A stretch of DNA of 64,000 nt from an uncultured virus (IMG/VR IMGVR_UViG_3300043932_000242) (taxonomy: Duplodnaviria > Heunggongvirae > Uroviricota > Caudoviricetes). How positions within the stretch are numbered: position 1 is the first letter of the stretch; each line of letters starts with the position of its first letter. The translations under genes were made by a program, and so were the position numbers. The notes below the pieces were generated by a model. It was given only the letters and a program-made list of their open reading frames with translations. It did no database searches and was not told the DNA's origin. Shown piece by piece: positions 1 to 64,000 of this stretch. Location: IMG/VR virus record IMGVR_UViG_3300043932_000242. The stretch is one strand, 5' to 3'.

Positions 1-95
1 GCAACATTGCGGCACGAATAAACGCTCTTCTGGAGCCATGAGAGCATTCAAAACAGTATTAAATGCCAGCCGCTACTAGCCAATGCCAAATACGA

Positions 96-170
96 TTTAC
101 TTCCGCTCGGCCTACTTCCGCTCGGCCCGCCTCCGCTCGGCCTACTCCCACTCGGCCTACTCCCACTCGA
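96..170. repeat. 15-bp tandem repeat, 5 copies (consensus CCTACTYCCRCTCGG)
   Basis: Units start at 96, 111, 126, 141, 156: tttacttccgctcgg / cctacttccgctcgg / cccgcctccgctcgg / cctactcccactcgg / cctactcccactcga. Confidence 0.9.
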
Positions 171-591
171 TGGCTTCGGCTCTGCCGTCCCGTCATTCCA
201 GTTGCATCCAGTTTTCGGTGCCGTCTCAAGCCGAGTGCCGCCAAGTAACACCGTGTCGTATTTCGTCGGCTTCGGAGACAAAAGTCGGGACAACTTCAAA
301 AACTTTTTTCAAACTCAGGGCTTTGAGTTTTTGTTTTTGTCCCAAAGCGCGCGGCGGGCCGCCTTTGGAAGCTCGATAGCGCCGAAAACGCTTGTTTTGA
401 AACTCAACCGCCCTTTAGCCTGCAAGCCACCAGCTGCAATCGTAAGTGAATCAACGCGGGCGGCTTTCATGCTGGTTGAAAAACCGCAGGTCGCAGCTCT
501 TCGTCATCCGCGAGTAAAGTGAGTAGTCTCAGGTGGCTTGCACATGAGTTGGCGAATTGAATGAAACTCTGCTCGTTCAACGGCCCCTGCA

Positions 592-1182
592 TCAGAGAAA
601 CCACTTGGAGCAGAAGCCGATCTGGAAGACCGAATGGACGAGCATCGAGATTCCCAAGCAGACCATCATCACGCAAAACCCGATTCCGGCCCATTTCATG
701 AAGGGGTCTTTGCCCAGCCTGTCGGAATCCCGTTCCGATCGGTCGGGTGAATAGGTGTCGGCGTACACGTCGACCTTGGCAGACTCTTTTGAAAGCAGCT
801 CGAAGGCCTCGTCGAGGTCTCCGGCGAGCTTGTTCCCGTCGATTCCGACCTTGAAAAGGTGCGTCTCGTCATGCTGCCTGAGCGCCGATTCATCCTGCAG
901 CAGGTAGAACCTCTCGCCGTTCACCCCGTTCGCCAGAGCGGTCCTCTCGCTCGAGAACGACCGGATCTCCCTCATGAGCCTCGAGAAGGCCCCCTTGCCC
1001 TCGATTCCGAACTTCTGCGCGAGCGACTCAAGTTGCCAGAGCAGGTCGTACAACCCCACCGCGGGCAGGAGTCCGACCCCGTATGCCTTTTCGAGCATCG
1101 TCCGCTCGAAGCGGTCGTATGCTTTAATTGCCTCGCCGTAAGTCAGCGTGGTCCCGATCGAGGGTATTTCATTCATCTGCAT
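592..1182 (-). CDS. Hypothetical protein with C-terminal transmembrane helix
   Basis: ATG at 1182 with AGGAGA RBS; hydrophobic tail WAGIGFCVMMVCLGISMLV. Confidence 0.65.
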   Translation of the reverse strand: MQMNEIPSIGTTLTYGEAIKAYDRFERTMLEKAYGVGLLPAVGLYDLLWQLESLAQKFGIEGKGAFSRLMREIRSFSSERTALANGVNGERFYLLQDESALRQHDETHLFKVGIDGNKLAGDLDEAFELLSKESAKVDVYADTYSPDRSERDSDRLGKDPFMKWAGIGFCVMMVCLGISMLVHSVFQIGFCSKWFL

Positions 1183-1201
1183 CGATTCTCCTGTCTGCCG
1201 A

Positions 1202-1498
1202 TTAGAGGCTGCTCGCCTCGCCAAGTGCTTCCGTATTCGCCGCGAAGCGCACCCCTCCAGAGGTGACCTCGACGGGATGTCCGGATTTGACCAGGTCGCA
1301 AAGGGCGTATATTCCATATCCCGCCACCCCGGCAATGGAAACGACGAGGCATCCAAGGAGGCCAGCTTGGGGCCCGGTGATGCCGCTCGTCGCGTCGACG
1401 AGGGATTTGAACATGCCTTGGCAATTAATGGCCTTCTCGTTCACGGCACCAATCGTGGCGTCGCTAATTGCAATGGCTCCCATCGTGTTTTCGGTCAT
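1202..1498 (-). CDS. Small membrane protein
   Basis: AAGGAG RBS before ATG 1498; hydrophobic segment LLGCLVVSIAGVAGYGIYAL; co-oriented with neighbours. Confidence 0.6.
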   Translation of the reverse strand: MTENTMGAIAISDATIGAVNEKAINCQGMFKSLVDATSGITGPQAGLLGCLVVSIAGVAGYGIYALCDLVKSGHPVEVTSGGVRFAANTEALGEASSL

Positions 1499-1553
1499 CC
1501 TTACTCCTTTTTTGTAGTCCATCTGCGTTTTCCGCTTTAAACAGCCAGACTCC

Positions 1554-2531
1554 TTATCCTTTCTTTGAATGCAGGAATAGCCCGCCCGCGCCTATTGCCA
1601 AGCCAGAGATGACGGCCGCCACGGCGGGCACCCAGCTGGGCAGTTGCGAATGCCGGGCATGGTTATCAGGCGTTGCCGGAGAATCAACTTCGTTGTGGCC
1701 AGCCGCTATTGATTCAGCGGCGTCCTTTGCGGTCTCGGCCTCGACCATATCGAGGAAATCCTCGAGCTCGCTTATTACGCGGTTTTCATCAAGCGGCATT
1801 GGAAACTCTGCCGCCGTCCTTCGTGCGAGGAGGACGGACTTGATGCGAACCATGTCCTCCCAAGACAGCTTCTCGTCGCATCGGGTTGCGTCTTCGATGC
1901 TGTAGACAATCTGACCACAACGCATCACGGGGACTCGATGGAAGAGATCGGTAACTCTTGCGTCGTTGTTCACGAAAAGGAGCATGCCATGCACGTCCTC
2001 TTCGCTCATGCAGCCGTCGGAAGAGAATTGAATCGCATCCCAAAGGGCATGTATCTTCTCACGCATTCGCTCGCCGACGTTGTAGGAGCGAAGGCCGCAG
2101 CGCAGGATTCCTCCATCGTCTATCACGACGTCGTTTCGGTAGTTCTTTACCTCGATCACGTATATGCCCGAACGGGCGATTAAAACCTGATCGTATTCCT
2201 CGAACGAGTCTCCATTCGGAAGCGCGATGTTGGAAAGCAGCAGGCTATCGCCGCGAAGACATCTGAGACTCTTTGCGGCGAGAAGCTCGCCGCGCTTCCC
2301 GTTGATCAGCCCGCCTATGGTCGAACTGAGCTTCTCTAGGTCTCGAATGAGGGCGGTGTAGGTGTCCTCTCCCTCCAGCCCAAGGTCGTGGGCCTTGCTT
2401 CGCAGGTGATCGATAAGGTCGTAGGTACGCAGGCTCTCGCTGTACGAGGTTTCGAAAACTCGCTCCAAAAGCAACCCTTCGAGACTCTTGAGCCGCTCGA
2501 GGATTTCCTCGTTGGTATAGGTCTTGCTCAT
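1554..2531 (-). CDS. NERD (nuclease-related) domain protein with C-terminal TM anchor
   Basis: GKRGE...EYDQVLIARSGIYVIEVKNY is the NERD PD-(D/E)XK motif; hydrophobic C-terminus. Confidence 0.8.
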   Translation of the reverse strand: MSKTYTNEEILERLKSLEGLLLERVFETSYSESLRTYDLIDHLRSKAHDLGLEGEDTYTALIRDLEKLSSTIGGLINGKRGELLAAKSLRCLRGDSLLLSNIALPNGDSFEEYDQVLIARSGIYVIEVKNYRNDVVIDDGGILRCGLRSYNVGERMREKIHALWDAIQFSSDGCMSEEDVHGMLLFVNNDARVTDLFHRVPVMRCGQIVYSIEDATRCDEKLSWEDMVRIKSVLLARRTAAEFPMPLDENRVISELEDFLDMVEAETAKDAAESIAAGHNEVDSPATPDNHARHSQLPSWVPAVAAVISGLAIGAGGLFLHSKKG

Positions 2532-2652
2532 CTAGCACTCCTTGTCTACTTGCTCTCTGCCTGTTAGTATCCCTCGATGAAAAGCAGAATGGTAGAATCG
2601 ATTAACGGTAATATCTCTAGTTACAATTATGGTTTAGTCACTTAGGAGGATA

Positions 2653-3528
2653 TTGAAGATGAGTGGTCCAAAGGCAGAGGTTCTGCAGTCAAACGAAGTC
2701 GTGGAGTCAAGACTTAAATCGTGGCGAGACAACCTCTCTGGGCTCATGAAGGAGCGGGGCCTAAAGCAGAATGGTCTCGCGGAGCTGATAAACAATCGGT
2801 TCTATGGTGGGAACGAGAGCCCTCGGTTTACGCAGAAGAACGTCAGCACGTGGGTCAATGCTGGCCTTCCTGACAGGAAGGGCCATGTGCGGCCTTTTCC
2901 CAAATTCGAAATCATGCTTCAAATCGCCGCGGTGCTCGAGGTCGATCTCGGATATCTCATAGGCGATATCGAATGCAAGACCTACAAGGCGCAGGATGCC
3001 CATGAGTACACGGGGCTAGAGGAATCCGCCCTCGAGGAAGTTCGCAAAATCACGCATTTCGAACGTAAGTACCACCTTGGAGAAAGCCGGGGCTCGAATA
3101 GCGCCATAATGAGCGAAATCCTAAAATCGCCCATCCTCCCAGAGCTTCTAGACGAAATGGCGCGCTTGGTTCGGCTTACTGACAAGAGAGACGATATAAA
3201 GGAGGCCGTCGTTGCCGAATACGGGGAGGAGCTCGTCGACAGGGCCCTTAGGTATTGCGACGACTTTGTCGCACCCGGGCTCGACGCGCCTGAGGAAGAG
3301 CTCCGGGAAGCGGAAGCAATCAACGAGGCCGTTTTCGAGTCGGCCGGGGTGTCGCCTGAGGAGCGGCCGCGATTCATTGAGGCGGCGGCGGCGATCAGCA
3401 AGGCCATCGACGACTGCTACGACGAGGAAAACCGCCTGGTTCGAGACGAGAGCGCAAGTCGCTATATGGTTCAGAAAAGGTTCGGGGAAATCGTCGAGTT
3501 GATTGCGCCCTCGCGTTTTACAAAATAG
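2653..3528 (+). CDS. XRE-family HTH transcriptional regulator (element repressor-like)
   Basis: LSGLMKERGLKQNGLAELI...TQKNVSTWVN...FEIMLQIAAVLEVDLGYLIG; AGGAGG RBS; divergent from the NERD operon. Confidence 0.8.
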   Translation: MKMSGPKAEVLQSNEVVESRLKSWRDNLSGLMKERGLKQNGLAELINNRFYGGNESPRFTQKNVSTWVNAGLPDRKGHVRPFPKFEIMLQIAAVLEVDLGYLIGDIECKTYKAQDAHEYTGLEESALEEVRKITHFERKYHLGESRGSNSAIMSEILKSPILPELLDEMARLVRLTDKRDDIKEAVVAEYGEELVDRALRYCDDFVAPGLDAPEEELREAEAINEAVFESAGVSPEERPRFIEAAAAISKAIDDCYDEENRLVRDESASRYMVQKRFGEIVELIAPSRFTK

Positions 3529-3809
3529 AGCACAAGGCCCTTTAGCTCGACTTATTGCTAATTGAGCCAGCCGCTCGTCCGCCCCAGCTTACCTAGACGT
3601 CCCTCCCGCGATGTCCGTGTCCCAACGGATGGGTACCATTTACCTGGGTGCACCTGGGGCAACGGGCCGTCAGGCCTGCGCAAGGTCGCTCGCAGAACAC
3701 GCAACAGCAAACACGACAGAAGAGGCGAACGACAGATGCCGGACCCCGGACGACAGCACCGCGGAAGACGAGCATTCCGACCACAACCGAACAACTCCAG
3801 CTATTAGGT

Positions 3810-3838
3810 AGGCGCCCGCATGGGCGCCTTTTACTTTT
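3810..3838 (+). terminator. Intrinsic terminator
   Basis: aggcgccc-gcat-gggcgcct followed by tttactttt. Confidence 0.7.
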
Positions 3839-4038
3839 CAGGGACTTAGCTGCCAGCTAAGGCGTGCGGCTCATGGCCGTTTCGTGAAGGCCCGACCACC
3901 TCGACCCACCTCGACCCGTCTCCGCTCCCGCCGTGCGCGCCAATCGCCGTCAGGCGGTTCAATCGTCGCGCAGACGAAAAGGCACACGGTGCCGTGCGGT
4001 GTGCTCGCGCGGTGCCGCACGGGAAGATTGGAGGAACC

Positions 4039-4257
4039 ATGGCACGCACAGCCGAATGCGCCGCGCCCGAGGGAAGCCAAGATCGGGACGAGTGGATGAC
4101 GGTAATCGAGATGCAGGAGTACATGGGGGCGAGCCGGAGCAAGGCGTACGACCTCATCTGGTCGGGAGAGATCGACTCGTACAGGCTCGGAAGGAAACTC
4201 CTGGTTTCGAGGGCGTCAGTGGATGCCTACATCGAGTCGAGGAGCGGCAGGAAATGA
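4039..4257 (+). CDS. Excisionase-like HTH_17 DNA-binding protein
   Basis: WMTVIEMQEYMGASRSKAYDLIWSGEIDSYRLGRKLLVSRASVDAYI; GGAGG RBS. Confidence 0.85.
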   Translation: MARTAECAAPEGSQDRDEWMTVIEMQEYMGASRSKAYDLIWSGEIDSYRLGRKLLVSRASVDAYIESRSGRK

Positions 4258-4335
4258 CGGCGGCGACCGCCCCGGGAGCCGCCCGCGGCCGGGCACGCGA
4301 GGGAGCCTCGAGACGAAAGGAGCTCGAGGACGACC

Positions 4336-4584
4336 ATGACCAAGAGCATTAGCAGGAGCCAGGTGAGGCTCATCGCATCGACCAACGCGATATTCGGCGC
4401 CGACGAGGCGTCCGCGATGCTGCGCATCAGCCGCGACGCCATGTACCGGCTCGCCAAGGACCCCGACGACCCGTTCCCGATCCGCTACATCGGCGGCAAG
4501 ACGCGCGACGGCATCGTGCTGCACGACGAGCTCGTCGCATGGGTCGAGCGAAACAGCGTCGTCGGCTCGCCCAGAAGGGACTAG
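4336..4584 (+). CDS. Second excisionase/AlpA-like HTH protein
   Basis: DEASAMLRISRDAMYRLAKDPDDPFP...DELVAWVER. Confidence 0.75.
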   Translation: MTKSISRSQVRLIASTNAIFGADEASAMLRISRDAMYRLAKDPDDPFPIRYIGGKTRDGIVLHDELVAWVERNSVVGSPRRD

Positions 4585-4589
4585 CGCCG

Positions 4590-5105
4590 ATGGCTGCCGC
4601 AGGCCCGAGGGGGCGCGACGGCCCCTCCCCGCGCGAGTTCACGGCGGTACGGCATTTCATGATGGCGGACCTGGGCCTCTCAGGCCTTCCTCTGCTCGTC
4701 TACGCGCGCATCTTCGGCTTCTGCGACGGCGGGTGCGACTACTTCGAGAGCAAGGGCGGCCTTGCCCGCTTCCTCAACGTACAGGAGCGCAGCGCCCACC
4801 GCGCCATCCGCGACCTGCTCGGCCGGGGCCTCATCGAGGAATGCGGCGTGCACGCCCCGGCGCGCTGGCACGCCACCAAGCGATATCGCATCGTGCGCGA
4901 GAGGCTGCCGCTCGGAGCGTTGGCAACCCCTGATGAACCGTCAGGGGTTCCGGCGCGAAAAGGTGACGAAATGACAGGGTTCGCCGCGAACAAGGGTGAC
5001 GAACCGTCAGGGTTCTCAGCCCGAACCCCTGACGAGATGACAGGGGAACCCCTGACGGTATGCCACCCAATATCAAAAAGGGATAACAAGGACTTCAGAA
5101 GATAA
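4590..5105 (+). CDS. Phage-type replication initiator (winged HTH) with internal iterons
   Basis: DLGLSGLPLLVYARIFGF...YFESKGGLARFLNVQERSAHRAIRDLLGRGLI; repetitive C-terminus; followed by a DnaC-like remnant. Confidence 0.65.
   Translation: MAAAGPRGRDGPSPREFTAVRHFMMADLGLSGLPLLVYARIFGFCDGGCDYFESKGGLARFLNVQERSAHRAIRDLLGRGLIEECGVHAPARWHATKRYRIVRERLPLGALATPDEPSGVPARKGDEMTGFAANKGDEPSGFSARTPDEMTGEPLTVCHPISKRDNKDFRR
4928..5105. repeat. Iteron-like repeats, putative origin inside the initiator gene
   Basis: TGAYGA-N4-WCAGGG units at 4931, 4964, 4997, 5030 (33-bp period), a partial copy at 5053, then an A-rich tract. Confidence 0.65.
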
Positions 5106-5119
5106 GGAAGGGGCGCCCG

Positions 5120-5390
5120 ATGGACCGAGCGGGACTCATCACCCTGGAGCAGGCCCGGGCCGCCGGGCTTTCCTTCGACGAGCCGGAGCCAAGGACGTGC
5201 CCGTACTGCGGCGCCGCCCTCGATCCGCTCGGCGCGGCGCTGGCGGGAAAGGTCGCCTGGGTCTCCGCCGCCCCTGCCCGTGCGAGGGTGCAATCAGCGA
5301 GCGGGAGGCCGAGGCGCGAAAGCGCGCGGCCCTCGCCGCCAAAGAAGAGGCGGCCCGCCGGGAGAAGGCGCTCGCGCGCGCGGGCATCCT
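5120..5390 (+). pseudogene. Frameshifted, truncated DnaC/IstB-like helicase loader (zinc-finger N-terminus only)
   Basis: CPYCG...then CPCEG...ARAGI continues in another frame after about 5270; ATPase domain absent. Confidence 0.6.
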
Positions 5391-5655
5391 GCGGCCGACA
5401 CGATCCTCGCGCAGGTGCGGGCGGGCACCCCAGTGGCGGCCGAGACGACCAGACAGTTCGCCCTCAGGGAGAGCCTCGCCGCCACGACCTCGGCCCTCCT
5501 CCCGGGCGGCGTGGCCCGCGATGACGTCGCCGGCCTGCTCGTCCGGTCCGCGAGCGGCTCGCCCCGCCGCCACCTGGCGAGCCACTTCCAGGCGGTCTGC
5601 CTCGAGACCCCCATCTCGCGGGCGGCGTCGGAGACGCGCTCGCCGCCTCCAACCC
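5385..5655 (-). pseudogene. IS481-family transposase N-terminal fragment
   Basis: ERVSDAAREMGVSRQTAWKWLARWRRGEPLADRTSRP HTH typical of IS481; no DDE domain. Confidence 0.7.
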
Positions 5656-5778
5656 CGCCACGAGGTCGATCCCGCCGATGCCCTCGGGGCCCTGCCAGGC
5701 CTCGTCGACGATCTCGTAGCCCTTGCGCTCGAGGAAGGCCTTGACCGCGCCCATCGCCTTTTCCTTCATGTCGTTCAT
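5656..5778 (-). pseudogene. YraN-like endonuclease N-terminal fragment
   Basis: MKEKAMGAVKAFLERKGYEIVDEAW...GGIDLVA, then runs into IS481 sequence; AAGGAG RBS. Confidence 0.65.
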
Positions 5779-5833
5779 GTCTTGCTCCTTAGACTCTTAA
5801 GGCCCGCCCTGTGGCGCGCCTTGCGTCGCGTGA

Positions 5834-5996
5834 GTCGCATGCAGCGCGGGCGTGCCGTCAAGGGAGGAAGCGAAGTCGGACGTGGTTATAGAAATCTCCC
5901 GACGTCAGTTTTTCGCGTTGTTCGCGCGCGCAGCGCATGGGGCGAAGAACCCGAAAAAGTGTCGCGGCCCTTGCAGGCCGCCTGCCGGCGTGCGAC
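5834..5996. promoter_or_regulatory. Long branched inverted repeat resembling a single-strand (Frpo/ssi-type) promoter
   Basis: Arms 5834-5864 and 5968-5996 are imperfectly complementary and carry TTGACG/TTGCAG; inner stem 5908-5925 with 5942-5959. Confidence 0.5.
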
Positions 5997-6320
5997 CCTG
6001 CGCGTCCAAGGAGAGCCGGGGCGGGTTTCGGATCGGAGGGGCGCAGGCGTGCGGCATGGAATCGGGCGTGGGCGCCGAGGCTTCCGGGCATGGGATGCGG
6101 CCCGTCGGCGGTTGCTGGGCTCCCGTGGGGATTGGCGACGACGCCGCGGCGGGGACAACGGCGCGTTCCCGAGTCGCGGTGCCGCGGTCCGCATCGGGAC
6201 GGCGTTTCCCGCTCCGCTTGCGGCCGATATGCGCACGGGATCGCCGGCGGCGAGATGGTTCTCCATGCGGAACGGCTACGGTGCTGCGCGACACGTCTGT
6301 TGAGAGAAGGAGGCAAGCAG

Positions 6321-6452
6321 ATGTTGGGCTACGAAGAGAAGTTGGAGCGCATCGGCGACGCGGCACACATCCTGGAAGCGCAGAACGAGGTTCTCTATGC
6401 AGAGGAGCGGGAGGACGACATACCCCGCGAAAACCGGGGAGCAAAGCCCTAG
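6321..6452 (+). pseudogene. Short ORF, probably an internally deleted remnant
   Basis: AAGGAGG RBS and ATG but only 43 aa (MLGYEEKLERIGDAAHILEAQNEVLYAEER). Confidence 0.35.
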
Positions 6453-6614
6453 CCGGAAATAGTTCTTTGATTCCAATCGGAAGACATTCTCTGCCGCCCA
6501 CGCTCATATAAAGCCTGGGCATCGGCCGTCCCTCTGTTCCCGGTGCCGCGCCGTACCGCTGCGTTATAATGCTGAAAACGCATTTGTATTGCATTTCGAG
6601 GGATAGAGGCGCAG

Positions 6615-6827
6615 ATGCCTGACAGCTACAAGGAGCTCATCAAGGGCAACCCCGACGAGACCGAGATCAGAAGCTTCCTGGTGAACGGCGACCAGGTCTC
6701 CGTGACCCTGCGCATCCCCGACACCCTGCGTGACGCGGCCAAGGAGGAGGCATCTCTTCGGGGCATGAGCTTCTCCGCCTTCGTGCGCACCTGCATGATC
6801 GGAGAGCTCGCGAAGAAGGGAGCATAG
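6615..6827 (+). CDS. Ribbon-helix-helix regulator leading the defence operon
   Basis: VSVTLRIPDTLRDAAKEEASLRGMSFSAFVRTCM; TATAAT at 6565-6570 upstream. Confidence 0.8.
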   Translation: MPDSYKELIKGNPDETEIRSFLVNGDQVSVTLRIPDTLRDAAKEEASLRGMSFSAFVRTCMIGELAKKGA

Positions 6828-6831
6828 AGGC

Positions 6832-9800
6832 GTGAAGTCGCTAAACAACGTCGGCGCCGAGCGCCTGGGAAACGCCCTCGGCGAATCCATCGACGACGGC
6901 GCGAAGCTGTCGATAATCAGCTCGTATTTCACCGTGTTCGCCTACGGGGAGCTCAAGGAGGAGCTCTCCAAGGTCGACGAGGTGCGCTTCCTGTTCAGCG
7001 AGCCCACCTTCGTCAAGCGCATGGCCGACTCGAAGGAGCCGCGCGAGTTCGAGGTCGCCCGCCGTGCGCGCGAGGTCGGCGTCGGCGGCTCGGGGCTCGA
7101 GCTCACGCTGCGCAACAACCTCAACCAGCGCGCGCTCGCCCGCGAATGCGCCGAGTGGATCCGCGAGAAGGGCGTCTTCAAGTCCGCCAAGACGTCCGGC
7201 GCCATTCAGCCGGGCGGCACGTACGTGGTGGAGAACCCCTCCGGCGACGACCACGCCTTCATGGGCGCCGCCGCGAACTTCACGCAGGAGGGCCTCGGCT
7301 ACGAGCGCCGCCCGGGAACCGTCACCTGCGTGAGCCATTTCGAGAATGCCACCGAGGCCGTCGGCCTCAAGATGATGTTCGAGTCGGTATGGGACAACCC
7401 CGCAATGGTCGAGGAGGTCACCGCGCAGGTTGCCGCCCAGGTCGAGACGCTCTACCGAGAGAACCCGCCCGAGTTCATCTATTTCCTGACCCTGTACCAC
7501 CTGTTCCGCGACTTCATGGAGGACGACGAGGACAACGGCATCCGCCCCGGCCTCAAGTTCGAGGAGTCCGCGGTCTGGAACAAGCTCTACGACTTCCAGA
7601 AGGACGCCGTCGTGGGCGCCATCCGCAAGCTGGAGAAGTACAATGGCTGCATCATCGCCGACTCGGTGGGCCTGGGCAAGACCTACGAGGCGCTCGCCGT
7701 CATGAAGTACTACCAGGAGCGCAACGACCGCATCCTCGTGCTGTGCCCGAAGCGCCTGCGGGACAACTGGACCCTGTGGACCCAGGACAACGACGACCGA
7801 AACCCGCTGGCCGACGACCGCTTCAGCTACACGGTGCTCAACCACACCGACCTGTCGCGCTACCACGGCATGAGCGGCGAGGTGGACCTCGAGCACCTGC
7901 GATGGGGCCACTTCGACCTCCTCGTCATCGACGAGAGCCACAACTTCAGGAACAAGAGCACCGACGCGGACAAGACCGACCGCTACACGCGCCTCATCGA
8001 GGACGTCATCAAGTCTGGCCAGCGCACGAAGGTGCTCATGCTCTCGGCCACCCCGGTGAACAACCGCCTGCTCGACCTGCGCAACCAAATCGAGCTCATC
8101 ACCGAGGGAGACGACGCGTACCTTGAGGAAACCGACGGCATCCCGTCTATCACCCACGTGACGCGCGTCGCCCAGCAGAGGTTCAACGAGTGGAGCAAGC
8201 TCTCCGACTCTGAGCGAACCACCGAGAGCTTCGTGAACGCGGTGAACGCCGACTACTTCAAGCTGCTCGACGTGCTCACCATCGCGCGCAGCCGCAAGCA
8301 CATCACGAAGTACTACGGCGCCGCGAGCGGGACATTCCCGGCACGCCGTGCGCCCCTGTCGTTCCAGACGCCCATCGACCTCGACGGCGAGCTGCCGCCG
8401 ATAGCCGAGCTCAACGACATGATCGCCCAGCTCACGTTCGCCCAGTACCAGGTGCTCTCCTACGTGCGCGCCGACCGGCGCCGCAAGTACGAGGACCGCT
8501 ACGGGGACACGTGGGGCAAGGACTTCGAGAGCCAGGTCCACCGCACGACGGCGGTGGCAAACCTCATGCGCATCAACGTCCTCAAGCGCATGGAGTCCTC
8601 CGTGAACAGCTTCCGCATCACCCTGCGCCGCATCCTCGACGGCTGCGTCGACCTGCGCGCGAGGCTCGACGCCGACGCGTCGGGGGTCGCCTACGGCACC
8701 GAGGGCCTCGAGGACGGATTCGACGACGACGATGCCGAGGAGTTCGAGGCCGGCGGCAAGGTGCGCGTCGACCTGCGCGACGTCGACGCCCTGCGCCTGG
8801 GCCAGGACCTCGACTTCGACATCCAGGTACTCCGGGCCCTGCTCGCCTACGCCGACGCGGTGACGCCCGAGCGCGACACCAAGCTCGTGAGGCTGCGCGA
8901 CTTCATCGCGGAGAAGGTCAGCAACCCGTACAACCCCGGCAACCGCAAGGTGCTAGTATTCAGCGCGTTCGCCGACACGACTGCGTACCTCTTCGAGCAG
9001 CTGGCCCCCTGGCTGAAGCGCGAGCTCGGCATCGAGTGCGCCGAGGTGGCGGGCAGCTCCAACCGGACCTACTCGCTGAAGCTCCCCAGGACCACATTCG
9101 AGAACATCCTCGCGAGGTTCTCTCCTGTCTCCAAGGAGCTGCCGGAGAGCCAGAGGACGCTCGGCGAGATCGACGTCATCTTCGCGACGGACTGCATCTC
9201 CGAGGGCCAGAACCTGCAGGATTGCGACTGCCTGGTGAACTACGACATCCACTGGAACCCGGTGCGCATCATCCAGCGCTTCGGCCGCATCGACCGCCTG
9301 GGCTCGAAGAACGGACAGATCCAGCTGGTCAACTTCTGGCCGGACATCGCGCTCGATGAGTACATCCAGCTCGAGGGCCGCGTGAAGGGGCGCATGGCGC
9401 TGCTCGACGCGTCGGCCACCGGCGAGGAGAACGTGCTGGAGGCAAAGGGCAACGGCGAGATGAACGACCTCAAGTACCGCCGCCAGCAGCTCCAGCAGCT
9501 CAAAAGCGAGGTGCTCGACCTCGAGGACATCTCGGGCGGCATCTCGATCACGGACTTCGCCTTCGACGACTTCCGCGTGGAGCTCCAGCGCTACGCGAAG
9601 GAGCATCCCGGCGCGCTGGAGAACTCGCCGGCGGGCCTCCACGCCGTGGCCCCCATACCCGACGAGCTTCGCGGCGACGTGAAGCCGGGCGTGGTCTTCT
9701 GCCTCAAACAGAACGACGAGACCAACGACCCCAGGGACACGAACCCCGTCTTCCCGTACTACGTGGTGTACGTGTCGGGCGACGGCGAGGTCATGACGAA

Positions 9801-10077
9801 GCACACCCAGCCCAAGCCGGCGCTCGACATCATGCGCGCCGTCTGCTCGGGGCACCCCGAGCCCATCGCCGAGCTGTGCCGCGAGTTCAACCGCGAGACC
9901 CGCGACGGGACGAGGATGGACGCCTACGCCGACCTTCTCGACGACGTGGTGGCGGCCATCACCGGGACTCAGCAGGACAAGGGCATCGAGAGCCTGTTCA
10001 GCCTGGGCGAGGTCGGCAGCGGCACCGTCATGGGCTTCAACGACTACTCGCTGGTATGTTTCGCGGTGCTGCGATGA
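6832..10077 (+). CDS. SNF2-family helicase with PLD-like N-terminal domain (type III R-M associated)
   Basis: ADSVGLGKT, DESHNFRN, MLSATP, SEGQNLQ, IIQRFGRIDRLG; N-terminal SSYFT...ANFT region. Confidence 0.9.
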   Translation: MKSLNNVGAERLGNALGESIDDGAKLSIISSYFTVFAYGELKEELSKVDEVRFLFSEPTFVKRMADSKEPREFEVARRAREVGVGGSGLELTLRNNLNQRALARECAEWIREKGVFKSAKTSGAIQPGGTYVVENPSGDDHAFMGAAANFTQEGLGYERRPGTVTCVSHFENATEAVGLKMMFESVWDNPAMVEEVTAQVAAQVETLYRENPPEFIYFLTLYHLFRDFMEDDEDNGIRPGLKFEESAVWNKLYDFQKDAVVGAIRKLEKYNGCIIADSVGLGKTYEALAVMKYYQERNDRILVLCPKRLRDNWTLWTQDNDDRNPLADDRFSYTVLNHTDLSRYHGMSGEVDLEHLRWGHFDLLVIDESHNFRNKSTDADKTDRYTRLIEDVIKSGQRTKVLMLSATPVNNRLLDLRNQIELITEGDDAYLEETDGIPSITHVTRVAQQRFNEWSKLSDSERTTESFVNAVNADYFKLLDVLTIARSRKHITKYYGAASGTFPARRAPLSFQTPIDLDGELPPIAELNDMIAQLTFAQYQVLSYVRADRRRKYEDRYGDTWGKDFESQVHRTTAVANLMRINVLKRMESSVNSFRITLRRILDGCVDLRARLDADASGVAYGTEGLEDGFDDDDAEEFEAGGKVRVDLRDVDALRLGQDLDFDIQVLRALLAYADAVTPERDTKLVRLRDFIAEKVSNPYNPGNRKVLVFSAFADTTAYLFEQLAPWLKRELGIECAEVAGSSNRTYSLKLPRTTFENILARFSPVSKELPESQRTLGEIDVIFATDCISEGQNLQDCDCLVNYDIHWNPVRIIQRFGRIDRLGSKNGQIQLVNFWPDIALDEYIQLEGRVKGRMALLDASATGEENVLEAKGNGEMNDLKYRRQQLQQLKSEVLDLEDISGGISITDFAFDDFRVELQRYAKEHPGALENSPAGLHAVAPIPDELRGDVKPGVVFCLKQNDETNDPRDTNPVFPYYVVYVSGDGEVMTKHTQPKPALDIMRAVCSGHPEPIAELCREFNRETRDGTRMDAYADLLDDVVAAITGTQQDKGIESLFSLGEVGSGTVMGFNDYSLVCFAVLR

Positions 10078-10847
10078 GCGGCGTCGACTGGAGCGGCATC
10101 CTGCGCCTGCCCGATGCGGCGCTCGCCGGATGCCGCCGCATCCCCAAGACAGTGCTCGTCAAGCAGGCCATGCTCACCAAGACCGAGCAGAAAAGGCTCG
10201 ATAAGGTCGCGCGCCTCGAGCACTTCGCCACGGTCCAGAAGTCCACGACGCGCGTCCCGCCGTACGAGGACGACGAGCGCAACGTGCAGAGCATAGTCTT
10301 CCTCCGCTGCGAGACGGCACCCGGAACCATGGCCGTGGCGGAGGTGGCGGATCTCGTGCACAAGTGCTTCCCGAACCCGACGGTGCTCCTGATCGAGGCA
10401 GGCGGCTCCGCGTGCATATCGGTCGCCCTCACGCGGAAGAGCCAGGCCGAGCAGGGCGCGACGGTCGTTGACCGAATCGAGTCGACAGGAGCGTTCGACC
10501 CGGGTGATCCGGAGTACGCAGATTTCCTAGGCGCGCTGGCATTTGGGCGGCTCTCGCAAGGCGACCTCTGGGAGTACCTACTCGACATGGCGCGTGTTGT
10601 GGCGCTGTCCCGTGCGATCGGCGGCCTGGGGTTTTACCCCAGCTGTCCCACTCAGGACCGGGAGAAGCTGATTGTCCTCACGGCGCGTTACGGTGAGCTA
10701 GGAGCCTCTGTCAAGCGGCTGAGGGAACGGCGGCGGTCGAAGGACATAACGCTCAACGAGTCCGCAAAGCTGAGGATGGAAATGAAGGAAGAGGAGCAAC
10801 GCCTAAGGGCGGTCGCCGATGAGATAAAGGAGATCTGCAATGGCTGA
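10074..10847 (+). CDS. DUF4391-like protein
   Basis: ATGA overlap with helicase stop; LRLPD...RRIPKT start and coiled-coil C-terminus; position between SNF2 and mod. Confidence 0.7.
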   Translation: MSGVDWSGILRLPDAALAGCRRIPKTVLVKQAMLTKTEQKRLDKVARLEHFATVQKSTTRVPPYEDDERNVQSIVFLRCETAPGTMAVAEVADLVHKCFPNPTVLLIEAGGSACISVALTRKSQAEQGATVVDRIESTGAFDPGDPEYADFLGALAFGRLSQGDLWEYLLDMARVVALSRAIGGLGFYPSCPTQDREKLIVLTARYGELGASVKRLRERRRSKDITLNESAKLRMEMKEEEQRLRAVADEIKEICNG

Positions 10848-11217
10848 CATCGAGAAGGTGGACCTCGCATCGGAAAACCTGGTTGACGACCGCCTGGACA
10901 AACTCAAGGCATTGATGCCCGAGGTGTTCACCGAAGGCGGAATCGACTTCGACAAACTGAGGTTGGAGCTTGGCGGCGAGGTCGACGAGGGCCAGGAACG
11001 CTACGCGTTCACATGGCCCGGCAAGGCCGACGCCATCCGCCAGTCGCAGATTTCCAGCACTGCTACTCTGCGTCCCTGTATCGAGAAAAGCCGCAGCCGC
11101 GACGGCGAGGATGGGTCCTTCGACTCGGACAACATCTACATCGAAGGTGACAACCTCGAGGTGCTGAAGCTCTTGCAGCGTGGCTACCACGGCAAGGTGA
11201 AGATGATCTATATCGAC
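10840..11217 (+). pseudogene. mod: Type III R-M modification methylase, 5' part, interrupted by prophage at the DPPY motif
   Basis: ERYAFTWPGK...NIYIEGDNLEVLKLLQRGYHGKVKMIYID stops before the expected PPY; ORF runs on in unrelated sequence to 11379. Confidence 0.9.
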
Positions 11218-11321
11218 GTATCTCTGCGGACATGGATACAAAGACATGGGTGTTTGCGGATTGACGCACTGCGACGCACAACGACGCATGGTGTGCCTCC
11301 GCGATATTTCAGCGGTTACAC

Positions 11322-11357
11322 GAAGACCCGGCCAGGATTGTTCCTGACCGGGTCTTC
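11322..11357. terminator. Hairpin downstream of recombinase
   Basis: gaagacccggccagga ... tcctgaccgggtcttc inverted repeat. Confidence 0.6.
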
Positions 11358-11375
11358 TCGTTTCCGAGCTGACTG

Positions 11376-12950
11376 CTAGATCGGGATGCTGATTTCTTGG
11401 CCGGCTTTGAATCGGAAGGTGATCTCAGCGTCGGAGACCACAGCATCCTCAATCAAGCTCACCCACAGTCGTGGGCTGAACTCGATGGGCGTGCCGCTTT
11501 TGCGTAGCTCCTGGAACGCTGCCAGTACGATGCTGCGCCGATGATCGGTGCCTGTGATGCTTTCAGCCAGTGCCGCTTCGCGTTCCTCGAGTTCCACGCG
11601 TCTTGCGTCGAGCTCCTCGTAGGTGGTGAGGAAACCGGCCCGGTGCTTAGCGGTGCGTGCGTTGAGCGCAACGAGCTCCTCCATCTGCTCTACCACCCGT
11701 GCAAGCTCTTCTTGGACGGCCTCGTGTTCCTGTCGCTGGTCGGTGGTGTCGAGTGCTTCGGCAACTGCCTGTGGCAGGACCTCATCAAGCTCACGAAGGT
11801 GGCTGGCGAGGTTCCTCACTGCTTGCATGAACAGTTCCTCGATCTGCGTTGGTCGCAGTGTCGCGCTGGTGCACTTGTGTTCGCCGGCGAACTTGTTGTT
11901 ACAACGCCAGGCTTCGCTTTGATACTTCGAGCCCGAATGCCAGACCTTCCGCCCGTACCAGCTACCGCAATCCGCACACACTAGTCGCGAGGAGAACACG
12001 CTGGTCTTGGAGCGTCGGTCGTTGTATCGGGTTGCGAGCTCGTATTGGACCTGCATCCAAGTGTCGGGGTCGATAATGGCTTCGTGGTGGCCTTCGACGT
12101 AGTACTGGGGCACTTCCCCTTCGTTGGGCCTGACCTCTTTGGTGAGGAAGTCCGCGGTGTAAGTCTTTTGGATGAGCAGGTCGCCCTTGTACTTCTCGTT
12201 GCCCAGGATGGACCGGATCGTGCCGATGTTCCAGTGACTGTTGCCGCGCACGGTTCGGTGTCCTTCGGCTTCCAGGATGTCGCAGATGCGCTGCATGGAG
12301 CAGCCTTCGAGGAACAGGTCATATATGCGACGGACGATGGGGGCTTGTGTCTCATCGATGACGAGGGTTTTGTCTGGCCCTTCCTTGTAGCCCAGGATGC
12401 TGGAGTACGGGATGATGGCTTTGCCTTGGGCGAAGCGCTTGCGATGCCCCCAGGTGACGTTCTCACTGATCGAGCGGGCTTCTTCTTGCGCCAGCGAGCT
12501 CATGATCGTGATGAGCAGCTCTCCCTTGGCATCAAGGGTCCAGATGTTTTCCTTCTCGAAGAAGATCTCGACCCCTGCTTCTTTGAGGCTGCGCACGTGG
12601 GTCAGGGAGTCCACCGTGTTGCGCGCGAACCGGGAGACACTCTTGGTGACGATCAGATCGATCTTGCCATCGAGGGCGTCACGGATCATTTCTTGGAACC
12701 CTGCACGCTTCTTCGTGGAGGTTCCGGAGATGCCCTCATCGGTGTAGATCTTGACTAGTTCCCAGTCCGGCCTACCGGTGATATATGCCGTGTAGTAGCC
12801 GACCTGGGCCTCATACGAGGTGGCTTGGTCCTCGTTACCGGTGGACACTCGCGCATAGCCGGCGACTCGTCGTTTGGCTGTGACCGGTGCGGGCGTTGCG
12901 CCAGAGCGGACAGCCTTGGTCGCCGGGATCGTTGTGACCTTGGGGTTCAT
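11376..12950 (-). CDS. Large serine recombinase (integrase) 1
   Basis: VAGYARVST, DEGISGT, TKSVSRFARN, recombinase domain, CADCG zinc ribbon, coiled coil. Confidence 0.95.
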   Translation of the reverse strand: MNPKVTTIPATKAVRSGATPAPVTAKRRVAGYARVSTGNEDQATSYEAQVGYYTAYITGRPDWELVKIYTDEGISGTSTKKRAGFQEMIRDALDGKIDLIVTKSVSRFARNTVDSLTHVRSLKEAGVEIFFEKENIWTLDAKGELLITIMSSLAQEEARSISENVTWGHRKRFAQGKAIIPYSSILGYKEGPDKTLVIDETQAPIVRRIYDLFLEGCSMQRICDILEAEGHRTVRGNSHWNIGTIRSILGNEKYKGDLLIQKTYTADFLTKEVRPNEGEVPQYYVEGHHEAIIDPDTWMQVQYELATRYNDRRSKTSVFSSRLVCADCGSWYGRKVWHSGSKYQSEAWRCNNKFAGEHKCTSATLRPTQIEELFMQAVRNLASHLRELDEVLPQAVAEALDTTDQRQEHEAVQEELARVVEQMEELVALNARTAKHRAGFLTTYEELDARRVELEEREAALAESITGTDHRRSIVLAAFQELRKSGTPIEFSPRLWVSLIEDAVVSDAEITFRFKAGQEISIPI

Positions 12951-12953
12951 GTT

Positions 12954-14603
12954 TTAGGCCTCCTGTCCGCGTTCGTGTCGTGCTCGGATTCCGGCTCGGA
13001 TTGCTGCGGTGGTGCGTTCACGGAATTCCGGGTCTGCCCACAACTGCTTCATGCGTTCACTTTTTGTCTGCCGTACTTCTGGTCTGCGATGCGCTTGACT
13101 GGTGGCCTGGCGTCGTTGTGCTTCTTTCTCGGCGCTGCGCTCAGCGTTGAGACGCCGCATCAGTTCGCCGTGCTTTGCTCGCCGCTCTGGGGTCCAGCGT
13201 TCGGCGAGCTTCTGCGTTGTCTGCTCGCTCTTGACTCTGCCGCGGTTTCCTTGCCGGGCGATACGCTCTTCACGTTCTTCGGGTGTGAGCGAATCCCAGA
13301 AGGCGCGGAGCTTGCGTCCATGCTCGGCCCGGTATCCGGGTTGGTCCCAGTGAACTTTGCGTCGGGGCGGATAAATGATCGTGTGATTGGTGCTTGTTCC
13401 GTCCTTGAGGGTTACGGTTGCTTGCGTCACTGTGACGGCAATCTTGGCTACGTGTTCCTCCACCATGGCCGGGTCGTACTCATCCATCCCCAGCGCATCA
13501 CACAGCACGGTCTCAATGCTGGTCGTCGGGATCCTGCGTGAGGGGCATGGCCCTTCCTGTTCCCGCTTCGTTTTGCACACCCACCCGCGGGATCGTGAAC
13601 CGTCCTTGTAGCGCACAGTGCGTGACCGGTAGACCTGCCCGCAGTGTTCGCACCAGATCAAGCTGGTCAGCTCGCTAGTGGTAATCGACCAGTTCGCTTT
13701 CGCTCCCAGGCTTCGCCGCCTTGCGTGTTCTTCTTGGACGGCTTGCCACTTCTCGCGGCTGACAATGGGCGGGATTGCGTCTTCCACAAGGTACATGGGC
13801 TGCTGGCCAGTGTTGAGGATCGCGTGGGTAGATCTGGACGAGGGCGTGAACCATCGCCCGAGCAGCAGGTCACCTGTATAGGTGCGGTTGCGCAGAATGT
13901 GTCGGAGGGTCTGCGGGTTGAAGGACTCCCCGCTGCGGTTGGTTTTGTCTTGGGATGTCAGGATCTCGACCATCCGCTCGCACGAGACTTGTTGAAGGTA
14001 TTGATCGAATACCCAGCGGATGATCTCGGCTTCTTCCTCAATGATCTTCACATCACTGGCGTCAGCAGAGTTGGTGTACCCATACATGCGGAACCCGTTA
14101 GCTCGGCCTTCTTCGAACCGCTTCGTTACTGCCCATCGCACATTGGCTGACTGTTGTTCGGATTCAGCTTGAGCGAAGGAGGCAAGCAAGGTCAGTAGGA
14201 ATTCGCCGTCAGCACTGGCGGTGGAGATGCGCTCCTTCTCGAATCGCACTTCGACGCCAAGTGAGCGCAGCTCCCTGACTGCCTCAAGCAGATCGACGGT
14301 GTTGCGGGCGAACCGCGAGACGCTCTTGGTCAAGATCAGGTCGATCTTGCCGGCTCTTGCCTGGCTCATCATGTCTTGGAATCCGCTGCGGGTGCGGGTA
14401 GACCGCCCGGAGATTCCGTGGTCGGAAAACACGCCAGCAAACACCCACCCGGGGTGGCTAGCAATGAGGTCTTGGTAGTAGGCGATCTGAGCGGCGTAGG
14501 ACCCTTCACTGCGGTCGGTGATCATCGAAACGCGGGCATAGGCAGCTACCTGCACCATGCCGGATGGGCCAGGTTTCGCGGGGCTAGTTTGTATCGAAAC
14601 CAT
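12954..14603 (-). CDS. Large serine recombinase 2 with basic repetitive C-terminal extension
   Basis: VAAYARVS, DHGISG, TKSVSRFARN, CEHCG ribbon; tail with W..PE.R repeats. Confidence 0.9.
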   Translation of the reverse strand: MVSIQTSPAKPGPSGMVQVAAYARVSMITDRSEGSYAAQIAYYQDLIASHPGWVFAGVFSDHGISGRSTRTRSGFQDMMSQARAGKIDLILTKSVSRFARNTVDLLEAVRELRSLGVEVRFEKERISTASADGEFLLTLLASFAQAESEQQSANVRWAVTKRFEEGRANGFRMYGYTNSADASDVKIIEEEAEIIRWVFDQYLQQVSCERMVEILTSQDKTNRSGESFNPQTLRHILRNRTYTGDLLLGRWFTPSSRSTHAILNTGQQPMYLVEDAIPPIVSREKWQAVQEEHARRRSLGAKANWSITTSELTSLIWCEHCGQVYRSRTVRYKDGSRSRGWVCKTKREQEGPCPSRRIPTTSIETVLCDALGMDEYDPAMVEEHVAKIAVTVTQATVTLKDGTSTNHTIIYPPRRKVHWDQPGYRAEHGRKLRAFWDSLTPEEREERIARQGNRGRVKSEQTTQKLAERWTPERRAKHGELMRRLNAERSAEKEAQRRQATSQAHRRPEVRQTKSERMKQLWADPEFRERTTAAIRAGIRARHERGQEA

Positions 14604-14633
14604 CACAAGTCTCCTTCCTTTTCTTGGCACCTC

Positions 14634-14665
14634 CATACACGCTCTAGTGCGCTTCGATATCAAGT
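14634..14665 (-). promoter_or_regulatory. Putative promoter CTTGATA-N18-TGTAT upstream of recombinase 2
   Basis: Same architecture as the promoters at 34089-36766. Confidence 0.5.
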
Positions 14666-14874
14666 CATGCTGCCGGTTTCGCGGCGTTGTATACGGGTTT
14701 GAAGCTCTGACGCAGCCGCCGATCTATCACGCCCATTTCGGCCTCGGTGAGGAGACCTTGCTCAAGCTGTGTGGCAAGAAACGTGTGGGCGATGTGCCAG
14801 GCGAGCTCAGCGTTGAAGCGTTCAGGGGTAGCAAGCACATTCACGGCATCGCACGGCGTGTGCGGGGTCGTCAT
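14665..14874 (-). CDS. Small SHOCT-like protein (possible recombination accessory factor)
   Basis: LEQGLLTEAEMGVIDRRL; position immediately upstream of the recombinases. Confidence 0.6.
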   Translation of the reverse strand: MTTPHTPCDAVNVLATPERFNAELAWHIAHTFLATQLEQGLLTEAEMGVIDRRLRQSFKPVYNAAKPAA

Positions 14875-15245
14875 CGTCCACCTCTGGTCCCGAAACGAGC
14901 GCGCACGTAGCAGGTGTGGCAGCAGTACTTCGCCCCGCCGATGGCCGCGAACTTCTCACCGCACTGCGGGCAGACCGCCCACGAGTCTGGGTCTGCCAGC
15001 CTGCGGGTCTTCCACAGCCTCCACCGGCAGGCGTCCGAACACGTCAACCGGGTCTTGGCAGCATCCGCAGGTAGCTCTCCACCACACCCGGCGCACACTC
15101 GTGTGCCGCCACTGTCCACGGCTGGCTTGCGGCGCAGATAGGACGCCACCGTCGTGCGGGCCATCCCTAACGCCTGCGCTATCGCACTTGGCCCATAGCC
15201 GGCCCTCGTCATCTGATCGATCCTGTGTCGCTTGGAATCATCCAC
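14871..15245 (-). CDS. HTH (sigma-70 region 4-like) plus zinc-finger protein
   Basis: AGYGPSAIAQALGMARTTVASYLRR; CAGC, CSDAC, CPQC, CCHTC. Confidence 0.75.
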   Translation of the reverse strand: MDDSKRHRIDQMTRAGYGPSAIAQALGMARTTVASYLRRKPAVDSGGTRVCAGCGGELPADAAKTRLTCSDACRWRLWKTRRLADPDSWAVCPQCGEKFAAIGGAKYCCHTCYVRARFGTRGGR

Positions 15246-15263
15246 AGTCCTCTCACCGTCCTT

Positions 15264-15300
15264 TCACCCATGCGTCCTTGGCCGGCAGGCAAACCGGACA
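15264..15300 (-). promoter_or_regulatory. Conserved bipartite motif A, copy 1 (TGTCCGGWTT-N9-CCAARGACGCATGRGTGA)
   Basis: Near-identical copies at 47508-47544 and 52019-52055. Confidence 0.7.
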
Positions 15301-15345
15301 CGACACGGGCACTTGGTTTCAGGGCAGCGGGTCTGCCCTTCACAC

Positions 15346-15376
15346 CACTGCCGACGTTGGCTTGGCTGTTAACCCC
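15346..15376 (-). promoter_or_regulatory. Conserved bipartite motif B, copy 1 (GGGGTTAACA-N10-CGTCGGCAGTG)
   Basis: Second copy at 47464-47494. Confidence 0.6.
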
Positions 15377-15386
15377 CAGATACGGC

Positions 15387-15427
15387 AAAAGCGCCCCCAC
15401 CCACCAAGGACTGGTGGATGAGGGCGC
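15387..15427 (-). terminator. Intrinsic terminator after lysin
   Basis: Minus strand gcgccctcatccacca...tggtgggtgggggcgc followed by tttt. Confidence 0.75.
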
Positions 15428-15449
15428 AATGCCAGAAAGGGACTGGTGG

Positions 15450-16382
15450 TCAGGAGAGCTTGCGGTTGACGATCGCTTGAACAGCGTCGTAGAGGTGGCC
15501 GAGCCGGTTGCGGCGCTCAGCCCCGTTGCCGTACTCGCCACGAATCACCGCATCCGCCAGGGCCTCCAGGTTCGGGCCCGGCGCAGCAGCGGGTGCACTG
15601 CCAGAGAGCTTGGCGTTAACACGTGCTTGCACCGCTTCATAGAGGTGACCCAAGCGGGATTTACGATCCTCGCCGTTTCCGTAGTTTCCTCGGATCACCG
15701 CATCGGCCAGGGCGTCAATGTCAGGAGCTGGTGCTGGGGTTGCAGGCGCAGTAGGTGCAGGCTGGGACGCACGACCGGCAAGAATCTCGTTGACCCTGGC
15801 CTGGACTGCCGAATACTGGCTACCCAGGCGGGCTTTGCGGTCCTCACCGTTGCCGTACTCGCCGCGGATGACCGCCTGGGCGAGTGTCTCAATGTCCCCG
15901 CCGACGCTGGGTGCGGGAGCAGCAGGGCTGCCGCCGCCTGTGATGTAGGGGCCAAGCACGCTGGCGGGCGGATAGTAGCGGCCCGGGCAAGCGGTGGATG
16001 AGGCATCCTTGTGGCCGATGATCTTGAGCGGCCCGTAGGTGGCCTGCAGGTTTCGGATCAGCTCACCGATGGTTGCCTTGTCGGCATCCGAGCAGCGTGG
16101 GTTGCACTCGATGCCGATGGAGCACTGGTTGATAGGCCAGTTGCCGGCATGCCAGGCGGTGTTGGCCAGGTCAACCATCTGCACCACGCGGCCTGCTTCG
16201 ACCACGAAGTGAGCTGATGCTCCTCGTCCGGGGTTTTGGAAGGTGGCGATCACGCCGGACAGTTGCGGGTTGCGCGCGGGGTCGTCCCAGTGGTGGATGA
16301 CGATGGTGGTGATGCGCTTGCCGCCACGACCCTTGGTGTAGTTTGACGGGTGTGCTGGGGTGAACGACTGCTGGTAGCTCAT
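15450..16382 (-). CDS. Endolysin: Amidase_2 plus three CW_7 (Cpl-7) repeats
   Basis: IVIHHW, SAHFVV, AWHAG, SIGIE, GHKD..STACPG; three copies of LAxAVIRGxYGNGxxRxxRLG. Confidence 0.92.
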   Translation of the reverse strand: MSYQQSFTPAHPSNYTKGRGGKRITTIVIHHWDDPARNPQLSGVIATFQNPGRGASAHFVVEAGRVVQMVDLANTAWHAGNWPINQCSIGIECNPRCSDADKATIGELIRNLQATYGPLKIIGHKDASSTACPGRYYPPASVLGPYITGGGSPAAPAPSVGGDIETLAQAVIRGEYGNGEDRKARLGSQYSAVQARVNEILAGRASQPAPTAPATPAPAPDIDALADAVIRGNYGNGEDRKSRLGHLYEAVQARVNAKLSGSAPAAAPGPNLEALADAVIRGEYGNGAERRNRLGHLYDAVQAIVNRKLS

Positions 16383-16939
16383 GGTGTCTCCTTCGGTTGG
16401 TTGTCGGGTACGAGAAAGCCGCCGGCAGAACTGCGCGGCGGCTGAGTGGACTCGGGGGAATCGCTGTCCCCGGGTGGGGTCGGTGGCGGATCACCGGCCG
16501 GGTCATTGACGGGCGGGCCGGTATAGGCATGCCGCCCCTGGGCCGGATGCTGGGTGATGGTGGCCAAGGCATCGCGGAGCTTGTCTGGGACAGGAAGCCC
16601 AATACGGGCAGCGTTTTCCACGATGGAGAGGCCCTCGTTGGCCAGGTAGAAGAAGATCGTGGCTGTCCTAAGGACTCCGCCTTCACCCAGGACGTGCACG
16701 TCGAGGATGTTGGCTAGGCCCACCAGGGCGAAGATCATGACCTTGCGGGCGATCCCCTTAAACCCCACCGAGCTGGAGAGCTCCCCGGTGGCGAAGGCGG
16801 CGATGACGCCGGTTGTGTAGTCGATGGCCACCAGGGTGACCAGGGCGAGCAGGAAACCGTCTGTGCCTCCTAGAAACCAGCCCACAATTCCTCCAATAGT
16901 GGTGAAAAGTGTGTGTGAAACAGTCCAGGCAGTGCGCAT
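16379..16939 (-). CDS. Holin (phage holin 4/toxin-secretion type)
   Basis: IDYTTG...LSSSVGFKGIARK...NEGLSIVENAARIGLPVP. Confidence 0.9.
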   Translation of the reverse strand: MRTAWTVSHTLFTTIGGIVGWFLGGTDGFLLALVTLVAIDYTTGVIAAFATGELSSSVGFKGIARKVMIFALVGLANILDVHVLGEGGVLRTATIFFYLANEGLSIVENAARIGLPVPDKLRDALATITQHPAQGRHAYTGPPVNDPAGDPPPTPPGDSDSPESTQPPRSSAGGFLVPDNQPKETP

Positions 16940-16962
16940 GGGCCTCTCCTTTCTGGGTGGTG

Positions 16963-17205
16963 TTAGAGCAGGCCGTCTGGGCCGGTGAGGACATCGAGGA
17001 CTTCCCAGGCCACATCCACCGAGCCTGTGCTGGCCTGCGGCAACGGCACACTGACCGGTGTCGGGTTTGCCGCTGGGATGGGTGTGGTGTCGTGGTCGGG
17101 TTCCAGTAACACCGAATGCGCCGTGCTGCCCAGCCCATTCGAGCTCTCACCGGCGGACTCGATAGTTTCGGTGGTGGCCTCGACGGTGTCGGTGGTGTCA
17201 CTCAT
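16963..17205 (-). CDS. Acidic hypothetical protein
   Basis: Overlaps upstream gene stop; RBS GGAGGTG. Confidence 0.5.
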   Translation of the reverse strand: MSDTTDTVEATTETIESAGESSNGLGSTAHSVLLEPDHDTTPIPAANPTPVSVPLPQASTGSVDVAWEVLDVLTGPDGLL

Positions 17206-17653
17206 CCCCGCTCACCTCCTCCTCGGTGGTGGTGGCTAGGTGTGCTTCCAGGGCGTCACACAGGTGGTCGTAGGCAGCAGCCTCATCACCAGCAAGCGGC
17301 TGGGTGAGCGCGGTCAGTGCCTCATACAGAGTGCGCGCCATGGTGGTGTACGACGGGCCAGACAGTTCCGCCCGTTCGGCGAGCAGCACGCCCCTGGCCT
17401 GGATGAAGGCGGCCGCCTGCTCAGGAGTGGCAAAACGAATGTGGCCGTCGCCGTCGACCTCGGGTGTGCCAGTCGTATCGCACAGGGCGTGCTCGCGGGC
17501 AAGCTCCAACTCGCTTTCTGCGAGATCCTGGGCGGCCAGGGTGGCCATGGCCAGGACTTTGGAGCGGGCTCTGGAAGCGGCACCAGCAAGCGGCAGCGAG
17601 GTGAGTAGTTCGCAGATGCTGGTGAGGTACTGGTTGGTGATGATGATAGGCAT
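17198..17653 (-). CDS. DUF1617-like phage protein
   Basis: LAGAASRARSK...AAAYDHLCDALE; position between tail fibre and holin. Confidence 0.6.
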   Translation of the reverse strand: MPIIITNQYLTSICELLTSLPLAGAASRARSKVLAMATLAAQDLAESELELAREHALCDTTGTPEVDGDGHIRFATPEQAAAFIQARGVLLAERAELSGPSYTTMARTLYEALTALTQPLAGDEAAAYDHLCDALEAHLATTTEEEVSGDE

Positions 17654-17680
17654 CGGTTTCTCCGTATCTGTCAGGGGTGG

Positions 17681-20600
17681 TTAGGTGAGGTTGGTGGACA
17701 TGGTGGATTGGCCGGTGTTGGAGAAGTACTCCCAGGTCACCCGCCCACCACCGGCGTCACGGATGGTTTTGATCCAGCCCTGGTTGAGCAAGCCAATCAA
17801 GGCGTTGACCCGGCTCATGAGGTCCTTGACCCGGTCGAACAGGCGGGTCATGTTGTAGTAGGACCCGTTGGAGACCACCATGACGTCGTAGGTGTGGAAG
17901 GCGATCTTGGCCAGGTTGTTACTCGAAGACCACCCCGGGAACGTGCCCAGACCGTTCAGCGTGACGTCTTGGAGGGAGATGGAGCGGTTGCCGGCGGTGT
18001 AGAACGACCACCCGTGTGTGCGCAAGCTGCTGCCCAGGTGAATGCCGGACTGGCCCCAGAACTTCCCCTTGGGATCCAAGGTGAGCATTGTGGTGAACAC
18101 TGTTGCTGTCGACGAGGCTTTATACGCCCAGTCCACGAAGTCCCCGGTGTACTCCAGCGCGTTCGTAATGCCTCGAACGTCTGGGTAGTCCTTCTTGTAC
18201 TGCTCGCCGATCCGCCCGATCTTGCGAGTGCCATACCAAAACGCCATACCCTGGCTGGTGATCTGCCCCTCCAGGGTGGACCCGTCATACCAGGAGATCG
18301 AATACGGGGTAATCCGGATCGTGTTCGACCAGCCCGCCAGGCCTACCTGGATCGCATTGGAGGCAAGCTTGTCCGCGGTGATCGACCGCGACCCGATCCG
18401 TGCAGCGCTCAGGGTGCCGGTCGTGATCTTGCCGGCATCCAGCGAGCCGATCTTCGCGCTGGTGATCGCAGCATCTGCGATCATGGCGGTCTTGATGAAC
18501 CCGGCTGCGATCGTGAGCTTGTCGCTGGTGATGCTGCCTGCACCGATCCGCGCAGCATTCAGGGTGCCGGTGGTGATCTTCCCGGCATCCAGGCTCGCGA
18601 CCTTCGCGCTGGTGATCGCGGCATCCTTGATCATCGCGGTGGTGATGTAACCGGCAGCGATCGAGAGCTTGTCGGAGGTGATCGAGGAGGCGGCGATACG
18701 CGCGGCACTTATATAGCCACTGGTAATCTTGGCGGCATCCAGGCTCGCGATTTTCGCACTCGTGATTGCCGCGTCCTTGATCATCGCAGTCGTGATGAAC
18801 CCAGCAGCAATCGAGAGCTTGTCTGAGCTGATGGAGGCTGCCTTGATGCGGGCAGCATCGAGGTAGCCGGTGGTGATTTTCGCAGCGTCCAGGCTGGCGA
18901 TCTTCGCACTCGTGATAGCCGCGTCTTTGATCATGGCGGTCGTGATGAACCCGGCAGCGATCACCAGCTTGTCGGAGCTAATGGAGGCGGCCTTGATGCG
19001 GGCGGCATCCAGGTAGCCGGTGGTGATCTTGGCGGCGTCCACCGCGCCGATCTTGGCGTTGGTGATGGCGGCGTCAGCGATCATGGATGTCTTGATCACG
19101 GCCGTATCAATGAGTGCTTGCCCGGTGACGTGCAGGCGTTTGCCGGCGATCAGCTCGACTTCTGGGGAGGCGTTGATCGCGGCAATTACCCCACCGGAAC
19201 CAACCTTGCCGTCCACCTCTCCTTCGAGGGCCTGGTAGGCGGCATCGAAGTCGGTGTCCATCTGGTTGATGCGATCGGTGAGCTCCTTGTCCTTGTCACC
19301 GAAGTCAGCCCTGGCCTTGGCGATAGCGTCGTCAACCCGGGCCGACAAGTCGTGGACAGCCTGCCCGTTTGCTGCGTCCCCGGCCTGAAAGTCAACGCGC
19401 ACCTGGCTGATCGCAGAGTTAATGTCCTCTTCCAAGGCCTGGGCTTGCTGTACTGCCTGGTCGAAACCTGCCTGCATGTCGGTGCGTACCGACGCCACCT
19501 CGGCATCGAACTCACTGTTCATCTGGGTGATCCGCCCACCCAGGTCGGTGCTGATCTGGGCGATCTCAGCGCGCGTTTTCTCCAGTTCTGCGTTGATCGC
19601 TGCGGCGGTGATATCTCCGGCGACCTGCACCCAGCCAGGTATGCCCTGGCTGGTGGTTTGGTACACCCAGATCGCCACCGCCCCATCGCCCACGTCCTGA
19701 AACCAGGTATCACCCAGTCGGGCACCCGCAGGCTCGACCTTCTGGTAGTAGACAGTGTTAGACCCGTTAGCCGAGATCAACGCCATGGCAGTGTCTTCTG
19801 CCCGGGTAGCCGCCTGCGCGGTCAGCGCCTTGATCTGACCCGTCAGCGACCGGGCTGCCACCACGCTGGGGTTGGTGGCCAAGGTCAGTGACTCATACAC
19901 CCCGGCAAGTGGGTTGAAGGTGTAGCCGGTGATACGGGCGGTCGCCTGCAGACCATAGGAGTCGGCATGCACCGTCACCCGATCCCCAATCAGTACTTGC
20001 TCTAGGCCTACCTGGTCGGGAGCCATCTCGGCCTCAATGACGAGGGCGGGCTGGTCGACATGCTCGACGCTAAACAGCCCGCCGGCCGCATCCCGCAGCG
20101 CCGCGAGAGCCTCATCCCTGGGCAGCTCGCCCTCACCGGGGTTGGCCGGATCCTTCGCGGCCTTGATCTGGTCGAAGGAGACCACACGGATATACGGGTG
20201 CGGATAGTCAGTGATGCGAGGTGAGTCGATGAAGACTTCCGGCAAGGTCAGTCCGTCAAAGCCGACCGGCAGGATGCGGGTGGCAAGGCTGGTGGTGTCG
20301 CGAGTGACGGTCAAGCCTGTGAGGTTTTTGCCTTCCCACACACTCGCCCCGCGGTCCCTTCCACGCGCGCTCACCCAGGTGATGCGGGTGTTGTCGCGGA
20401 TGATCTCCCCACCCCACCGTGAGAGCAGTCCGACTTCGTCATCGACGAGGGCTTCCAGGCCGGTTTTACGCACCCACCGAGCTGTCGTGCGATACCCGAT
20501 ACTCGTAGCAGGGCCCGCGGTGAACGGGTGCGGGGCTGACAGGGAGGAGAGCAGGTAGGCCAGGGCCTCGCTGGCGGTGCGGTTCACGGCCGCCCTATCC

Positions 20601-20905
20601 ACGATCACGTTCGATGCGAGGTCGCTGGTGATGTGGGTGCAGGTGGCGGTGATCAGCTGGTCGCTGGTGGCTTCCAGAGTGGTGATGCGAAACCCCTGAC
20701 GGCCCAGGCCAGGAACCGGGGCGGCCACAATGTCACCCTCTGCCACCATGCCCAGCTCACCCAACGGCCAGGCCAAGGACAGCGTGAATGCCCCGTTGAT
20801 CTCTTCACTCACCTCGGCGCTGGCCAGGTGGGGGTCGAGCACCATGCGGCCGCTCGTGGTGTAGGTGTCGCCCGGCTGCAGGGTGGGGGTATGCAGGGTG
20901 ATCAT
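17681..20905 (-). CDS. Tail spike/minor tail (Tal-like) protein with coiled coil and 50-aa repeats
   Basis: EEINGAFTLSL, RWGGE, GKNLTG, TRILPVG N-terminus; repeat region; C-terminal gp58-like domain. Confidence 0.85.
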   Translation of the reverse strand: MITLHTPTLQPGDTYTTSGRMVLDPHLASAEVSEEINGAFTLSLAWPLGELGMVAEGDIVAAPVPGLGRQGFRITTLEATSDQLITATCTHITSDLASNVIVDRAAVNRTASEALAYLLSSLSAPHPFTAGPATSIGYRTTARWVRKTGLEALVDDEVGLLSRWGGEIIRDNTRITWVSARGRDRGASVWEGKNLTGLTVTRDTTSLATRILPVGFDGLTLPEVFIDSPRITDYPHPYIRVVSFDQIKAAKDPANPGEGELPRDEALAALRDAAGGLFSVEHVDQPALVIEAEMAPDQVGLEQVLIGDRVTVHADSYGLQATARITGYTFNPLAGVYESLTLATNPSVVAARSLTGQIKALTAQAATRAEDTAMALISANGSNTVYYQKVEPAGARLGDTWFQDVGDGAVAIWVYQTTSQGIPGWVQVAGDITAAAINAELEKTRAEIAQISTDLGGRITQMNSEFDAEVASVRTDMQAGFDQAVQQAQALEEDINSAISQVRVDFQAGDAANGQAVHDLSARVDDAIAKARADFGDKDKELTDRINQMDTDFDAAYQALEGEVDGKVGSGGVIAAINASPEVELIAGKRLHVTGQALIDTAVIKTSMIADAAITNAKIGAVDAAKITTGYLDAARIKAASISSDKLVIAAGFITTAMIKDAAITSAKIASLDAAKITTGYLDAARIKAASISSDKLSIAAGFITTAMIKDAAITSAKIASLDAAKITSGYISAARIAASSITSDKLSIAAGYITTAMIKDAAITSAKVASLDAGKITTGTLNAARIGAGSITSDKLTIAAGFIKTAMIADAAITSAKIGSLDAGKITTGTLSAARIGSRSITADKLASNAIQVGLAGWSNTIRITPYSISWYDGSTLEGQITSQGMAFWYGTRKIGRIGEQYKKDYPDVRGITNALEYTGDFVDWAYKASSTATVFTTMLTLDPKGKFWGQSGIHLGSSLRTHGWSFYTAGNRSISLQDVTLNGLGTFPGWSSSNNLAKIAFHTYDVMVVSNGSYYNMTRLFDRVKDLMSRVNALIGLLNQGWIKTIRDAGGGRVTWEYFSNTGQSTMSTNLT
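18360..19100 (-). repeat. 150-bp (50-aa) intragenic tandem repeat, about 5 copies
   Basis: KITTG codons recur at 18421, 18571, 18721, 18871, 19021. Confidence 0.9.
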
Positions 20906-21594
20906 GGGTGCCTCCAACGAGGTAGGAGCCGGCCAGACACACCAGCAGGGACACTGACGGTCGTGGTGCCGGCAGGCAGGACAGGAAAATCAGTAGCCGT
21001 CAGGGCATCGAGTGCGATCTGCCCGGAGACGGTGCAGGTGCGTGCCTCGCAGTCGATCACCAGCTCACCTGAGCCCGGCAACCGCACGGTGTACGGCGTA
21101 GCCCCGATGCGGAAAGTGGCTTGCCCCGAGCCCGTCAGCGTGATGATGGGGCGGGCTGGAATGAGACTCGGGTTGCTCACCCGCACACTCCCACCGGCTG
21201 GCAAGGTGATGGGGGTAAGGCCCGACTCCAGGTAGGTGAACGGCCGGCAGGCGATCTCCAGGGTGGCCTGAAAACGGCTACCAAACCTGGCCACTTCTGA
21301 AACTGCGGCAGAGGCGGTGAGGAAGAAGCGGCCAGGCAGGTGGCTCAGCCGCAACTCCAACCCCGGCGTGGCACACACCCCAGCCAAGCGGTCGATGACC
21401 TCAAGTGTGGGGGCAAGCAGGCCGATCGTGAGGGTGCGAAGGCTCCAACCTCGCGGGCGCATCAAACGGCCCTCCCCGCCGATGATCTCCACCTCATCCA
21501 CCGCCCTGGCTGTCGGGGTGAGTACCGGTGGGTTGGTGATGCGGCAGCCGGTGGTATGCGAGTTGAAGGTGCCGAGGATAAACGAACGCACCAT
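20902..21594 (-). CDS. Distal tail protein (Dit-like)
   Basis: Position after tape measure; CRPFTY, NPS...RPIITLTGSG, DFPVLPAG, PRWR. Confidence 0.8.
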   Translation of the reverse strand: MVRSFILGTFNSHTTGCRITNPPVLTPTARAVDEVEIIGGEGRLMRPRGWSLRTLTIGLLAPTLEVIDRLAGVCATPGLELRLSHLPGRFFLTASAAVSEVARFGSRFQATLEIACRPFTYLESGLTPITLPAGGSVRVSNPSLIPARPIITLTGSGQATFRIGATPYTVRLPGSGELVIDCEARTCTVSGQIALDALTATDFPVLPAGTTTVSVPAGVSGRLLPRWRHP

Positions 21595-21602
21595 GTCCTC
21601 CT

Positions 21603-24251
21603 TTATGCGGGGAGCAGGCTGGCGGCGCGTGCCCGGCCTGCGATCGCTTTATCCATCAGGGGTGCCAAGCGGCCCACCAAAGTTCCGTCGGACAGGCGTA
21701 CCTGGATATCAAGCCGGTCGATCACCGCCTGGGCGGCTTGGGTGGCGATAGCTTCAACATCCACACCACCAGCAGAGGCAGCACCGGTAAGACCACCGAC
21801 AGAGGCTGATGCGGGGGTTCCATCAGGTGTTACGGCAACAGGGATGGTCACCCCGCTGGCAAGGCCAGCCAGGGTGTCGGTGACGTCTCCTGCCATGGCC
21901 TGGGCTGCATCCACCGCACGCGCCCCAGTAGCAGTAATCCCCCCGGCAAGGCCTCGGGTGAGCATGTCACCAATCCAGGCCATCTGCCGTGAGGGTGAGT
22001 GGATACCGAAGTAGTCGGTGATCCCATCCCAGATCGAGGCACACCAGGAGGCGACCTTGTTCCACAACCAGCCAGCCAGGGACTGGATTCCCTCCCACAG
22101 GCCGCGCACCAGGTTTTTGCCGACCTCAATCATCTGTCCCACCCCAGCGCCGAAGCCGCTGACGAGGGCAGAAATGATCTGTGGGACCGCGCTGACTACC
22201 GTGGCAATGATCTGCGGCAGCGCCGTGATCAGCGAGGTCAGCAGGCGGATACCAGCGTCGACGAGCTGCGGCAGTGCTGCCAGCAGAGCATTGATCACCG
22301 CTGCGATGATGGTTGGCATCGCGGCCACCAGGGTCTGAATGATCTGTGGCAGCGCCCCGATCAGGGCGGTGAGCAGCCGGATGCCGGCGTCGATGAGCTG
22401 CGGAATCGCGGTGAGCAGTCCTGTCACGATGCTGGTGATGATCTGCGGCAGGGCCGCCACGATGGCCTCAATGATCGTCGGCAGCGCCGTGACAATGCTG
22501 GTCAGCAGCTGGATGCCGGCGTCGATGATCATGGGGATCGCGGCGATGATGAAGTCCACCAGTGCCTGAATAATCTGAGGTAGTGCCTCAATGAGTACCG
22601 GCAGGGCTTGGATCAACCCCTGGGCCAGGCCCGTGATCAGCTGCAAAGCTGCGGCAAGGATCATGGGCAGGTTGTCTGCCAGCACCTGCACCATGGCAGC
22701 AATCACCTCGGCCATGCCGACCAGCAGACCAGGTAGGCCCTGGCCGATACCGTCAATGAGGGCGGTAAGGATCTGCACCCCCACATCAAGCAGACCCGGA
22801 AGCAGGTTCAAGATCCCGCCGATCACAGTGGTGACAACGGTGGAGGCCAAGGTGGCGATACTCGGCCCCATGGTGGACAGGGATTGGACGATGGTGTCCA
22901 AGGTTTTGAGTAGCTCCACCCCGATCTCGGGCACCTCGGCCGCCAAGAACTGGGCCGCCTGATCCACCACCGTGCCCAGAGCCTGGAGTAGACCAGCCAC
23001 GCCACCTGTCTCGAAACCAGTCGTGAGGGCATCAACCCAGGAGTTCACCGCCGGCAGCGCGGTGGACGCCAACAGGGAGGACAAGCCACCAGCCAGCGCG
23101 CCCTTGAGGCCCGCCACCCCGTCCTGCAAGGTCGAGACCTGCCCGGAGAAGGTCTTGGACTGGGCTTCCATCGCCCCATAAAACTGGCCACCCTCCGCTG
23201 TCGCCGAGGCAAAAGCGTCTGCGACCATGTCGGCGCTGATCGCGCCCTTTTCCATCTCCTCTTTAAGCTCACCGACACTCTTGCCGGTCTTCTTGCTCAT
23301 TTCCTGCAGGGGGTTGAACCCGGCGTTGATCATCTGCAACAGATCCTGCCCGGAGAGCTTGCCCGCACTAGACACCTGTGCGAAGGCGAGGGTCAAAGAT
23401 TCAAGCTTTTGGGCGTCCCCCTGAGAGATATCACCGAGCTGGCCAAGGCGCAGCTTTGCCTCATCCGCACTGATACCGAACGCCATCAACGTTTGGGTGT
23501 TTTTAGCTAGATCCTCCATCCCAAACGGAGTCTTGGCGGCTGTGGTTTTCAGGTCGTTGACCAGCTGCTGGGCCTTGGCCTGGTCGCCCAGCATGGTGGT
23601 AAAGCTCGTGGTGTACTGCTCCATCGAGGCGTTGTAGGCAACACCGTCCTTCATGGCCTGGGCAAACCCACGACCAATACCCGCGATCGCCCCACCAATA
23701 GCCTTGACCCCGCCAATGATCGCCTCAGCAGCAAGATTGGCTTTCAGGACATCACCAAAGATGCGGGACTTGCCCGAGGTGTCGTCGAGCTCGCCGCCAA
23801 GTTCATCGACCTCGCGGGAGAGCTTGTCCGCACCACTGGCCGCGTCCTTGAGCTCACCCTCCGAGGTGCCTGCAGCGGTGGTGAGCTCGTCGATCTTAGT
23901 GGTGTTCTCGGAGAGTTCACGCTCCATGTCGTTGAGCGTGGCGGTAGCATTATTGAGCTGGATCCGCCAATTCTGCGTCCTACTATCGGACTGGCCGAAG
24001 GAGGCCGACGCGTTATCCAGTGCGGCCTTGAGCGCCTGGATTTTGGAGCGCTGGGCCTCGATCTCTTTACCGAGCACCTGGTTGCGGGCGGTCAAGGCGT
24101 CAGCGTCGGTGGCGTTCTTGCCGAACTGGGAGGCCACCACCTTCATCTCTGAGCCAAGAACCCGCATCTCACGGTTGATGTCCGCGATCGCTTTCTTGAA
24201 CTCCCGCTCACCCTCCAGGCCAATCTTCAAACCAAAAGTGGAATCAGCCAT
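21603..24251 (-). CDS. Tape measure protein
   Basis: MADSTFGLKIGLEGEREFK, AAKTPF tape-measure domain, amphipathic repeats, FGIHSPSR. Confidence 0.92.
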   Translation of the reverse strand: MADSTFGLKIGLEGEREFKKAIADINREMRVLGSEMKVVASQFGKNATDADALTARNQVLGKEIEAQRSKIQALKAALDNASASFGQSDSRTQNWRIQLNNATATLNDMERELSENTTKIDELTTAAGTSEGELKDAASGADKLSREVDELGGELDDTSGKSRIFGDVLKANLAAEAIIGGVKAIGGAIAGIGRGFAQAMKDGVAYNASMEQYTTSFTTMLGDQAKAQQLVNDLKTTAAKTPFGMEDLAKNTQTLMAFGISADEAKLRLGQLGDISQGDAQKLESLTLAFAQVSSAGKLSGQDLLQMINAGFNPLQEMSKKTGKSVGELKEEMEKGAISADMVADAFASATAEGGQFYGAMEAQSKTFSGQVSTLQDGVAGLKGALAGGLSSLLASTALPAVNSWVDALTTGFETGGVAGLLQALGTVVDQAAQFLAAEVPEIGVELLKTLDTIVQSLSTMGPSIATLASTVVTTVIGGILNLLPGLLDVGVQILTALIDGIGQGLPGLLVGMAEVIAAMVQVLADNLPMILAAALQLITGLAQGLIQALPVLIEALPQIIQALVDFIIAAIPMIIDAGIQLLTSIVTALPTIIEAIVAALPQIITSIVTGLLTAIPQLIDAGIRLLTALIGALPQIIQTLVAAMPTIIAAVINALLAALPQLVDAGIRLLTSLITALPQIIATVVSAVPQIISALVSGFGAGVGQMIEVGKNLVRGLWEGIQSLAGWLWNKVASWCASIWDGITDYFGIHSPSRQMAWIGDMLTRGLAGGITATGARAVDAAQAMAGDVTDTLAGLASGVTIPVAVTPDGTPASASVGGLTGAASAGGVDVEAIATQAAQAVIDRLDIQVRLSDGTLVGRLAPLMDKAIAGRARAASLLPA

Positions 24252-24284
24252 AGGTGGTCTCCTTGTATGGGTAGCGCATAGGAC

Positions 24285-24322
24285 TAAGCCCCGCACCCGG
24301 GCAAGGTTGGGTGCGGGGCTTA
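24285..24322. promoter_or_regulatory. Perfect 14-bp inverted repeat between chaperone and tape measure genes
   Basis: taagccccgcaccc ... gggtgcggggctta. Confidence 0.6.
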
Positions 24323-24535
24323 GATGCCTGGCGGGATGATGTCGTCGATGGTGGGCTCAACACCGTTGCGGCTGGGTTGTTCGTGTTGCCAGTGGCATTC
24401 GACCAAATCCAGGAGCACACCGAGTGGGAGCAGCGCTGTCTGCCAGCGGTCCAGGTGCAGGTAGCGGTAGGCCAAGTACGTGAGCCTCGTGAGGGTTTCG
24501 GCCCAGCTACTGCCTGTGGTTGTGCTGCTCAGGCT
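24320..24535 (-). CDS. Tail assembly chaperone C-terminal extension (gpGT-like), reached by -1 frameshift; absent from the ORF track
   Basis: -1 frame reads SLSSTTTGSSWAETLTRLTYLAYRYLHLDRWQTALLPLGVLLDLVECHWQHEQPSRNGVEPTIDDIIPPGI*; no ATG in frame; slippery C CCA AAA at 24541-24535. Confidence 0.8.
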   Translation of the reverse strand, partial: SLSSTTTGSSWAETLTRLTYLAYRYLHLDRWQTALLPLGVLLDLVECHWQHEQPSRNGVEPTIDDIIPPGI

Positions 24536-24930
24536 TTTGGGGAGGCAACCTCACGGCGCATGCCCGCCTCCAAGGCAGCGGTGATCGCGTCCTTATAGTC
24601 GGCAAGCTCCCCGGGAACGGTGAGCAGCTCAACCTCCTCAGCGGTGATCTGCGGCCACTCATCCCCGCCTGTATGCAGGTTGTGGATGAGGACGGACTGA
24701 TTGGCCAACAGGGCGATCAGCCAGCAGATTTCACCGATCTGCTCACCCAAATCATTGGAGGATTCCAGCTTGTCGCCAAGCTGCTCAAGCCCGCCGTAGC
24801 GGGAGGCGATCTCGCGGGTAGCGCGGGTGGTGAGCACCAGCTCCAGGTCTCGTCCGCCCAGGCGGATGAACGCTGAGTGCCCCGGGCCTTCGGGCAGCAC
24901 ACTGGTGGGGTTCTTCTTCTTGGTGGCCAT
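24529..24930 (-). CDS. Tail assembly chaperone (gpG-like)
   Basis: ELVLTTRATREIASRYGGLEQLGDKL; between major tail and tape measure genes. Confidence 0.85.
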   Translation of the reverse strand: MATKKKNPTSVLPEGPGHSAFIRLGGRDLELVLTTRATREIASRYGGLEQLGDKLESSNDLGEQIGEICWLIALLANQSVLIHNLHTGGDEWPQITAEEVELLTVPGELADYKDAITAALEAGMRREVASPKA

Positions 24931-24941
24931 GCGTGTTCTCC

Positions 24942-25544
24942 TTAGTTGCCAGAGCCTGCGGTCGTGGTGGTGTAGGCCGGCTCATACACGGTCTTGAACC
25001 AACCATCGGTGATAGTCTTTGCGGCCTCGCCTTCGGTGGTTTCCACCTTCCACGGATGCTTGCCTGAGGGGTCGGGCTTGGTGCGGCGCAGGATCGTGCC
25101 CTCGATCTCCGGGGTGGAAAACTCGATCGAATCGCCCTTGGTGGTAAGCGAGGCAGTAGGTACGGCGAAGCGGACCTTATAGAGCCAGAAATACCGGTAG
25201 GTGCCATTCGCCTTGCGGGCACGAAACCCGATCGCAACCGGCGCCCCACCATCCTCGGATGTGGAGACCAGCACCTTGTTCTTATCGATGATGGCGCCAA
25301 CCAGGTCGGCGGCAACCTCGGCACTGATGTCATCCACACCCAGGGTCAGGGTGCCGGACTTGAATTCTTTGACGACCTCTGCAGGTCCGTCATCGGCATA
25401 CAGTATCGCTTCGGCGACTTCGATGGACACCTCCGCGCTGATCGCCTTAGCCAGCTGCTTAGGCGTGCCGTAGGTTTCCTCACCAGTGGAGGGGTTTTCC
25501 GTGATGGTCGCGTAGTAGAGAGAGTCGAGTCCGATAGTTGCCAT
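24942..25544 (-). CDS. Major tail protein (phi13-like)
   Basis: MATIGLDSLYYA, LYADDG, VAIGFRARKANGTYRYFWLYK. Confidence 0.9.
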   Translation of the reverse strand: MATIGLDSLYYATITENPSTGEETYGTPKQLAKAISAEVSIEVAEAILYADDGPAEVVKEFKSGTLTLGVDDISAEVAADLVGAIIDKNKVLVSTSEDGGAPVAIGFRARKANGTYRYFWLYKVRFAVPTASLTTKGDSIEFSTPEIEGTILRRTKPDPSGKHPWKVETTEGEAAKTITDGWFKTVYEPAYTTTTAGSGN

Positions 25545-25562
25545 GATGGGGGTTTCCTTTCG

Positions 25563-25913
25563 TTAGAGCAGGTGGTGGGTTTGGGTGTCGATGGCGTAGT
25601 GGTGGTAGCTGGTCTCGTCCTCGAAGCCGATATAGGAACGGGACGTGATCGTGACACCAGCAGCCAGTAGCGCGGCGGTGAGCTGGTCGCGAAGGGTCAG
25701 GTAGTTGCCCCGCGCATACACGGACAGGCGTGCTTCTTCGATCTGGGCTCTTGGGGTGTTATCCCCGTATAGGGCCAGGGTGTCGACTAGTGGGGTGAGC
25801 ACCACGAACGCTTCCGGCAGTGGGGTTTTGGTAAACAGTCCCACCCGCACCGGCAAGTCGAGCTTCTCGCAGGTGGTGGTGAGGTGTTCCAGCAGTGGGA
25901 TGCTCTCGCTCAT
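25563..25913 (-). CDS. Tail terminator/completion protein
   Basis: YIGFEDETSYHHYAID; synteny. Confidence 0.7.
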   Translation of the reverse strand: MSESIPLLEHLTTTCEKLDLPVRVGLFTKTPLPEAFVVLTPLVDTLALYGDNTPRAQIEEARLSVYARGNYLTLRDQLTAALLAAGVTITSRSYIGFEDETSYHHYAIDTQTHHLL

Positions 25914-26335
25914 GTGCTGCCTTTCGTCAGGCGCTCGGCCAACACCCGTTTCATGGCCTCCAGGGCTGGGGCGCGGGTGGTGCGGCGGGTGCGGGTAAGA
26001 AACGGGCGGGCTACTTGGCGGGTGGAGCCGTATTCGAGAATGGTCGCGATCTTCGCGTTCGAGCCCCCGTCTTGGCGGGGCTCATCGAAGCCGACTTTCA
26101 CGTTATGGTTTCCCGCCCGATCCGTCTTCACCGGGGTAACCCCCAGGGCTGCGACAAGCTGGCCGGTGGAGTACCTACCGGTGATGGATGCTGTGAGGTT
26201 GGCTCGCATGACCGGCTCAACCACACTGCCGGCGGCTTTCAGCGCTGCTTCGGCATGCTCATCGAGGTGGGCTCCTGCCGCCGTGAGCTCATCGAGCACA
26301 GTGGTGGGGAGTTTCACGGTTGCCTTCGCCATCAC
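25910..26335 (-). CDS. HK97 gp10-like neck protein
   Basis: STGQL, ILEYGS, ARPFL. Confidence 0.8.
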   Translation of the reverse strand: MMAKATVKLPTTVLDELTAAGAHLDEHAEAALKAAGSVVEPVMRANLTASITGRYSTGQLVAALGVTPVKTDRAGNHNVKVGFDEPRQDGGSNAKIATILEYGSTRQVARPFLTRTRRTTRAPALEAMKRVLAERLTKGST

Positions 26336-26676
26336 CCGCCTCCCTTCTCTGGGTTGCCTTCTGGGGTGTGTTGGTGTGCTTCGATCACGGTGTAGCGGCC
26401 GATCTGTTCAACCGTGTCGATTACCCAGCGGCCATCGGCGGCGGCGATCACCATGGACTCATCCACGCGGATTGCGGGGTGGGTGCGGATGCGGAAGATC
26501 GCGGTGGCTTTCGTGTAGGCCGCACGGTTAACCCACGCTGAGCTGGCGTGGCGGTGTTCGACCTCTGCTCGCACTGTGGCCAGAACCTTCTCGGCCACGA
26601 TGTCGAACCCCGCACTATCCCTGGTGTGGATGGGGGCGATGATGTCGATGTGAGAGCGCATCTGGCCTAGACCCAT
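26332..26676 (-). CDS. Head closure/head-tail adaptor (SPP1 gp16-like)
   Basis: MGLGQMRSHIDI, RDSAGF, AIFRIR. Confidence 0.75.
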   Translation of the reverse strand: MGLGQMRSHIDIIAPIHTRDSAGFDIVAEKVLATVRAEVEHRHASSAWVNRAAYTKATAIFRIRTHPAIRVDESMVIAAADGRWVIDTVEQIGRYTVIEAHQHTPEGNPEKGGG

Positions 26677-26779
26677 CGGACACTACCTTTCCAAAAGTGA
26701 AGACGATTATGGGCAAGCCCGCGGGAGACTCATGCTGGGTGCATCCGAGCAGTAGAAATCAGCTCTAGAGCCAAGCCGC

Positions 26780-27913
26780 TAGAGCGGTTTGGAGGTGGTC
26801 GTTAGAGCTGAAAAAGTACTCTCAAGACCTCCATGTAGAGCGGTTTGGAGGTAGTCGTTAGAGCTAAAAAGGTCTCTATAGATCTCCATGTGGAGCGGTT
26901 GTGAGGTCCTCGTTAGAGCTAAAAGGTCTCACGGGAGATCTACCGAGAGCTGTTGTGAGGAGCTGACAGCAGTTGTTGGGTCCCTCCGGCTGGGCGTAAA
27001 CCCGCGGAGAACCCGTCACATAGCGCCCACAGGGGCCGTCAGAGGCGTCATAAGCCCTCTACTCCGCCTCAGCCGGACCCAAAAACCTCTCCTTTAGAGC
27101 GGTTTTGAGGTGGTCGTTAGATCTACGAAGCTCTCTCAAGATCTCCATGTAGAGCTGGTTTGAGGTCCTCGTTAGATCTGCAAAGCTCTCTATAGACCTC
27201 CATGTAGAGCGGTTTAGAGGTCCTCATTAGATCTGCAAAGGTCTCACGGGAGATATACCCAGAGCGGTTGTAAGGAGCTGACAGCAGTTGTTGGGTCCCT
27301 CCGGCTGGGCGTAAACCCGCGGACAACCCGTTATATAGCGCCCACAGGGGCCGTCAGAGGCGTTACAAGCTCGCTACAGCGCCTCACCCGGACCCAAAAC
27401 CAGTCCTTTAGAGCGGTTTTGAGGTGGTCGTTAGAGCGGGAAAAGTACTCTCAAGACCTCCATGTAGAGCGGTTTAGAGGTCCTCGTTAGAGCTACAAAG
27501 ATCTCTATAGACCTCCATGTAGAGCGGTTTAGAGGTCCTCATTAGATCTGCAAAGGGCTCACGGGAGAACTACCCAGAGCGGTTGTAAGGAGCTGACAGC
27601 AGTTGTTGGGTCCCTCCGGCTGGGCGTAAACCCGCGGAGAACCCGTCACATAGCGCCCACACAGGCTGCTGACGGCGCCACAAGCCCGCTATGTCGCCTC
27701 ACCCGGACCCAAAACCAGTCCTTTAGAGCGGTTTGGAGGTAGCCGTTAGAGCGGGAAAAGTACTCTCAAGATCTCCATGTAGAGCTGGTTTGAGGTCCTC
27801 GTTAGATCTGCAAAGCGCTCTATAGATCTCTATGTAGAGCGGTTTTGAGGTCCTCGTTAGAGCTGCAAAGCTCTCTATCGACCTGCGTGTAGAGCGGTTG
27901 TAAGGAGCTGACA
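26780..27913. repeat. Hierarchical non-coding repeat array: 3.6 x 315-bp units, each 3 x 55-bp repeats plus a partial repeat plus an IR-closed GC-rich module
   Basis: Super-units start at 26780, 27095, 27409, 27724; 55-mer consensus TAGAGCGGTTTDGAGGTCCTCGTTAGAKCTGCAAAGNTCTCTATAGAYCTCCATG. Confidence 0.95.
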
Positions 27914-27985
27914 AAGGGAAAATTGCTGTAATGACGAGCGCCGAGAGTGGCTTCCAGGAGATCATCTAGCTGGGGTGCCCTCCCG

Positions 27986-28303
27986 CTAGATTTTCCATTC
28001 CCGGTCCATCACCAACAACCGGTGGATCGCTTCCCAGGCTGCGCGGGCGGCGTCGGTTTTGTCTGCCCAAAATCCTCCGGTTGCTCCGTCGCGTGCCTCG
28101 TACAGGTGGGTTGCCAGCATGACCACGCCCTGGGTGGTGGCTGGGCTCATCGCGTGGGTGTTGTAGAAGCCATCCGGCAAGTGCTGGAAGGAAGCAGCGT
28201 AGGAGGTGGCGGCGTCCACCAAGTGTGCGATCAACTCATCATCCGTGTCGAAGTCGATCAGCAGATTCGTTTTCACCAGTGCGGTGAGTTCTGCTGTGGA
28301 CAT
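27986..28303 (-). CDS. Head-tail connector (gp6-like)
   Basis: LVKTNLLIDFDTDDELI...MLATHLYEARDG; AAGGAGGTG RBS. Confidence 0.85.
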   Translation of the reverse strand: MSTAELTALVKTNLLIDFDTDDELIAHLVDAATSYAASFQHLPDGFYNTHAMSPATTQGVVMLATHLYEARDGATGGFWADKTDAARAAWEAIHRLLVMDREWKI

Positions 28304-28331
28304 CCGCCACCTCCTTATCGCTTGCTGGGGT

Positions 28332-29561
28332 TTAGGCGCTGGCCTTCTGGGTGAGGACCTGCACGGCCTCGGGAACGATGAGCTTGCCGTCCAGGCGCTG
28401 GGAGGCCAGGAACCCCACCTGCCCCGTGGTAGCAAACAGCTCGTTGAGTCGCTTGAAGGAGCGGCCCACGCGGTCGGCAATCCAGTAATAAGACAGATCC
28501 CCGAAGGCGACGGTGCGGGCCCCGGCCTTGATCTCAGGCACAAAGGTCGAGGTATGCACAGGCCGGCCCAGGATCGTGTCCGGATCCCCTGCGGTCAGGG
28601 CCGGCTGCCACAGGTACTGGCCGGTGGTGTCCTTGAGCTTGCGCACGGTCTTGACGGTGGCGTCGTTCATCAGCCACACCGCGTTCTTGCGGTACGGGGC
28701 CCGCAGCCCATAGTGCAGGTCGATCAGCTCATCGGCGCTGATGTCGGTTGCCTTAGCCGTGGTGACGCTGGACTGCGCACCAGAGGTGGCGTGGAAGACA
28801 CCGGTGGGCTTACCCGACCCATCCCCGTTGATGAAGGCTTCCTCTTCGGCGGCACCCATGCGGCGAGCAAACTCGGAGGCGAGATATGCCTCGATGTCGA
28901 AGGCCGAGTCGTTGAGGAGCTCTTCGGAGACCTTGAGGAAGGTGCCGAGCTTGAACGCGGAGAGGGTCACCTGGTTGAAGGTGTCATCGGACTCGGTATA
29001 CGGCTTGCCCTCATCCAGCCACGCCGCGCTGCCGTGGGTGGCGACTACCGGGATCTTGCGGTCCCCGCTGGTGGTGGTGATGACCTTGGCCAGGGTGCGC
29101 ATGATGTTCTGATCTTGCAGGGTGTCGACCAGGGTGCGTTCGAACTCCTCGGGCACAAGGTAGCCACCCTCCGTGTCCGTGCCGACGGACAGGGCGTTTC
29201 GCACCTCTGCCGGTGAGGCGTTCAGGCGCATCGCATCCCAAAACGCCCGCTTGTAGGTGGCAGAAGCACGACCCGCCGGTTCGTCCTCGTCGGTGTGGAA
29301 GACGGCGGTGTTCATGCCGGGCCGGGCGGTCAGCGGTGGGCGGGTTGCGCGGGCGAGCTGGTTTTCGAGTGCTTCGGCGCGCTCGTTGCGGGCGATCTCC
29401 CGGGTGAGGTCCTCAATCTCTGCCTCCATACGGGCATAAGTCTGGTCGTCCTCAGCGGTGAGGCATCCGGTCTCAGCATCGCGGCGCTCATCGAGGAATG
29501 CCTTCGCGGCCTCCCAGGCCTTGGCGCGGCGGGCGTAGAGGTCAGTGGTGGTCATGGTCAT
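28332..29561 (-). CDS. Major capsid protein, HK97 family
   Basis: GGYLVPEEF, VSEELLNDS, FINGDGSGKPTG, DTILGRPV, QRLDGK. Confidence 0.95.
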   Translation of the reverse strand: MTMTTTDLYARRAKAWEAAKAFLDERRDAETGCLTAEDDQTYARMEAEIEDLTREIARNERAEALENQLARATRPPLTARPGMNTAVFHTDEDEPAGRASATYKRAFWDAMRLNASPAEVRNALSVGTDTEGGYLVPEEFERTLVDTLQDQNIMRTLAKVITTTSGDRKIPVVATHGSAAWLDEGKPYTESDDTFNQVTLSAFKLGTFLKVSEELLNDSAFDIEAYLASEFARRMGAAEEEAFINGDGSGKPTGVFHATSGAQSSVTTAKATDISADELIDLHYGLRAPYRKNAVWLMNDATVKTVRKLKDTTGQYLWQPALTAGDPDTILGRPVHTSTFVPEIKAGARTVAFGDLSYYWIADRVGRSFKRLNELFATTGQVGFLASQRLDGKLIVPEAVQVLTQKASA

Positions 29562-29582
29562 GATCAGTGTTCCTTTCACGAT

Positions 29583-30359
29583 CTAGTGGGGTTGGTTGGC
29601 CAGGGCGGCGTACAGGTCAGCAATCCGCCGACCCAACCGAACAGACGGGGTGGGTTGGTGGTGGTTGATCTTGTTCACCAACGTGGCGGTGGTTGCCGCA
29701 GCGCTAAAGGTGAACCCCGCACCCAGGTTGTCGGGTACGGGGTCAAGGGCAGCAGGCTCGGCGGGGCCGGGTGGCGTGAACGCTTGCGTGGGTTCGCTGG
29801 GTTGGTAGAGGCCGTCAGCGAAACCCATGGCGATGGCGGCTTTCGCGTCCATCCAGGTTTCCTCATCCATCAGCCGGGCAAGCTTGGCACGTTGTATGCC
29901 GGTGCGCAGCTCGTAAGCGTTGATGATGGATTCCTTAACTGCTCCCAGCATCTCCACCGCGCGGGACAGCTCGGCGGCGTCTCCGGTGGCTAGGGTGGCG
30001 GGGTTGTGGATCATCATCATGCCCACCGGGGAGATCAACACCTCGGTGCCGGCCATCGCAATCACCGAGGCAGCACTTGCGGCTAGGGCGTCGATGATCA
30101 CGGTGACCGGATACGGGTAGTCCATGAGCATCGTGTAGATCTCGGCTGCCGCCACGCAATCCCCACCCGGGGAGTTGATCCACACCTGGATGGGGCCTGC
30201 TCCTGCTTCCAGCTCGGAGCGAAAAATGCCGGGGGTGACGTCGTCATCGAACCAGGAGTCTGCTGCGATGACGCCGCCGATACGCAAAACCCGGTGGGCA
30301 TCATGCTCACCGGGCGGGTCTGGGGGTTGCTCCCAGTTCCAGAAACGGTTAGCCGTCAT
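29583..30359 (-). CDS. ClpP-type head maturation protease
   Basis: WINSPGGD, AASAASVIAMAG, MMIHNP, MDEETWM. Confidence 0.92.
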   Translation of the reverse strand: MTANRFWNWEQPPDPPGEHDAHRVLRIGGVIAADSWFDDDVTPGIFRSELEAGAGPIQVWINSPGGDCVAAAEIYTMLMDYPYPVTVIIDALAASAASVIAMAGTEVLISPVGMMMIHNPATLATGDAAELSRAVEMLGAVKESIINAYELRTGIQRAKLARLMDEETWMDAKAAIAMGFADGLYQPSEPTQAFTPPGPAEPAALDPVPDNLGAGFTFSAAATTATLVNKINHHQPTPSVRLGRRIADLYAALANQPH

Positions 30360-31656
30360 GGCCTGCCTCCTCTCTGGCGGTTGTTCTGGGTTGGGTCATG
30401 GGGTCCTCCTCGGGTGTCGTTGGGTTGGGTGTCTGGGTGGTGGCATACGCCCCGGCTAGGGACAGGGGCAGCATGTTGCCGTTGACCAGGTACAAGTCCC
30501 CGCCATCCTCGGGTGCGATGCGGTCGAGGTTTTCGAGCTCCCGGATGTCGTTGGCGCTCATCCACCCGTTCTGCCGCGCTACCGCATAGCCCTGCATACG
30601 GGACGCGTAGTCACCGCGCAGCAAACCCTCGAGGTTGAACTTCACGAACACGCCAGTATCGCGAGGATCCAGCAGGGTCTTAGTGAGGGCTTGCTCCCAG
30701 CGGATCACCCACGGATCCAGGGTGTATTTGACGAACTCGAGGGACTGCTGCTCGATGTTCGAGAAGCTGGACTTGTCGAGATCGCCGATCATGTGCGGCG
30801 GAATGCGGAAGATCCGGGCGATCTCACCCATCTGGAACTTCCGGGTCTGCAGAAACTGCGCCTGCTCAGGGGAAACCGAGATGGGCGTGTACTTCATGCC
30901 CTCCTCTAACACCGCGATCTTGTTGCCGTTGCGTGCTCCACCGAACGTGGCAGTCCAGGATTCCCGCACACGGCTCGGGTCTTTGATCGTGCCTGGGTGT
31001 TCGAGTACCCCGCCGGGTGCGGCACCGTTGGCGAAGAAGGATGCTCCGTAGTCTTCGCAGGCTTGGGCCATGCCGATCGCGTTTTTCGCCATCGCAATCG
31101 GGGAATACCCAACGAGGCCGTCAAACCCCAACCCCGGAATATGCAACACCTCAGAGGGTGGGAGTACGACGCGCTCATACTGAGCGGCCGGTGGCTCCTC
31201 GCTGGTGCGCTGATACTCGTAATACAGCCGGCCCGCACTATCCCGGCCCACCTGCATGCGGTTAGGCATCAGCGGGTAGAGGCCGATGACTTCGCCGCGG
31301 CCGTTGCGGATCACCTGCGCGTAGGCGTTACCCCAGAGCAGCAGGTGCGTCATCAACGTTTCCCGGAACACGAAGCTTGTCATCTCCGGGTTCGGCTCGT
31401 CGTGCAACAGGCGGTAGAGCGGATGGCTAACCGCCTTCTCCTTCCCGCCATCCGTGCGGGTTTGGTAGACGTGCAACGGTAGGCCGGCGATGGCCTCAGC
31501 CAGAATCCGCACACAGGAGTAGACGGCGGTCATCTGCATGGCGGTACGCTCATTGACCGCACGGCCAGCCGATGTGGGGCCGAACAGGAACGAGTAGCCA
31601 GACGAGAGCTGCGTGTTGGTCGGGGCACGTCGGGTAAACCAGTCTTTAATTGACAT
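30349..31656 (-). CDS. Portal protein, HK97 family
   Basis: AVYSCVRILAE, LLLWGNAY, GLVGYSP, FSNIEQQ. Confidence 0.95.
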   Translation of the reverse strand: MSIKDWFTRRAPTNTQLSSGYSFLFGPTSAGRAVNERTAMQMTAVYSCVRILAEAIAGLPLHVYQTRTDGGKEKAVSHPLYRLLHDEPNPEMTSFVFRETLMTHLLLWGNAYAQVIRNGRGEVIGLYPLMPNRMQVGRDSAGRLYYEYQRTSEEPPAAQYERVVLPPSEVLHIPGLGFDGLVGYSPIAMAKNAIGMAQACEDYGASFFANGAAPGGVLEHPGTIKDPSRVRESWTATFGGARNGNKIAVLEEGMKYTPISVSPEQAQFLQTRKFQMGEIARIFRIPPHMIGDLDKSSFSNIEQQSLEFVKYTLDPWVIRWEQALTKTLLDPRDTGVFVKFNLEGLLRGDYASRMQGYAVARQNGWMSANDIRELENLDRIAPEDGGDLYLVNGNMLPLSLAGAYATTQTPNPTTPEEDPMTQPRTTAREEAGHDG

Positions 31657-31701
31657 ATCGACACCTTTTCGGCGAAAACAGAAACTATAAGAGGGAACGC
31701 G

Positions 31702-32082
31702 ATGAAGGTTGAACACCGACGTGAGGATGGTGAACTTCTCGGCTGGATTGACATCCACGAGGACGGCTCATGCACAGCGATCGACTTGCTCGGACGAGTG
31801 AGCGCTGCTGGTGATTGGGACGAGTGCGAAAACCAGCTCGAGGCCCAAGGCTTATCCTATCTGGCAGATCTTTATGCCCTGGAAGTCACACCGGGACTCT
31901 GGGTACGGGTCCTCATCGTTGAAGTCAACTCCACCCGGGTCCGAGTGAAGGAAGATGACTTCGGAGACGCCACCATCTCCACTCCCATCCACGACGTGCC
32001 GATTCCGGTGGACAATCGCCTCGTTCCATACGCCCTGGCACCCGGTGAGGTTCACAGCACGAGCAAACCTCGCTCGTCGTAG
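31702..32082 (+). CDS. Antisense-oriented hypothetical protein (moron) between terminase and portal
   Basis: 126-aa ORF with GAGGG RBS; overlaps the terminase 3' end by 31 bp. Confidence 0.7.
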   Translation: MKVEHRREDGELLGWIDIHEDGSCTAIDLLGRVSAAGDWDECENQLEAQGLSYLADLYALEVTPGLWVRVLIVEVNSTRVRVKEDDFGDATISTPIHDVPIPVDNRLVPYALAPGEVHSTSKPRSS

Positions 32083-33662
32083 ACCGAGTGCGCGGGCGCG
32101 GCGTTGCTGTTACGAATGGCCCGGTCTAGAGCCATGATGAGGGCGACGACGCCGTCGATTTTCTCGGTGGACTTTTGCTTGTCGGGTTTGATGTTGCCGG
32201 CAGGGTCGGTGCGGATGTGAATGTTGTCGACCATCCACGCGAGCACCTTGTTCCCACCATGCTGGATCCGTCCTTCCAGGGCGAGCTTCATCAGCTCCTT
32301 CGACGGTGGGCTCATGTCTTTGAAGCCTTGCCCGAAGGGAACCACGGTGAAGCCCAGGGCCTCCAAGTTCTGCGACATTTGCACCGCGCCCCAACGGTCG
32401 TAGGCGATCTCCCGAATGTCGTAGCGGGTACCGAGTTCCTCGATGAACGCTTCTATGGCGGCGTAGTGGACGACATTGCCCTCAGTGGTGTGCAACAGGC
32501 CTTCGCGCTCCCACTGGTCGTAGGGCACATGGTCACGGTTCACCCTAAGCTCGATGTTGTCCTCAGGGATCCAGAAATGCGGCACCACCACATACGGCTC
32601 GGTCTCATCCCGGGGTGGGAACACCAACACCAGCGCGGTGATGTCGGTCGTGGATGCCAGGTCCAGGCCGGCGTAACACACCCGCCCCTCCAAGGAGGAG
32701 AGGTCGATAGGAGCGTTGCCTTTGTCCCACAGGTGCATCGGCATCCACCGAATCGACTGCTTCACCCACTGGTTGAGGCGCAGCTGGCGGAAGGCGTTTT
32801 CTTCGGCGGGGTTGATGCGGGCCGAGTGGGCAGCCGCCCGCACCTTGTCGATGGGGACGGTGATGTCCAGGCTTGGGTTGGCTTTACGCCACACGTCTTC
32901 GTCCAGCCAGTCATCCTCGGGCTCGGCCCCGTAGATCACCGGGTAGAACGTGGGATCATTCTTTTTGCCGTCGAGGATGTCGCGGGCTTTTTGGTGCTGC
33001 TCGAAGCACACCGAGGCGGTATTCGTCCCTGCCGTGGTGATCAGGAAGTACAGCGGCTGGGTGCGGGCATCACCGGAGCCTTTGGTCATGACGTCGAACA
33101 GGGCCCGGTTGGGTTGGGTGTGCAGCTCATCGAAGACGACCCCGGAGATGTTGAATCCGTGCTTGGAGTAGGCCTCAGCGGAAAGCACCTGGTAGAAGGA
33201 GTTGGTTGGGGTGTAGACGATGCGCTTCTGGCTTGCCAGGATTTTCACCCTTCTTGCCAGCGGTGGGCAAAGCCGCACCATGTCGGCAGCAACCTCGAAG
33301 ACGATGCTCGCTTGCTGGCGGTCTGCCGCACACCCATACACCTCGGCACGCTCCTCACCATCCGCGCAGGTCAGCAGCAGGGCGATTGTGGCAGCGAGCT
33401 CGCTTTTGCCCTGCTTCTTGGGGATTTCCACATACGCGGTAGTGAACTGGCGGTACCCGTCGGGCTTGATGGTGCCGAACAGGTCGCGCACGATCCTCTC
33501 CTGCCAGCCCAGCAGCTCAAAAGGCTTGCCTGCCCAGCGGCCCTTGGTGTGTTTGAGGGCTTGGATGAAGGCGACCGCGTAGTCGGCTTTGCGCTTGTCG
33601 TAGTGGGAGCCCTCATCCATGAACCGGGTCGGTGTGTAAGCGTCCGTGCTGGTGCTGGTCAT
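32052..33662 (-). CDS. terL: Terminase large subunit
   Basis: IPKKQGKSEL, VFDELH, ITTAG, GLDLAST, KIDGVVA. Confidence 0.95.
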   Translation of the reverse strand: MTSTSTDAYTPTRFMDEGSHYDKRKADYAVAFIQALKHTKGRWAGKPFELLGWQERIVRDLFGTIKPDGYRQFTTAYVEIPKKQGKSELAATIALLLTCADGEERAEVYGCAADRQQASIVFEVAADMVRLCPPLARRVKILASQKRIVYTPTNSFYQVLSAEAYSKHGFNISGVVFDELHTQPNRALFDVMTKGSGDARTQPLYFLITTAGTNTASVCFEQHQKARDILDGKKNDPTFYPVIYGAEPEDDWLDEDVWRKANPSLDITVPIDKVRAAAHSARINPAEENAFRQLRLNQWVKQSIRWMPMHLWDKGNAPIDLSSLEGRVCYAGLDLASTTDITALVLVFPPRDETEPYVVVPHFWIPEDNIELRVNRDHVPYDQWEREGLLHTTEGNVVHYAAIEAFIEELGTRYDIREIAYDRWGAVQMSQNLEALGFTVVPFGQGFKDMSPPSKELMKLALEGRIQHGGNKVLAWMVDNIHIRTDPAGNIKPDKQKSTEKIDGVVALIMALDRAIRNSNAAPAHSVYDERGLLVL

Positions 33663-33733
33663 GGTGGTTCTCCCTTCTAGGGTACAGGCAAGCGCCCCAG
33701 GAGCGTGGGCTCGTGGGGTGCGAGGCGTGGCGG

Positions 33734-34048
33734 TTAGGCGTTGTGGTTGGCCAGGGGTTCGGCCAGGGCTACCTGGAGGGCTTGGATCATGGTTTGGGCG
33801 TTATTCAGGGCGATGACCAGCTCGGTGGTCTGCATCGGGGTCAGCGCCCCAAAGCTGGTGGTCTGGATCGTCCACTGGCCGTCCGTGTAGTAGAGGGTGG
33901 GAATGTAGGAGGTCGGGTCGGTGGGGATGACCTCGATTGGCCGGTGGGTGTCGGCGGTGTTGATCCGGTGGACCGTGTAGCCAAGCTTGGCTGCGTGGCG
34001 GATCAGTTCGGCGGTGTTGGCCTTGGCGGTGGTGTTCAGGGTGTTCAT
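33734..34048 (-). CDS. Small hypothetical protein, cassette 1
   Basis: AAGGAG RBS; preceded by conserved block 34089-34172. Confidence 0.65.
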   Translation of the reverse strand: MNTLNTTAKANTAELIRHAAKLGYTVHRINTADTHRPIEVIPTDPTSYIPTLYYTDGQWTIQTTSFGALTPMQTTELVIALNNAQTMIQALQVALAEPLANHNA

Positions 34049-34088
34049 GACCAGGCTCCTTCGTTGTGTGTTTTGGTGGTTGTTTGGT

Positions 34089-34172
34089 CATGTACATACA
34101 GCCATACCCGCCCGGACATATCCAGCCGTTTTGCCTGATATTCTGCGGTTTTTCTAGAGATCATCATCTCTA
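34089..34172 (-). promoter_or_regulatory. Cassette promoter/operator block, copy 1
   Basis: CTGGATA-N18-TGTATGTACATG; palindrome TAGAGATCATCATCTCTA at 34155-34172. Confidence 0.8.
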
Positions 34173-34243
34173 TGGCCTTGCCTCGTTTTACCTCATGTAC
34201 GAGGCGTGGCCCCACCGTGGTGGGGCCGGGAAGCCTGGGCTGG

Positions 34244-34630
34244 TTAGCGCTTGGCGGGGCGGAAGGCGTAGCAGCCCTCGTCCTCGTGGGCGCGGATCCA
34301 GGCCTTGGCCTCCCACTCGTTAGCCAGGCGGATCCCGGTGGCGCGCTTGCCGTCCCGGGTGAACTCGATGATCTCGACTTCTCCGCCCTCCCAGGCGATC
34401 TCAGTTTGTCCGGCGCTGCCTGCCTGCTGGCCGGCAATGAACGCGGCGGTCAGGGCGTCTTTCAGGCTCCAGACGCTGACCTCGACGAAGTCCAGGCTGT
34501 CGGATCCTTGGGTTTCCAGGGTGTCGACCCCGACCAGCTCGGTGGTGGCGATCTGGGTGAGCAGGGCGTTCAGGTCGGTCTCCCGGATCGCCGTCTTGGA
34601 GCTCTTGCGGGTGGTGGTTGTGCGTGCCAT
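34244..34630 (-). CDS. DUF6900-like protein, cassette 2
   Basis: LLTQIA...DTLETQGSDSLDFVEVSVWSLKDALTAAFIAG. Confidence 0.7.
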   Translation of the reverse strand: MARTTTTRKSSKTAIRETDLNALLTQIATTELVGVDTLETQGSDSLDFVEVSVWSLKDALTAAFIAGQQAGSAGQTEIAWEGGEVEIIEFTRDGKRATGIRLANEWEAKAWIRAHEDEGCYAFRPAKR

Positions 34631-34669
34631 TGTCGTTGTCCTTCCGGGTGTGGCTGCTGGTGTTTTTGT

Positions 34670-34753
34670 CATGTACATACAGCCATAGATGCGGCACACT
34701 ATCCAGCCGGTTTTGCCTGATAATCCAAGGTTTTCTAGAGATCATCATCTCTA
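34670..34753 (-). promoter_or_regulatory. Cassette promoter/operator block, copy 2
   Basis: Near-identical to copy 1; palindrome at 34736-34753. Confidence 0.8.
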
Positions 34754-34823
34754 TTTGGCCTTGTGAAATCTTGGAATAACGAAGGCCCCGCCACGTGCGG
34801 GTGGCAGGGGCCGTGGTGCTTGT

Positions 34824-35183
34824 TTAGCTGGCGGCTGGCCGGTAGGTCAGGCACTGATCGCCTGCGTTTTCCTTGATCCAGGTTCGGGCTTCAAAGGCGT
34901 TCGAGAACCGTTGACCGGTGGCTTTATCGGTGCAGAAGTTGTAGATCTCAACCTCTCCGTCTTCCCAGGCGATCCCGTCGCGTCCGGCCTGGGCATCAGC
35001 CTGGCCGGCCAGGTAGGCGGCGGTCAGGGCGTCTTTGAGGTTCCAGATGCTGACCTCTATCCAGTCGAGGCTGTCTGTGCCTTCTTCTTCGAGGGTGTCG
35101 ATGGAGGAGATCTGGGTGGTGGCGATCCGGGTAAGCAGGGCGTTGAGGTCCTTCTCGCTCAGGGCGGTGGTTGTGTGTGCCAT
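34824..35183 (-). CDS. DUF6900-like protein, cassette 3 (paralogue of cassette 2)
   Basis: DLNALLTRIA...DTLEEEGTDSLDWIEVSIWNLKDALTAAYLAG. Confidence 0.7.
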   Translation of the reverse strand: MAHTTTALSEKDLNALLTRIATTQISSIDTLEEEGTDSLDWIEVSIWNLKDALTAAYLAGQADAQAGRDGIAWEDGEVEIYNFCTDKATGQRFSNAFEARTWIKENAGDQCLTYRPAAS

Positions 35184-35221
35184 TGTCCTTGTCCTTCCGG
35201 GTGTGGCTGTCGTTGTTTGGT

Positions 35222-35305
35222 CATGTACATACAGCCATAGACGCGGCACACTATCCAGCCGGTTTTGCCTGATAATCCGTGGTTTTCTAGAGATCATCAT
35301 CTCTA
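35222..35305 (-). promoter_or_regulatory. Cassette promoter/operator block, copy 3
   Basis: Palindrome at 35288-35305. Confidence 0.8.
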
Positions 35306-35386
35306 TGAGTGGGCCTGGTTCTCACCCCCGACAACGAGGTGCGGCCCACCATCAGGAGGCCGGTCTCGTAGGTGCTGGTGGGGTGT

Positions 35387-35686
35387 TTAGTGGGCGAGGA
35401 TCATGCCCATCGCCCAGGCCCCGGCCTCAGCCTGGCTGGTGAAATCCTCGTGGTCCTCAGTCGAGCTGATCGCCAGGTGAATCGGGGCCGTCTCGCCGCG
35501 CTCGGCGGTGGTGTAGCGGTAGCAGAAAGCCTGGTAGCTCATGGCCTCTGTGTCGTAGTTCCAGGCCCAGCGGGTGGCGATGATCCACTCACCGACCGGC
35601 ATCATGTTGCCCTGGAAGCGGGTGGCCTTCTTCAGGGCCTTCTCGGTGGCCGGGCGGGTCATCTCGGTAAGCATCTCGGTGTTCAT
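35387..35686 (-). CDS. Small hypothetical protein, cassette 4
   Basis: AAGGAAG RBS; preceded by conserved block. Confidence 0.65.
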   Translation of the reverse strand: MNTEMLTEMTRPATEKALKKATRFQGNMMPVGEWIIATRWAWNYDTEAMSYQAFCYRYTTAERGETAPIHLAISSTEDHEDFTSQAEAGAWAMGMILAH

Positions 35687-35723
35687 CGTGGGGCTTCCTT
35701 CCTGGTTGGCTGGTGTTTTCTTG

Positions 35724-35806
35724 CATGTACATACAGCCATACCCCCGCCCACATATCCAGTCGTTTTGCCTGGTATTCCGGGGAAAAATAGAGATGCTCA
35801 TCTCTG
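35724..35806 (-). promoter_or_regulatory. Cassette promoter/operator block, copy 4
   Basis: CTGGATA-N18-TGTATGTACATG; AGAGATGCTCATCTCT at 35790-35805. Confidence 0.75.
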
Positions 35807-35812
35807 CGCGTG

Positions 35813-36703
35813 TCAGCCCAGCACCGTGTAGTGGTCCACTTCGGGGATGAGCCCCAGGCTGGTGCCGTCATCCCAGGCGACGTGGATCGTGCCCAGGGAG
35901 TCGACCACGATGACTTCGCCTTCCATCCCAGCTCGCAGCCCTGCCTCCGTGTCACTGTCACCCAGCAGCCGGATCCGGCAGCCCGGACGAACACCCAGGC
36001 CCGCCTGCACTGCAGGGGTCTTCGGGGCTGGTGGGGTGCGCCAGGCCCCGTTGCCCGAAAGGTGTCGGGTGAGTATCCGGCGGGTGGTCTTGTGCTCATC
36101 CCCGGTCAAGCCCAGGCGGTTCAGGAAGGTGCGCATGGCGTAGCGGTCATTGTCATCTTGCGGGGCACGCCCCCGCACCCGCCGCGCAGCCCGGGCCATG
36201 GCGACAAGGGCGGTGATGAAGTCCTGGCACGCGGCAGCCACTTCTGGGTCCGGGAGGGTGGTGAACCAGGCGAAGCGTGCCACCAAGCCCGCATCCTCAT
36301 GCCGGATGTATTCCACGCCGGCAGGTTTTGGTAGCCCAATGGCTCTGGCGATCAGTGGCCCGTAAGCACGCATCAGGGCTGAAAGGTTGTCCCGGCCCCG
36401 TTCACCAAGGCTTGCGGCTGGCACCATGATCACCAACCCCACCTCCTCAGCCTCACCAGCCGAGGGCTGGGGCTCGTCGTCAGAGGCGGTGATGGTGATG
36501 CCCGCACTGGTGATCACCTGGCGGAGCTGCTCGGTAAGCTCGGGGCCTTCAAGGCGCGCATCACGGGTGAGCAGGTACTGGCCGATCTGGTAGGCCATGC
36601 TCGGTGCCTTCAAATAGCGAGCCTCAGTCCCGGTGGCCTGGGCGATGAGCTTGGCGACCTCTGCGCGGCGGATGCTGGCGGGCAGGGTGAGCGTGTAATC
36701 CAT
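35813..36703 (-). CDS. Phage protein with C-terminal DUF4314-like domain, cassette 5
   Basis: YLKAPSMAY, NDRYAMRTFLNRLG...LSGNGAWR, VDSLGTIHVAWDDGTSLGLIPEVD. Confidence 0.75.
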   Translation of the reverse strand: MDYTLTLPASIRRAEVAKLIAQATGTEARYLKAPSMAYQIGQYLLTRDARLEGPELTEQLRQVITSAGITITASDDEPQPSAGEAEEVGLVIMVPAASLGERGRDNLSALMRAYGPLIARAIGLPKPAGVEYIRHEDAGLVARFAWFTTLPDPEVAAACQDFITALVAMARAARRVRGRAPQDDNDRYAMRTFLNRLGLTGDEHKTTRRILTRHLSGNGAWRTPPAPKTPAVQAGLGVRPGCRIRLLGDSDTEAGLRAGMEGEVIVVDSLGTIHVAWDDGTSLGLIPEVDHYTVLG

Positions 36704-36730
36704 GGTGTCCTCCAATGTGTGGGTTGTCGT

Positions 36731-36806
36731 GTCTATACACGCTCACCTTTGCCCTACATATCAAGCACAAACCCGCCCCAGATCAACAGAGAGATGATGA
36801 TCTCTA
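36731..36806 (-). promoter_or_regulatory. Diverged cassette promoter/operator block, copy 5
   Basis: CTTGATA-N19-TGTAT; AGAGATGATGATCTCT at 36790-36805. Confidence 0.65.
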
Positions 36807-38039
36807 GGATGCTTGCTCAACCTGTTTGACCAGCTCCAGGAAACTGCCACGCTCACATGACACCCCGGCGGCATCCCCGGTGTGTTCCACGTAGCGGCGA
36901 AGGATCACCGAGGCGTACTTGGGGTCGAGCTCCATGCAGTACGCGACCCGGTCGGTCTGCTCGGCGGCGATCAAGGTGGAGCCAGATCCTGCGAACGGGT
37001 CGAGCACGAGGGCGTTTGGCTGGGTGGAGTTGCCCATCGGGTAGGCCATCAGATCTACTGGCTTGCTCGTGGGGTGGTTCTTGGAGCGTTTGGGCTTGGC
37101 GAACTGCCAGATGGTGGTCTGCTTGCGATCTGCGTACCAGGCGTGTTTGCCGCCGTTCTTCCACCCAAACAGGCAGGGTTCGTGCTGCCACTGGTACGGG
37201 CTTCTGCCTAGGACCAGGGAGTCTTTGACCCAGATGCAGCAGCCTGAGAGCTTGAAGCCCGCATCGATGAAGGCTCGGCGAAACGCCAGCCCCTCGGTGT
37301 CCGCGTGGAACACGTAGGCCGACGCGCCCGGTGCCATCACTGCGGCTGCGGCGGTGAAGGAGTCGAGGAGGAACTGGTAGAAGGCGTCTGCGTCCATCTT
37401 GTCGTTCTTGATCGACAAGCCCTTCGAGCTTTGGAAATCGACGTTGTAGGGCGGGTCTGTGAGCAGCAGGTTCGCGGACTTGCCTCCCATGAGGGCTTCG
37501 AGATTGTGGGGCTTGGTGGCGTCTGCGCACATGAGCCGGTGCCGACCCACAGTCCACACATCCCCAGGCTCGACGAAAGCAGCCTGTTCGAGTGCTGCGT
37601 CGAGGTCAAACCCATCGTCGTGCGCCTGGCCCTCATCTAGGGAGCCGATCATGGCCTGGATCTCTGCCTCATCAAACCCGGTGAGTTCGGCGTTGAAATA
37701 GCTGGCGTCCAGGTCGGCGATCAGCAGGGCGAGCTTGGACTCATCCCAGTCGCCGCTGATCTTGTTCAGCGCAATGTTGAGGGCTTTTTCTCGGGTCTCG
37801 TCGAGTTCGACCACCACGCAATCCACCTGCTCGAAACCAAGGTCTGCGAGGACCTTGAGTCGCTGGTGGCCGCCTACGATGTGGCCGGTGGTCTTGTTCC
37901 AGATCACCGGCTCCACATACCCGAACTCGGCAAGCGACCGCTTGAGCTTTTCGTACTCGGCGTCTCCGGGTTTCAGGTCTTTGCGGGGGTTGTAGTCGGC
38001 GGGAGTGAGCTCAGAAAGAGTAAGCCGGCGCATATCCAC
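36804..38039 (-). CDS. ParB-like N-terminal domain plus N6/N4 DNA methyltransferase
   Basis: PADYNPRKDL, VGGHQRLK; TDPPYN, HPTSKP, LDPFAGSGST. Confidence 0.92.
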   Translation of the reverse strand: MDMRRLTLSELTPADYNPRKDLKPGDAEYEKLKRSLAEFGYVEPVIWNKTTGHIVGGHQRLKVLADLGFEQVDCVVVELDETREKALNIALNKISGDWDESKLALLIADLDASYFNAELTGFDEAEIQAMIGSLDEGQAHDDGFDLDAALEQAAFVEPGDVWTVGRHRLMCADATKPHNLEALMGGKSANLLLTDPPYNVDFQSSKGLSIKNDKMDADAFYQFLLDSFTAAAAVMAPGASAYVFHADTEGLAFRRAFIDAGFKLSGCCIWVKDSLVLGRSPYQWQHEPCLFGWKNGGKHAWYADRKQTTIWQFAKPKRSKNHPTSKPVDLMAYPMGNSTQPNALVLDPFAGSGSTLIAAEQTDRVAYCMELDPKYASVILRRYVEHTGDAAGVSCERGSFLELVKQVEQAS

Positions 38040-39195
38040 GGGTCTTGACCTCCTCCTTGAGCTTGTATCCGTAGGAGTACGGGGAGTTCCACCACGAGGA
38101 GGTGGTGAAGTGTCCGTAGGTGGAGTGCTCAGCAAACAACGGTTGGCGAAGCCGAAGCTGCTCGATGATCGCTTCAGGCCGCAGGTCAAACACCGCCCGC
38201 ACCGCCTGGGCGATCACCTCATCGGGCACCCGGCCCGTGTCGCGCGTATCCACCGTGACCGCCACCGGGTCAGCCTTACCGATCGCGTAGCTGATCCCCA
38301 CGACGGCCTCGTCGGCCAGCCGGGCATCGATAATGGCCAAGGCGATCAGGCGCGCCATGTAGGCGGCCGAGCGGTCAACCTTGGTGGCGTCCTTCCCGCT
38401 AAAGGCCCCACCACCATGGGGTGCCAGGCCGCCGTAGGTGTCGACTGCGAGCTTGCGGCCACTCAGCCCCGTGTCTGCCGCGGGGCCACCCAGGGTGAAA
38501 GGCCCGGCCGGGTTGACCAACACGAGAGTGTCCTCATCGATGTGCAGGTCGTGGCGGGCTAGGGCTGGGGCGATGACCTGGGTGCGTACCGTGCGGCGCA
38601 GCTCATCCAGGCTGGTGTCCTTGGTGTGTTGGATGGAGACCACCACCGCCTCCACACCCACGGCCTGCCCGTCCTCATAGCGAAGCGAAACCTGTGCCTT
38701 TCCGTCGCAGCCGATACCCCGGATGGTGCCCTCAGTGCGGGCCTTGTCCAGGCGGCGGCAGATGTCGTGGGCGAGCACTAGCGGCAGCGGGAGACGCTGG
38801 CTGGTCTCACGCGTGGCGTAGCCGTAGACGGTTCCCTGATCACCGGCACCCAAGCTCACGTAGGCGGACTCCTCACCGTCGCGTGCCTCCAGAGAGGTGT
38901 TCACGCCTGCGGCGATATCCGGGGACTGGGAATGTGTATGTACATTCACCCGCCACCCAAAGGGTGCGTAGCCTGCACGGATCAGGGCGCGGCGCACACT
39001 CTCACGTACATGGACCCGGGCACTAGAGGTGATTTCACCGGCAACAATGATGCGGCCCTTGGTGGCCATCACCTCTACCGCGCAGCGCGCGCTGGGGTCT
39101 TCGAAGAGGAGGTCGTCGAGGATGGTGTCGGCGATCAAATCGCACAGCTTGTCGGGGTGGCCAACACAGGTTGACTCACAGGTACGGATATCCAT
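38011..39195 (-). CDS. metK: S-adenosylmethionine synthetase
   Basis: GHPDKLCD, GAGDQG, DGKAQV, GGGAFSGKDATKVDRSAAY. Confidence 0.95.
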   Translation of the reverse strand: MDIRTCESTCVGHPDKLCDLIADTILDDLLFEDPSARCAVEVMATKGRIIVAGEITSSARVHVRESVRRALIRAGYAPFGWRVNVHTHSQSPDIAAGVNTSLEARDGEESAYVSLGAGDQGTVYGYATRETSQRLPLPLVLAHDICRRLDKARTEGTIRGIGCDGKAQVSLRYEDGQAVGVEAVVVSIQHTKDTSLDELRRTVRTQVIAPALARHDLHIDEDTLVLVNPAGPFTLGGPAADTGLSGRKLAVDTYGGLAPHGGGAFSGKDATKVDRSAAYMARLIALAIIDARLADEAVVGISYAIGKADPVAVTVDTRDTGRVPDEVIAQAVRAVFDLRPEAIIEQLRLRQPLFAEHSTYGHFTTSSWWNSPYSYGYKLKEEVKTRGYAPAYSF

Positions 39196-39228
39196 AGGGG
39201 TACTCCTTCACTCAGAGGGGTTGGGACA

Positions 39229-39263
39229 ACAAAGCCCCACCACCCGAGAACCGGGTGTGGGGC
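39229..39263 (-). terminator. Terminator-like hairpin after small terminase
   Basis: gccccacacccgg-ttct-cgggtggtggggc followed by tttgt on the minus strand. Confidence 0.55.
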
Positions 39264-39285
39264 ACAACAAAGGGCTGGCGGTGGG

Positions 39286-39861
39286 TTAGGTGCGGGCCTG
39301 CAGCAGGCGTTCCATCAGGTCATCACCCGGTGAGCTGCCGGCGTATTCGCGGGTGGAGGTGGCGCGCACGATCTCGTAAATCTCGTACCAGTACACGTTC
39401 GCCTGCTTCGAGAAACTCTGGCTCATCGCCACGAACGGGGAGGCGATCGCAGCACCCGTGGTGGGGTGCTTGCCCAAAAGGCCGAACTTGCTGATTGCTT
39501 CCTCGCACTGGATGTAGCGGGCAAACGCCTGCGCATACGCCTCAATCAACCTGGGGCTAACGAAGGAAGCGACCCCGCGGGCATCCAGCCACGCCCAGGT
39601 CTCCCGGTAGAGCTCCCCGGCCAGCAACGGCTGCCCGTCACGCTGGACGGCGGACAGGTAAGCCGACGGCTCCGGCATGGCCTCACCCTCAAGCACCGCA
39701 CCATCACCCACGTCCGCGCCGTCCAGGCCGAAGGGGTCCAGGTCTGCGGGTTCAAGAAGGCGGGAGGCGGGCTTTCCGGCCTCGAGCTTGTCCTTGAGCG
39801 GGTCAGGTTTCGCGCCTGCTCGCACGCGCCTGCCACCACGGTTGGTGCCGTCTTTGGCCAC
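39286..39861 (-). CDS. terS: Terminase small subunit (P27 family)
   Basis: MAKDGTNRGGRR, RYIQCEEAISKFG, HPTTGAAIASP, DDLMERLL. Confidence 0.85.
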   Translation of the reverse strand: MAKDGTNRGGRRVRAGAKPDPLKDKLEAGKPASRLLEPADLDPFGLDGADVGDGAVLEGEAMPEPSAYLSAVQRDGQPLLAGELYRETWAWLDARGVASFVSPRLIEAYAQAFARYIQCEEAISKFGLLGKHPTTGAAIASPFVAMSQSFSKQANVYWYEIYEIVRATSTREYAGSSPGDDLMERLLQART

Positions 39862-39884
39862 GGATTTTCGCCTCCTTTCCGCGG

Positions 39885-39990
39885 GGCTCGGTCAATCGGG
39901 GGTTTGATTCGTGCTTTTTGTGCGCGGCACCCCAGACCCGCTCCCTCAGGGGCCTCGGGCTAGAGATTTCACGCCCCCTAGGGGGCCTGT
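39885..39990. other. Putative cos/packaging signal region
   Basis: Non-coding stretch just upstream of terS, downstream of HNH; palindrome gccccctagggggc at about 39973-39986; function inferred from position. Confidence 0.4.
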
Positions 39991-40179
39991 GTGCCCCGCT
40001 GTGGGGCGAACTCGCGGTTTTCGACTCAAACCGCCATCGTTGGGGTGAGGCCCTCAGTGGGGCTTACAGCGTCACTGAGGCTGTGGAGAAGTGCTTGCAT
40101 CACCAGCAGGGGGCGGCAAGTTATCCACAGAAACGTTGAGGTGGTTGCGCCCGCCTCGGCGGCGCGGGATCGTGGAAAC

Positions 40180-40494
40180 ATGATCGAACTACGCGACGAT
40201 TACCGACTCGTCTACCCCAACGTCCAAGACAACGCTGACGCCCGCTGGGTCCTGCAATGGTGCGGAGGTCTTGTCCCTGGCTGCCACCTGGTCCTCGAGT
40301 ACGAGCTGGAGAACCCACCCGATGAGTACCTCACTGGCGGCTACGTCGGTGTCGAGGTGGTCTCCTGCCAGGGCGACCAGTTCGTCGGGCAAGCCCACTG
40401 GGCGGCCGACGACATCTCCTGCCTGCCCGATGGATTCATCGAGTCCAACCTGAACTACATCGCGCGGGTTGATCCTCCCTACCCGCTCGCGTAG
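40180..40494 (+). CDS. Antisense-oriented acidic hypothetical protein
   Basis: MIELRDDY... 104 aa, convergent with HNH; GC3-rich codons. Confidence 0.6.
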   Translation: MIELRDDYRLVYPNVQDNADARWVLQWCGGLVPGCHLVLEYELENPPDEYLTGGYVGVEVVSCQGDQFVGQAHWAADDISCLPDGFIESNLNYIARVDPPYPLA

Positions 40495-40504
40495 GGCCCG
40501 CACC

Positions 40505-40882
40505 TCAGTAGGTGTAGACCTTGGGGCCGCGCCGCCACCTGTCACCGTCGAGCGCGGACTGGCGGGAGTGGCAGGGCTTGCACAAGGCCCGCAGGTTCGA
40601 GAAGTCATGGCTGCCACCACGACCAAGGGGCACGACGTGGTGCACCTCCACCGCTGGAGTGGTCCGTCCTGCGTCCAAGCAGTCCTCGCACAGTGGGTGG
40701 GCGTCCAGGTAGCGGGCACGAACCTTACGCCACGTCTGTCCGTAGCGGCGGTTGATTGCCGGGTCACGCTGGAAGCGGCGGTAGCGCTCGTCCTCAGCCT
40801 TGGTGTGCTGGGGGCAGAACCGCTCAACGCTCAGCTCTGGGCAGCCGGGGTGCCGGCACGGTGTCTTCGGCTTGAACGGCAC
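40505..40882 (-). CDS. HNH endonuclease (packaging-associated)
   Basis: HPLCEDC, EVHHVVPL, NLRALCKPCH. Confidence 0.9.
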   Translation of the reverse strand: MPFKPKTPCRHPGCPELSVERFCPQHTKAEDERYRRFQRDPAINRRYGQTWRKVRARYLDAHPLCEDCLDAGRTTPAVEVHHVVPLGRGGSHDFSNLRALCKPCHSRQSALDGDRWRRGPKVYTY

Positions 40883-41043
40883 GGCCACCACTCCTCTCTC
40901 GGACATGGGAAAGCCCCCAACACACAGGAGCTCTGCATGATGGGGGCTTTGCCCAACTATCGACTGATTACAGGATGCCAAAGGGAAAACGGGAAAACCA
41001 TGGCACGTTTCGGATACCCACTAACGCTTGGGTGCGTCACCCC

Positions 41044-41502
41044 CTACCCGTAGAGCGCTGTCGCTAGCCGGTGGACCGCCTTCGTCCTTCGCCGGAACGC
41101 TGTCTCCCGTTCAACGTAGAAGTGATCAGCCACTGCCCGTGCTCGGTCCTCCTGGCTGACATCGTCGGCGGCGAAAAAGAACGTGTCCAACACGAACCGG
41201 TCATCCTCGCTCAGCACTCCCCAAGCGGGTAGGAACCAGTCCATGTATTCGCGGGCCTGGGCGTAGCGCTCGCGGTAGGCATCCACCCGATCCAGGGTCG
41301 AGGCGATCCGCTCCTCGCCCGCGTGGGGGTTTGGTGCGTGCGGCATCCCGTCCAGGCGCTGCGAACCCACGGTGGTGAGCCGATCGTAGGTGTCTTTGAT
41401 GGCTTGGTTGGTGGTCTCGAGGATGTTGACCATGGTCTGGTAGTCATCCAGTGCGGCCAGGGTGGCCTTGTAGGTGTCCAAGTACTTTGTCATCACGTGC
41501 AT
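41044..41502 (-). CDS. RinA/ArpU-like late transcriptional activator
   Basis: LDGMP, WFLPAWGVLSEDDRFVLDTF, C-terminal HTH ending LYG; end of the replication operon. Confidence 0.65.
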   Translation of the reverse strand: MHVMTKYLDTYKATLAALDDYQTMVNILETTNQAIKDTYDRLTTVGSQRLDGMPHAPNPHAGEERIASTLDRVDAYRERYAQAREYMDWFLPAWGVLSEDDRFVLDTFFFAADDVSQEDRARAVADHFYVERETAFRRRTKAVHRLATALYG

Positions 41503-41504
41503 GG

Positions 41505-42863
41505 TTAGTTCCTTTCCGGGTTCAGGGTCGCCGCGACTGCGTTGATCAGGCGGGATTGGGTGGTGTCTTTCGCCTCGAGGGCTGCGAGGACTTGTTCGTC
41601 GATGGTGTTCTTTGCGGCCAGGTGGGTGATGGTGACCGGCTGGGTCTGGCCTTGCCGGTGAAGTCTGGCGTTGGTCTGCTGGTAGAGCTCTAAGGACCAG
41701 GTCAAGGAAAACCAGACCAGTAGGTGGCCGCCTGATTGCAGGTTCAGGCCATGCCCCGCGCTGGCAGGGTGGATAAGTGCCAACGACACCTCACCGGCAT
41801 TCCATGCGTGGAAGTCTTCGGCACTCTGCAGGAGCCGGGCCTGTGGGAAGCGGGCCTGGATGCGGGTGGCGTCATGTTTGTGCCAATAGGCCACCAGTAG
41901 CGGCTGCCCGTTGGCTGCTTCGATGAGGTCTTCTAACGCGTCGAGCTTTCGGCCATGCACCACGACGGTCTCGCCGGTTTCGTCGTAGACCGCCCCCGTG
42001 GCTAGCTGCAGGAGCTTGCCAGACAGGGCCGCGGCATTCGCGGCATCAACCACGGCCCCGTCGAGGTCGATGACCATGTCACGCACGAGCTGGTCGTAGA
42101 CCTTGCGCTCAGCAGAGCTCAGCTCAACCTCGTGGGTGGTGATGGTGAGCTCGGGCAGGTCCAGGTAATCCGTGGTGCGCATCGAGAGCGTGATGTCGCT
42201 GATTGCTTCGTAGATCTCGGCCTCAGCACCAGGGCGGGGCTTGTAGGAGAAGATCTGCATGCCGTTTCGACGGTCTGGGGTGAACCAGCGCTCCCGGTAA
42301 CGGGTGATGTAGCGGCCAAGACGCTCACCCCCATCGAGCAGCTTGAACTGGGCCCACAGATCTTCGAGTCCGTTGGCGGCTGGAGTACCGGTCAAGCCCA
42401 CAATCCGGTGGATGTGCGGCCGGACAGAACTGAGGGCTTTGAAGCGGGCTGCCTTGTGGTTCTTGAAGCTGGAGAGTTCGTCGATGACGACCATGTCGAA
42501 CGGCCACTGGCCACCGAGGGTTTTCACCAGCCAGCCGACGTTCTCCCGGTTGATCACCGTCACCATCGCCCCCGTAGCCAGCGCATCGAGGCGCTGCTGG
42601 CGGGTGCCGACAGCGACCGCAACGGTTAGCCCCTCCAGGTGGTCCCACTTGAGAGCTTCTGCTGGCCAGGTATCCCGCGCTACCCGCAGTGGTGCGACAA
42701 CCAGAACCCTGCGGGCTTCGAAGGTGTCGAGTAGGAGGCCCCAGATGGCGGTCAGGGTGATGATCGTCTTGCCGAGCCCCATGCCGAGGAGGATCGCGGC
42801 CTGGGGGTGCTCCTCAATAAACCGCGTGGCCTGGTGCTGGTAGTTATGCGGCTGATAGTGCAC
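41505..42863 (-). CDS. Phage SNF2-like helicase
   Basis: MGLGKT, IDELS, LTGTP, GHGLNLQ, NARLHRQGQ. Confidence 0.9.
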   Translation of the reverse strand: MHYQPHNYQHQATRFIEEHPQAAILLGMGLGKTIITLTAIWGLLLDTFEARRVLVVAPLRVARDTWPAEALKWDHLEGLTVAVAVGTRQQRLDALATGAMVTVINRENVGWLVKTLGGQWPFDMVVIDELSSFKNHKAARFKALSSVRPHIHRIVGLTGTPAANGLEDLWAQFKLLDGGERLGRYITRYRERWFTPDRRNGMQIFSYKPRPGAEAEIYEAISDITLSMRTTDYLDLPELTITTHEVELSSAERKVYDQLVRDMVIDLDGAVVDAANAAALSGKLLQLATGAVYDETGETVVVHGRKLDALEDLIEAANGQPLLVAYWHKHDATRIQARFPQARLLQSAEDFHAWNAGEVSLALIHPASAGHGLNLQSGGHLLVWFSLTWSLELYQQTNARLHRQGQTQPVTITHLAAKNTIDEQVLAALEAKDTTQSRLINAVAATLNPERN

Positions 42864-43122
42864 GGCGCACCTCCTGGATGCCCTCTGGCCCATCCACGAC
42901 CAGGGCCGTGAAGCCTTGCTCGCGCAGTTGTCTCATCCGGCGATGTTGTAGTGGCCTTGGTTTCTTGCCGGGGGCTTTGACTTCAACGAAGACTGCTCGT
43001 CCAGCTTTCAGGCAGATGCGGTCTGGGACTCCGTCCACTCCGGGGCAGGTCAGTTTCCAGCAGATTCCTCCGTCGGCCTGGATGGCTTGGCGGAGTGCTT
43101 GTTCGATGGTTTTTTCGTTCAT
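42844..43122 (-). CDS. VRR-NUC domain nuclease
   Basis: EKTIE, GVPDRI, FVEVKAPG, RPLQ. Confidence 0.9.
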   Translation of the reverse strand: MNEKTIEQALRQAIQADGGICWKLTCPGVDGVPDRICLKAGRAVFVEVKAPGKKPRPLQHRRMRQLREQGFTALVVDGPEGIQEVRRALSAA

Positions 43123-43146
43123 TGGGGGTTGCTCCACTTTGGTGGC

Positions 43147-43241
43147 GTGCACCCCGTGCTAGTCATTTCCCAACCTATATATAGAGAAGTAAAAATCAAC
43201 ATCCCTATGTGGGGTATAGGACAGAGATACACGAGGTACAC
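43147..43241. other. Putative phage replication origin
   Basis: AT-rich core (cctatatatagagaagtaaaaatc) flanked by imperfect inverted repeats gtgcaccccgtgc / acacgaggtacac, downstream of primase. Confidence 0.45.
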
Positions 43242-43265
43242 AAACGGCTATTTACCAGGGATTTC

Positions 43266-43895
43266 TCACGCTCGGCGTGTAGGTCGACGACGCGGCAGCA
43301 CCCGCTGATTACCCACACACTGAGGCTTCTCCAGTCCCGGGGAGAGCGGATGAATGCGGTAGTGGTGGTTGAGCCGTCCCGCCCAGCGAGCAGTGAAACC
43401 CGCCAGAACCATCGCGTCCTTAAACCCCGCATTGGTCACGTAGATCCCCGTGTGGCGGGCGAAGATGTGCTTGAGCCCGTAGGAGGTGTGCTCCATGTTC
43501 CACTTCTCACCGACCCACAAGTTCTCGCCAATCCAGTCCAACAACACCTGCTGATCGGCGCTGTCCAGTTGCACGAAGCCCGAGGGGTTGCCGAGTGGGT
43601 CAGTGGAGTCGATCCAATGCCCGATGATGGGGATGGGGCGCTTGTGGCGGCCGCCGAGGCGGGGCATGGTGGTGGGCTTGCGCCGATCGGTGGCGTGGTT
43701 GTATTCACGCCAGGCTTGCTCGAAGGCATCGAGGCATCCTTGTACTGCCCCGCACCGATCAAAGTGTGCGCGAATCGCTGCGTGCGTGTTGGGTCCGGTG
43801 TAGTCATCGAATGCCATGTCGGAGGCTAAGTCGCCCAGCGGGGTGGGTTTGCCGTAGTGGTGTTGGATGACCCATTCGTAGAATCGCATGATCAC
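43266..43895 (-). CDS. YozE/SAM-like domain fused to a second small domain
   Basis: FYEWV...TPLGDLASDMAFD...AFEQAWREY; C-terminal TSYGLKH...YVTNAGFKDAM. Confidence 0.6.
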   Translation of the reverse strand: MIMRFYEWVIQHHYGKPTPLGDLASDMAFDDYTGPNTHAAIRAHFDRCGAVQGCLDAFEQAWREYNHATDRRKPTTMPRLGGRHKRPIPIIGHWIDSTDPLGNPSGFVQLDSADQQVLLDWIGENLWVGEKWNMEHTSYGLKHIFARHTGIYVTNAGFKDAMVLAGFTARWAGRLNHHYRIHPLSPGLEKPQCVGNQRVLPRRRPTRRA

Positions 43896-43908
43896 GGTCC
43901 TTTCTGCT

Positions 43909-46167
43909 TTAGAGGTTGTTGTCTTTGAGGGCTAGGCCGCGTACCTGCCAGCCTCGGTTGGTGCGGCGTCGTTGGTATCCGGCGTGCTCGAGGGCGGTGT
44001 AGAAGTCGCGCGTGGAGCGCACGTACTCGCCGGTGGCCAAAGCCCACGCCCGGTAGGCCTGGTACAGCTCACCGGAGGGCTGCTCAAGGTCCGGGTCGAC
44101 ATCGCAGGTGTCATCGAGGAAGTGGGCAAACCAGTTATTCGACTCCCTATATGCCTCCGTGGCCTCTACCACGCAGGCGGGTGGGGTGAGTTGGTAGTTC
44201 TCGGCGTGGATCAGGCGGGCTCCTTCGATGATCCAGGCGAGCACGGCGCCGCCGGCCTGCTCATAGAGCACATCCCCGTAGTTTTTCACGTCCTTGTTGC
44301 CTTCGATTTTTGCTTCGAAGGGGACGACGATGAGCCTGCGCCAGATGCCATGATCCATGGCCCCGACCTTGGGCAGATGATTCGTATACAGCACCAGTGA
44401 GTGCGATGGGGTGAACGAGAAGGGGTCTTTGAACTTCTTCTCTGCCGCGATCTTGTCTGTGGAGGCCAGCTGCTTGGCGGAGGCGGTTGAGAGGCGTTTG
44501 CCTTCTTCGGTCTCGGCGGCGATCAGCAGGCGTCGGCCGCGGGTTTCAGCCATGTCGTTCTTGGCGCTGTTTTTCTTGCCGGCGATGAGCACCTCAGCGT
44601 TGATGGATGAGGCGTAGGTTCCGAGCACTCTTGCGATGGTGTTCCAGAAGGTGGATTTGCCGTTGGCACCATCTCCGTAGGCGATGATGAGGGCTTCGAC
44701 CATGACTTTGCCGATTGCGGCCAGCCCGCAGATCCGCTGCACGTAGCCGATGAGCTCGCGGTTGCCTTGGAAGATGACCTCGAGGGCAGCCAGCCACACG
44801 TCCATGCCCTCGGCGCTGGGTGCGAGGCTGGTTTGCCGGGTGATGAGATCACTAGGCTGGTTAGGGCGCAGGGATGATTCGCCTTCGCGCAGGTCGAGGG
44901 TGCCGCCCGGGGTGCACAGCAGGTAGGGATCCTGGTCCAGATCACCTGGGTCAATGAGCACCAGGGGTTGGGTTTCCTTCATGGCGGCCTGGATGCCGCG
45001 CGAGGAGCGGCATTTGTAGACGAATGCCAGCCAGGCTTCAGCACGTTCAACGCTCTCAAAGGCGTCACGCTGGGCTGGGGTCATCGCTGCCAGTGCCTTC
45101 GCCTTGGAGGACGATGCCAGCAGTTGCAGCGCACCAGTGTCGGCGGCAACGGTTCTCGCTTTGGCGAGATTGTCGCGGGCTTGGCTGAGTTGGCGTTCGG
45201 TGAGGTCTTGGAAGAATCGGTGGGCGACCTGCTCGTTTTCCAACCACACTCCACCGTCGTAGGCGAGGTACTTGGTGGCAGGGCTGTAGCGGACCTGGTC
45301 GAGGTAGTTGATCGCCATGATGGTGGCCTGACCGAGATCAGTGAAGTCATCGGGGCATAGCCCGGTCAGCATGGCGTAGGCATCTGGGCTGATGTAGTCC
45401 GGGTTTTCTGCGACTTTCTTGCCAAACCTGAGTGCTGACCGCCAGATCGCTTCCAGCTCCGCACTCGGTAGGGGCGGGTCGCACAGCGCGGCCTTGCGGT
45501 CAAAGAGGGTACGAGCCTGCTCGGTATCCCCGTAGCGGATCAGGACCCGGCCAGCGAACCTGGACAGGGTGGCGTTACGACTACCTTCTCCGATAGTCAG
45601 GGTCGCGGCGTCGAATACGGCGAACGCATCCTGCTCGGCCTGGCGGGTGAGCCACTCGTCCACCAGCAAGGTGCCGGTGAAGGCTTCCACCTGCGGGGTG
45701 GGGTGTCCGTAGAGGAACCGGGCCGCATCCAACGCCCCGGCGTCGAAGAAGGCGAACCGGTCTGCCAGGGACTTTTTCAGCCCCGCATAAGTGCCGGGGT
45801 CGGTGACCGGACTGATGGGCAGGTAGACGTGGAAGCGCGGCCTAGCTGGTGTCCCGTGCTTGGAGGTGTTGTGGTTGCGGGACGTGGCGGTCATGAATTC
45901 CACGCCCGCTAGCAGGTCTGCCAGTGCCTGCGGGGTGACCCACTCGTCGGGGTTTTCGGTGTGGTCGTTGTCGATGTCCATCACGAGACATTCCGAGGTG
46001 ACGAACCTGTGGGTGGAGCGCTGATTGGCCTGGTATTCGGCAGCGACATGGTCGAACCGGGCGGCTGCCTCCAGATCGGACGCGTCGGTGATGGTGGCCC
46101 GATTCGGATAGTGGGTGTTCGAGGCCAAGCCGCTGGTCGTGGCGGTAAACAGAGTGAAGGTCGTCAT
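43909..46167 (-). CDS. P4-family primase/SF3 helicase
   Basis: MDIDNDH, RPRFHVY, EGSRNATL (PriCT), YGDGANGKST. Confidence 0.9.
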   Translation of the reverse strand: MTTFTLFTATTSGLASNTHYPNRATITDASDLEAAARFDHVAAEYQANQRSTHRFVTSECLVMDIDNDHTENPDEWVTPQALADLLAGVEFMTATSRNHNTSKHGTPARPRFHVYLPISPVTDPGTYAGLKKSLADRFAFFDAGALDAARFLYGHPTPQVEAFTGTLLVDEWLTRQAEQDAFAVFDAATLTIGEGSRNATLSRFAGRVLIRYGDTEQARTLFDRKAALCDPPLPSAELEAIWRSALRFGKKVAENPDYISPDAYAMLTGLCPDDFTDLGQATIMAINYLDQVRYSPATKYLAYDGGVWLENEQVAHRFFQDLTERQLSQARDNLAKARTVAADTGALQLLASSSKAKALAAMTPAQRDAFESVERAEAWLAFVYKCRSSRGIQAAMKETQPLVLIDPGDLDQDPYLLCTPGGTLDLREGESSLRPNQPSDLITRQTSLAPSAEGMDVWLAALEVIFQGNRELIGYVQRICGLAAIGKVMVEALIIAYGDGANGKSTFWNTIARVLGTYASSINAEVLIAGKKNSAKNDMAETRGRRLLIAAETEEGKRLSTASAKQLASTDKIAAEKKFKDPFSFTPSHSLVLYTNHLPKVGAMDHGIWRRLIVVPFEAKIEGNKDVKNYGDVLYEQAGGAVLAWIIEGARLIHAENYQLTPPACVVEATEAYRESNNWFAHFLDDTCDVDPDLEQPSGELYQAYRAWALATGEYVRSTRDFYTALEHAGYQRRRTNRGWQVRGLALKDNNL

Positions 46168-46595
46168 GGCTGGATCTCCCGGAAGTCGGAATCGAGAAAG
46201 CGGATAGGGGTGCCGAGGTGTCGGGCCCAGCAGGCTTCTTGCTTCATGCCGGGGCTGATGCGCGGGGCGTACACCCACACTTCCTCGCACTTGGACAGCA
46301 GAATCCGGTTGAAGAACATGGCTATTTCCCGCTCGTCGGGCTTGGTGTCATCCATGAACTGTGGGAAGAGCAAGTGTGGTGCGATGGGGATGCGACGGCG
46401 GGCTACTGCTGCGGCGCACATGCGGCGGGCCAGGCGAATGTTGGCCTCGGTGTCACCAGCGAATGGTGAACAGATGTAGGCCAGGGGCCGGTATCCGAAC
46501 TGGGCACGCTGCTCACGCTTGAGCACCTCATAGACGGTCGGGTCCGCACACCCCGAGGCGTTCAGGTGCGGGATAGTCGAGTCGGTGGAGTTCAC
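46164..46595 (-). CDS. DUF4406-like protein
   Basis: YICSPFAGD, APHLLFPQF, CEEVWV, SPGM. Confidence 0.75.
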   Translation of the reverse strand: MNSTDSTIPHLNASGCADPTVYEVLKREQRAQFGYRPLAYICSPFAGDTEANIRLARRMCAAAVARRRIPIAPHLLFPQFMDDTKPDEREIAMFFNRILLSKCEEVWVYAPRISPGMKQEACWARHLGTPIRFLDSDFREIQP

Positions 46596-47389
46596 TGGTC
46601 CACCCCGCGCTCGATCAGGGGCAGCAGACCACGCTCATGCTTGAGCAGGTCATAGATGAACAGGCGGCCCTTCTGGGTCCAGTACAGGTGGGTGCTGGTT
46701 TTGCCGGTCTCCTCGTCGTAGACGAAGGTCTTGGATTGGGCCAAGCCGGACTCGGCATGGTCGGCGTAGAGGTACCAGCGGCCCGACTGTTTGAACTGCA
46801 CGCCCAGCTCGTGGAGTAGCTGGTTGAGCTTGCGGGCTGAGAGCCCATAGTCCTTGGCGATCTCGGTGGTGGTCAGCAGACTGTCGGACTGGAGCACCAT
46901 GTCGTAGTAGGTGACTTTCGGCCGGGCTTCGAGCAGCAGCTGAGCCTGTTGGTAGTTGTCTGCGAGGAGTTTTTCGTTACGTTCCTTCTCCTCGATGTAG
47001 GCCTGCAGCATGGCCATGATGGCGTGCGGGTTGGTACGGATCTCTTCGATTAGACGGTCGGTGGCATACATGCCGTGGCGGCGAATCGACGGGAGGACCT
47101 CATCAAACACCCAGGATTCAAACTGCTGGGCAGCCGGCAGTTTGGATGAGGCGATCAGCCGGTAGAGGTCGCCCTCATAGATGAACGCGAATTCCTGCGT
47201 GCCTCCAGGGGTTTCAAGGGGGTAGCGTTTCACGACCCCCTTGCAGTGGCGCTTAATCGCGTCATTCGTGTTTGCGTATCCCAGCGCGGTGGCGGCATCC
47301 TTCGCGCAGATGAAGATCTGCTCACCGTCGACGATGGTGCGCAGGTTGCCGAAGGTTGGGTGGGCGTACAGGTTCAGATCGGGGCTCAC
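46592..47389 (-). CDS. Bro-N/KilAC phage antirepressor
   Basis: AKDAATALGY, YRLIASSKLPAA, EVLPSIRRHG; IAKDYGLSA, WTQKGR. Confidence 0.92.
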   Translation of the reverse strand: MSPDLNLYAHPTFGNLRTIVDGEQIFICAKDAATALGYANTNDAIKRHCKGVVKRYPLETPGGTQEFAFIYEGDLYRLIASSKLPAAQQFESWVFDEVLPSIRRHGMYATDRLIEEIRTNPHAIMAMLQAYIEEKERNEKLLADNYQQAQLLLEARPKVTYYDMVLQSDSLLTTTEIAKDYGLSARKLNQLLHELGVQFKQSGRWYLYADHAESGLAQSKTFVYDEETGKTSTHLYWTQKGRLFIYDLLKHERGLLPLIERGVDQ

Positions 47390-47463
47390 GGTGAGCTTCC
47401 TTTCTGAGCGGCCTGGGGTGGCAGCCTCGTGCTGCCATTTCCGAACCCCGAGGGCTCTCACTG

Positions 47464-47544
47464 CACTGCCGACGAGGCGATGAGTGTTAACCCCTTGTGT
47501 GTTCCGCTCACCCATGCGTCCTTGGGGCAGGGCGAAACCGGACA
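47464..47544 (-). promoter_or_regulatory. Motifs A (47508-47544) and B (47464-47494) upstream of the antirepressor
   Basis: Match the copies at 15264-15376 and 52019-52055. Confidence 0.7.
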
Positions 47545-47563
47545 TAGGGGCGGAGAAAAAGAT

Positions 47564-49513
47564 TCAGTCCTTCATGTAAAAGGCGCACTCGTAGCCGTCC
47601 GCATCCAGCGGTAGGCCGTTTGCCCAGGTGGGAAGCCTCGTCATGAGCGTGACGATGTCTTTGACGCTGGCACCGGCTGTGGGTTCGTCGACGACGATCT
47701 CGTCGTGGATGTGCATCACGATCCGGTGCCCGGCCGCATCGACGTGGTGCATGGCGTGGGTGAGGAGGTCGCGCGCGGCGGCTTGGACGAGGTTCTCGGT
47801 GAGCTTGCCACCGTAGGTCTCGATCGGACCCCACTTACGAGTCGTACCGTCCACTCCGTCGAAGAGGATGCTGGTCATACCAAACCTGTTCTCACCAAGC
47901 CTGGGCCGCGGGTAACACAGCTCCCGCCCCGACGGCAGAGTGATGAACAAGCACCCAGAGCGGTAAGACAACCGGATGCGTCCGACCTGGGTGGGAGTTC
48001 GGGTTTCAGTGGTGGTGATGGCCGCCTGCTCGATGTCGTGCCAGAACTGCACCACGGCTGGGTTGGCCTCCCTCCAGGCATCAACCAAGGGTCTGAGCTC
48101 TGCCTCATTGAGACCCATGCGCAAGGCCCCCATGGCCTTCAAGGCTCCTACCGAGCCGCCGTATCCGCAGGCCAGGACCGCGATCTTCCCTTTCTGGCGC
48201 AGCTCTGCGTTGGCCCCGTGTTTTTCGACCGGGACACCGAACATGCGGCTCGCGGTCTGACAGTAAAGGTCTTTGCCTTCACGGAATGCCTGTAGGGTTC
48301 CGTTTTCGCCGGCGAGCCATGCGAGGACTCGGGCTTCAATCGCGGAGAAGTCGGCGACGATGAACCGGTGGCCCTCACTGGGAATGAAGGCAGTGCGGAT
48401 GAGCTGGCTCAGGGTGTCTGGTAGCGGGGCGTAGAGCATCTCCAACGCCTCACTATCACCGGCCGCGAGGAGGCTGCGGGCAGAAGCGAGGTCGGGCATG
48501 TGGTTGCGCGGCAGGTTCTGTACTTGGATGAGGCGTCCGGCGAAGCGTCCGGTACGGCCAGCTCCCATGTACTGGATCAAGCCCCGAGCACGGGAGTCTT
48601 CCCCGGCGACGGTGAGCATGGCCTGGTACTTCTTCACAGACGACCGCGACAGGTCCTGGCGCAACCGGAGAACCTCAGCGACATCACCGCTCGCGGTCTC
48701 GAGGGCGGCCTCCACCTCGGCCTTCGTCAGCGACTCCAGTTCGCAGCCATGCACAGTGAGCCAGTCTTTGAGCTGGATTGGACTATTGGGGTTCTCCAAT
48801 CCGGTGAGCTGCTGGGCGCGCGCCAGACAGGTGTCGCGGTGGTGGGTGTCGACCTCGACCGCGTGGGCGGCAAGCTGGGTGTCGATGCGAACCCCGGTGT
48901 CGTTGATGCGCTGATCCAACCAGTACGTCTCCCACTCCGCATCCAACATCGGGGTACGGGCTAGCCGGGAGGCGAGTTGGACTTCCACGTCAACGTCGCG
49001 GCGGTTGTAGGAGATGTACTGCTGCCAACCCAGCGGATCGTTGCTGGGCAACACCCGGCTGCCATCCTTGCCTGGGATAGAGAAGCGGCGGATGAGCTTT
49101 TGCCCGACGGGGTCTTTCTCGAACGGCAGGCGTAGTGCTTTGGCTGCCCCGTCCAGGTTAATGGGTAGTCCTAGGGAGGCTGCCCAGACCATGGTGCACC
49201 GCCACCCACGCGGATCCAAGAACCCCTTGGCAAGCAGGTCTGGGTGGTGGCGGCGCAGATAGGCCGACAGGCAGACACGCTCGAAGGCCGCGTTGAACGC
49301 CGACTTCGTGACAGCCGGGTCGGTGAGCACCTGGAGGAGCTCGGCTGGGATGGGCTCACCCCGGGCCAGGTCGATGACCTCAGCGGGTGCCCCGTCAATG
49401 CTGTAACCAAACAAGAGGATGCGGAAGGCCTCATCTTCGGCGTATGTGTACACACCCGCGGTGGCGAGGTTGGTGGGGCTGAAGGTTTCAAGGTCCAGGG
49501 AGAGCGTGCGCAT
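47564..49513 (-). CDS. Phage DNA polymerase, family A
   Basis: DLET exonuclease motif, RTGRFAG, VADFSAIEAR, RQKGK...LACGYG, HIHDE. Confidence 0.92.
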   Translation of the reverse strand: MRTLSLDLETFSPTNLATAGVYTYAEDEAFRILLFGYSIDGAPAEVIDLARGEPIPAELLQVLTDPAVTKSAFNAAFERVCLSAYLRRHHPDLLAKGFLDPRGWRCTMVWAASLGLPINLDGAAKALRLPFEKDPVGQKLIRRFSIPGKDGSRVLPSNDPLGWQQYISYNRRDVDVEVQLASRLARTPMLDAEWETYWLDQRINDTGVRIDTQLAAHAVEVDTHHRDTCLARAQQLTGLENPNSPIQLKDWLTVHGCELESLTKAEVEAALETASGDVAEVLRLRQDLSRSSVKKYQAMLTVAGEDSRARGLIQYMGAGRTGRFAGRLIQVQNLPRNHMPDLASARSLLAAGDSEALEMLYAPLPDTLSQLIRTAFIPSEGHRFIVADFSAIEARVLAWLAGENGTLQAFREGKDLYCQTASRMFGVPVEKHGANAELRQKGKIAVLACGYGGSVGALKAMGALRMGLNEAELRPLVDAWREANPAVVQFWHDIEQAAITTTETRTPTQVGRIRLSYRSGCLFITLPSGRELCYPRPRLGENRFGMTSILFDGVDGTTRKWGPIETYGGKLTENLVQAAARDLLTHAMHHVDAAGHRIVMHIHDEIVVDEPTAGASVKDIVTLMTRLPTWANGLPLDADGYECAFYMKD

Positions 49514-49608
49514 TGGGTGTCCTATCTATAGATGTGGTTGGGGCGGGACACCCGCGCCGAGCAAATGCTCAGACCACAAGGTGTCCCGCCACGGAGTCGG
49601 AGTCGGGG

Positions 49609-50157
49609 TTAGGCCAGGAAGTCATCCCCGGCACTGAACGCTGCGAAATCATCCGCAGCACTCGTGCGGCCACCACCCAGCGGCTCCCCGTCACGGAGCT
49701 TCTGGACGTTGCCCAGCCCACAGGCAATCCCACGGTTGCCGTTGGTGTTGAAGGCGTAGAAGTTCAGGGAGACGCGGGCGTAGCAGCCGGAGTACACCTC
49801 CGCGGGTGAGAGCACCGGGTTGAGGTCCTGGTCGACGACCTCGGGTGGCAGGGTGGAGTTGGCGTTGACGAAGACGCAGCCGGCATAGGCTTCGTCGTCA
49901 CGTTCGGTGTCCCCGTCACGCAGCGGCAGCTTGAGGGCGGCCTTGTTGGGTCGCTTGCCACCGAACTTTCCGATGCCAGCGTCGATGGCGGCGTCGATGG
50001 CTCGCTCGATCTTGCCGATCGTCTCTCGATCAGACTTCGGGATGATCAGGGAGACGGAGTACTTGGGCTTGGAGCCCTGGATGGACTGGGGCTCGAAAAG
50101 GTGGGCGTAGGACAGTCGGACTTCGCCGGTGACAACGCGAGTCGGATTGGTGTTCAT
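49609..50157 (-). CDS. DUF2815 ssDNA-binding protein
   Basis: VRLSYAHLFEP, KYSVSLIIPK, PLRDGD, YSGCY, GLGNVQK, acidic tail. Confidence 0.85.
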   Translation of the reverse strand: MNTNPTRVVTGEVRLSYAHLFEPQSIQGSKPKYSVSLIIPKSDRETIGKIERAIDAAIDAGIGKFGGKRPNKAALKLPLRDGDTERDDEAYAGCVFVNANSTLPPEVVDQDLNPVLSPAEVYSGCYARVSLNFYAFNTNGNRGIACGLGNVQKLRDGEPLGGGRTSAADDFAAFSAGDDFLA

Positions 50158-50175
50158 GATGGTTGACCTCCTTGG

Positions 50176-51315
50176 TCAGTTGGTGTTGGTGTTGGTGTTG
50201 AAATCGGTGGCAGCACTCACGCGGTGCAGTGCTGGTCTCTTGTCGGATTCGGGAACGAGAGTGGGCTTGCCTTCGGGCTTGATGACCAGGTCCCCGAGCG
50301 TCTCGGTGAAGGCCCGCTTTCCCATTTGGCGTTCCATGGCGGTGATGCCGATCAGGCGCTTATCCCAGATGTCGCTGTAGCCAGCCTTCTTGGCGGCCTC
50401 TGCCACTGCCGCCTCGTCGGTGTATCTGCGGATGGAAGGTCCGGCGACGACCTTGAACCCGGGAATCTGGGTGCCAGCTTGGGCCTTTGAGAGCGCCCAT
50501 GCTTCGACGTCGGACGCCCAGGCTTTCAGCTCAGGGATCTTCGCCAGCACCTCAGCAACCTCAGACACAGACAGTTCTGCGGGTGGTGCGAACTCGTGCT
50601 TGGCTAGCACGAGGTTCGACTCGGCCCTGGCCCGGCATGTGGGTGCGATGCGGCAGAACTGGCACCACGGGCCGGCGGCGTACTCGCCCTCACCGCGGGC
50701 AGCCAGGTCGGCAATCGGTTTGACCGTGTTCTCACCCCAGGCGATGAGGTCCTGGGTGCTGATCGACCAGGTTTCGATGTTGGCGCGACGCGGCTGGAAG
50801 ATCGACAAGCTCACCTCACGAATGTCGTAGAGCGCATCGAACGCTGCCAGGGCTCCAAGCCCATAGAGCATCAACTGGGGATTCTCCACGGGGCTGACTT
50901 CGACGCCCATCCCGTACTTCAGGTCAATGACCTGCAAGGTGGGTTCTGCGACGATGACACAGTCCCCGGTCCCGAAGCCGCCCGGTGCGAGGTGTGAGTA
51001 GTCGAGGCGCTGCTCGACATACACCTGCGGGTCGCTGCAGTGCTCCCGAGCAGAGGCGAGGTGCTGGGCAACGAACTGCACGTAGTCGTCGGTGTGGCCT
51101 TCCATCTCCTCATCGATCCACTCCGAGGTGGGACGCTTCGCTCGGCGCTTCAAAAACCGCAGCAGCTTGTACTCAGCCAGCGCATGCGCGGCCGTACCCT
51201 GCAAGGCAGCGTCCGACGACGCATCTGCCACGCCATCAACGGCGAGTGCGGAAGGCGGGCAGTGCAACCAGCGGTGAGCACTCGAAGCGCTCAGTAGTGC
51301 GTGTTGGTCAGGCAT
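50176..51315 (-). CDS. DUF2800 Cas4-like PD-(D/E)XK nuclease
   Basis: HALLSASSAHRWLHCPPS, GFGTGD, DLKYG, CQFC...CRAR. Confidence 0.85.
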   Translation of the reverse strand: MPDQHALLSASSAHRWLHCPPSALAVDGVADASSDAALQGTAAHALAEYKLLRFLKRRAKRPTSEWIDEEMEGHTDDYVQFVAQHLASAREHCSDPQVYVEQRLDYSHLAPGGFGTGDCVIVAEPTLQVIDLKYGMGVEVSPVENPQLMLYGLGALAAFDALYDIREVSLSIFQPRRANIETWSISTQDLIAWGENTVKPIADLAARGEGEYAAGPWCQFCRIAPTCRARAESNLVLAKHEFAPPAELSVSEVAEVLAKIPELKAWASDVEAWALSKAQAGTQIPGFKVVAGPSIRRYTDEAAVAEAAKKAGYSDIWDKRLIGITAMERQMGKRAFTETLGDLVIKPEGKPTLVPESDKRPALHRVSAATDFNTNTNTN

Positions 51316-51712
51316 GGGCGATCTCCTCAGCCCCAGCCATGATCTGGCCAAACTTCGCCGGGTCCACCTCCGAGAGGGCCTTCGCTCCGGCTTCCAGGAT
51401 GAGCTGGCGCACCTGGGCGGTGTAGCCCTGCTGGGACAGCTCCGCCAGGAAAGCCCGTACCTCTTCGAGCGTGTACTCGCGCACCGGCTCGGCAGGCTTG
51501 GCAGATTCCTCGGCTTCTACGCGTTCTTCGAGCTCGGCCTGGAAGGCCGGCTCCTCCAAACGGGCAGCGGCAACCGGACGGGCACCAGCCAACGCGTACT
51601 CATCCTCAATGCCTTCCCAGCCATCGGCTTCAAGCGCCTGGGCAATCTGGGAAAGGCCCTCCATGGTGCGGTTGATACCTGCGATCAGGGCGTTGCGGTG
51701 CTGCGGATTCAT
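51308..51712 (-). CDS. Hypothetical phage protein
   Basis: TLEEVRAFLAELSQQG...GAKALSEVDP; translationally coupled. Confidence 0.7.
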   Translation of the reverse strand: MNPQHRNALIAGINRTMEGLSQIAQALEADGWEGIEDEYALAGARPVAAARLEEPAFQAELEERVEAEESAKPAEPVREYTLEEVRAFLAELSQQGYTAQVRQLILEAGAKALSEVDPAKFGQIMAGAEEIAHA

Positions 51713-51987
51713 GCCGCATCACCACCAACGCGGTGGAGCTTCCTGCCTGCCGGGTGACGCTGGACCGCAGCGTCCAGGGCTGCAGCCTCCTCATCAGGGA
51801 GGTCGGTGGGACGGCGGATGAGGCTGACATCGTGGACCCGGTGGCCGGGGACGATGACAGTCAGTTCGTTCATGGGACCGAACAGCCAGCGCATGATGCG
51901 CTCTCGAATGCCCATTTGGGCGAGGTTGATGTCGGCTGCCGAGTCCGGTGCCTCGGTGATGCCGACTCGTACATGACGACCAGTCAT
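51709..51987 (-). CDS. Small hypothetical phage protein
   Basis: IRERIMRWLFG...TVIVPG; AAAGGA RBS. Confidence 0.65.
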   Translation of the reverse strand: MTGRHVRVGITEAPDSAADINLAQMGIRERIMRWLFGPMNELTVIVPGHRVHDVSLIRRPTDLPDEEAAALDAAVQRHPAGRKLHRVGGDAA

Positions 51988-52018
51988 TGTTGGTGTCCTT
52001 TCACTCGAAGTTCTCTGG

Positions 52019-52055
52019 TCACTCATGCGTCTTTGGCGTCGTGCGAATCCGGACA
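52019..52055 (-). promoter_or_regulatory. Motif A, copy 3, overlapping the end of the sigma-like gene
   Basis: tcactcatgcgtctttgg-N9-aatccggaca on the plus strand. Confidence 0.7.
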
Positions 52056-52610
52056 ACCGTAGGGATATTCTTTTCGGATCTTGGCCACGGCCCGCGTCAC
52101 CGCTCGGCGGATACTGTTCGCGCGGCGTTCGATGGTCTGCTCATCGCCATCTGGGTTCTCCATTCGGGCGAGCTCGACGTAGGTGCACTCGTCATCACCG
52201 AGGCTCATCTGGATCCACCTGCTCTGCTGCGCAGAAACCAGCGAGAGGATGTCACCGAGGGCGCGCTTTGCGTCGATGGTGCGGATCACCAGCTCGGACG
52301 GGTCTTCACTCTCAAGAGCTGCTAGGTGTTCTTCGGGGTCCCCAGGTGCGGCGCTTTTGCGGGTGTTCTCCCTCTGGCGGAACACCTTGTAGGCGTCCTC
52401 GAGCAGCCCCTTCTTCCAGGGGTCGGTGACGCTGGGATCGAGCAGTGCTTGCTGGAGCTCGGGGCTGAACTCTGGCCAGTCGTAGAGCGTGATCTCGGCA
52501 TAGCCACGTTTTGAGGGCACGTATGCCATCGCGTGGGTGCGCCCTCTGGAGTCTCGGGACAGCCAGACCTCATAGGGCTGACGATTAGTGGTGTTCTTCT
52601 TGCGTGCCAT
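52023..52610 (-). CDS. Sigma-70 region 4-like transcription factor
   Basis: LVSAQQSRWI...TYVELARME...SIRRAVTRAVAKIRK; AGGAGG RBS; first gene of the leftward operon. Confidence 0.6.
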   Translation of the reverse strand: MARKKNTTNRQPYEVWLSRDSRGRTHAMAYVPSKRGYAEITLYDWPEFSPELQQALLDPSVTDPWKKGLLEDAYKVFRQRENTRKSAAPGDPEEHLAALESEDPSELVIRTIDAKRALGDILSLVSAQQSRWIQMSLGDDECTYVELARMENPDGDEQTIERRANSIRRAVTRAVAKIRKEYPYGCPDSHDAKDA

Positions 52611-52691
52611 TGCGGCCTCCTGTCGCTTACTGCGACGGAGACCCGGCTCCTACCTGGACACTGGTGCTGCGTGAGGATCAACCTGGGGACG

Positions 52692-52750
52692 AAAACAGGG
52701 CAGGCCAACGCCTCCCAGACACATGGGTCTGGGCGACGTGACCTGCCCTG
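52692..52750 (-). terminator. Terminator/attenuator-like hairpin in the leader of the early operon
   Basis: cagggcagg...cctgccctg stem with inner cccagac/gtctggg, followed by tttt on the minus strand. Confidence 0.55.
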
Positions 52751-53209
52751 GACGTCCAGACGGGCGGATCCCCGCGCGGATTATTGAAAGATTGGGTGCG
52801 GGCAGCTGTCCCGCTTGTCATCGAATGAGGGTGTGAGGGTGCCCGGCCGGTACCAGACCAGACACCCCCGGTCAGCTACTTCTTCCCTCCCTTGGGCTTA
52901 GAAGCCCTCTGGCTCAGTGCAGAAGCAGCGGCTCGCTTGGCTGTCTTGGAGTACCTGCCGCCATGCAGGACCTTCGATGCGGCAGAAGCAGCAGCCTTGC
53001 TGGTTCGACGTTGACTCGTCATCTCAGTTCACCTCCTCCCAGTCAGCTCGATTCGTCCTTTTTGCCGAGTTTTTCTCTCGGTCCACCTACACCGGCTGGT
53101 AACATGGACCACAGAGGTCGATGCACCAACACCGGTGGATTGGCTCGATTTCAACGGTAGAGAAGTGCCCCGAACCCACCGCGGGCGAAAAAGGGCGAAA
53201 GGAGGCGAA

Positions 53210-54241
53210 GTGGCTCGCCCTGTTTCTCCGCAGTACGCCCTTGGCGCGCTGCTTCAGGTAATCCGCCCGGCGCTTTCATTGAAGGTCAAGACAGACGCGG
53301 GGTTCGTCAGGGACTTTTTTGATCACGTCTGCGATACGAAGTTGTGCCCCAAGCCGATGCCGAAGGGCGAAGGAAACAAAAACACCGTGAAGGGCGGCTG
53401 GTTCAAAGGCGTCGACAGAGGTGACCTCGGCAAATACTGGCGAGGTGAGCGCCCTTTACCTGAACCCGTTGCCTCACGGATACTGCCAGCTATCCGCAAG
53501 CCGCTAATTTCCGAAATATTGCGGCAAACGAGCACATTCGACGCAATGTCTCGGCTGGCGAGCAAACTGAACCGGGATGGCTTAGAAATCAAAAACACTC
53601 AGGATCTGTGCGATGCCATCTACACACTCTTGTACGACGTCATCGAAGCTAACTCGAAGCGGCAAGACCTACTCAAAGACAGCGACTCAGTGCATACCGT
53701 CATTCCAGGCATCCGCACCTACGAACTGTCTACCGGCCGTATTTCAGGCAATTCGCTACAGATCGGCACCTCGAGCATCCCGATTTCGCCAGCCCCGCCC
53801 GTCCCTGAGGAGTTAGCTCCTGAAGAGGTCTACGTGCAACGCGCTCTTGAAGCGATCGCAGAAAAACTTGGGAAGGAGCCCGTCTCCTTCGAGCATCTAA
53901 AGAGTCTCCCGGGCAAATACGCAAAGTTTTTGGTCCGTCAGCGCACCCATTACTGGTCCGCGGTTGGGCGTCACCGCAACCTGCAGGAGATTCGCCCGGA
54001 TGACGGGGATGAACAGTTTGAACGGATCAAGGATGATCTTGACGACTTCCTCGAAACCACGTGGATGTCCGATGTTTTCCCTGACGGTTACGAGCGGATG
54101 CTGAAGACGCTTGGGCAGGCTAGCCATTATCAGGTCGGGGGGTCTGTTCTAACGAGCATCCCTGACCTGTTTGCTGCGAGCCACAAGCAAGGCATGACGC
54201 ACATGCTGGTCAACGAGGACCGAATCGAGTGGTCGTCATGA
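53210..54241 (+). CDS. ABC-three-component system effector (HTH-like N-terminus, ABC-3C C-terminal domain)
   Basis: AAAGGAGG RBS before GTG; C-terminus KQGMTHMLVNEDRIEW; QRTHYWSA. Confidence 0.7.
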   Translation: MARPVSPQYALGALLQVIRPALSLKVKTDAGFVRDFFDHVCDTKLCPKPMPKGEGNKNTVKGGWFKGVDRGDLGKYWRGERPLPEPVASRILPAIRKPLISEILRQTSTFDAMSRLASKLNRDGLEIKNTQDLCDAIYTLLYDVIEANSKRQDLLKDSDSVHTVIPGIRTYELSTGRISGNSLQIGTSSIPISPAPPVPEELAPEEVYVQRALEAIAEKLGKEPVSFEHLKSLPGKYAKFLVRQRTHYWSAVGRHRNLQEIRPDDGDEQFERIKDDLDDFLETTWMSDVFPDGYERMLKTLGQASHYQVGGSVLTSIPDLFAASHKQGMTHMLVNEDRIEWSS

Positions 54242-54660
54242 GCAGCAGAATATTCAACTCGGAGTTCGAAAACTGCATGCGACTGCTTGTCGCTCTAAAC
54301 AAGTTCAAAACCGCGGTGACAGCTACCGAGCTTGCTGACGCCGACTTCGCAGCAACTTACGCCAGGCACTTCAGACTCGGCAGAACCGACCTGCACGGCT
54401 CTACAACCTTCGTTAATGCGATTTACACGCAGCGTCGAAGCAAAGCTCACGAGGCAATCCAGGTGCTAGTTGCGCACGGTTACGCCTATGCAGACCACGC
54501 TGGTGACGTGCCGCGCTTTACGATCTCCGAGACTGGCGCACACCTGGTGAGCCACGTGTCTTCTAGCTACGCCCAGCACTACCAACGCTACGTTGCAGCA
54601 GCATTGTCGGCGCTACGCAACGACACGCTGCAGCTGGTCGGTGTGAAGGAGGAAGCATGA
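54238..54660 (+). CDS. ABC-three-component middle component (MC2-like)
   Basis: IFNSEFENCMRLL...DFAATY...DLHG...SSYAQHY; ATGA overlaps on both sides. Confidence 0.7.
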   Translation: MSSRIFNSEFENCMRLLVALNKFKTAVTATELADADFAATYARHFRLGRTDLHGSTTFVNAIYTQRRSKAHEAIQVLVAHGYAYADHAGDVPRFTISETGAHLVSHVSSSYAQHYQRYVAAALSALRNDTLQLVGVKEEA

Positions 54661-56483
54661 GCGGATTTTGGATTAGCGAGATTCGCGCATACCCAAACCA
54701 AGGCGCCCCTTCCACGATCACGCTCACACAGGGCTTGAACGTCATTGCCGGGCCCTCAAATAGCGGGAAAACTCGCGTCGCCCGAACTATCGACTTCATC
54801 ATGGGCGGGGACCTCGTCCCTTTCACCGATGACTCGGACTACTGCACCGCAGAAATCGAGCTTGTCACTGCTGAGGGAGAAATCGTCACCCTGCGACGCA
54901 GCATCGGAGGAGACTACGTTGTCAGTCCACAGCCTGGCACTGAAGGCAAGGTCTACAGCGTAAAGCGAGATGACAAGGATACTGAGACGGATCTGAACTC
55001 GTTCCTAGTATCGCTGCTCGATTTCAAGCCCAGCCGCAAGGTCATCAAGAATTCCAGCTGGGAGAGTCAGACGCTGACATGGCGCAGCCTTTTCCACCTG
55101 CTGTACGTGCCTGAGAGCTACATCGATCGGCTCGACTCAACAATCTTGCGCAAGGGTGGAGACAAAGATTACGTCACTCGTACTGCGGAACTATCGACGC
55201 TGCTCGTGCTCGCGCAAGACGAAAACTTCGATGACATTGAGTCTCAAGAATCTGACAAAGATCGCCGTATCCGCCAGAGATCAGTCAAGCAGTTCATCAC
55301 CAGGCAAGTTGAGGCAGCTCGCAAGAAGGAGACGGAGCTCAGGGAAGTAGAGGAGCAGTACCGGGGCCGTGATATAGAAGCGGAACTCGCTACCCTCAAC
55401 GCCGAGTTCGACCAGCTTCGTCGAGACCAGATCGAGCTCAACGCCACCGGGCGGACGATTACCACGAAGATCAAAGAGATCGATGAGAACGTCGCGGCCT
55501 TTGCAGTAGACAAGTACCAGCGGCAAGAACTCATCAGCCACCTGGAAGCCGACCTGCACCGGCTCGAGTTCCTCGCCGAGGCGAGCGTTGATCCCGACAC
55601 GTTGAACATCAACATGTGCGGTTACTGCAAGCAACCAGTAGACGCGAGCATGAACCATCCCAGTCAGGAACAAATCGACGTCCAGCGCACTCGCCTAGAA
55701 GAGCAACTCGCGGGCGCACGCTCCAACCTGGCCGAGCTGGACTACACGATGTCGGAACTGACCCAACAGCGAGCTGACCTGGTGCTCAAGCATGCCGAAC
55801 TTCAAGATAGAATCGCTCACACGATCACGCCGCGCCAAGAACAGCTGACGCGTGAGGTTCGCACGCTCAAGGAGGTAGCGGGTATACAAGCGCGTCTCGA
55901 GCAGCTCCAGGAAACAATCCTGGCCCTGACTGATCTGGGACCGCAAGCGGCTGAGAAGCGGGAACCATACAAGCCTATGGAGTTTTTCAACGCGGACTTC
56001 ATCTACTCGATGGACACCACGATTCGTCGGATCCTCCATGAAATCGGCTTTCCCTCTGCTGACGCGGCGGTATTCGACGAGGCCACCCTCGACGTGACGA
56101 TCGACGGATACCGGAAGGACACCAAGGAGGGTAAAGGCTTCGCTGCCTTGCTCAACACCGTGGTGATGGTCGCCTTCCATGAGTACCTTGATCAACGCTC
56201 GCCCCACGCGCCGCACTTCCTCATCATTGATTCTCCTCTGAAAAACTTTGACGACAGCCAGCTCACCGCGCCGGACTCCATGCGACAGAAGCTGCTCGGC
56301 TACATCGCCCGCACGACCACCAACCGTCAGGTCATCCTGTGTGAGAACCTCAATCTTCTCAGTGGGGTGGACCTCGACGCACTTCCCAACACGACAGCCA
56401 TCCGATTCAGCAAAGACCCGTACCAGGGCCGCTACGGCTACCTCGACGGGGTCTACGAGCCGGGAGAACACCCACATGAGTAG
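54657..56483 (+). CDS. SMC/Rad50-like ABC ATPase
   Basis: Walker A GPSNSGKT, coiled coils with CGYC hook, GKG signature, Walker B LIIDSP. Confidence 0.85.
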   Translation: MSGFWISEIRAYPNQGAPSTITLTQGLNVIAGPSNSGKTRVARTIDFIMGGDLVPFTDDSDYCTAEIELVTAEGEIVTLRRSIGGDYVVSPQPGTEGKVYSVKRDDKDTETDLNSFLVSLLDFKPSRKVIKNSSWESQTLTWRSLFHLLYVPESYIDRLDSTILRKGGDKDYVTRTAELSTLLVLAQDENFDDIESQESDKDRRIRQRSVKQFITRQVEAARKKETELREVEEQYRGRDIEAELATLNAEFDQLRRDQIELNATGRTITTKIKEIDENVAAFAVDKYQRQELISHLEADLHRLEFLAEASVDPDTLNINMCGYCKQPVDASMNHPSQEQIDVQRTRLEEQLAGARSNLAELDYTMSELTQQRADLVLKHAELQDRIAHTITPRQEQLTREVRTLKEVAGIQARLEQLQETILALTDLGPQAAEKREPYKPMEFFNADFIYSMDTTIRRILHEIGFPSADAAVFDEATLDVTIDGYRKDTKEGKGFAALLNTVVMVAFHEYLDQRSPHAPHFLIIDSPLKNFDDSQLTAPDSMRQKLLGYIARTTTNRQVILCENLNLLSGVDLDALPNTTAIRFSKDPYQGRYGYLDGVYEPGEHPHE

Positions 56484-56724
56484 CCAATCCACCAAGCTCA
56501 AGATCAGCTATAAACCCCTGTGGAAAACACTGATCGACAAAGGAATGCGCAAACAGGACCTCCGCGAAAAGGCGAAAATCTCGGCATCCACGATCGCCAA
56601 ACTCGGCCGGGACGAGAACGTCACAACCGCAGTACTCGTGCGCATATGCGAAGCACTCGAATGCGGGCTAGGCGACGTGGCTGTTTTAGAACGACGTCCA
56701 AGCCAAGAGAACATTAGCCAATAG
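56476..56724 (+). CDS. Cro/C1-type HTH_26 regulator
   Basis: ISYKPLWKTLIDKGMRKQDL...STIAKLGRDENVTTAVLVRICEALEC. Confidence 0.88.
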   Translation: MSSQSTKLKISYKPLWKTLIDKGMRKQDLREKAKISASTIAKLGRDENVTTAVLVRICEALECGLGDVAVLERRPSQENISQ

Positions 56725-56752
56725 AACTAAGAAACAATCCAAGGAACATTTA

Positions 56753-58318
56753 GTGACCAACAAGCAACTAACCCTCAGTGAATTGGAGCAGTACCTCGCT
56801 GCTGCTGCCGATTTGCTGCGCGGCGGGATCGACCAGGCCGACTTTAAGGCCTACATCTTTCCGCTGATGTTCTTCAAGCGTCTCAATGACGTGCACCAGG
56901 AAGAATACGAACTGGCGCTCGCGCAGTCAGGCGGCGACGAAGATTTCGCTGCACTGCCAGAGAACTACTCCTTTGTCATCCCTAAGCAGGCTTCGTGGGA
57001 GAACGTTCGCTCGACAACGAAGGACGTGGGGCAAGCTCTCGTGACTGCGTTCCGCTTGATCGAAGCGAATAATCCTCACCAACTCGGTGGGATTTTCGGC
57101 AGCGCTGCCTGGACTAACAAAGCCAAACTGCCCGATGAGCGCCTGCTGGATCTGCTCGAGCACTTCTCCACCAAGACTCTGTCAAATGCGAATGTGGCAC
57201 CGGACGTGTTCGGGCAGGCCTACGAGTACCTGATCAAGCGGTTTGCGGACCTCTCCCGCAAGAAAGCGGGCGAGTATTACACCCCGCGCTCAGTGGTGCG
57301 CATGATGGTGGAAATCCTGGATCCCCAGCCGGGCCAGACCACTTATGATCCTGCCTGCGGCACGGCTGGCATGCTCATCGAGGTCATCGCCCATGCCAAG
57401 GAACAGGGGCATGATCCGCGCCTGCTCTGGGGCAAACTGTATGGGCAGGAAAAGACACTCACGACGGCTTCGATTGCTCGCATGAACCTGCTACTGCACG
57501 GGGTTCCGGAATTCAACATCGTGCGTGAGGACACCCTGCGAGCTCCCGCTTTCCACGCCGGTGAGCGCCTGCAACAGTTCGACAACGTGATCGCGAATCC
57601 ACCGTTCTCGCTGAAAAACTGGGGGCGCGATGCGTGGGAGACGGACCCGTGGGGCCGAAACCTGCTCGGAGGTACCCCACCTGCGGGCTATGCGGACTGG
57701 GCATGGATCGAACACATGGTGGCATCCGCCAAACCCGGCACGGGCAAGGTAGCCGTGGTCGTGCCACAGGGCGCACTGTTCCGTGGTGATGTGAATAGTA
57801 AGTCTGGGGATAACGAGGCAACGATTCGCCGCGAGTTCATCGAGCGTGACCTCATCGAGGCAGTGATCGAGATGGCCCCCAACCTGTTCTACGGCACGGG
57901 GCTGGCTCCCGCGATTGTGGTGCTGCGTACCAGCAAACAGCCCAAGCGAGCAGGCAAGATCCTTTTTTTGGACGGCTCGGAGCTGTTCACTAAGGGGCGT
58001 AACCAGAACACCTTGGAGCGTGAGCACGCCGTCCGCATCGTGCAGGCTTACCAGGAGTTCAGCGCGCAGGAGCATTTTGCGCACGTGGCCAGCCTGGACG
58101 AGGTGCGCGCCCAGGACTACAACCTCACCGTCGCCCGCTACGTCGCCAAACCACAGAGTGAAACCGGCACCACCCTGGCAGACGCCATCGAACAGCTGAC
58201 GGAAACGTGGCAGCAAGTGCAAGCCTCACGTGCACGCCTTGAGGAAGAACTCGCGAAGTGGGGCCTGGGGTTTGATGCTGCAGCGGCAGTGGATGAGGTC
58301 GCGGAGGAGGCGAGATGA
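56753..58318 (+). CDS. hsdM: Type I R-M methyltransferase subunit M1 (NPPF, predicted m6A)
   Basis: GEYYTP, YDPACGTAG, IANPPF. Confidence 0.92.
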   Translation: MTNKQLTLSELEQYLAAAADLLRGGIDQADFKAYIFPLMFFKRLNDVHQEEYELALAQSGGDEDFAALPENYSFVIPKQASWENVRSTTKDVGQALVTAFRLIEANNPHQLGGIFGSAAWTNKAKLPDERLLDLLEHFSTKTLSNANVAPDVFGQAYEYLIKRFADLSRKKAGEYYTPRSVVRMMVEILDPQPGQTTYDPACGTAGMLIEVIAHAKEQGHDPRLLWGKLYGQEKTLTTASIARMNLLLHGVPEFNIVREDTLRAPAFHAGERLQQFDNVIANPPFSLKNWGRDAWETDPWGRNLLGGTPPAGYADWAWIEHMVASAKPGTGKVAVVVPQGALFRGDVNSKSGDNEATIRREFIERDLIEAVIEMAPNLFYGTGLAPAIVVLRTSKQPKRAGKILFLDGSELFTKGRNQNTLEREHAVRIVQAYQEFSAQEHFAHVASLDEVRAQDYNLTVARYVAKPQSETGTTLADAIEQLTETWQQVQASRARLEEELAKWGLGFDAAAAVDEVAEEAR

Positions 58319-59817
58319 GTAAGCGAATCACCCAAGAACAGCTTGAGTCCTACCTGTGGGGCGCGGCTGAACTTCTGCGCGGCCTGATCGATGCCGGTGA
58401 CTACAAGCAGTACATCTTCCCGCTGGTGTTTTTGAAGCGCATCAGCGACGTCTACGACGAAGAACGCGCCCAGGCGCTCGCCCTGTATGGCGATGAGGAC
58501 CTAGCCGACCTGCCAGAGAACCACCGCTTCGCCATCCCCGAGGGTGCCCACTGGCAGAACCTGCGCGAAACCACCACCAACATTGGCGAGACCGCGCGCA
58601 CCATCATGCGCGCCATCGAAGCAGCCAACCCCACAACCCTCACTGGCGTGTTCGGAGACGGCGACTGGTCCAACAAAGAACTGCTGCCGGATGCCACCCT
58701 GGCAGACCTCATCGAGCACTTCTCCAAACGCACACTCAGCCTGGAAAACCTCCCCGAGGACGAGCTCGGGCAAGGCTACGAGTTCCTGATTAAGAAATTC
58801 GCCGATGATTCGGGGCATACCGCCCAGGAGTTCTACACCAACCGCACCCTCGTACACCTCATGGCGCAGATGCTGGAACCCCAGCCGGGAGAATCCTGCT
58901 ATGACCCCACCTGCGGCACGGCTGGCATGTTGATTTCCACCGTGGCAGAGCTGAAACGCCAGGGCAAGGAATGGCGCAACCTGAGCCTGTACGGGCAGGA
59001 GCTCAACTACGGGACCAGCGCTATCGGCAAGATGAACATGTTCCTGCACGGCATCGAAGATGCCCACATCGCCCACGGGGACACGCTGAAGAATCCGGCG
59101 TTCACCAGCAGTGACGGTCATCTGCAAACCTTTGATATCGTGCTGGCAAACCCACCGTACTCCATCAAGAATTGGGACCGCGAGCTCTTTAGTAACGACC
59201 CTTATGGGCGCAACATGTGGGGCACCCCACCGCAAGGGCGCGCCGACTACGCCTTCTTCCAACACATCGCCGCATCCCTCAAGCCCCGCACTGGCCGAGC
59301 AGCAATCCTCTTCCCCCACGGGGTGCTCTTCCGCCAAGAAGAAGCCACCATGCGTCAGGCCGCTATCGAATCAGACTTGATTGAGGCAGTCATCGGCCTA
59401 GGACCAGGATTGTTCTACAACAGCCCCATGGAAGCCGTGGTCATCGTGCTGCGAGCCACCAAACCAGCGGAGCGCAAGAACAAGATCCTGTTCATCAACG
59501 CGGTAGACGAATACGCCCGCATCAGCGCCCAGAGTTTCCTGCTTGCCGAGCACCAGCAAAAGATCCTGCGCGCCTACCAGGCGTTCCAGGATCAGCCAGG
59601 GTTTACCCGCGTGGCCACCGTGGATGACATTGCCGCTCTCGACTACACCCTGGCCATCCCACGCTACGTCAGCCCAGTCGCAGCCAGCGATGCAGGCAAC
59701 CAGGATGCACCAACAAGTATTGAGGATGCACTCACCGCGTGGCGGCGCGCAGCCGCCCAGACCGATGCCGTCTTCGCCGAACTACTCGATGCTCTCACCC
59801 AGGAGGTGAACAAATGA
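58315..59817 (+). CDS. hsdM: Type I R-M methyltransferase subunit M2 (NPPY, predicted m4C)
   Basis: QEFYTN, YDPTCGTAG, LANPPY. Confidence 0.92.
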   Translation: MSKRITQEQLESYLWGAAELLRGLIDAGDYKQYIFPLVFLKRISDVYDEERAQALALYGDEDLADLPENHRFAIPEGAHWQNLRETTTNIGETARTIMRAIEAANPTTLTGVFGDGDWSNKELLPDATLADLIEHFSKRTLSLENLPEDELGQGYEFLIKKFADDSGHTAQEFYTNRTLVHLMAQMLEPQPGESCYDPTCGTAGMLISTVAELKRQGKEWRNLSLYGQELNYGTSAIGKMNMFLHGIEDAHIAHGDTLKNPAFTSSDGHLQTFDIVLANPPYSIKNWDRELFSNDPYGRNMWGTPPQGRADYAFFQHIAASLKPRTGRAAILFPHGVLFRQEEATMRQAAIESDLIEAVIGLGPGLFYNSPMEAVVIVLRATKPAERKNKILFINAVDEYARISAQSFLLAEHQQKILRAYQAFQDQPGFTRVATVDDIAALDYTLAIPRYVSPVAASDAGNQDAPTSIEDALTAWRRAAAQTDAVFAELLDALTQEVNK

Positions 59818-60926
59818 GCCTGCACATCGATAAAGGCACCTGGACCAGAGTCAAGCTCGGTGATGTGGTGCGCAACGTCAACGAAAGCGTAAAAGACCCC
59901 GCATCGATTGGAATCGACCGTACTATCGGACTGGAACACATCGAGTCAGGAAACTTTGAGGTGCAAGGCTACGGCACCTTGGACGAAGGCGTGAGCTTCA
60001 CCCGACTGGTACGCCCTGGTCAGGTGCTGTTCGGGAAGCGACGCGCATACCTGCGTAAGGTCGCTGTTGCCTCCTTCGACGCAGTGTGCTCTGGCGACAT
60101 CCTGGTCTTCGAGCCGAAGGACGACCGACTCGATGCGCGTTTTCTGCCCTTCCTTGTGAGCTCAGACGATTTCTTCGATACCGCGCTGCAAACCTCGGCC
60201 GGCTCGATGTCTCCTCGCACCAGTTGGAAAGCCCTCGCGGCCTACGAGTTCCTGCTCCCACCCATCGAAGAACAACACCGCATCGCCGACCTCCTATGGG
60301 CTGTTAAGAGTCACCTGGCGACACTCAAGTCTCAAGCACTGATTCTTGAAGCCACGGACACTCGGAATGGGTTTGGAAAATGGCTAGCTGAGCGATTTCG
60401 GAATGCTGAGACTGCAAAATTTTCCGAGTTATTTCAAGTGTCGAGTGGTAGTTTTCTTCCCGCCAAGAACTTTACCGAGGGTCAGATTCCCGTTTATGGC
60501 GGAAATGGTATTGCTGGTTACCACGGCAGTTCAAACACTGAAGCCGATGCCATCATTATTGGTCGTGTTGGCGCTTACTGCGGTAACGTACATAAGGTGG
60601 AGTCTCCAGCCTGGATTACAGACAATGCGCTGATAGTCAAAATAAAAAATCCAGAGCTTTTTGTCTCATTGGACTACATTGCACTGTTGTTGAAGCTACT
60701 AGGTCTAAATGCTTATGCTTCACAAACTGCACAGCCTTCTTTGTCGGGTAAAACTCTAGCCGAATGTCGGGTTCCGCTCGTGGCGATAGAAGAGCAGTTT
60801 CACATTCAAGAAGTTTTGAACTTTATCCAGGCAACGCAGTCTGCTATCGAGTTTGAGTCTCAGAATCTCGCTAGCTTTGCAATGGAGATTCAATTTTCGA
60901 TATTTGGAGGCTCTGATGTTCGCTGA
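59814..60926 (+). CDS. hsdS: Type I R-M specificity subunit
   Basis: Two TRDs with conserved LPPIEEQHRI and VPLVAIEEQ spacers. Confidence 0.9.
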   Translation: MSLHIDKGTWTRVKLGDVVRNVNESVKDPASIGIDRTIGLEHIESGNFEVQGYGTLDEGVSFTRLVRPGQVLFGKRRAYLRKVAVASFDAVCSGDILVFEPKDDRLDARFLPFLVSSDDFFDTALQTSAGSMSPRTSWKALAAYEFLLPPIEEQHRIADLLWAVKSHLATLKSQALILEATDTRNGFGKWLAERFRNAETAKFSELFQVSSGSFLPAKNFTEGQIPVYGGNGIAGYHGSSNTEADAIIIGRVGAYCGNVHKVESPAWITDNALIVKIKNPELFVSLDYIALLLKLLGLNAYASQTAQPSLSGKTLAECRVPLVAIEEQFHIQEVLNFIQATQSAIEFESQNLASFAMEIQFSIFGGSDVR

Positions 60927-63840
60927 GAATCCGACTGTGCGAGATTTTGTGTTTGACCGGGTGGCCAGCCTCGACGTGCAGGGTATTGAGGGTCACGACC
61001 TGCCGCGTGACACACACGAGGTGCTGCTTGAAGGTCCTCTGCGTGCGGCGCTGATTCGCTTGAACCCTGAAATCGCAGCCCAGGAGTCACGCGCTGATGA
61101 GGTTATCACCGCCCTGCGGCGCATCCTGCTCGACGCGACCCACACCCCGCATCCGGTGGTAGCTAACGAGCAGTTCACTGCCTGGCTCACCGGCGACAAA
61201 TCCATGCCCTTTGGCGAAAGTGGCGAGCACGTGCCCGTACGGATCATCGACTTCGACGACCCAGGGGATGCCTCCTCAAACCAATGGATGGTCTCGCGCG
61301 AGGTCACCTTCCGGCAAGGTAAAGAAACCAATCGCTTTGACGTGGTGATCTGGTGCAACGGGCTACCACTCGTGGTGGTAGAAACGAAGACTGCAGTGGG
61401 GCCGTCGAAGACCTGGCTTGATGGTGCCCAGCAGATTCACAATGAGTATGAGGTGGAAGCCTCCCAGTTCTTCGTGCCCAACGTGTTTAGCGTAGCCACA
61501 GACGGAAAAGAGCTCCGCTACGGCTCAGTAGGGATGCCGATAGAAAAATGGGGGCCGTGGCGCGATGAAGACGAACCCTCCGACGCAGTACCTAGCCTAG
61601 CCAAGGTCGGCAAAGCCATCGACGGCCTCCTGCAGCCCGAGGTGATCTTGGACTTCCTGCGGTTCTTCTCCACCTTCGGCACCGACCGTCAACATCGGCG
61701 CATCAAGCTCATCGCCCGTTTCCAACAGATCCAAGCCGCCAACAAAATCGTTGCCCGTGTGCTGGAAGGCAAGAAAAAGCAGGGGCTGATCTGGCATTTC
61801 CAAGGCTCTGGTAAATCACTGCTGATGGTGTTCACCGCGCGCAAACTGCGCGCCCAGCCACAGTTGAAGTCGCCCACGGTCATGGTGGTGGTCGACCGCA
61901 CCGACCTGGATGCGCAAATCACTTCAACGTTCCTGGCCGCTGACGTGGCCAATATGGTGCAGGTGGGCAGCAAAGCAGAACTGAAAGACCTGCTGAATGC
62001 TGGTAGTCGCAAGGTCATCATCACCATGATCCACAAGTTTGGTGACATCACCGAGGCGCTCGATGAGCGCGACAACATCATTGTGATGGTCGACGAAGCC
62101 CACCGTACCCAGGAGGGCGACCTAGGCCGCGCCATGCGCACCGCACTGCCGAACGCGTTCCTCTTCGGCCTCACCGGCACGCCCATCAACAAGCGCGACC
62201 ACAACACCTTCAAGTGGTTTGGAGACCCCAGCGACGAATCCGGGTACCTCTCCCGATACAGTTTCCAAGACTCCCAGCGCGACGGAGCCACGCTGCCGCT
62301 GAACTTTGAGCCTCGCCTGTCTGAAATGCACCTCGATGAGCACGCTATCGATATCGCGTTTGAGGAGCTGACACGGGAAAACGAGCTCACCGAAGCAGAT
62401 CGCACGAAACTCTCCAAACAGGCATCCAGCATTGAGGTGCTCATCAAGGCCCCTGACCGCGTGGCCAAGGTGGCCGCCGACATCGCAGAGCACTTCCAGT
62501 CGCATGTCGCCCCGCAAGGCTTCAAAGCGCAGGTGGTGGTCTACGACAAAGAAATGTGCGTGGCCTACAAGCACGAACTGGACAAGTACCTTCCCACTGA
62601 GGCCAGCACCGTGGTCATGAGCTCGGCACAAACCGACCCGCCCGAGTGGCATCAATGGACACCAGATCGCAGCCAAATGGACCGCCTACTCGAGCGATTC
62701 AACAACCCGAATGATCCGCTCAAGATCGTCATCGTCACCGCCAAACTGCTGACCGGCTTCGATGCCCCCATCTTGCAGGCACAGTACCTCGACAAGCCCC
62801 TGCACGACCACACACTGCTGCAAGCCATCACCCGCACCAACCGTGTCTACCCACCAAACAAGGCCTACGGGCTGGTGGTGGACTACCTGGGAGTGTTCGA
62901 TGACCTCGCCAACGCGCTGTCCTTCGATGACCAGTCCGTTCGAGACGTCATCAAGAATCTCGATGACCTGGTGGACCAATTCCCGCCGGCAATGCAGGCT
63001 GCTCTCGCATTCTTCCCTGGCGTGGACCGCACGCAAGACGGATGGGAAGCACTTCAAGCCGCACAGGAAATGCTCGGCGAAGACCGCCGCGATGCTTTCG
63101 CTAAGGCCTACTCGATAGTGCACCAACTGTGGGAGGCACTAAGCCCTGCACCCTTCCTGGCCGAATACAAGCGCGACTACACCTGGCTGACTGCTGTCTA
63201 CCAGTCCACCCGCCCAGCAGAGACCTCAAACCGGCTCCTCTGGCATGCGCTCGGTGGAAAGACCCTTGCCCTCATCCACGAGCACGTACAGGTAGACCTG
63301 CCGCGCCGAGATCTGGAAACTATCGTCCTGGATGCAGACTTGGTCGAGGACCTGATGCTCGGTGGGCGCGGCACCGTGGACCCAGATGAACTCGCCAAGA
63401 TCGTCTCCAAGCGCATTGCCAAACACGCGGGAGATCCCCTCTTCATTGCCCTGGGTAAGCGACTACAGGATCTGCGCAAACGCTACGCCGACGCGCAGCA
63501 GCACAGCCTGGACTTCCTGCGCGAACTCCTCGAACTAGGCCGCGACACCTTGCAGGCCGAGAAAGAAGCCGGCGAGGTGCCACGCGAGGAACGCGGCAAG
63601 GCAGCACTTACGGAGCTGTTCGAGACCGTGCGAAGCGAGTCCACGCCTATCATCGTGGAGAAGGTCGTCGAGGAGATCGACAATGTCGTTAGGCAGGTAC
63701 GCTTCGATGGCTGGCAGTCAACCAGCGAGGGAGACCGAGAAGTTCGCCGCCAACTGCGCCTGATACTGGTCGTCAAGTTCAAGATCAAATCGACCGACGT
63801 CTTCGAGAAGGCTCACGAATACATCCGCGAATACTACTAA
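60916..63840 (+). CDS. hsdR: Type I R-M restriction subunit
   Basis: RFDVVIWCNGLPLVVVETK, QGSGKS, DEAHR, LTGTP, LLTGFDAP, QAITRTNR. Confidence 0.95.
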   Translation: MFAENPTVRDFVFDRVASLDVQGIEGHDLPRDTHEVLLEGPLRAALIRLNPEIAAQESRADEVITALRRILLDATHTPHPVVANEQFTAWLTGDKSMPFGESGEHVPVRIIDFDDPGDASSNQWMVSREVTFRQGKETNRFDVVIWCNGLPLVVVETKTAVGPSKTWLDGAQQIHNEYEVEASQFFVPNVFSVATDGKELRYGSVGMPIEKWGPWRDEDEPSDAVPSLAKVGKAIDGLLQPEVILDFLRFFSTFGTDRQHRRIKLIARFQQIQAANKIVARVLEGKKKQGLIWHFQGSGKSLLMVFTARKLRAQPQLKSPTVMVVVDRTDLDAQITSTFLAADVANMVQVGSKAELKDLLNAGSRKVIITMIHKFGDITEALDERDNIIVMVDEAHRTQEGDLGRAMRTALPNAFLFGLTGTPINKRDHNTFKWFGDPSDESGYLSRYSFQDSQRDGATLPLNFEPRLSEMHLDEHAIDIAFEELTRENELTEADRTKLSKQASSIEVLIKAPDRVAKVAADIAEHFQSHVAPQGFKAQVVVYDKEMCVAYKHELDKYLPTEASTVVMSSAQTDPPEWHQWTPDRSQMDRLLERFNNPNDPLKIVIVTAKLLTGFDAPILQAQYLDKPLHDHTLLQAITRTNRVYPPNKAYGLVVDYLGVFDDLANALSFDDQSVRDVIKNLDDLVDQFPPAMQAALAFFPGVDRTQDGWEALQAAQEMLGEDRRDAFAKAYSIVHQLWEALSPAPFLAEYKRDYTWLTAVYQSTRPAETSNRLLWHALGGKTLALIHEHVQVDLPRRDLETIVLDADLVEDLMLGGRGTVDPDELAKIVSKRIAKHAGDPLFIALGKRLQDLRKRYADAQQHSLDFLRELLELGRDTLQAEKEAGEVPREERGKAALTELFETVRSESTPIIVEKVVEEIDNVVRQVRFDGWQSTSEGDREVRRQLRLILVVKFKIKSTDVFEKAHEYIREYY

Positions 63841-64000
63841 TCTACGAAGGTGAACCTTTTGATGCTTTCGGCTTCAACCGTACAAGACACCTTCTGAGCG
63901 TCGGCTCCGAATCCCCGATCAGCCTCAGTGGGGAGCCGCTCCACAGGTCATTCACGCCAACGACGTGCCCTTGCCGATGGATTGGGACGGGGGCGGGTGG

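Follow-up and report, generated by a model that had tools for sequence, protein, structure and literature searches.

A prophage junction at the DPPY codons of a type III methylase gene, and related serine integrases at other methylase motifs

Results

A type III methylase gene broken beside two serine integrases

The 64,000-nt stretch of DNA analysed here (the window) carries on its plus strand a run of genes in the order SNF2-type helicase, DUF4391 protein and methylase gene starting at 10840, the last of which breaks off next to a pair of minus-strand integrase genes. The features at this end of the window are as follows.

6832..10077, plus strand: SNF2-type helicase, with which the interrupted defence operon opens (Pfam Helicase_C, SNF2-rel_dom and ResIII; PADLOC C3a139 ‘HKD+Snf2’, 1.9e-112)
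9876..10847, plus strand: DUF4391 protein (Pfam DUF4391, 7.1e-27), coordinates of the open reading frame (ORF) as listed; the true start may be further in
10840..11217, plus strand: 5′ part of a type III mod gene, 126 codons of which the last six read KMIYID (identity to relatives)
11215..11216, plus strand: GA crossover dinucleotide, bases 1-2 of the DPPY Asp codon (register in four other attL junctions and symmetry of the Actinotignum urinale attP)
11217..11248, plus strand: P′ arm of attL, with ATACAA at 11236-11241 (conserved register)
11376..12950, minus strand: Int1, large serine recombinase, 524 aa (Pfam Resolvase, Recombinase and Zn_ribbon_recom)
12954..14663, minus strand: Int2, second large serine recombinase, 569 aa, in tandem with Int1 (Pfam)
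14871..15245, minus strand: small HTH_38 protein with a Cys-rich tail, syntenic with the integrase pair (Pfam HTH_38)

By direct reading, the plus-strand ORF at 10840-11379 runs ...GYHGKVKMIYID, with the codon GAC at 11215-11217, and thereafter VSLRTWIQ...; in the methylase ORF sequence, ...EGDNLEVLKLLQRGYHGKVKMIYID, the VSLRTWIQ... tail stops at 11379. Residues 1-126 are free of frameshift and share 90-95% identity with the best 120 of 8000 scored relatives, which are mostly full-length methylases of 610-680 aa; several of the listed relatives are named at source as site-specific DNA-methyltransferases, from Collinsella or Slackia. Where the fragment breaks off, three relatives (P0001, P0004 and P0044) continue DPPYNTGHDF. 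The fragment shares 94% identity with P0001, a protein that the PADLOC model MTase_III recognises at 6.2e-191. The fragment is that of an N6_N4-family type III Mod and ends at the D of DPPY (motif IV).

Three full-length Mods searched by tblastn against the whole window gave a sole match at 10840-11232 (E ~1e-70), all further matches having E values of at least 0.096. Because the matches stop there, PPY and the entire 3′ half of mod are absent from the window. These results confirm a preliminary description of this DNA, made from its letters, in which Mod runs to KMIYID and then switches to unrelated sequence lacking PPY some 160 bp from a serine integrase; the end of Int1 lies 158 nt from the Asp codon. 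The same description held that a missing 3′ mod half at the far end would refute its reading; tblastn finds none within the 64-kb window, which does not extend to attR. Nor does a res gene stand beside mod in the window, with no REase_III among the ORFs scanned.

Int1 and Int2 are spaced 3 nt apart, and PF00239, PF07508 and PF13408 are present in both. The closest solved chain to Int1 is 3g13_A, a putative conjugative transposon recombinase (5.9e-44). Searches with Int1 in three collections (genome, viral and metagenome), with 80 loci listed from each, returned proteins of 44-60% identity; the best full-length relative reached 54%, barring partial matches of at most 70% and the window’s own IMG/VR record, and the best match in the phage collection reached 52%. 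Because there is no close Int1 relative in the three collections, the same phage was not seen at the same site elsewhere. Two matching IMG/VR records, L081 and G001 (55,660 bp), are pieces of the window itself (5379-18950 and 2659-58318). An Int2-like gene adjoins the Int1-like gene in 129 of 233 loci. The neighbouring HTH_38 protein has a homologue in the same place in A. urinale (35% identity) and is, at a guess, a candidate regulator or recombination directionality factor. Full-length, unbroken mod genes lie a few hundred to 1700 bases downstream of Int1 homologues at L020 (6704-8623) and L024/L124 (8119-10101); these may be type III R-M cargo.

The junction shares its register with other split mod genes

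Five junctions align in one register of B arm, GA, 19 nt and ATACAA: those of the window, of A. urinale, of L027, of G002:C48 and of L193. The window junction reads ...ATGATCTATATC GA CGTATCTCTGCGGACATGG ATACAA, and the phage supplies the C after GA, giving the codon GAC, still Asp. The broken mod ends ...RCIYID in L027, from a Selenomonadaceae MAG, and ...RVIFID in L193, a metagenome contig; a second broken mod, ending KMIYID, lies in the same Selenomonadaceae MAG on another contig than L027. Intact mod genes were read at the site in 13 Coriobacteriaceae loci for comparison, and the intact gene of L269 has a 42-nt B arm identical to that of the window, followed by GA CCCGCCGTACAACACG.

The junction might instead be an assembly chimera, an alternative already named in the preliminary description, or a pseudogene truncated by chance beside a prophage. 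The window does come from a metagenome-type assembly and its far junction lies outside it. Against this, four independent relatives break at this very dinucleotide and have ATACAA at an equal distance of 19 nt; the mod fragment stays in frame, and an intact homologue has the identical B arm. All sampled 31-mers of 10700-11900, including every one across the junction, are present in six sequencing runs, which are not independent support because they may be the window’s source. Since ATACAA at 11236-11241 shares its register with four independent mod junctions, the break is not a chance truncation, and together with the L269 identity this register is one that neither a chimera nor a chance truncation would give. 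We regard both as extremely improbable, and on this sequence comparison the junction is a genuine serine-integrase attL at the Asp codon of DPPY.

Searches of the window for an attR returned no match to the P-arm pattern TTGTAT N19 GA, and the reverse complement of the P′ arm, at up to 3 mismatches, found itself and two matches no better than chance. The window’s last bases had no exact match in metagenome contigs. Because neither a P arm nor mod sequence occurs at any other position in the window, attR lies beyond 64000 or has been lost.

Among 272 Coriobacteriaceae genomes searched with P0001, 70 matched and none showed a window-like split. Two other arrangements of mod were observed in this family. 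Mod homologues 96% identical to P0001 (G255:C1, 1008505-1013748; also G183:C42 and G092:C49) match its residues 1-405 and 399-622 in two parts about 3.4 kb apart, an insertion or spare cassette within the target-recognition region in at least 3 species. At L276 (G140:C54, ~126200-126560), an insert of ~370 bp lies 5 nt past the same GA, with a CCGC duplication at its flanks (GACCCGC...CCGCCCTAC) and without the arm motifs of the Int1 family; the mod motif there is apparently the target of a small element of another kind.

An Actinotignum urinale prophage retains both halves of mod

The same event with both halves of the gene in place is found in A. urinale (L012). On contig C2, the 5′ part of mod (query residues 14-127) ends KMIYIE at an attL codon GAG (Glu); the 3′ part (residues 120-604) begins DPPYNTG, and a type III res gene (PADLOC REase_III, 3e-185) comes next. 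Neither half contains a stop, and the two lie on one strand, ~48 kb apart, with a syntenic prophage between them. Beside a run of N in the same scaffold, the other arm is joined to the P′ arm, an attP in which 40 nt run from TTGTAT to ATACAA and the middle two are GA; its P′ arm does not differ from the attL one in the 45 nt compared. We could thus read attP, attL and attR in A. urinale, whereas the window has only attL with its P′ arm. Because GA centres this attP, the crossover is placed at bases 1-2 of the Asp codon. The proposal in the preliminary description that a conserved R-M motif serves as attB is borne out by the same crossover in A. urinale, at two places in the Selenomonadaceae MAG and in the metagenome contig.

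Copies of the same arm from attP and attR flank a 10-N gap at ~9900-10120 of L012, and the assembly apparently contains phage DNA in its integrated as well as its excised state. The attP shows that excised, circular, concatemeric or replicating phage DNA existed in the culture; it does not imply a switch.

The two phages are syntenic, with identities of 77% for TerL, 74% for portal, 60% for SNF2, 53% for PolA, 49% for Int1 and 42% for Int2. The integrase end of the A. urinale prophage faces the 3′ half of mod and that of the window prophage the 5′ half; because the elements lie reversed relative to mod, the orientation of GA relative to int is opposite in the two phages. PolA-, antirepressor- and Int1-like fragments lie just upstream of the split mod in A. 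urinale (L178, 8900-10830; C2, ~176.9-178.8 kb), and its type III system may lie within the remains of an earlier phage of similar kind.

Prophage genes and the defence genes at the right end

Beyond the integrase pair, the window continues with the following features.

15450..33662, minus strand: lysis, tail, head and packaging block (amidase/CW_7 lysin, holin, tail tip, Dit, tape measure, capsid, ClpP protease, portal and TerL; Pfam)
36804..39195, minus strand: phage ParB-N6_N4 methylase (orphan) and SAM synthetase (Pfam)
39286..51351, minus strand: early genes (TerS, HNH, SNF2 helicase, D5-type primase, antirepressor, family A polymerase, Enc34-type ssDNA-binding protein and DUF2800 nuclease; Pfam), all with syntenic homologues in the A. 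urinale prophage
52376..52787, no strand: module boundary between phage early genes and defence genes (contigs of runs X8 and X23)
53135..56483, plus strand: Lamassu defence system of LmuA (1.1e-43), LmuC (4.9e-28) and LmuB (4.8e-117) (PADLOC)
56248-56724: HTH_26 gene preceding the type I R-M system (Pfam)
56753..63840, plus strand: type I R-M system of two hsdM, hsdS and hsdR (Pfam; PADLOC MTase_I, Specificity_I and REase_I)

Every gene from 14.9 to 51.4 kb is on the minus strand, and IMG/VR gives 2659-58318 as a provirus of estimated completeness 100. The element is a complete siphovirus-type prophage. Several smaller observations concern its genes. The ParB-N6_N4 methylase gene overlaps the SAM synthetase gene, and its DPPY codons read GACCCGCCCTACAAC, similar to the phage’s attB in the B′ arm and different in the B arm. 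At 26780-27913 and 34076-35307, direct repeats of ~315 bp with 87-88% identity lie in a structural-gene region, and two DUF6900 ORFs are related through a 79% repeat. The tandem hsdM genes (56753-59817) are complete, each with its own DPACG-type motif I, and other members of the Int1 family could potentially insert in either.

We consider it probable that Lamassu and the type I R-M system are phage cargo and that attR lies outside the window. Their status goes no further than likely because the window lacks attR, res and the 3′ part of mod. The competing account has the phage end at ~52.4-52.8 kb, leaving Lamassu and type I R-M to host DNA or to an island of their own; the 3′ half of mod would then have been lost or moved, the insertion would be a dead end, and the phage would have brought no R-M swap. 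In its favour, the contig of a related phage in run X8 tracks the window to 52787 and then leaves it for 2874 nt of unlike sequence, which makes 52.4-52.8 kb at least a module boundary. In an independent run, X23, contigs match parts of 52778-63929 (95-99% identity), and G+C, 0.61-0.65 over the phage, is lower (0.55-0.60) beyond 54 kb.

Four observations speak against an island. The 52.4-52.8 kb boundary holds neither a P arm nor mod sequence, and a contig of a probable source run, X1, is unbroken over 49996-64000 and extends at least 2142 nt further. In X23, a contig whose match starts at 52376 is directly preceded there by 30 letters of which 29 equal window 11880-11909, a string within Int1 that is unique in the window; GGC follows at both the 11909 and the 52376 sites. 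From its letters, this join looks like a 40.5-kb internal prophage deletion with GGC microhomology, and the contig like a prophage remnant from which the phage was removed and Lamassu and type I R-M were kept; such a deletion keeps the defence genes linked to the attL side. Finally, the A. urinale prophage has, between DUF2800 and attL and inside its att sites, 8.4 kb with a LlaJI-like R-M system (N6_N4 methylase, C5 methylase, AAA_5 protein and RE_LlaJI) at the position that Lamassu and type I R-M occupy in the window. X8 is almost without cover after 52787 and X23 without cover before 52376, gaps that are not evidence of absence; run X7 gave short pieces of low likeness, from which nothing was drawn, and runs with small 31-mer shares were excluded from mapping. 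A separate island or host DNA at the right end is, in our judgement, unlikely. The replacement of one R-M system by another, as the preliminary description had it, gains support by analogy only, from the LlaJI-like genes inside the A. urinale att sites.

Related integrases abut methylase motifs of several kinds

The preliminary description had proposed a survey of integrase homologues for mod targeting. A first survey with Mod proteins and a Mod profile (HMM) found three split mods among 239 loci (L027, L193 and L012). A clade of mod-targeting integrases had been expected and was rejected: the four are scattered, their last common ancestor spanning 193 of the 195 tips of the Int1 tree. Because of this scatter, all 239 loci were scanned for the arms GA N19 ATACAA and TTGTAT N19 GA, after which the host side was read. 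The mod-only survey had made targeting look rare; the arm-based scan led to commoner targets, hsdM-like genes. The survey recovered mod junctions in register, and mod DPPY turned out to be one of several methylase motifs used, a wider range than the preliminary description had pictured.

Under the strict patterns, the junction falls at an Asp or Glu codon in 36 of the 239 loci. Of these 36 classified junctions, 22 have a host side ending ...F/Y-x-T-P...x-x-D/E, the sequence that leads up to motif I; in 11 the host side opens with D-P-x-x-G-S/T-G, and 3 are the mod cases. Pfam searches of 72 distinct host-side ORFs of at least 60 aa gave 19 with HsdM_N and N6_Mtase ending at profile positions 46-52, 8 with an N6_Mtase match starting at position 52, 1 with HsdM_N only, and 1 type ISP, 1 MmeI, 1 THUMP-type RNA methylase and 3 serine recombinase genes. 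Target counts among the 239 loci are lower bounds because of short flanks, cargo between int and att, and variant arms. Six loci with an identical Int1 and an identical P arm (L018, L019, L111, L112, L203 and L204) abut four different methylase genes, which read DPFMGSGST..., DPTSGSGSLL..., DPAAGTGGML... and DPACGSGSLL....

The B′ arms have an invariant GA-Y-C-C, with GG at +12/13 in 10 of 11 and at +18/19 in all 11; the B′ arm of mod, GACCCGCCGTACAACACGGG, has GAYCC and the GG at +18/19. B arms agree less than B′ arms, and that of mod misfits the hsdM B-arm consensus. From these alignments we infer that the enzyme probably reads mainly GAYCC N13 GG in the B′ arm. GAYCC N13 GG corresponds to codons of D-P-x-x-x-x-G, which are common to motif I (DPxxGxG) and to motif IV of Mod (DPPYNTG).

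Some family members have another serine recombinase gene as their insertion site, the break reading ...KID|LIVTKS or ...VYAD| (L072, L075 and L209, and L070 by eye), a nesting of element in element within the Int1 family.

Discussion

We hold with considerable confidence that a temperate phage was integrated by its serine recombinase module into an attB at the DPPY codons of mod, which should have silenced a type III system. The attP of a siphovirus-type phage would have recombined with an attB formed by the codons ...KMIYI-D-PPYNTG in type III mod. The reaction would be the work of Int1, probably together with Int2, with strand exchange at GA 11215-11216. Its product visible in the window is attL, made up of the mod 5′ arm, GA and the phage P′ arm. 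At the far end we would expect attR as P arm-GA-CCNCCNTAYAAY followed by the mod 3′ half and res, or in full TTGTAT, 19 nt, GA, CCNCCNTAYAAYACNGG, ~500 remaining mod codons and res.

Type III and type I restriction both require the methylase subunit, and the fused MmeI-type and ISP enzymes are single proteins. As restriction depends on the methylase, a cut in the methylase would turn restriction off too and be harmless to the cell; Mod, cut before its catalytic motif, would thus leave the whole type III system silenced and the cell alive. The phage would bring its own methylase and SAM synthetase, and most likely also Lamassu and the type I R-M system, as cargo for the lysogenic side, an exchange that might benefit phage or host. 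Excision by serine integrases is conservative. Such excision would rebuild GAC-CCN and an intact mod, provided that the 3′ half persists, and the rebuilt attB would read ...ATYGAYCCNCCNTAY.

Methylase motifs may alternatively be safe harbours that are conserved, widespread and dispensable, like tRNA genes, with R-M silencing as a side effect in place of a counter-defence or switch. Non-defence targets are part of the family’s range, namely a THUMP-type RNA methylase (L087) and the integrase genes of L072, L075 and L209, and a phage that has already integrated has already passed restriction. According to the accessible part of Durrant et al. 2022 (PMC10083194), serine-integrase targets are not enriched in or near anti-phage defence genes. 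On the other side, most classified targets are methylases essential for restriction (HsdM, Mod, fused MmeI-type and type ISP), and both comparable prophages carry replacement defence genes; these two points are no more than suggestive. Taking both sides together, we see the safe-harbour account as a serious contender whose chances fall somewhat below even.

A broader reading would extend silencing with replacement to the family, and we find it evenly balanced. Paired serine integrases would have evolved to read DNA encoding D-P-x-x-x-x-G, with a GA crossover, such that resident immunity is reversibly replaced by that of the element. The family would be large and cross-phylum, carried by phages and other elements, and would find a portable attB wherever an R-M methylase exists, one integrase serving for several unrelated methylase genes. 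Type I, III, IIG/IIL and ISP systems would be silenced while the host survives, and the elements would deliver defence genes of their own.

The survey turns a single odd junction into a testable rule, in which an integrase family appears to find its site through the codons of a protein motif. Every amino-methylase must keep such a motif, which would explain related elements in Actinomycetota, Bacillota and Selenomonadaceae hosts, and motif targeting would explain split R-M methylase genes. If the insertions are reversible, excision of prophages and ICEs would be an unrecognised source of on/off changes in methylomes and restriction barriers of gut and oral bacteria. Knocking out a resident R-M system while importing a new one bears on the turnover of defence repertoires. 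For work on how such enzymes recognise their targets, the family supplies serine integrases whose target, GAYCC N13 GG in the B′ arm, is short and can be defined.

Comparison with known systems

The splitting of methylase genes by serine-integrase elements has precedent in streptococcal ICEs. For the variant that targets motif codons, a search of the full-text literature (titles and abstract starts, with supplements and most subscription journals outside its range) found no description of a prophage in a type III mod or of integration at DPPY or DPxxGxG codons.

TnpX and TndX of Tn4451 and Tn5397 are large serine recombinases with a GA crossover and relaxed target choice. The likeness to our system lies in the large serine recombinase and in the closest solved chain to Int1, that of a putative conjugative transposon recombinase. 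Unlike TnpX and TndX, Int1 and Int2 are without DUF4368, the domain that Durrant et al. link to a multi-targeting clade in the portion available (PMC10083194), and their targets are methylase motifs.

In the parts of the reports available, streptococcal ICEs with serine-integrase triplets insert in hsdM (PMC4701971), and Tn1806-like ICEs in hsdM, snf2-methylase and Eco57I-type methylase genes, one such element having been moved experimentally into several methylase genes (PMC12942858). The authors suggest that genes of the element possibly compensate (PMC4701971, PMC12942858). The flanking repeats of Tn1806-like ICEs are given as TGGG/GGGA, and in the available text of that report the words ‘motif’ and ‘catalytic’ occur 0 times, and the site is not linked there to a methylase motif (PMC12942858). 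Our system shares with these ICEs several tandem serine integrases, the splitting of R-M methylase genes and the use of several such genes. Whereas they are conjugative and streptococcal and carry three integrases, the window has two, along with virion, lysis and packaging genes and without conjugation genes; its crossover is GA as against TGGG/GGGA, its host is Collinsella-like and its target is motif IV of a type III mod.

Serine-integrase elements that split genes (‘active lysogeny’) include, in the accessible parts of the reports, SPbeta/SprA in spsM, skin in sigK and gin in gerE (PMC5499854, PMC5025042, PMC5595907), and phi10403S in comK is mentioned in the available part of another (PMC4701971). 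As in SPbeta and skin, a large serine recombinase puts a prophage within a coding sequence, from which conservative excision can rebuild the gene, and SprA of SPbeta is among the solved relatives of Int1 (9dxh, 3.6e-12). The window prophage differs from SPbeta and skin in its target, an R-M methylase cut at the catalytic motif, and in having a tandem pair of integrases; excision under developmental or other regulation is not known for it, and its far junction lies outside the window.

Phi-m46.1 and other streptococcal elements integrate at the 3′ end of rum, an RNA uracil methylase gene (PMC4288039, PMC4701971; parts available). There too, a phage or ICE lies within the gene of a SAM-dependent methylase, a hotspot that many elements share; unlike the mod and hsdM sites, that in rum is at the 3′ end and not at a motif for catalysis or SAM binding, and rum does not belong to the defence genes.

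Follow-up and report, generated by a model that had tools for sequence, protein, structure and literature searches.

How does a phage come to hold more than a kilobase of untranslated repeats between two of its virion genes? Few stretches of DNA are known to be as compact and syntenic as the late operons of tailed phages. The locus lies in an integrated HK97-like prophage, within a 64-kb stretch of viral DNA that was analyzed as a whole and that we refer to as "the window". Its late genes, all on the minus strand, run from MCP (28332-29579) and Ad1, across a 1309-bp gap, to Hc1, tail completion, and then the genes of the tail. A first-pass annotation, made from the letters alone, had described a gap of ~1.3 kb between normally adjacent head-tail connector and head-closure genes, and this description is accurate. 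The answer that we favor, at roughly an even chance, is that the gap holds a lineage-specific, non-coding, higher-order minisatellite (VNTR) in a cargo ("moron") slot of the late operon. The insertion and its surroundings are as follows.

26677..27985, minus strand: insertion of 1309 bp, from the Ad1 stop codon to the Hc1 start codon; GC 0.542
27986..28303, minus strand: head-tail adaptor Ad1, 105 aa, upstream neighbor
27914..27985, minus strand: unique promoter-proximal flank of the insertion, with an RBS-like GGGAGGG and the ATG of an 80-aa ORF
26677..26779, minus strand: unique promoter-distal flank of the insertion, with the palindrome GCTCTAGAGC in a weak terminator-like hairpin, and the ribosome-binding site of Hc1
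26332..26676, minus strand: head closure Hc1, 114 aa, downstream neighbor

The insertion is poorer in GC than the rest of the prophage (0.625), and its repeat units are poorer still (0.485). Neither unique flank has a homologue in the collections searched. The 80-aa ORF (27723-27965) is non-conserved and extends from the promoter-proximal flank into the repeats; at the other end, the perfect palindrome occupies 26762-26771, inside the terminator-like hairpin.

Between the two flanks lies a nested tandem array. TRF reports a repeat with a period of 315 bp at 26780-27875 (3.5 copies, 88% matches, 1% indels, score 1666) and, embedded in it, four period-55 arrays of 2.7-3.2 copies each. Blocks start at 26780, 27095, 27409, and 27724, giving exactly the 315/314/315-bp super-repeat spacing of the first-pass annotation. 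Each 315-bp block consists of three units of 54-56 bp followed by a GC-rich segment of ~150 bp; the strand of these features is left unassigned.

26780..27913: nested tandem array of 3.5 blocks of 315/314/315 bp
26780..27094: super-repeat S1, 315 bp; units 26780-26835, 26836-26890, and 26891-26944; GC-rich segment 26945-27094
27095..27408: super-repeat S2, 314 bp; units 27095-27149, 27150-27204, and 27205-27259; GC-rich segment 27260-27408
27409..27723: super-repeat S3, 315 bp; units 27409-27464, 27465-27519, and 27520-27574; GC-rich segment 27575-27723
27724..27913: partial super-repeat S4; units 27724-27779, 27780-27834, and 27835-27889; partial unit from 27890, then the end of the repeat
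26958..27008: 51-nt block, identical in all three GC-rich segments, recurring at offsets of ~315 and ~630 bp (coordinates derived manually from alignment A2, columns 87-137)

A unit profile detects 12 full-length copies (E 1.6e-14 to 5.6e-19), with no further match at E<1 elsewhere in the 64-kb window. Four 21-nt partial units start at 26946, 27261, 27576, and 27891, which bears out the earlier count of twelve repeats and four partial ones. The first 30 nt of the unit, with up to three mismatches allowed, has 11 matches in the window, all within the array, and none in 100 shuffles. All units are in direct orientation and fall into three subtypes nested in the larger repeating block. Within a unit, AGNNC[C/T/G] hexamers occupy positions 2, 14, 25, 35, and 45, reproducing the previously noted spacing of 12/11/10/10/12 bp. 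The array was thought to be neither coding nor CRISPR, and both judgments hold. A coding reading fails because the ORFs of the array (47-80 aa) are not conserved between copies and have a GC3 of 0.51-0.60, versus 0.74-0.83 in the neighboring genes. As to CRISPR, whole 55-bp units repeat with no unique spacers, and there are no cas families among the Pfam and PHROG matches in the window.

No collection that was searched holds a homologue of this array, making it an orphan. Searches with blastn found no match among INPHARED phages or PLSDB plasmids. Four pattern scans of IMG/VR returned the same phage and single chance matches only, and two metagenome scans returned 0 matches and then 10 chance matches. 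A profile search of 178 other loci (1.84 Mb) was likewise negative. Among cellular genomes, neither the array nor a host repeat array resembling it was found in three individual genomes, 401 order-level genomes, and 401 phylum-level genomes, while 401 family-level genomes gave three chance matches (26-38 nt, E 1e-3 to 6e-3 per genome); the same search tool recovers the array in the IMG/VR provirus record G001. There are no dispersed copies elsewhere in the 64-kb window, and nothing pertinent to the layout appeared in the literature, as judged from listings. The statement that no described system has this layout thus stands across phages, plasmids, IMG/VR, metagenomes, genomes, and literature listings.

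Comparison with relatives shows how the gap arose. We examined 160 loci around MCP relatives, of which 115 have both Ad1 and Hc1; one of these is the same phage and was left out of the gap count. In the remaining 114, the Ad1-Hc1 gap is ≤32 bp in 107 and 51-173 bp in 7, and none is larger. Relatives that are 90-93% identical in the nucleotide sequence of the flanking genes have a clean join of Ad1 TAG, RBS, and Hc1 ATG, coinciding with the insertion borders at 27986 and 26676. A foreign segment of lower GC content was inserted exactly into the 12-16 nt that separate the stop codon of Ad1 from the start codon of Hc1. The first-pass annotation had suggested looking for the array at the same position in related prophages; in the loci and collections searched, it occurs only in the same phage and lineage. 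Relative G662, ~91% identical over 15241-51795, is without it, as is G663, which has a primase region of the window type at 90% identity.

Head-tail connector junctions are a cargo slot, as judged from what other relatives carry nearby. The two nearest relatives, with ~91% nucleotide identity across the genome, lack the array and have a 1.2-kb reverse-strand cassette of ArsR (HTH_5) and cation-efflux genes at the junction between Hc1 and tail completion, and this junction exceeds 200 bp in 6 of 112 relatives. The array itself is without parallel among the 160 related loci (1.75 Mb), which contain no other non-coding array with a period of at least 30 bp; the only other repeats of such a period are 132-bp coding repeats in tape-measure genes.

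Could the array instead be an artefact, a repeat that was mis-assembled or mis-counted? The sources are all short-read assemblies or unitig-like contigs, and none of those listed spans the whole array. Against this, the sequence and copy number are the same in the window, in G001 (classed by IMG/VR as a provirus), and in a metagenome viral contig from IMG/VR that is identical over 7072 bp. The copies differ by 10-18%, enough for short reads to place them. Pieces from run X1 cover all 30 bins without differences. Finally, in X8, a bird-metagenome run, contigs of 24 and 30 kb from a diverged relative enter the array from both flanks. We therefore regard an artefact as highly improbable.

Array copy number varies between samples in 315-bp steps. 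A contig of run X7 passes straight from 27132 to 27763 and so lacks two blocks (630 bp), although this junction contig is only 190 nt long with a depth of 2.1. Run X8 has a hybrid unit in which 27762 is followed by 27133, and the 24-kb contig skips one 315-bp block. These junctions, rather than depth, carry the comparison: summed contig depths include pieces that fit several places and cannot give a copy number, and uncovered parts of the array in runs X7, X8, and X24 are not evidence of absence. The array thus has what defines a minisatellite or VNTR: head-to-tail non-coding units of 10-100+ bp, and a copy number that differs between isolates or samples. The array was seen in runs labeled as several habitats.

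The divergence of the array is close to what is expected of DNA that drifts freely. A relative with ~96% identity carries the array at a divergence of about the third-codon-position level. For this relative, from run X8, divergence is 3.2-4.2% in the flanks and 6.8-10.9% in array pieces, an estimate confounded by the possible alignment of units to non-orthologous copies. Third codon positions in MCP, Ad1, and Hc1 diverge at 2.16 times the overall rate between the window and locus L094, so ~7-9% is predicted for unconstrained sites. The drift of the array is thus close to neutral. One point speaks against simple drift: a compact phage would not normally keep 1.3 kb of untranslated DNA in an essential late operon, and the stretch is still present in a relative ~4% diverged and in the runs from several habitats.

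The minisatellite reading implies growth through duplications in register, step by step. AG..CT boxes 10-12 bp apart would have built the 55-bp unit; the unit would then have tripled into three subtypes; and the three units, together with the ~150-bp GC-rich segment, would have been copied as a 315-bp block, 3.5 times. As the junctions described above show, units of like subtype undergo unequal homologous recombination, by which the array still gains and loses 315-bp blocks. Carriage would probably be passive, within the late transcript. Because Hc1 has retained a ribosome-binding site of its own, virion assembly would tolerate the array. Most of the sequence would drift at about the silent-site rate and would need no sequence-specific function, and any effect on downstream expression would be a by-product.

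Parts of the array may nevertheless be under constraint. The first-pass annotation saw helical phasing and kept spacing, and proposed selection on geometry. At 10.5 bp per turn, the phasing is right for the 315-bp level (30.0 turns) and wrong for the 55-bp unit (5.24 turns) and the three-unit block (15.7 turns). Identity averages 0.25 (sd 0.055) and reaches 0.38 at lag 10, 0.40 at lag 45, and 0.62 at lag 55; the ~10-bp sub-period is weak. Pairs of blocks have 4-6 gap columns per 27-36 mismatches, meaning that indels are as common as expected. Neither spacing conservation nor strict helical phasing is beyond chance, and selection on geometry finds no support.

Two other patterns hint at constraint. 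First, as had been claimed, substitutions concentrate in the centers of the AG..CT boxes. Boxes sit at unit positions 25, 35, and 45, at intervals of exactly 10 bp, in most of the 12 units; their AG and CT ends never change, while the centers take up to six dinucleotides. Unit columns are over-dispersed (variance/mean 1.35, P=0.04), with 27 invariant columns versus 24 expected (P=0.13); the kept outer bases and variable centers are a weak hint of constraint. Second, the 51-nt block is the longest invariant run among 150 columns, 30 of which are variable (permutation P=2e-5), whereas the half of the GC-rich segment that adjoins it differs heavily between copies; the indels listed for run X8 fall in this variable half as well. 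The block hints at constraint, and needs either that or a shared gene-conversion tract.

These patterns are part of the case for a protein-binding DNA platform, in which AGANCT/TAGA-type boxes on one face of the helix would recruit a small DNA-binding protein of phage or host, much as ParR, omega, or Arc-type ribbon-helix-helix proteins act on iteron or centromere arrays, and could serve to organize DNA or to titrate a regulator. Short tandem boxes are what ribbon-helix-helix proteins read; for Arc, they are TAGA boxes. The array offers three such boxes per unit at 10-bp spacing, with invariant outer bases and hypervariable centers; AGNNC[C/T/G] hexamers at 59 per kb, versus 16 per kb in the window; the invariant 51-nt blocks; and, just outside, a palindrome of the same half-site, GCTCTAGAGC. 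However, the box constraint is weak (P=0.04), and at 5.24 turns per unit, the units are out of helical register with one another. There is also no candidate partner among the Pfam and PHROGs matches in the prophage, which include no ParA, ParB, ParM, ParR, or ribbon-helix-helix protein, the only partition-type match being a ParB_N domain fused to a DNA methylase (2e-5, below the Pfam cut-off). The segments specific to the window relative to G662 and G664 (the array, 40070-40504, 43088-43978, and 51796 onward) contain no recognizable DNA-binding or partition protein that might co-occur with the array. The phage is in an integrated state, carrying two serine recombinases and flanked by host DNA; the window has no second copy or single box cluster; and relatives with ~91% identity share almost all genes and lack the array. 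On balance, a platform of this kind is unlikely. The missing partner and the integrated state also count against the centromere-like platform that was first proposed. Its sister proposal, a decoy titrating a host regulator or restriction enzyme, has no support: outside the array the AGNNC[C/T/G] hexamers are no denser than chance, and the genomes searched contain nothing similar. In a looser form, either proposal may hold, as may the processed RNA considered below. A broader version, a working cis-element that lacks a described counterpart, in which the AG..CT/TAGA boxes and the 51-nt module assemble a nucleoprotein or RNA-protein platform, is similarly doubtful. Such an element might sequester a host regulator or defense factor, or set the ratio of head to tail expression, with its copy number tuned in 315-bp steps.

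Alternatively, the array could act as RNA, within the late transcript or an antisense prophage transcript, as a pseudo-ToxI-style decoy, a small-RNA array, or a structured mRNA spacer; in the last form, it would stabilize the head-gene mRNA and dampen the expression of Hc1 and of genes for the tail. As part of an operon, the array is presumably transcribed. Both strands fold more stably than shuffled sequences (z -2.79 and -2.51; 0 of 100 shuffles as stable), although the palindromic boxes might suffice to explain it. On the sense strand, the last unit is followed by a terminator-like hairpin, and in 4 of 12 units G-U wobble preserves one stem position on the plus strand. In run X24, an RNA library, a 385-nt contig has 80 nt like 27744-27823 in a different context; its 30-letter loose end has no match in the sequences searched. 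Most tests of structure are negative, albeit with low power, as they compare only three blocks and 12 paralogous units. In RNAalifold, the covariation terms come out as penalties for either strand, and compensation is seen in 2 of 94 and 1 of 100 pairs. The specific hairpin once proposed for a processed RNA, in which GAGGTC pairs with GACCTC around AGA.CT-N4-AG.TCT in each 55-mer, has compensatory changes in 0 of 12 pairs on the minus strand and 1 of 12 on the plus strand. Its paired fraction is not above that of shuffles (498 of 500 and 496 of 500 are at least as high), and 11 of 12 and 9 of 12 units fail to form its central pair. Hence, the hairpin is uncompensated on either strand. A scan of 25500-29000 on both strands with Rfam 15 (E<=1) found nothing in the array and one sub-threshold snoRNA-like match outside it, and ARAGORN found no tRNA or tmRNA genes. 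The array has no promoter-like site and no per-unit terminator (three terminator-like sites versus 1.9 expected). Its neighbors are Ad1 and Hc1, not a toxin gene, and no similar repeat that it might mimic was found in the host-lineage genomes searched. An RNA element is thus rather unlikely.

The array might also be a mosaic mobile host repeat, akin to BOX, BIME, or MITE elements but with a minisatellite inside, of which a copy or remnant landed in the phage; further copies would then be scattered through the host chromosome. Its modular build (GC-rich module, partial unit, and tandem units), its lower GC content, the precise intergenic insertion, and the array-like 80 nt in a different context in run X24 are all consistent with this origin, and MITEs carrying minisatellites have been reported (PMC4596501). 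Yet the window, including its ~22 kb of host flank, has no other copy. The genome searches described above, with nothing but chance matches at the family level, point the same way, and the borders, inspected by eye, have no terminal inverted repeats or target duplication. We consider a mobile host repeat improbable.

Several other classes were considered and set aside. An iteron origin is rejected because the replication module (~41.5-51.4 kb) is far from the array (26.8-27.9 kb), and G663 shares the primase region without having the array. The neighbors of the array, Ad1 and Hc1, and the lack of any toxin family in Pfam scans speak against a type III antitoxin RNA array, in which a terminator and a toxin gene of the ToxN, CptN, or TenpN type would follow the repeats. 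The two large serine recombinases (11376-14663) and host-type flanks on both sides rule out an extrachromosomal replicon. Three further candidates were dismissed by eye: an integron attC site, as a given strand has one core box where two are required; a cos or pac site, as HNH and TerS are 12 kb away; and a CsrA-type GGA sponge, which the array may resemble, as the regulator is not expected in this lineage.

What would the array mean for phage genomes? An untranslated three-level repeat of 1.3 kb in a late operon marks head-tail connector junctions as insertion-tolerant cargo slots, and shows that higher-order repeats of a satellite-like kind can originate in phages and undergo turnover there. 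Should the invariant block or the box pattern be functional, the array would represent a phage cis-element of a new type; otherwise, it is a clean natural example of neutral DNA tolerated in a late operon, and a ready-made VNTR marker for tracking a prophage lineage across habitats.

The array resembles several known systems in part. BIME/REP and pneumococcal BOX elements are, like the array, modular, partly palindromic short units between operon genes, and an effect on mRNA stability is possible; they occur as many dispersed copies per genome, whereas the array occupies a single locus, with no other copies in the sequences searched. Partition and iteron arrays include F sopC (43 bp x 12), the 11-bp iterons of R1 parC, and the iterons of P1 and SPP1. 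Plasmid and prophage centromere or iteron arrays of this type share tandem direct repeats with lengths in the tens of bp and short symmetric boxes about one helical turn apart. Here, by contrast, there is no partition or initiator gene, the phage is integrated, and the array lies in a late operon and is missing from near-identical relatives. Phage "pseudo-ToxI" expansions of type III toxin-antitoxin RNA arrays (PMC5449768) are also tandem non-coding phage repeats that expand or contract by recombination. The array differs from ToxI in having 55-nt units in threes, a 150-nt module between them, and no toxin gene. The closest likeness is to minisatellites (VNTRs) and higher-order satellite repeats, with which the array shares head-to-tail units, copy-number steps of whole blocks, subtype monomers, and near-neutral divergence. 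Compared to bacterial minisatellites, its three-level nesting with an unrelated 150-bp module, and its position in a virion-assembly operon, are unusual for prokaryotes.

Window positions 26780–27913 form a nested tandem array, and the layout described in the first-pass annotation is real: TRF reports a period of 315 bp (3.5 copies, 88% matches, 1% indels) with four period-55 arrays embedded in it. Blocks start at 26780, 27095, 27409 and 27724. Each full block consists of three 54–56-bp units and then a ~150-bp segment with a 21-nt partial unit at its end; the fourth has three units and a partial unit only, and then ends. A unit profile finds 12 copies in the window, none outside the array, and the unit head has 11 matches at ≤3 mismatches in the window versus 0 in 100 shuffles. 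GC content is 0.54 for the insert, 0.485 for units, 0.62 for GC-rich segments and 0.625 for the phage. The described hexamers, AGNNC[C/T/G], occur at unit positions 2, 14, 25, 35 and 45. Their ~10-bp sub-period is weak: identity is 0.38 at lag 10 and 0.40 at lag 45, compared with a 0.25 background and the 0.62 reached at lag 55. Helical phasing, which had been claimed for the array as a whole, stands at the 315-bp level only: at 10.5 bp per turn, 315 bp makes a whole number of turns, but a 55-bp unit makes 5.24.

Each block carries three unit subtypes in an identical order, suggesting that a 55-bp triplication preceded the 315-bp duplication. Blocks are 87–90% identical to one another, with 4–6 gap columns per 27–36 mismatches, so block length is not specially conserved and the proposed conservation of spacing is not borne out. 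Just beyond the last unit, at window 26762–26771, lies a perfect 10-bp palindrome, GCTCTAGAGC, equivalent to two array TAGAGC half-sites; it is contained in a sense-strand hairpin that looks like a weak terminator.

The array sits in an HK97-type late operon, with all genes on the minus strand:

Late operon around the array (window coordinates)
32052–33662, minus strand, large terminase
30349–31758, minus strand, portal
29583–30359, minus strand, protease
28332–29579, minus strand, major capsid protein (MCP)
27986–28303, minus strand, head-tail adaptor (Ad1)
between Ad1 and Hc1, 1309-bp gap holding the array
26332–26676, minus strand, head closure (Hc1)
after Hc1, minus strand, tail completion, tail terminator, major tail protein and tape measure

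A coding reading of the gap was rejected, in line with the earlier description of it as non-coding: its ORFs are only 47–80 aa, differ from copy to copy, and have a GC3 of 0.51–0.60 versus 0.74–0.83 in neighboring genes. The array has no Rfam match and no tRNA.

We compared 160 loci around MCP relatives, drawn from genomes and IMG/VR, 115 of which have recognizable Ad1 and Hc1. Excluding the one locus from the same phage, spacing between the two genes is ≤32 bp in 107/114 and 51–173 bp in the other 7, and never larger, confirming that they are normally adjacent. Relatives with 90–93% nucleotide identity in the flanking genes have the Ad1 stop codon, 12–16 nt with a ribosome-binding site (RBS), and the Hc1 ATG; they lose homology to the window at exactly 27986 and 26676. 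The related record G662 is ~91% identical over 15241–51795 bar four segments, the array among them. G662 and L013 (a MAG labelled Propionibacteriaceae; MCP 97%) lack the array and carry, one junction downstream, between Hc1 and the tail-completion gene, a 1.2-kb reverse-strand cassette (7935–9140 in L094, one of the nearest relatives; L013 is arranged alike). Its genes encode an ArsR-family regulator (HTH_5, 1.3e-11) and a cation-efflux protein (5.1e-13). The cassette is metal-resistance-type cargo in the late operon, at the junction neighboring the array's. This junction exceeds 200 bp in 6/112 relatives; insertions there are also present in L134, L135 and L139 (gaps of 663–682 bp) and in L095 (205 bp). 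The array is an insertion specific to this lineage and occupies a cargo slot.

The prophage extends from ~11.4 to 52.7 kb of the window and encodes two large serine recombinases, an amidase, a holin, an HNH protein, a small terminase, an Enc34-type replication module (family-A polymerase and D5-type primase), and a SAM synthetase and a methylase with a weak ParB_N domain. The recombinase genes are adjacent (11376–12950 and 12954–14663) at the prophage end, and their identity to the equivalent region in ~91%-identical relatives is only ~70%, indicating that the integration module was exchanged. Window 35387–39195, with an Nmad4-domain protein, an amidoligase-like/DUF4314 protein, the N6_N4 methylase with weak ParB_N and the SAM synthetase, suggests nucleotide or DNA modification. 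Between the HNH endonuclease and small terminase genes, 643 bp (39862–40504) without a convincing gene are likely the cos region; G662 and G664, a second array-less record, both lack a counterpart of 40070–40504. The host flanks (53135–63840 and 1554–10077) resemble a defence island, with ABC-3C components (CTD6, MC2, AAA_23), two HsdM genes and one HsdR on the right, and a NERD-domain protein and a 1081-aa SNF2/helicase protein on the left.

The array is an orphan in the collections searched. The genome search recovers it in the provirus record G001, a positive control. Blastn gave no match in INPHARED phages or PLSDB plasmids; four pattern scans of IMG/VR returned the same phage only, plus chance single matches, and two of metagenome contigs returned 0 and then 10 chance matches. 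A profile search of 178 other loci (1.84 Mb) found nothing. The array was matched neither in 3 genomes with related prophages nor in 401 order-level or 401 phylum-level genomes; 401 family-level genomes gave only 3 chance-level matches of 26–38 nt. TRF on the 160 related loci (1.75 Mb) found only this array and coding 132-bp repeats in tape-measure genes (~30/160 loci, among L015–L133, near 11–13 kb; 1.8–3.3 copies, 71–80% matches). A mosaic mobile repeat of the host is improbable; no similar repeat was found in the genomes searched, but dispersed copies may exist in the prophage's own host. A decoy for a host factor gains no support: outside the array the hexamers are at chance density, and the genomes searched gave no similar host repeat.

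Within subtypes, the units differ by 47 changes across 56 columns, with mild over-dispersion (variance/mean 1.35, P=0.04) and 27 invariant columns versus 24 expected (P=0.13). As had been noted, changes concentrate in box centers (base four of the 25 and 45 boxes, and the two middle bases of the 35 box) and in the 4-nt inter-box spacer; the outer AG and CT are unchanged. This weak pattern would suit a protein-binding platform, a reading we consider unlikely; neither a partition or ribbon-helix-helix protein nor any other candidate partner turned up in the prophage, and the window has no box cluster outside the array. G663, a related record, has the window-type primase region and lacks the array. 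In the GC-rich segments, 30/150 columns are variable, but an uninterrupted run of 51 columns is the same in 3/3 copies (P=2e-5), pointing either to constraint on that stretch or to a shared conversion tract.

An RNA role is a little less probable still. Predicted folds of the two strands are more stable than those of shuffles (z −2.79 and −2.51), but RNAalifold on the three full blocks gave covariation penalties (+2.35 and +4.12), with 2/94 and 1/100 pairs compensated. The hairpin proposed for each 55-mer finds no support: across 12 units, 77% (minus strand) and 79% (plus strand) of cells pair, 0/12 and 1/12 pairs are compensated, 498/500 and 496/500 shuffles pair at least as well, and the central inner-stem pair is broken in 11/12 and 9/12 units. 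Units are self-complementary because AG..CT boxes are palindromic.

Contigs from public sequencing runs were compared with the window. A sludge run (X1) covers 30/30 bins with no differences in the listed pieces; an assembly artefact is highly improbable. In a food-production run (X7), a 190-nt contig of depth 2.1 is identical to 27763–27928 after 24 letters found only at 27109–27132, fusing two same-subtype units with loss of 630 bp, or two blocks. A bird-metagenome relative (X8), 3.2% and 4.2% different in the two flanks, has contigs of 24 kb and 30 kb running into the array, one from each side; one contig omits a block, and a hybrid unit links 27762 to 27133. Its listed indels likewise fall in the variable half of the GC-rich segment. 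Third codon positions of MCP/Ad1/Hc1 diverge 2.16x as much as the genes overall (window versus L094), which with the X8 flanks predicts ~7–9% at unconstrained sites; X8 array pieces are at that level, differing by 6.8–10.9% from the window copy they fit best, although some may have been matched to non-orthologous copies, which weakens the estimate. In an RNA-library run (X24), which may contain DNA too, there is an array-less relative (1342-bp skip, 38-nt spacer). The run also contains a 385-nt contig with 80 nt like 27744–27823 (two units, 5 differences), the remainder unlike the window, so the unit family may exist in another context; a 30-letter loose end of this contig had no match in the sequences searched.

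The most economical account, to which we give about half our confidence, is that foreign non-coding DNA inserted into a cargo slot now behaves as a higher-order minisatellite. The insert would have entered the slot, been tolerated because Hc1 retains its own RBS, and been enlarged by stepwise in-register duplication; its copy number varies and its drift is close to neutral. Known systems with which we compared the array are the sopC and parC centromeres, ToxI, BOX/BIME elements, Arc TAGA boxes and SPP1 oriR. Two further comparisons are phage “pseudo-ToxI” expansions (PMC5449768) and MITEs carrying minisatellites (PMC4596501).
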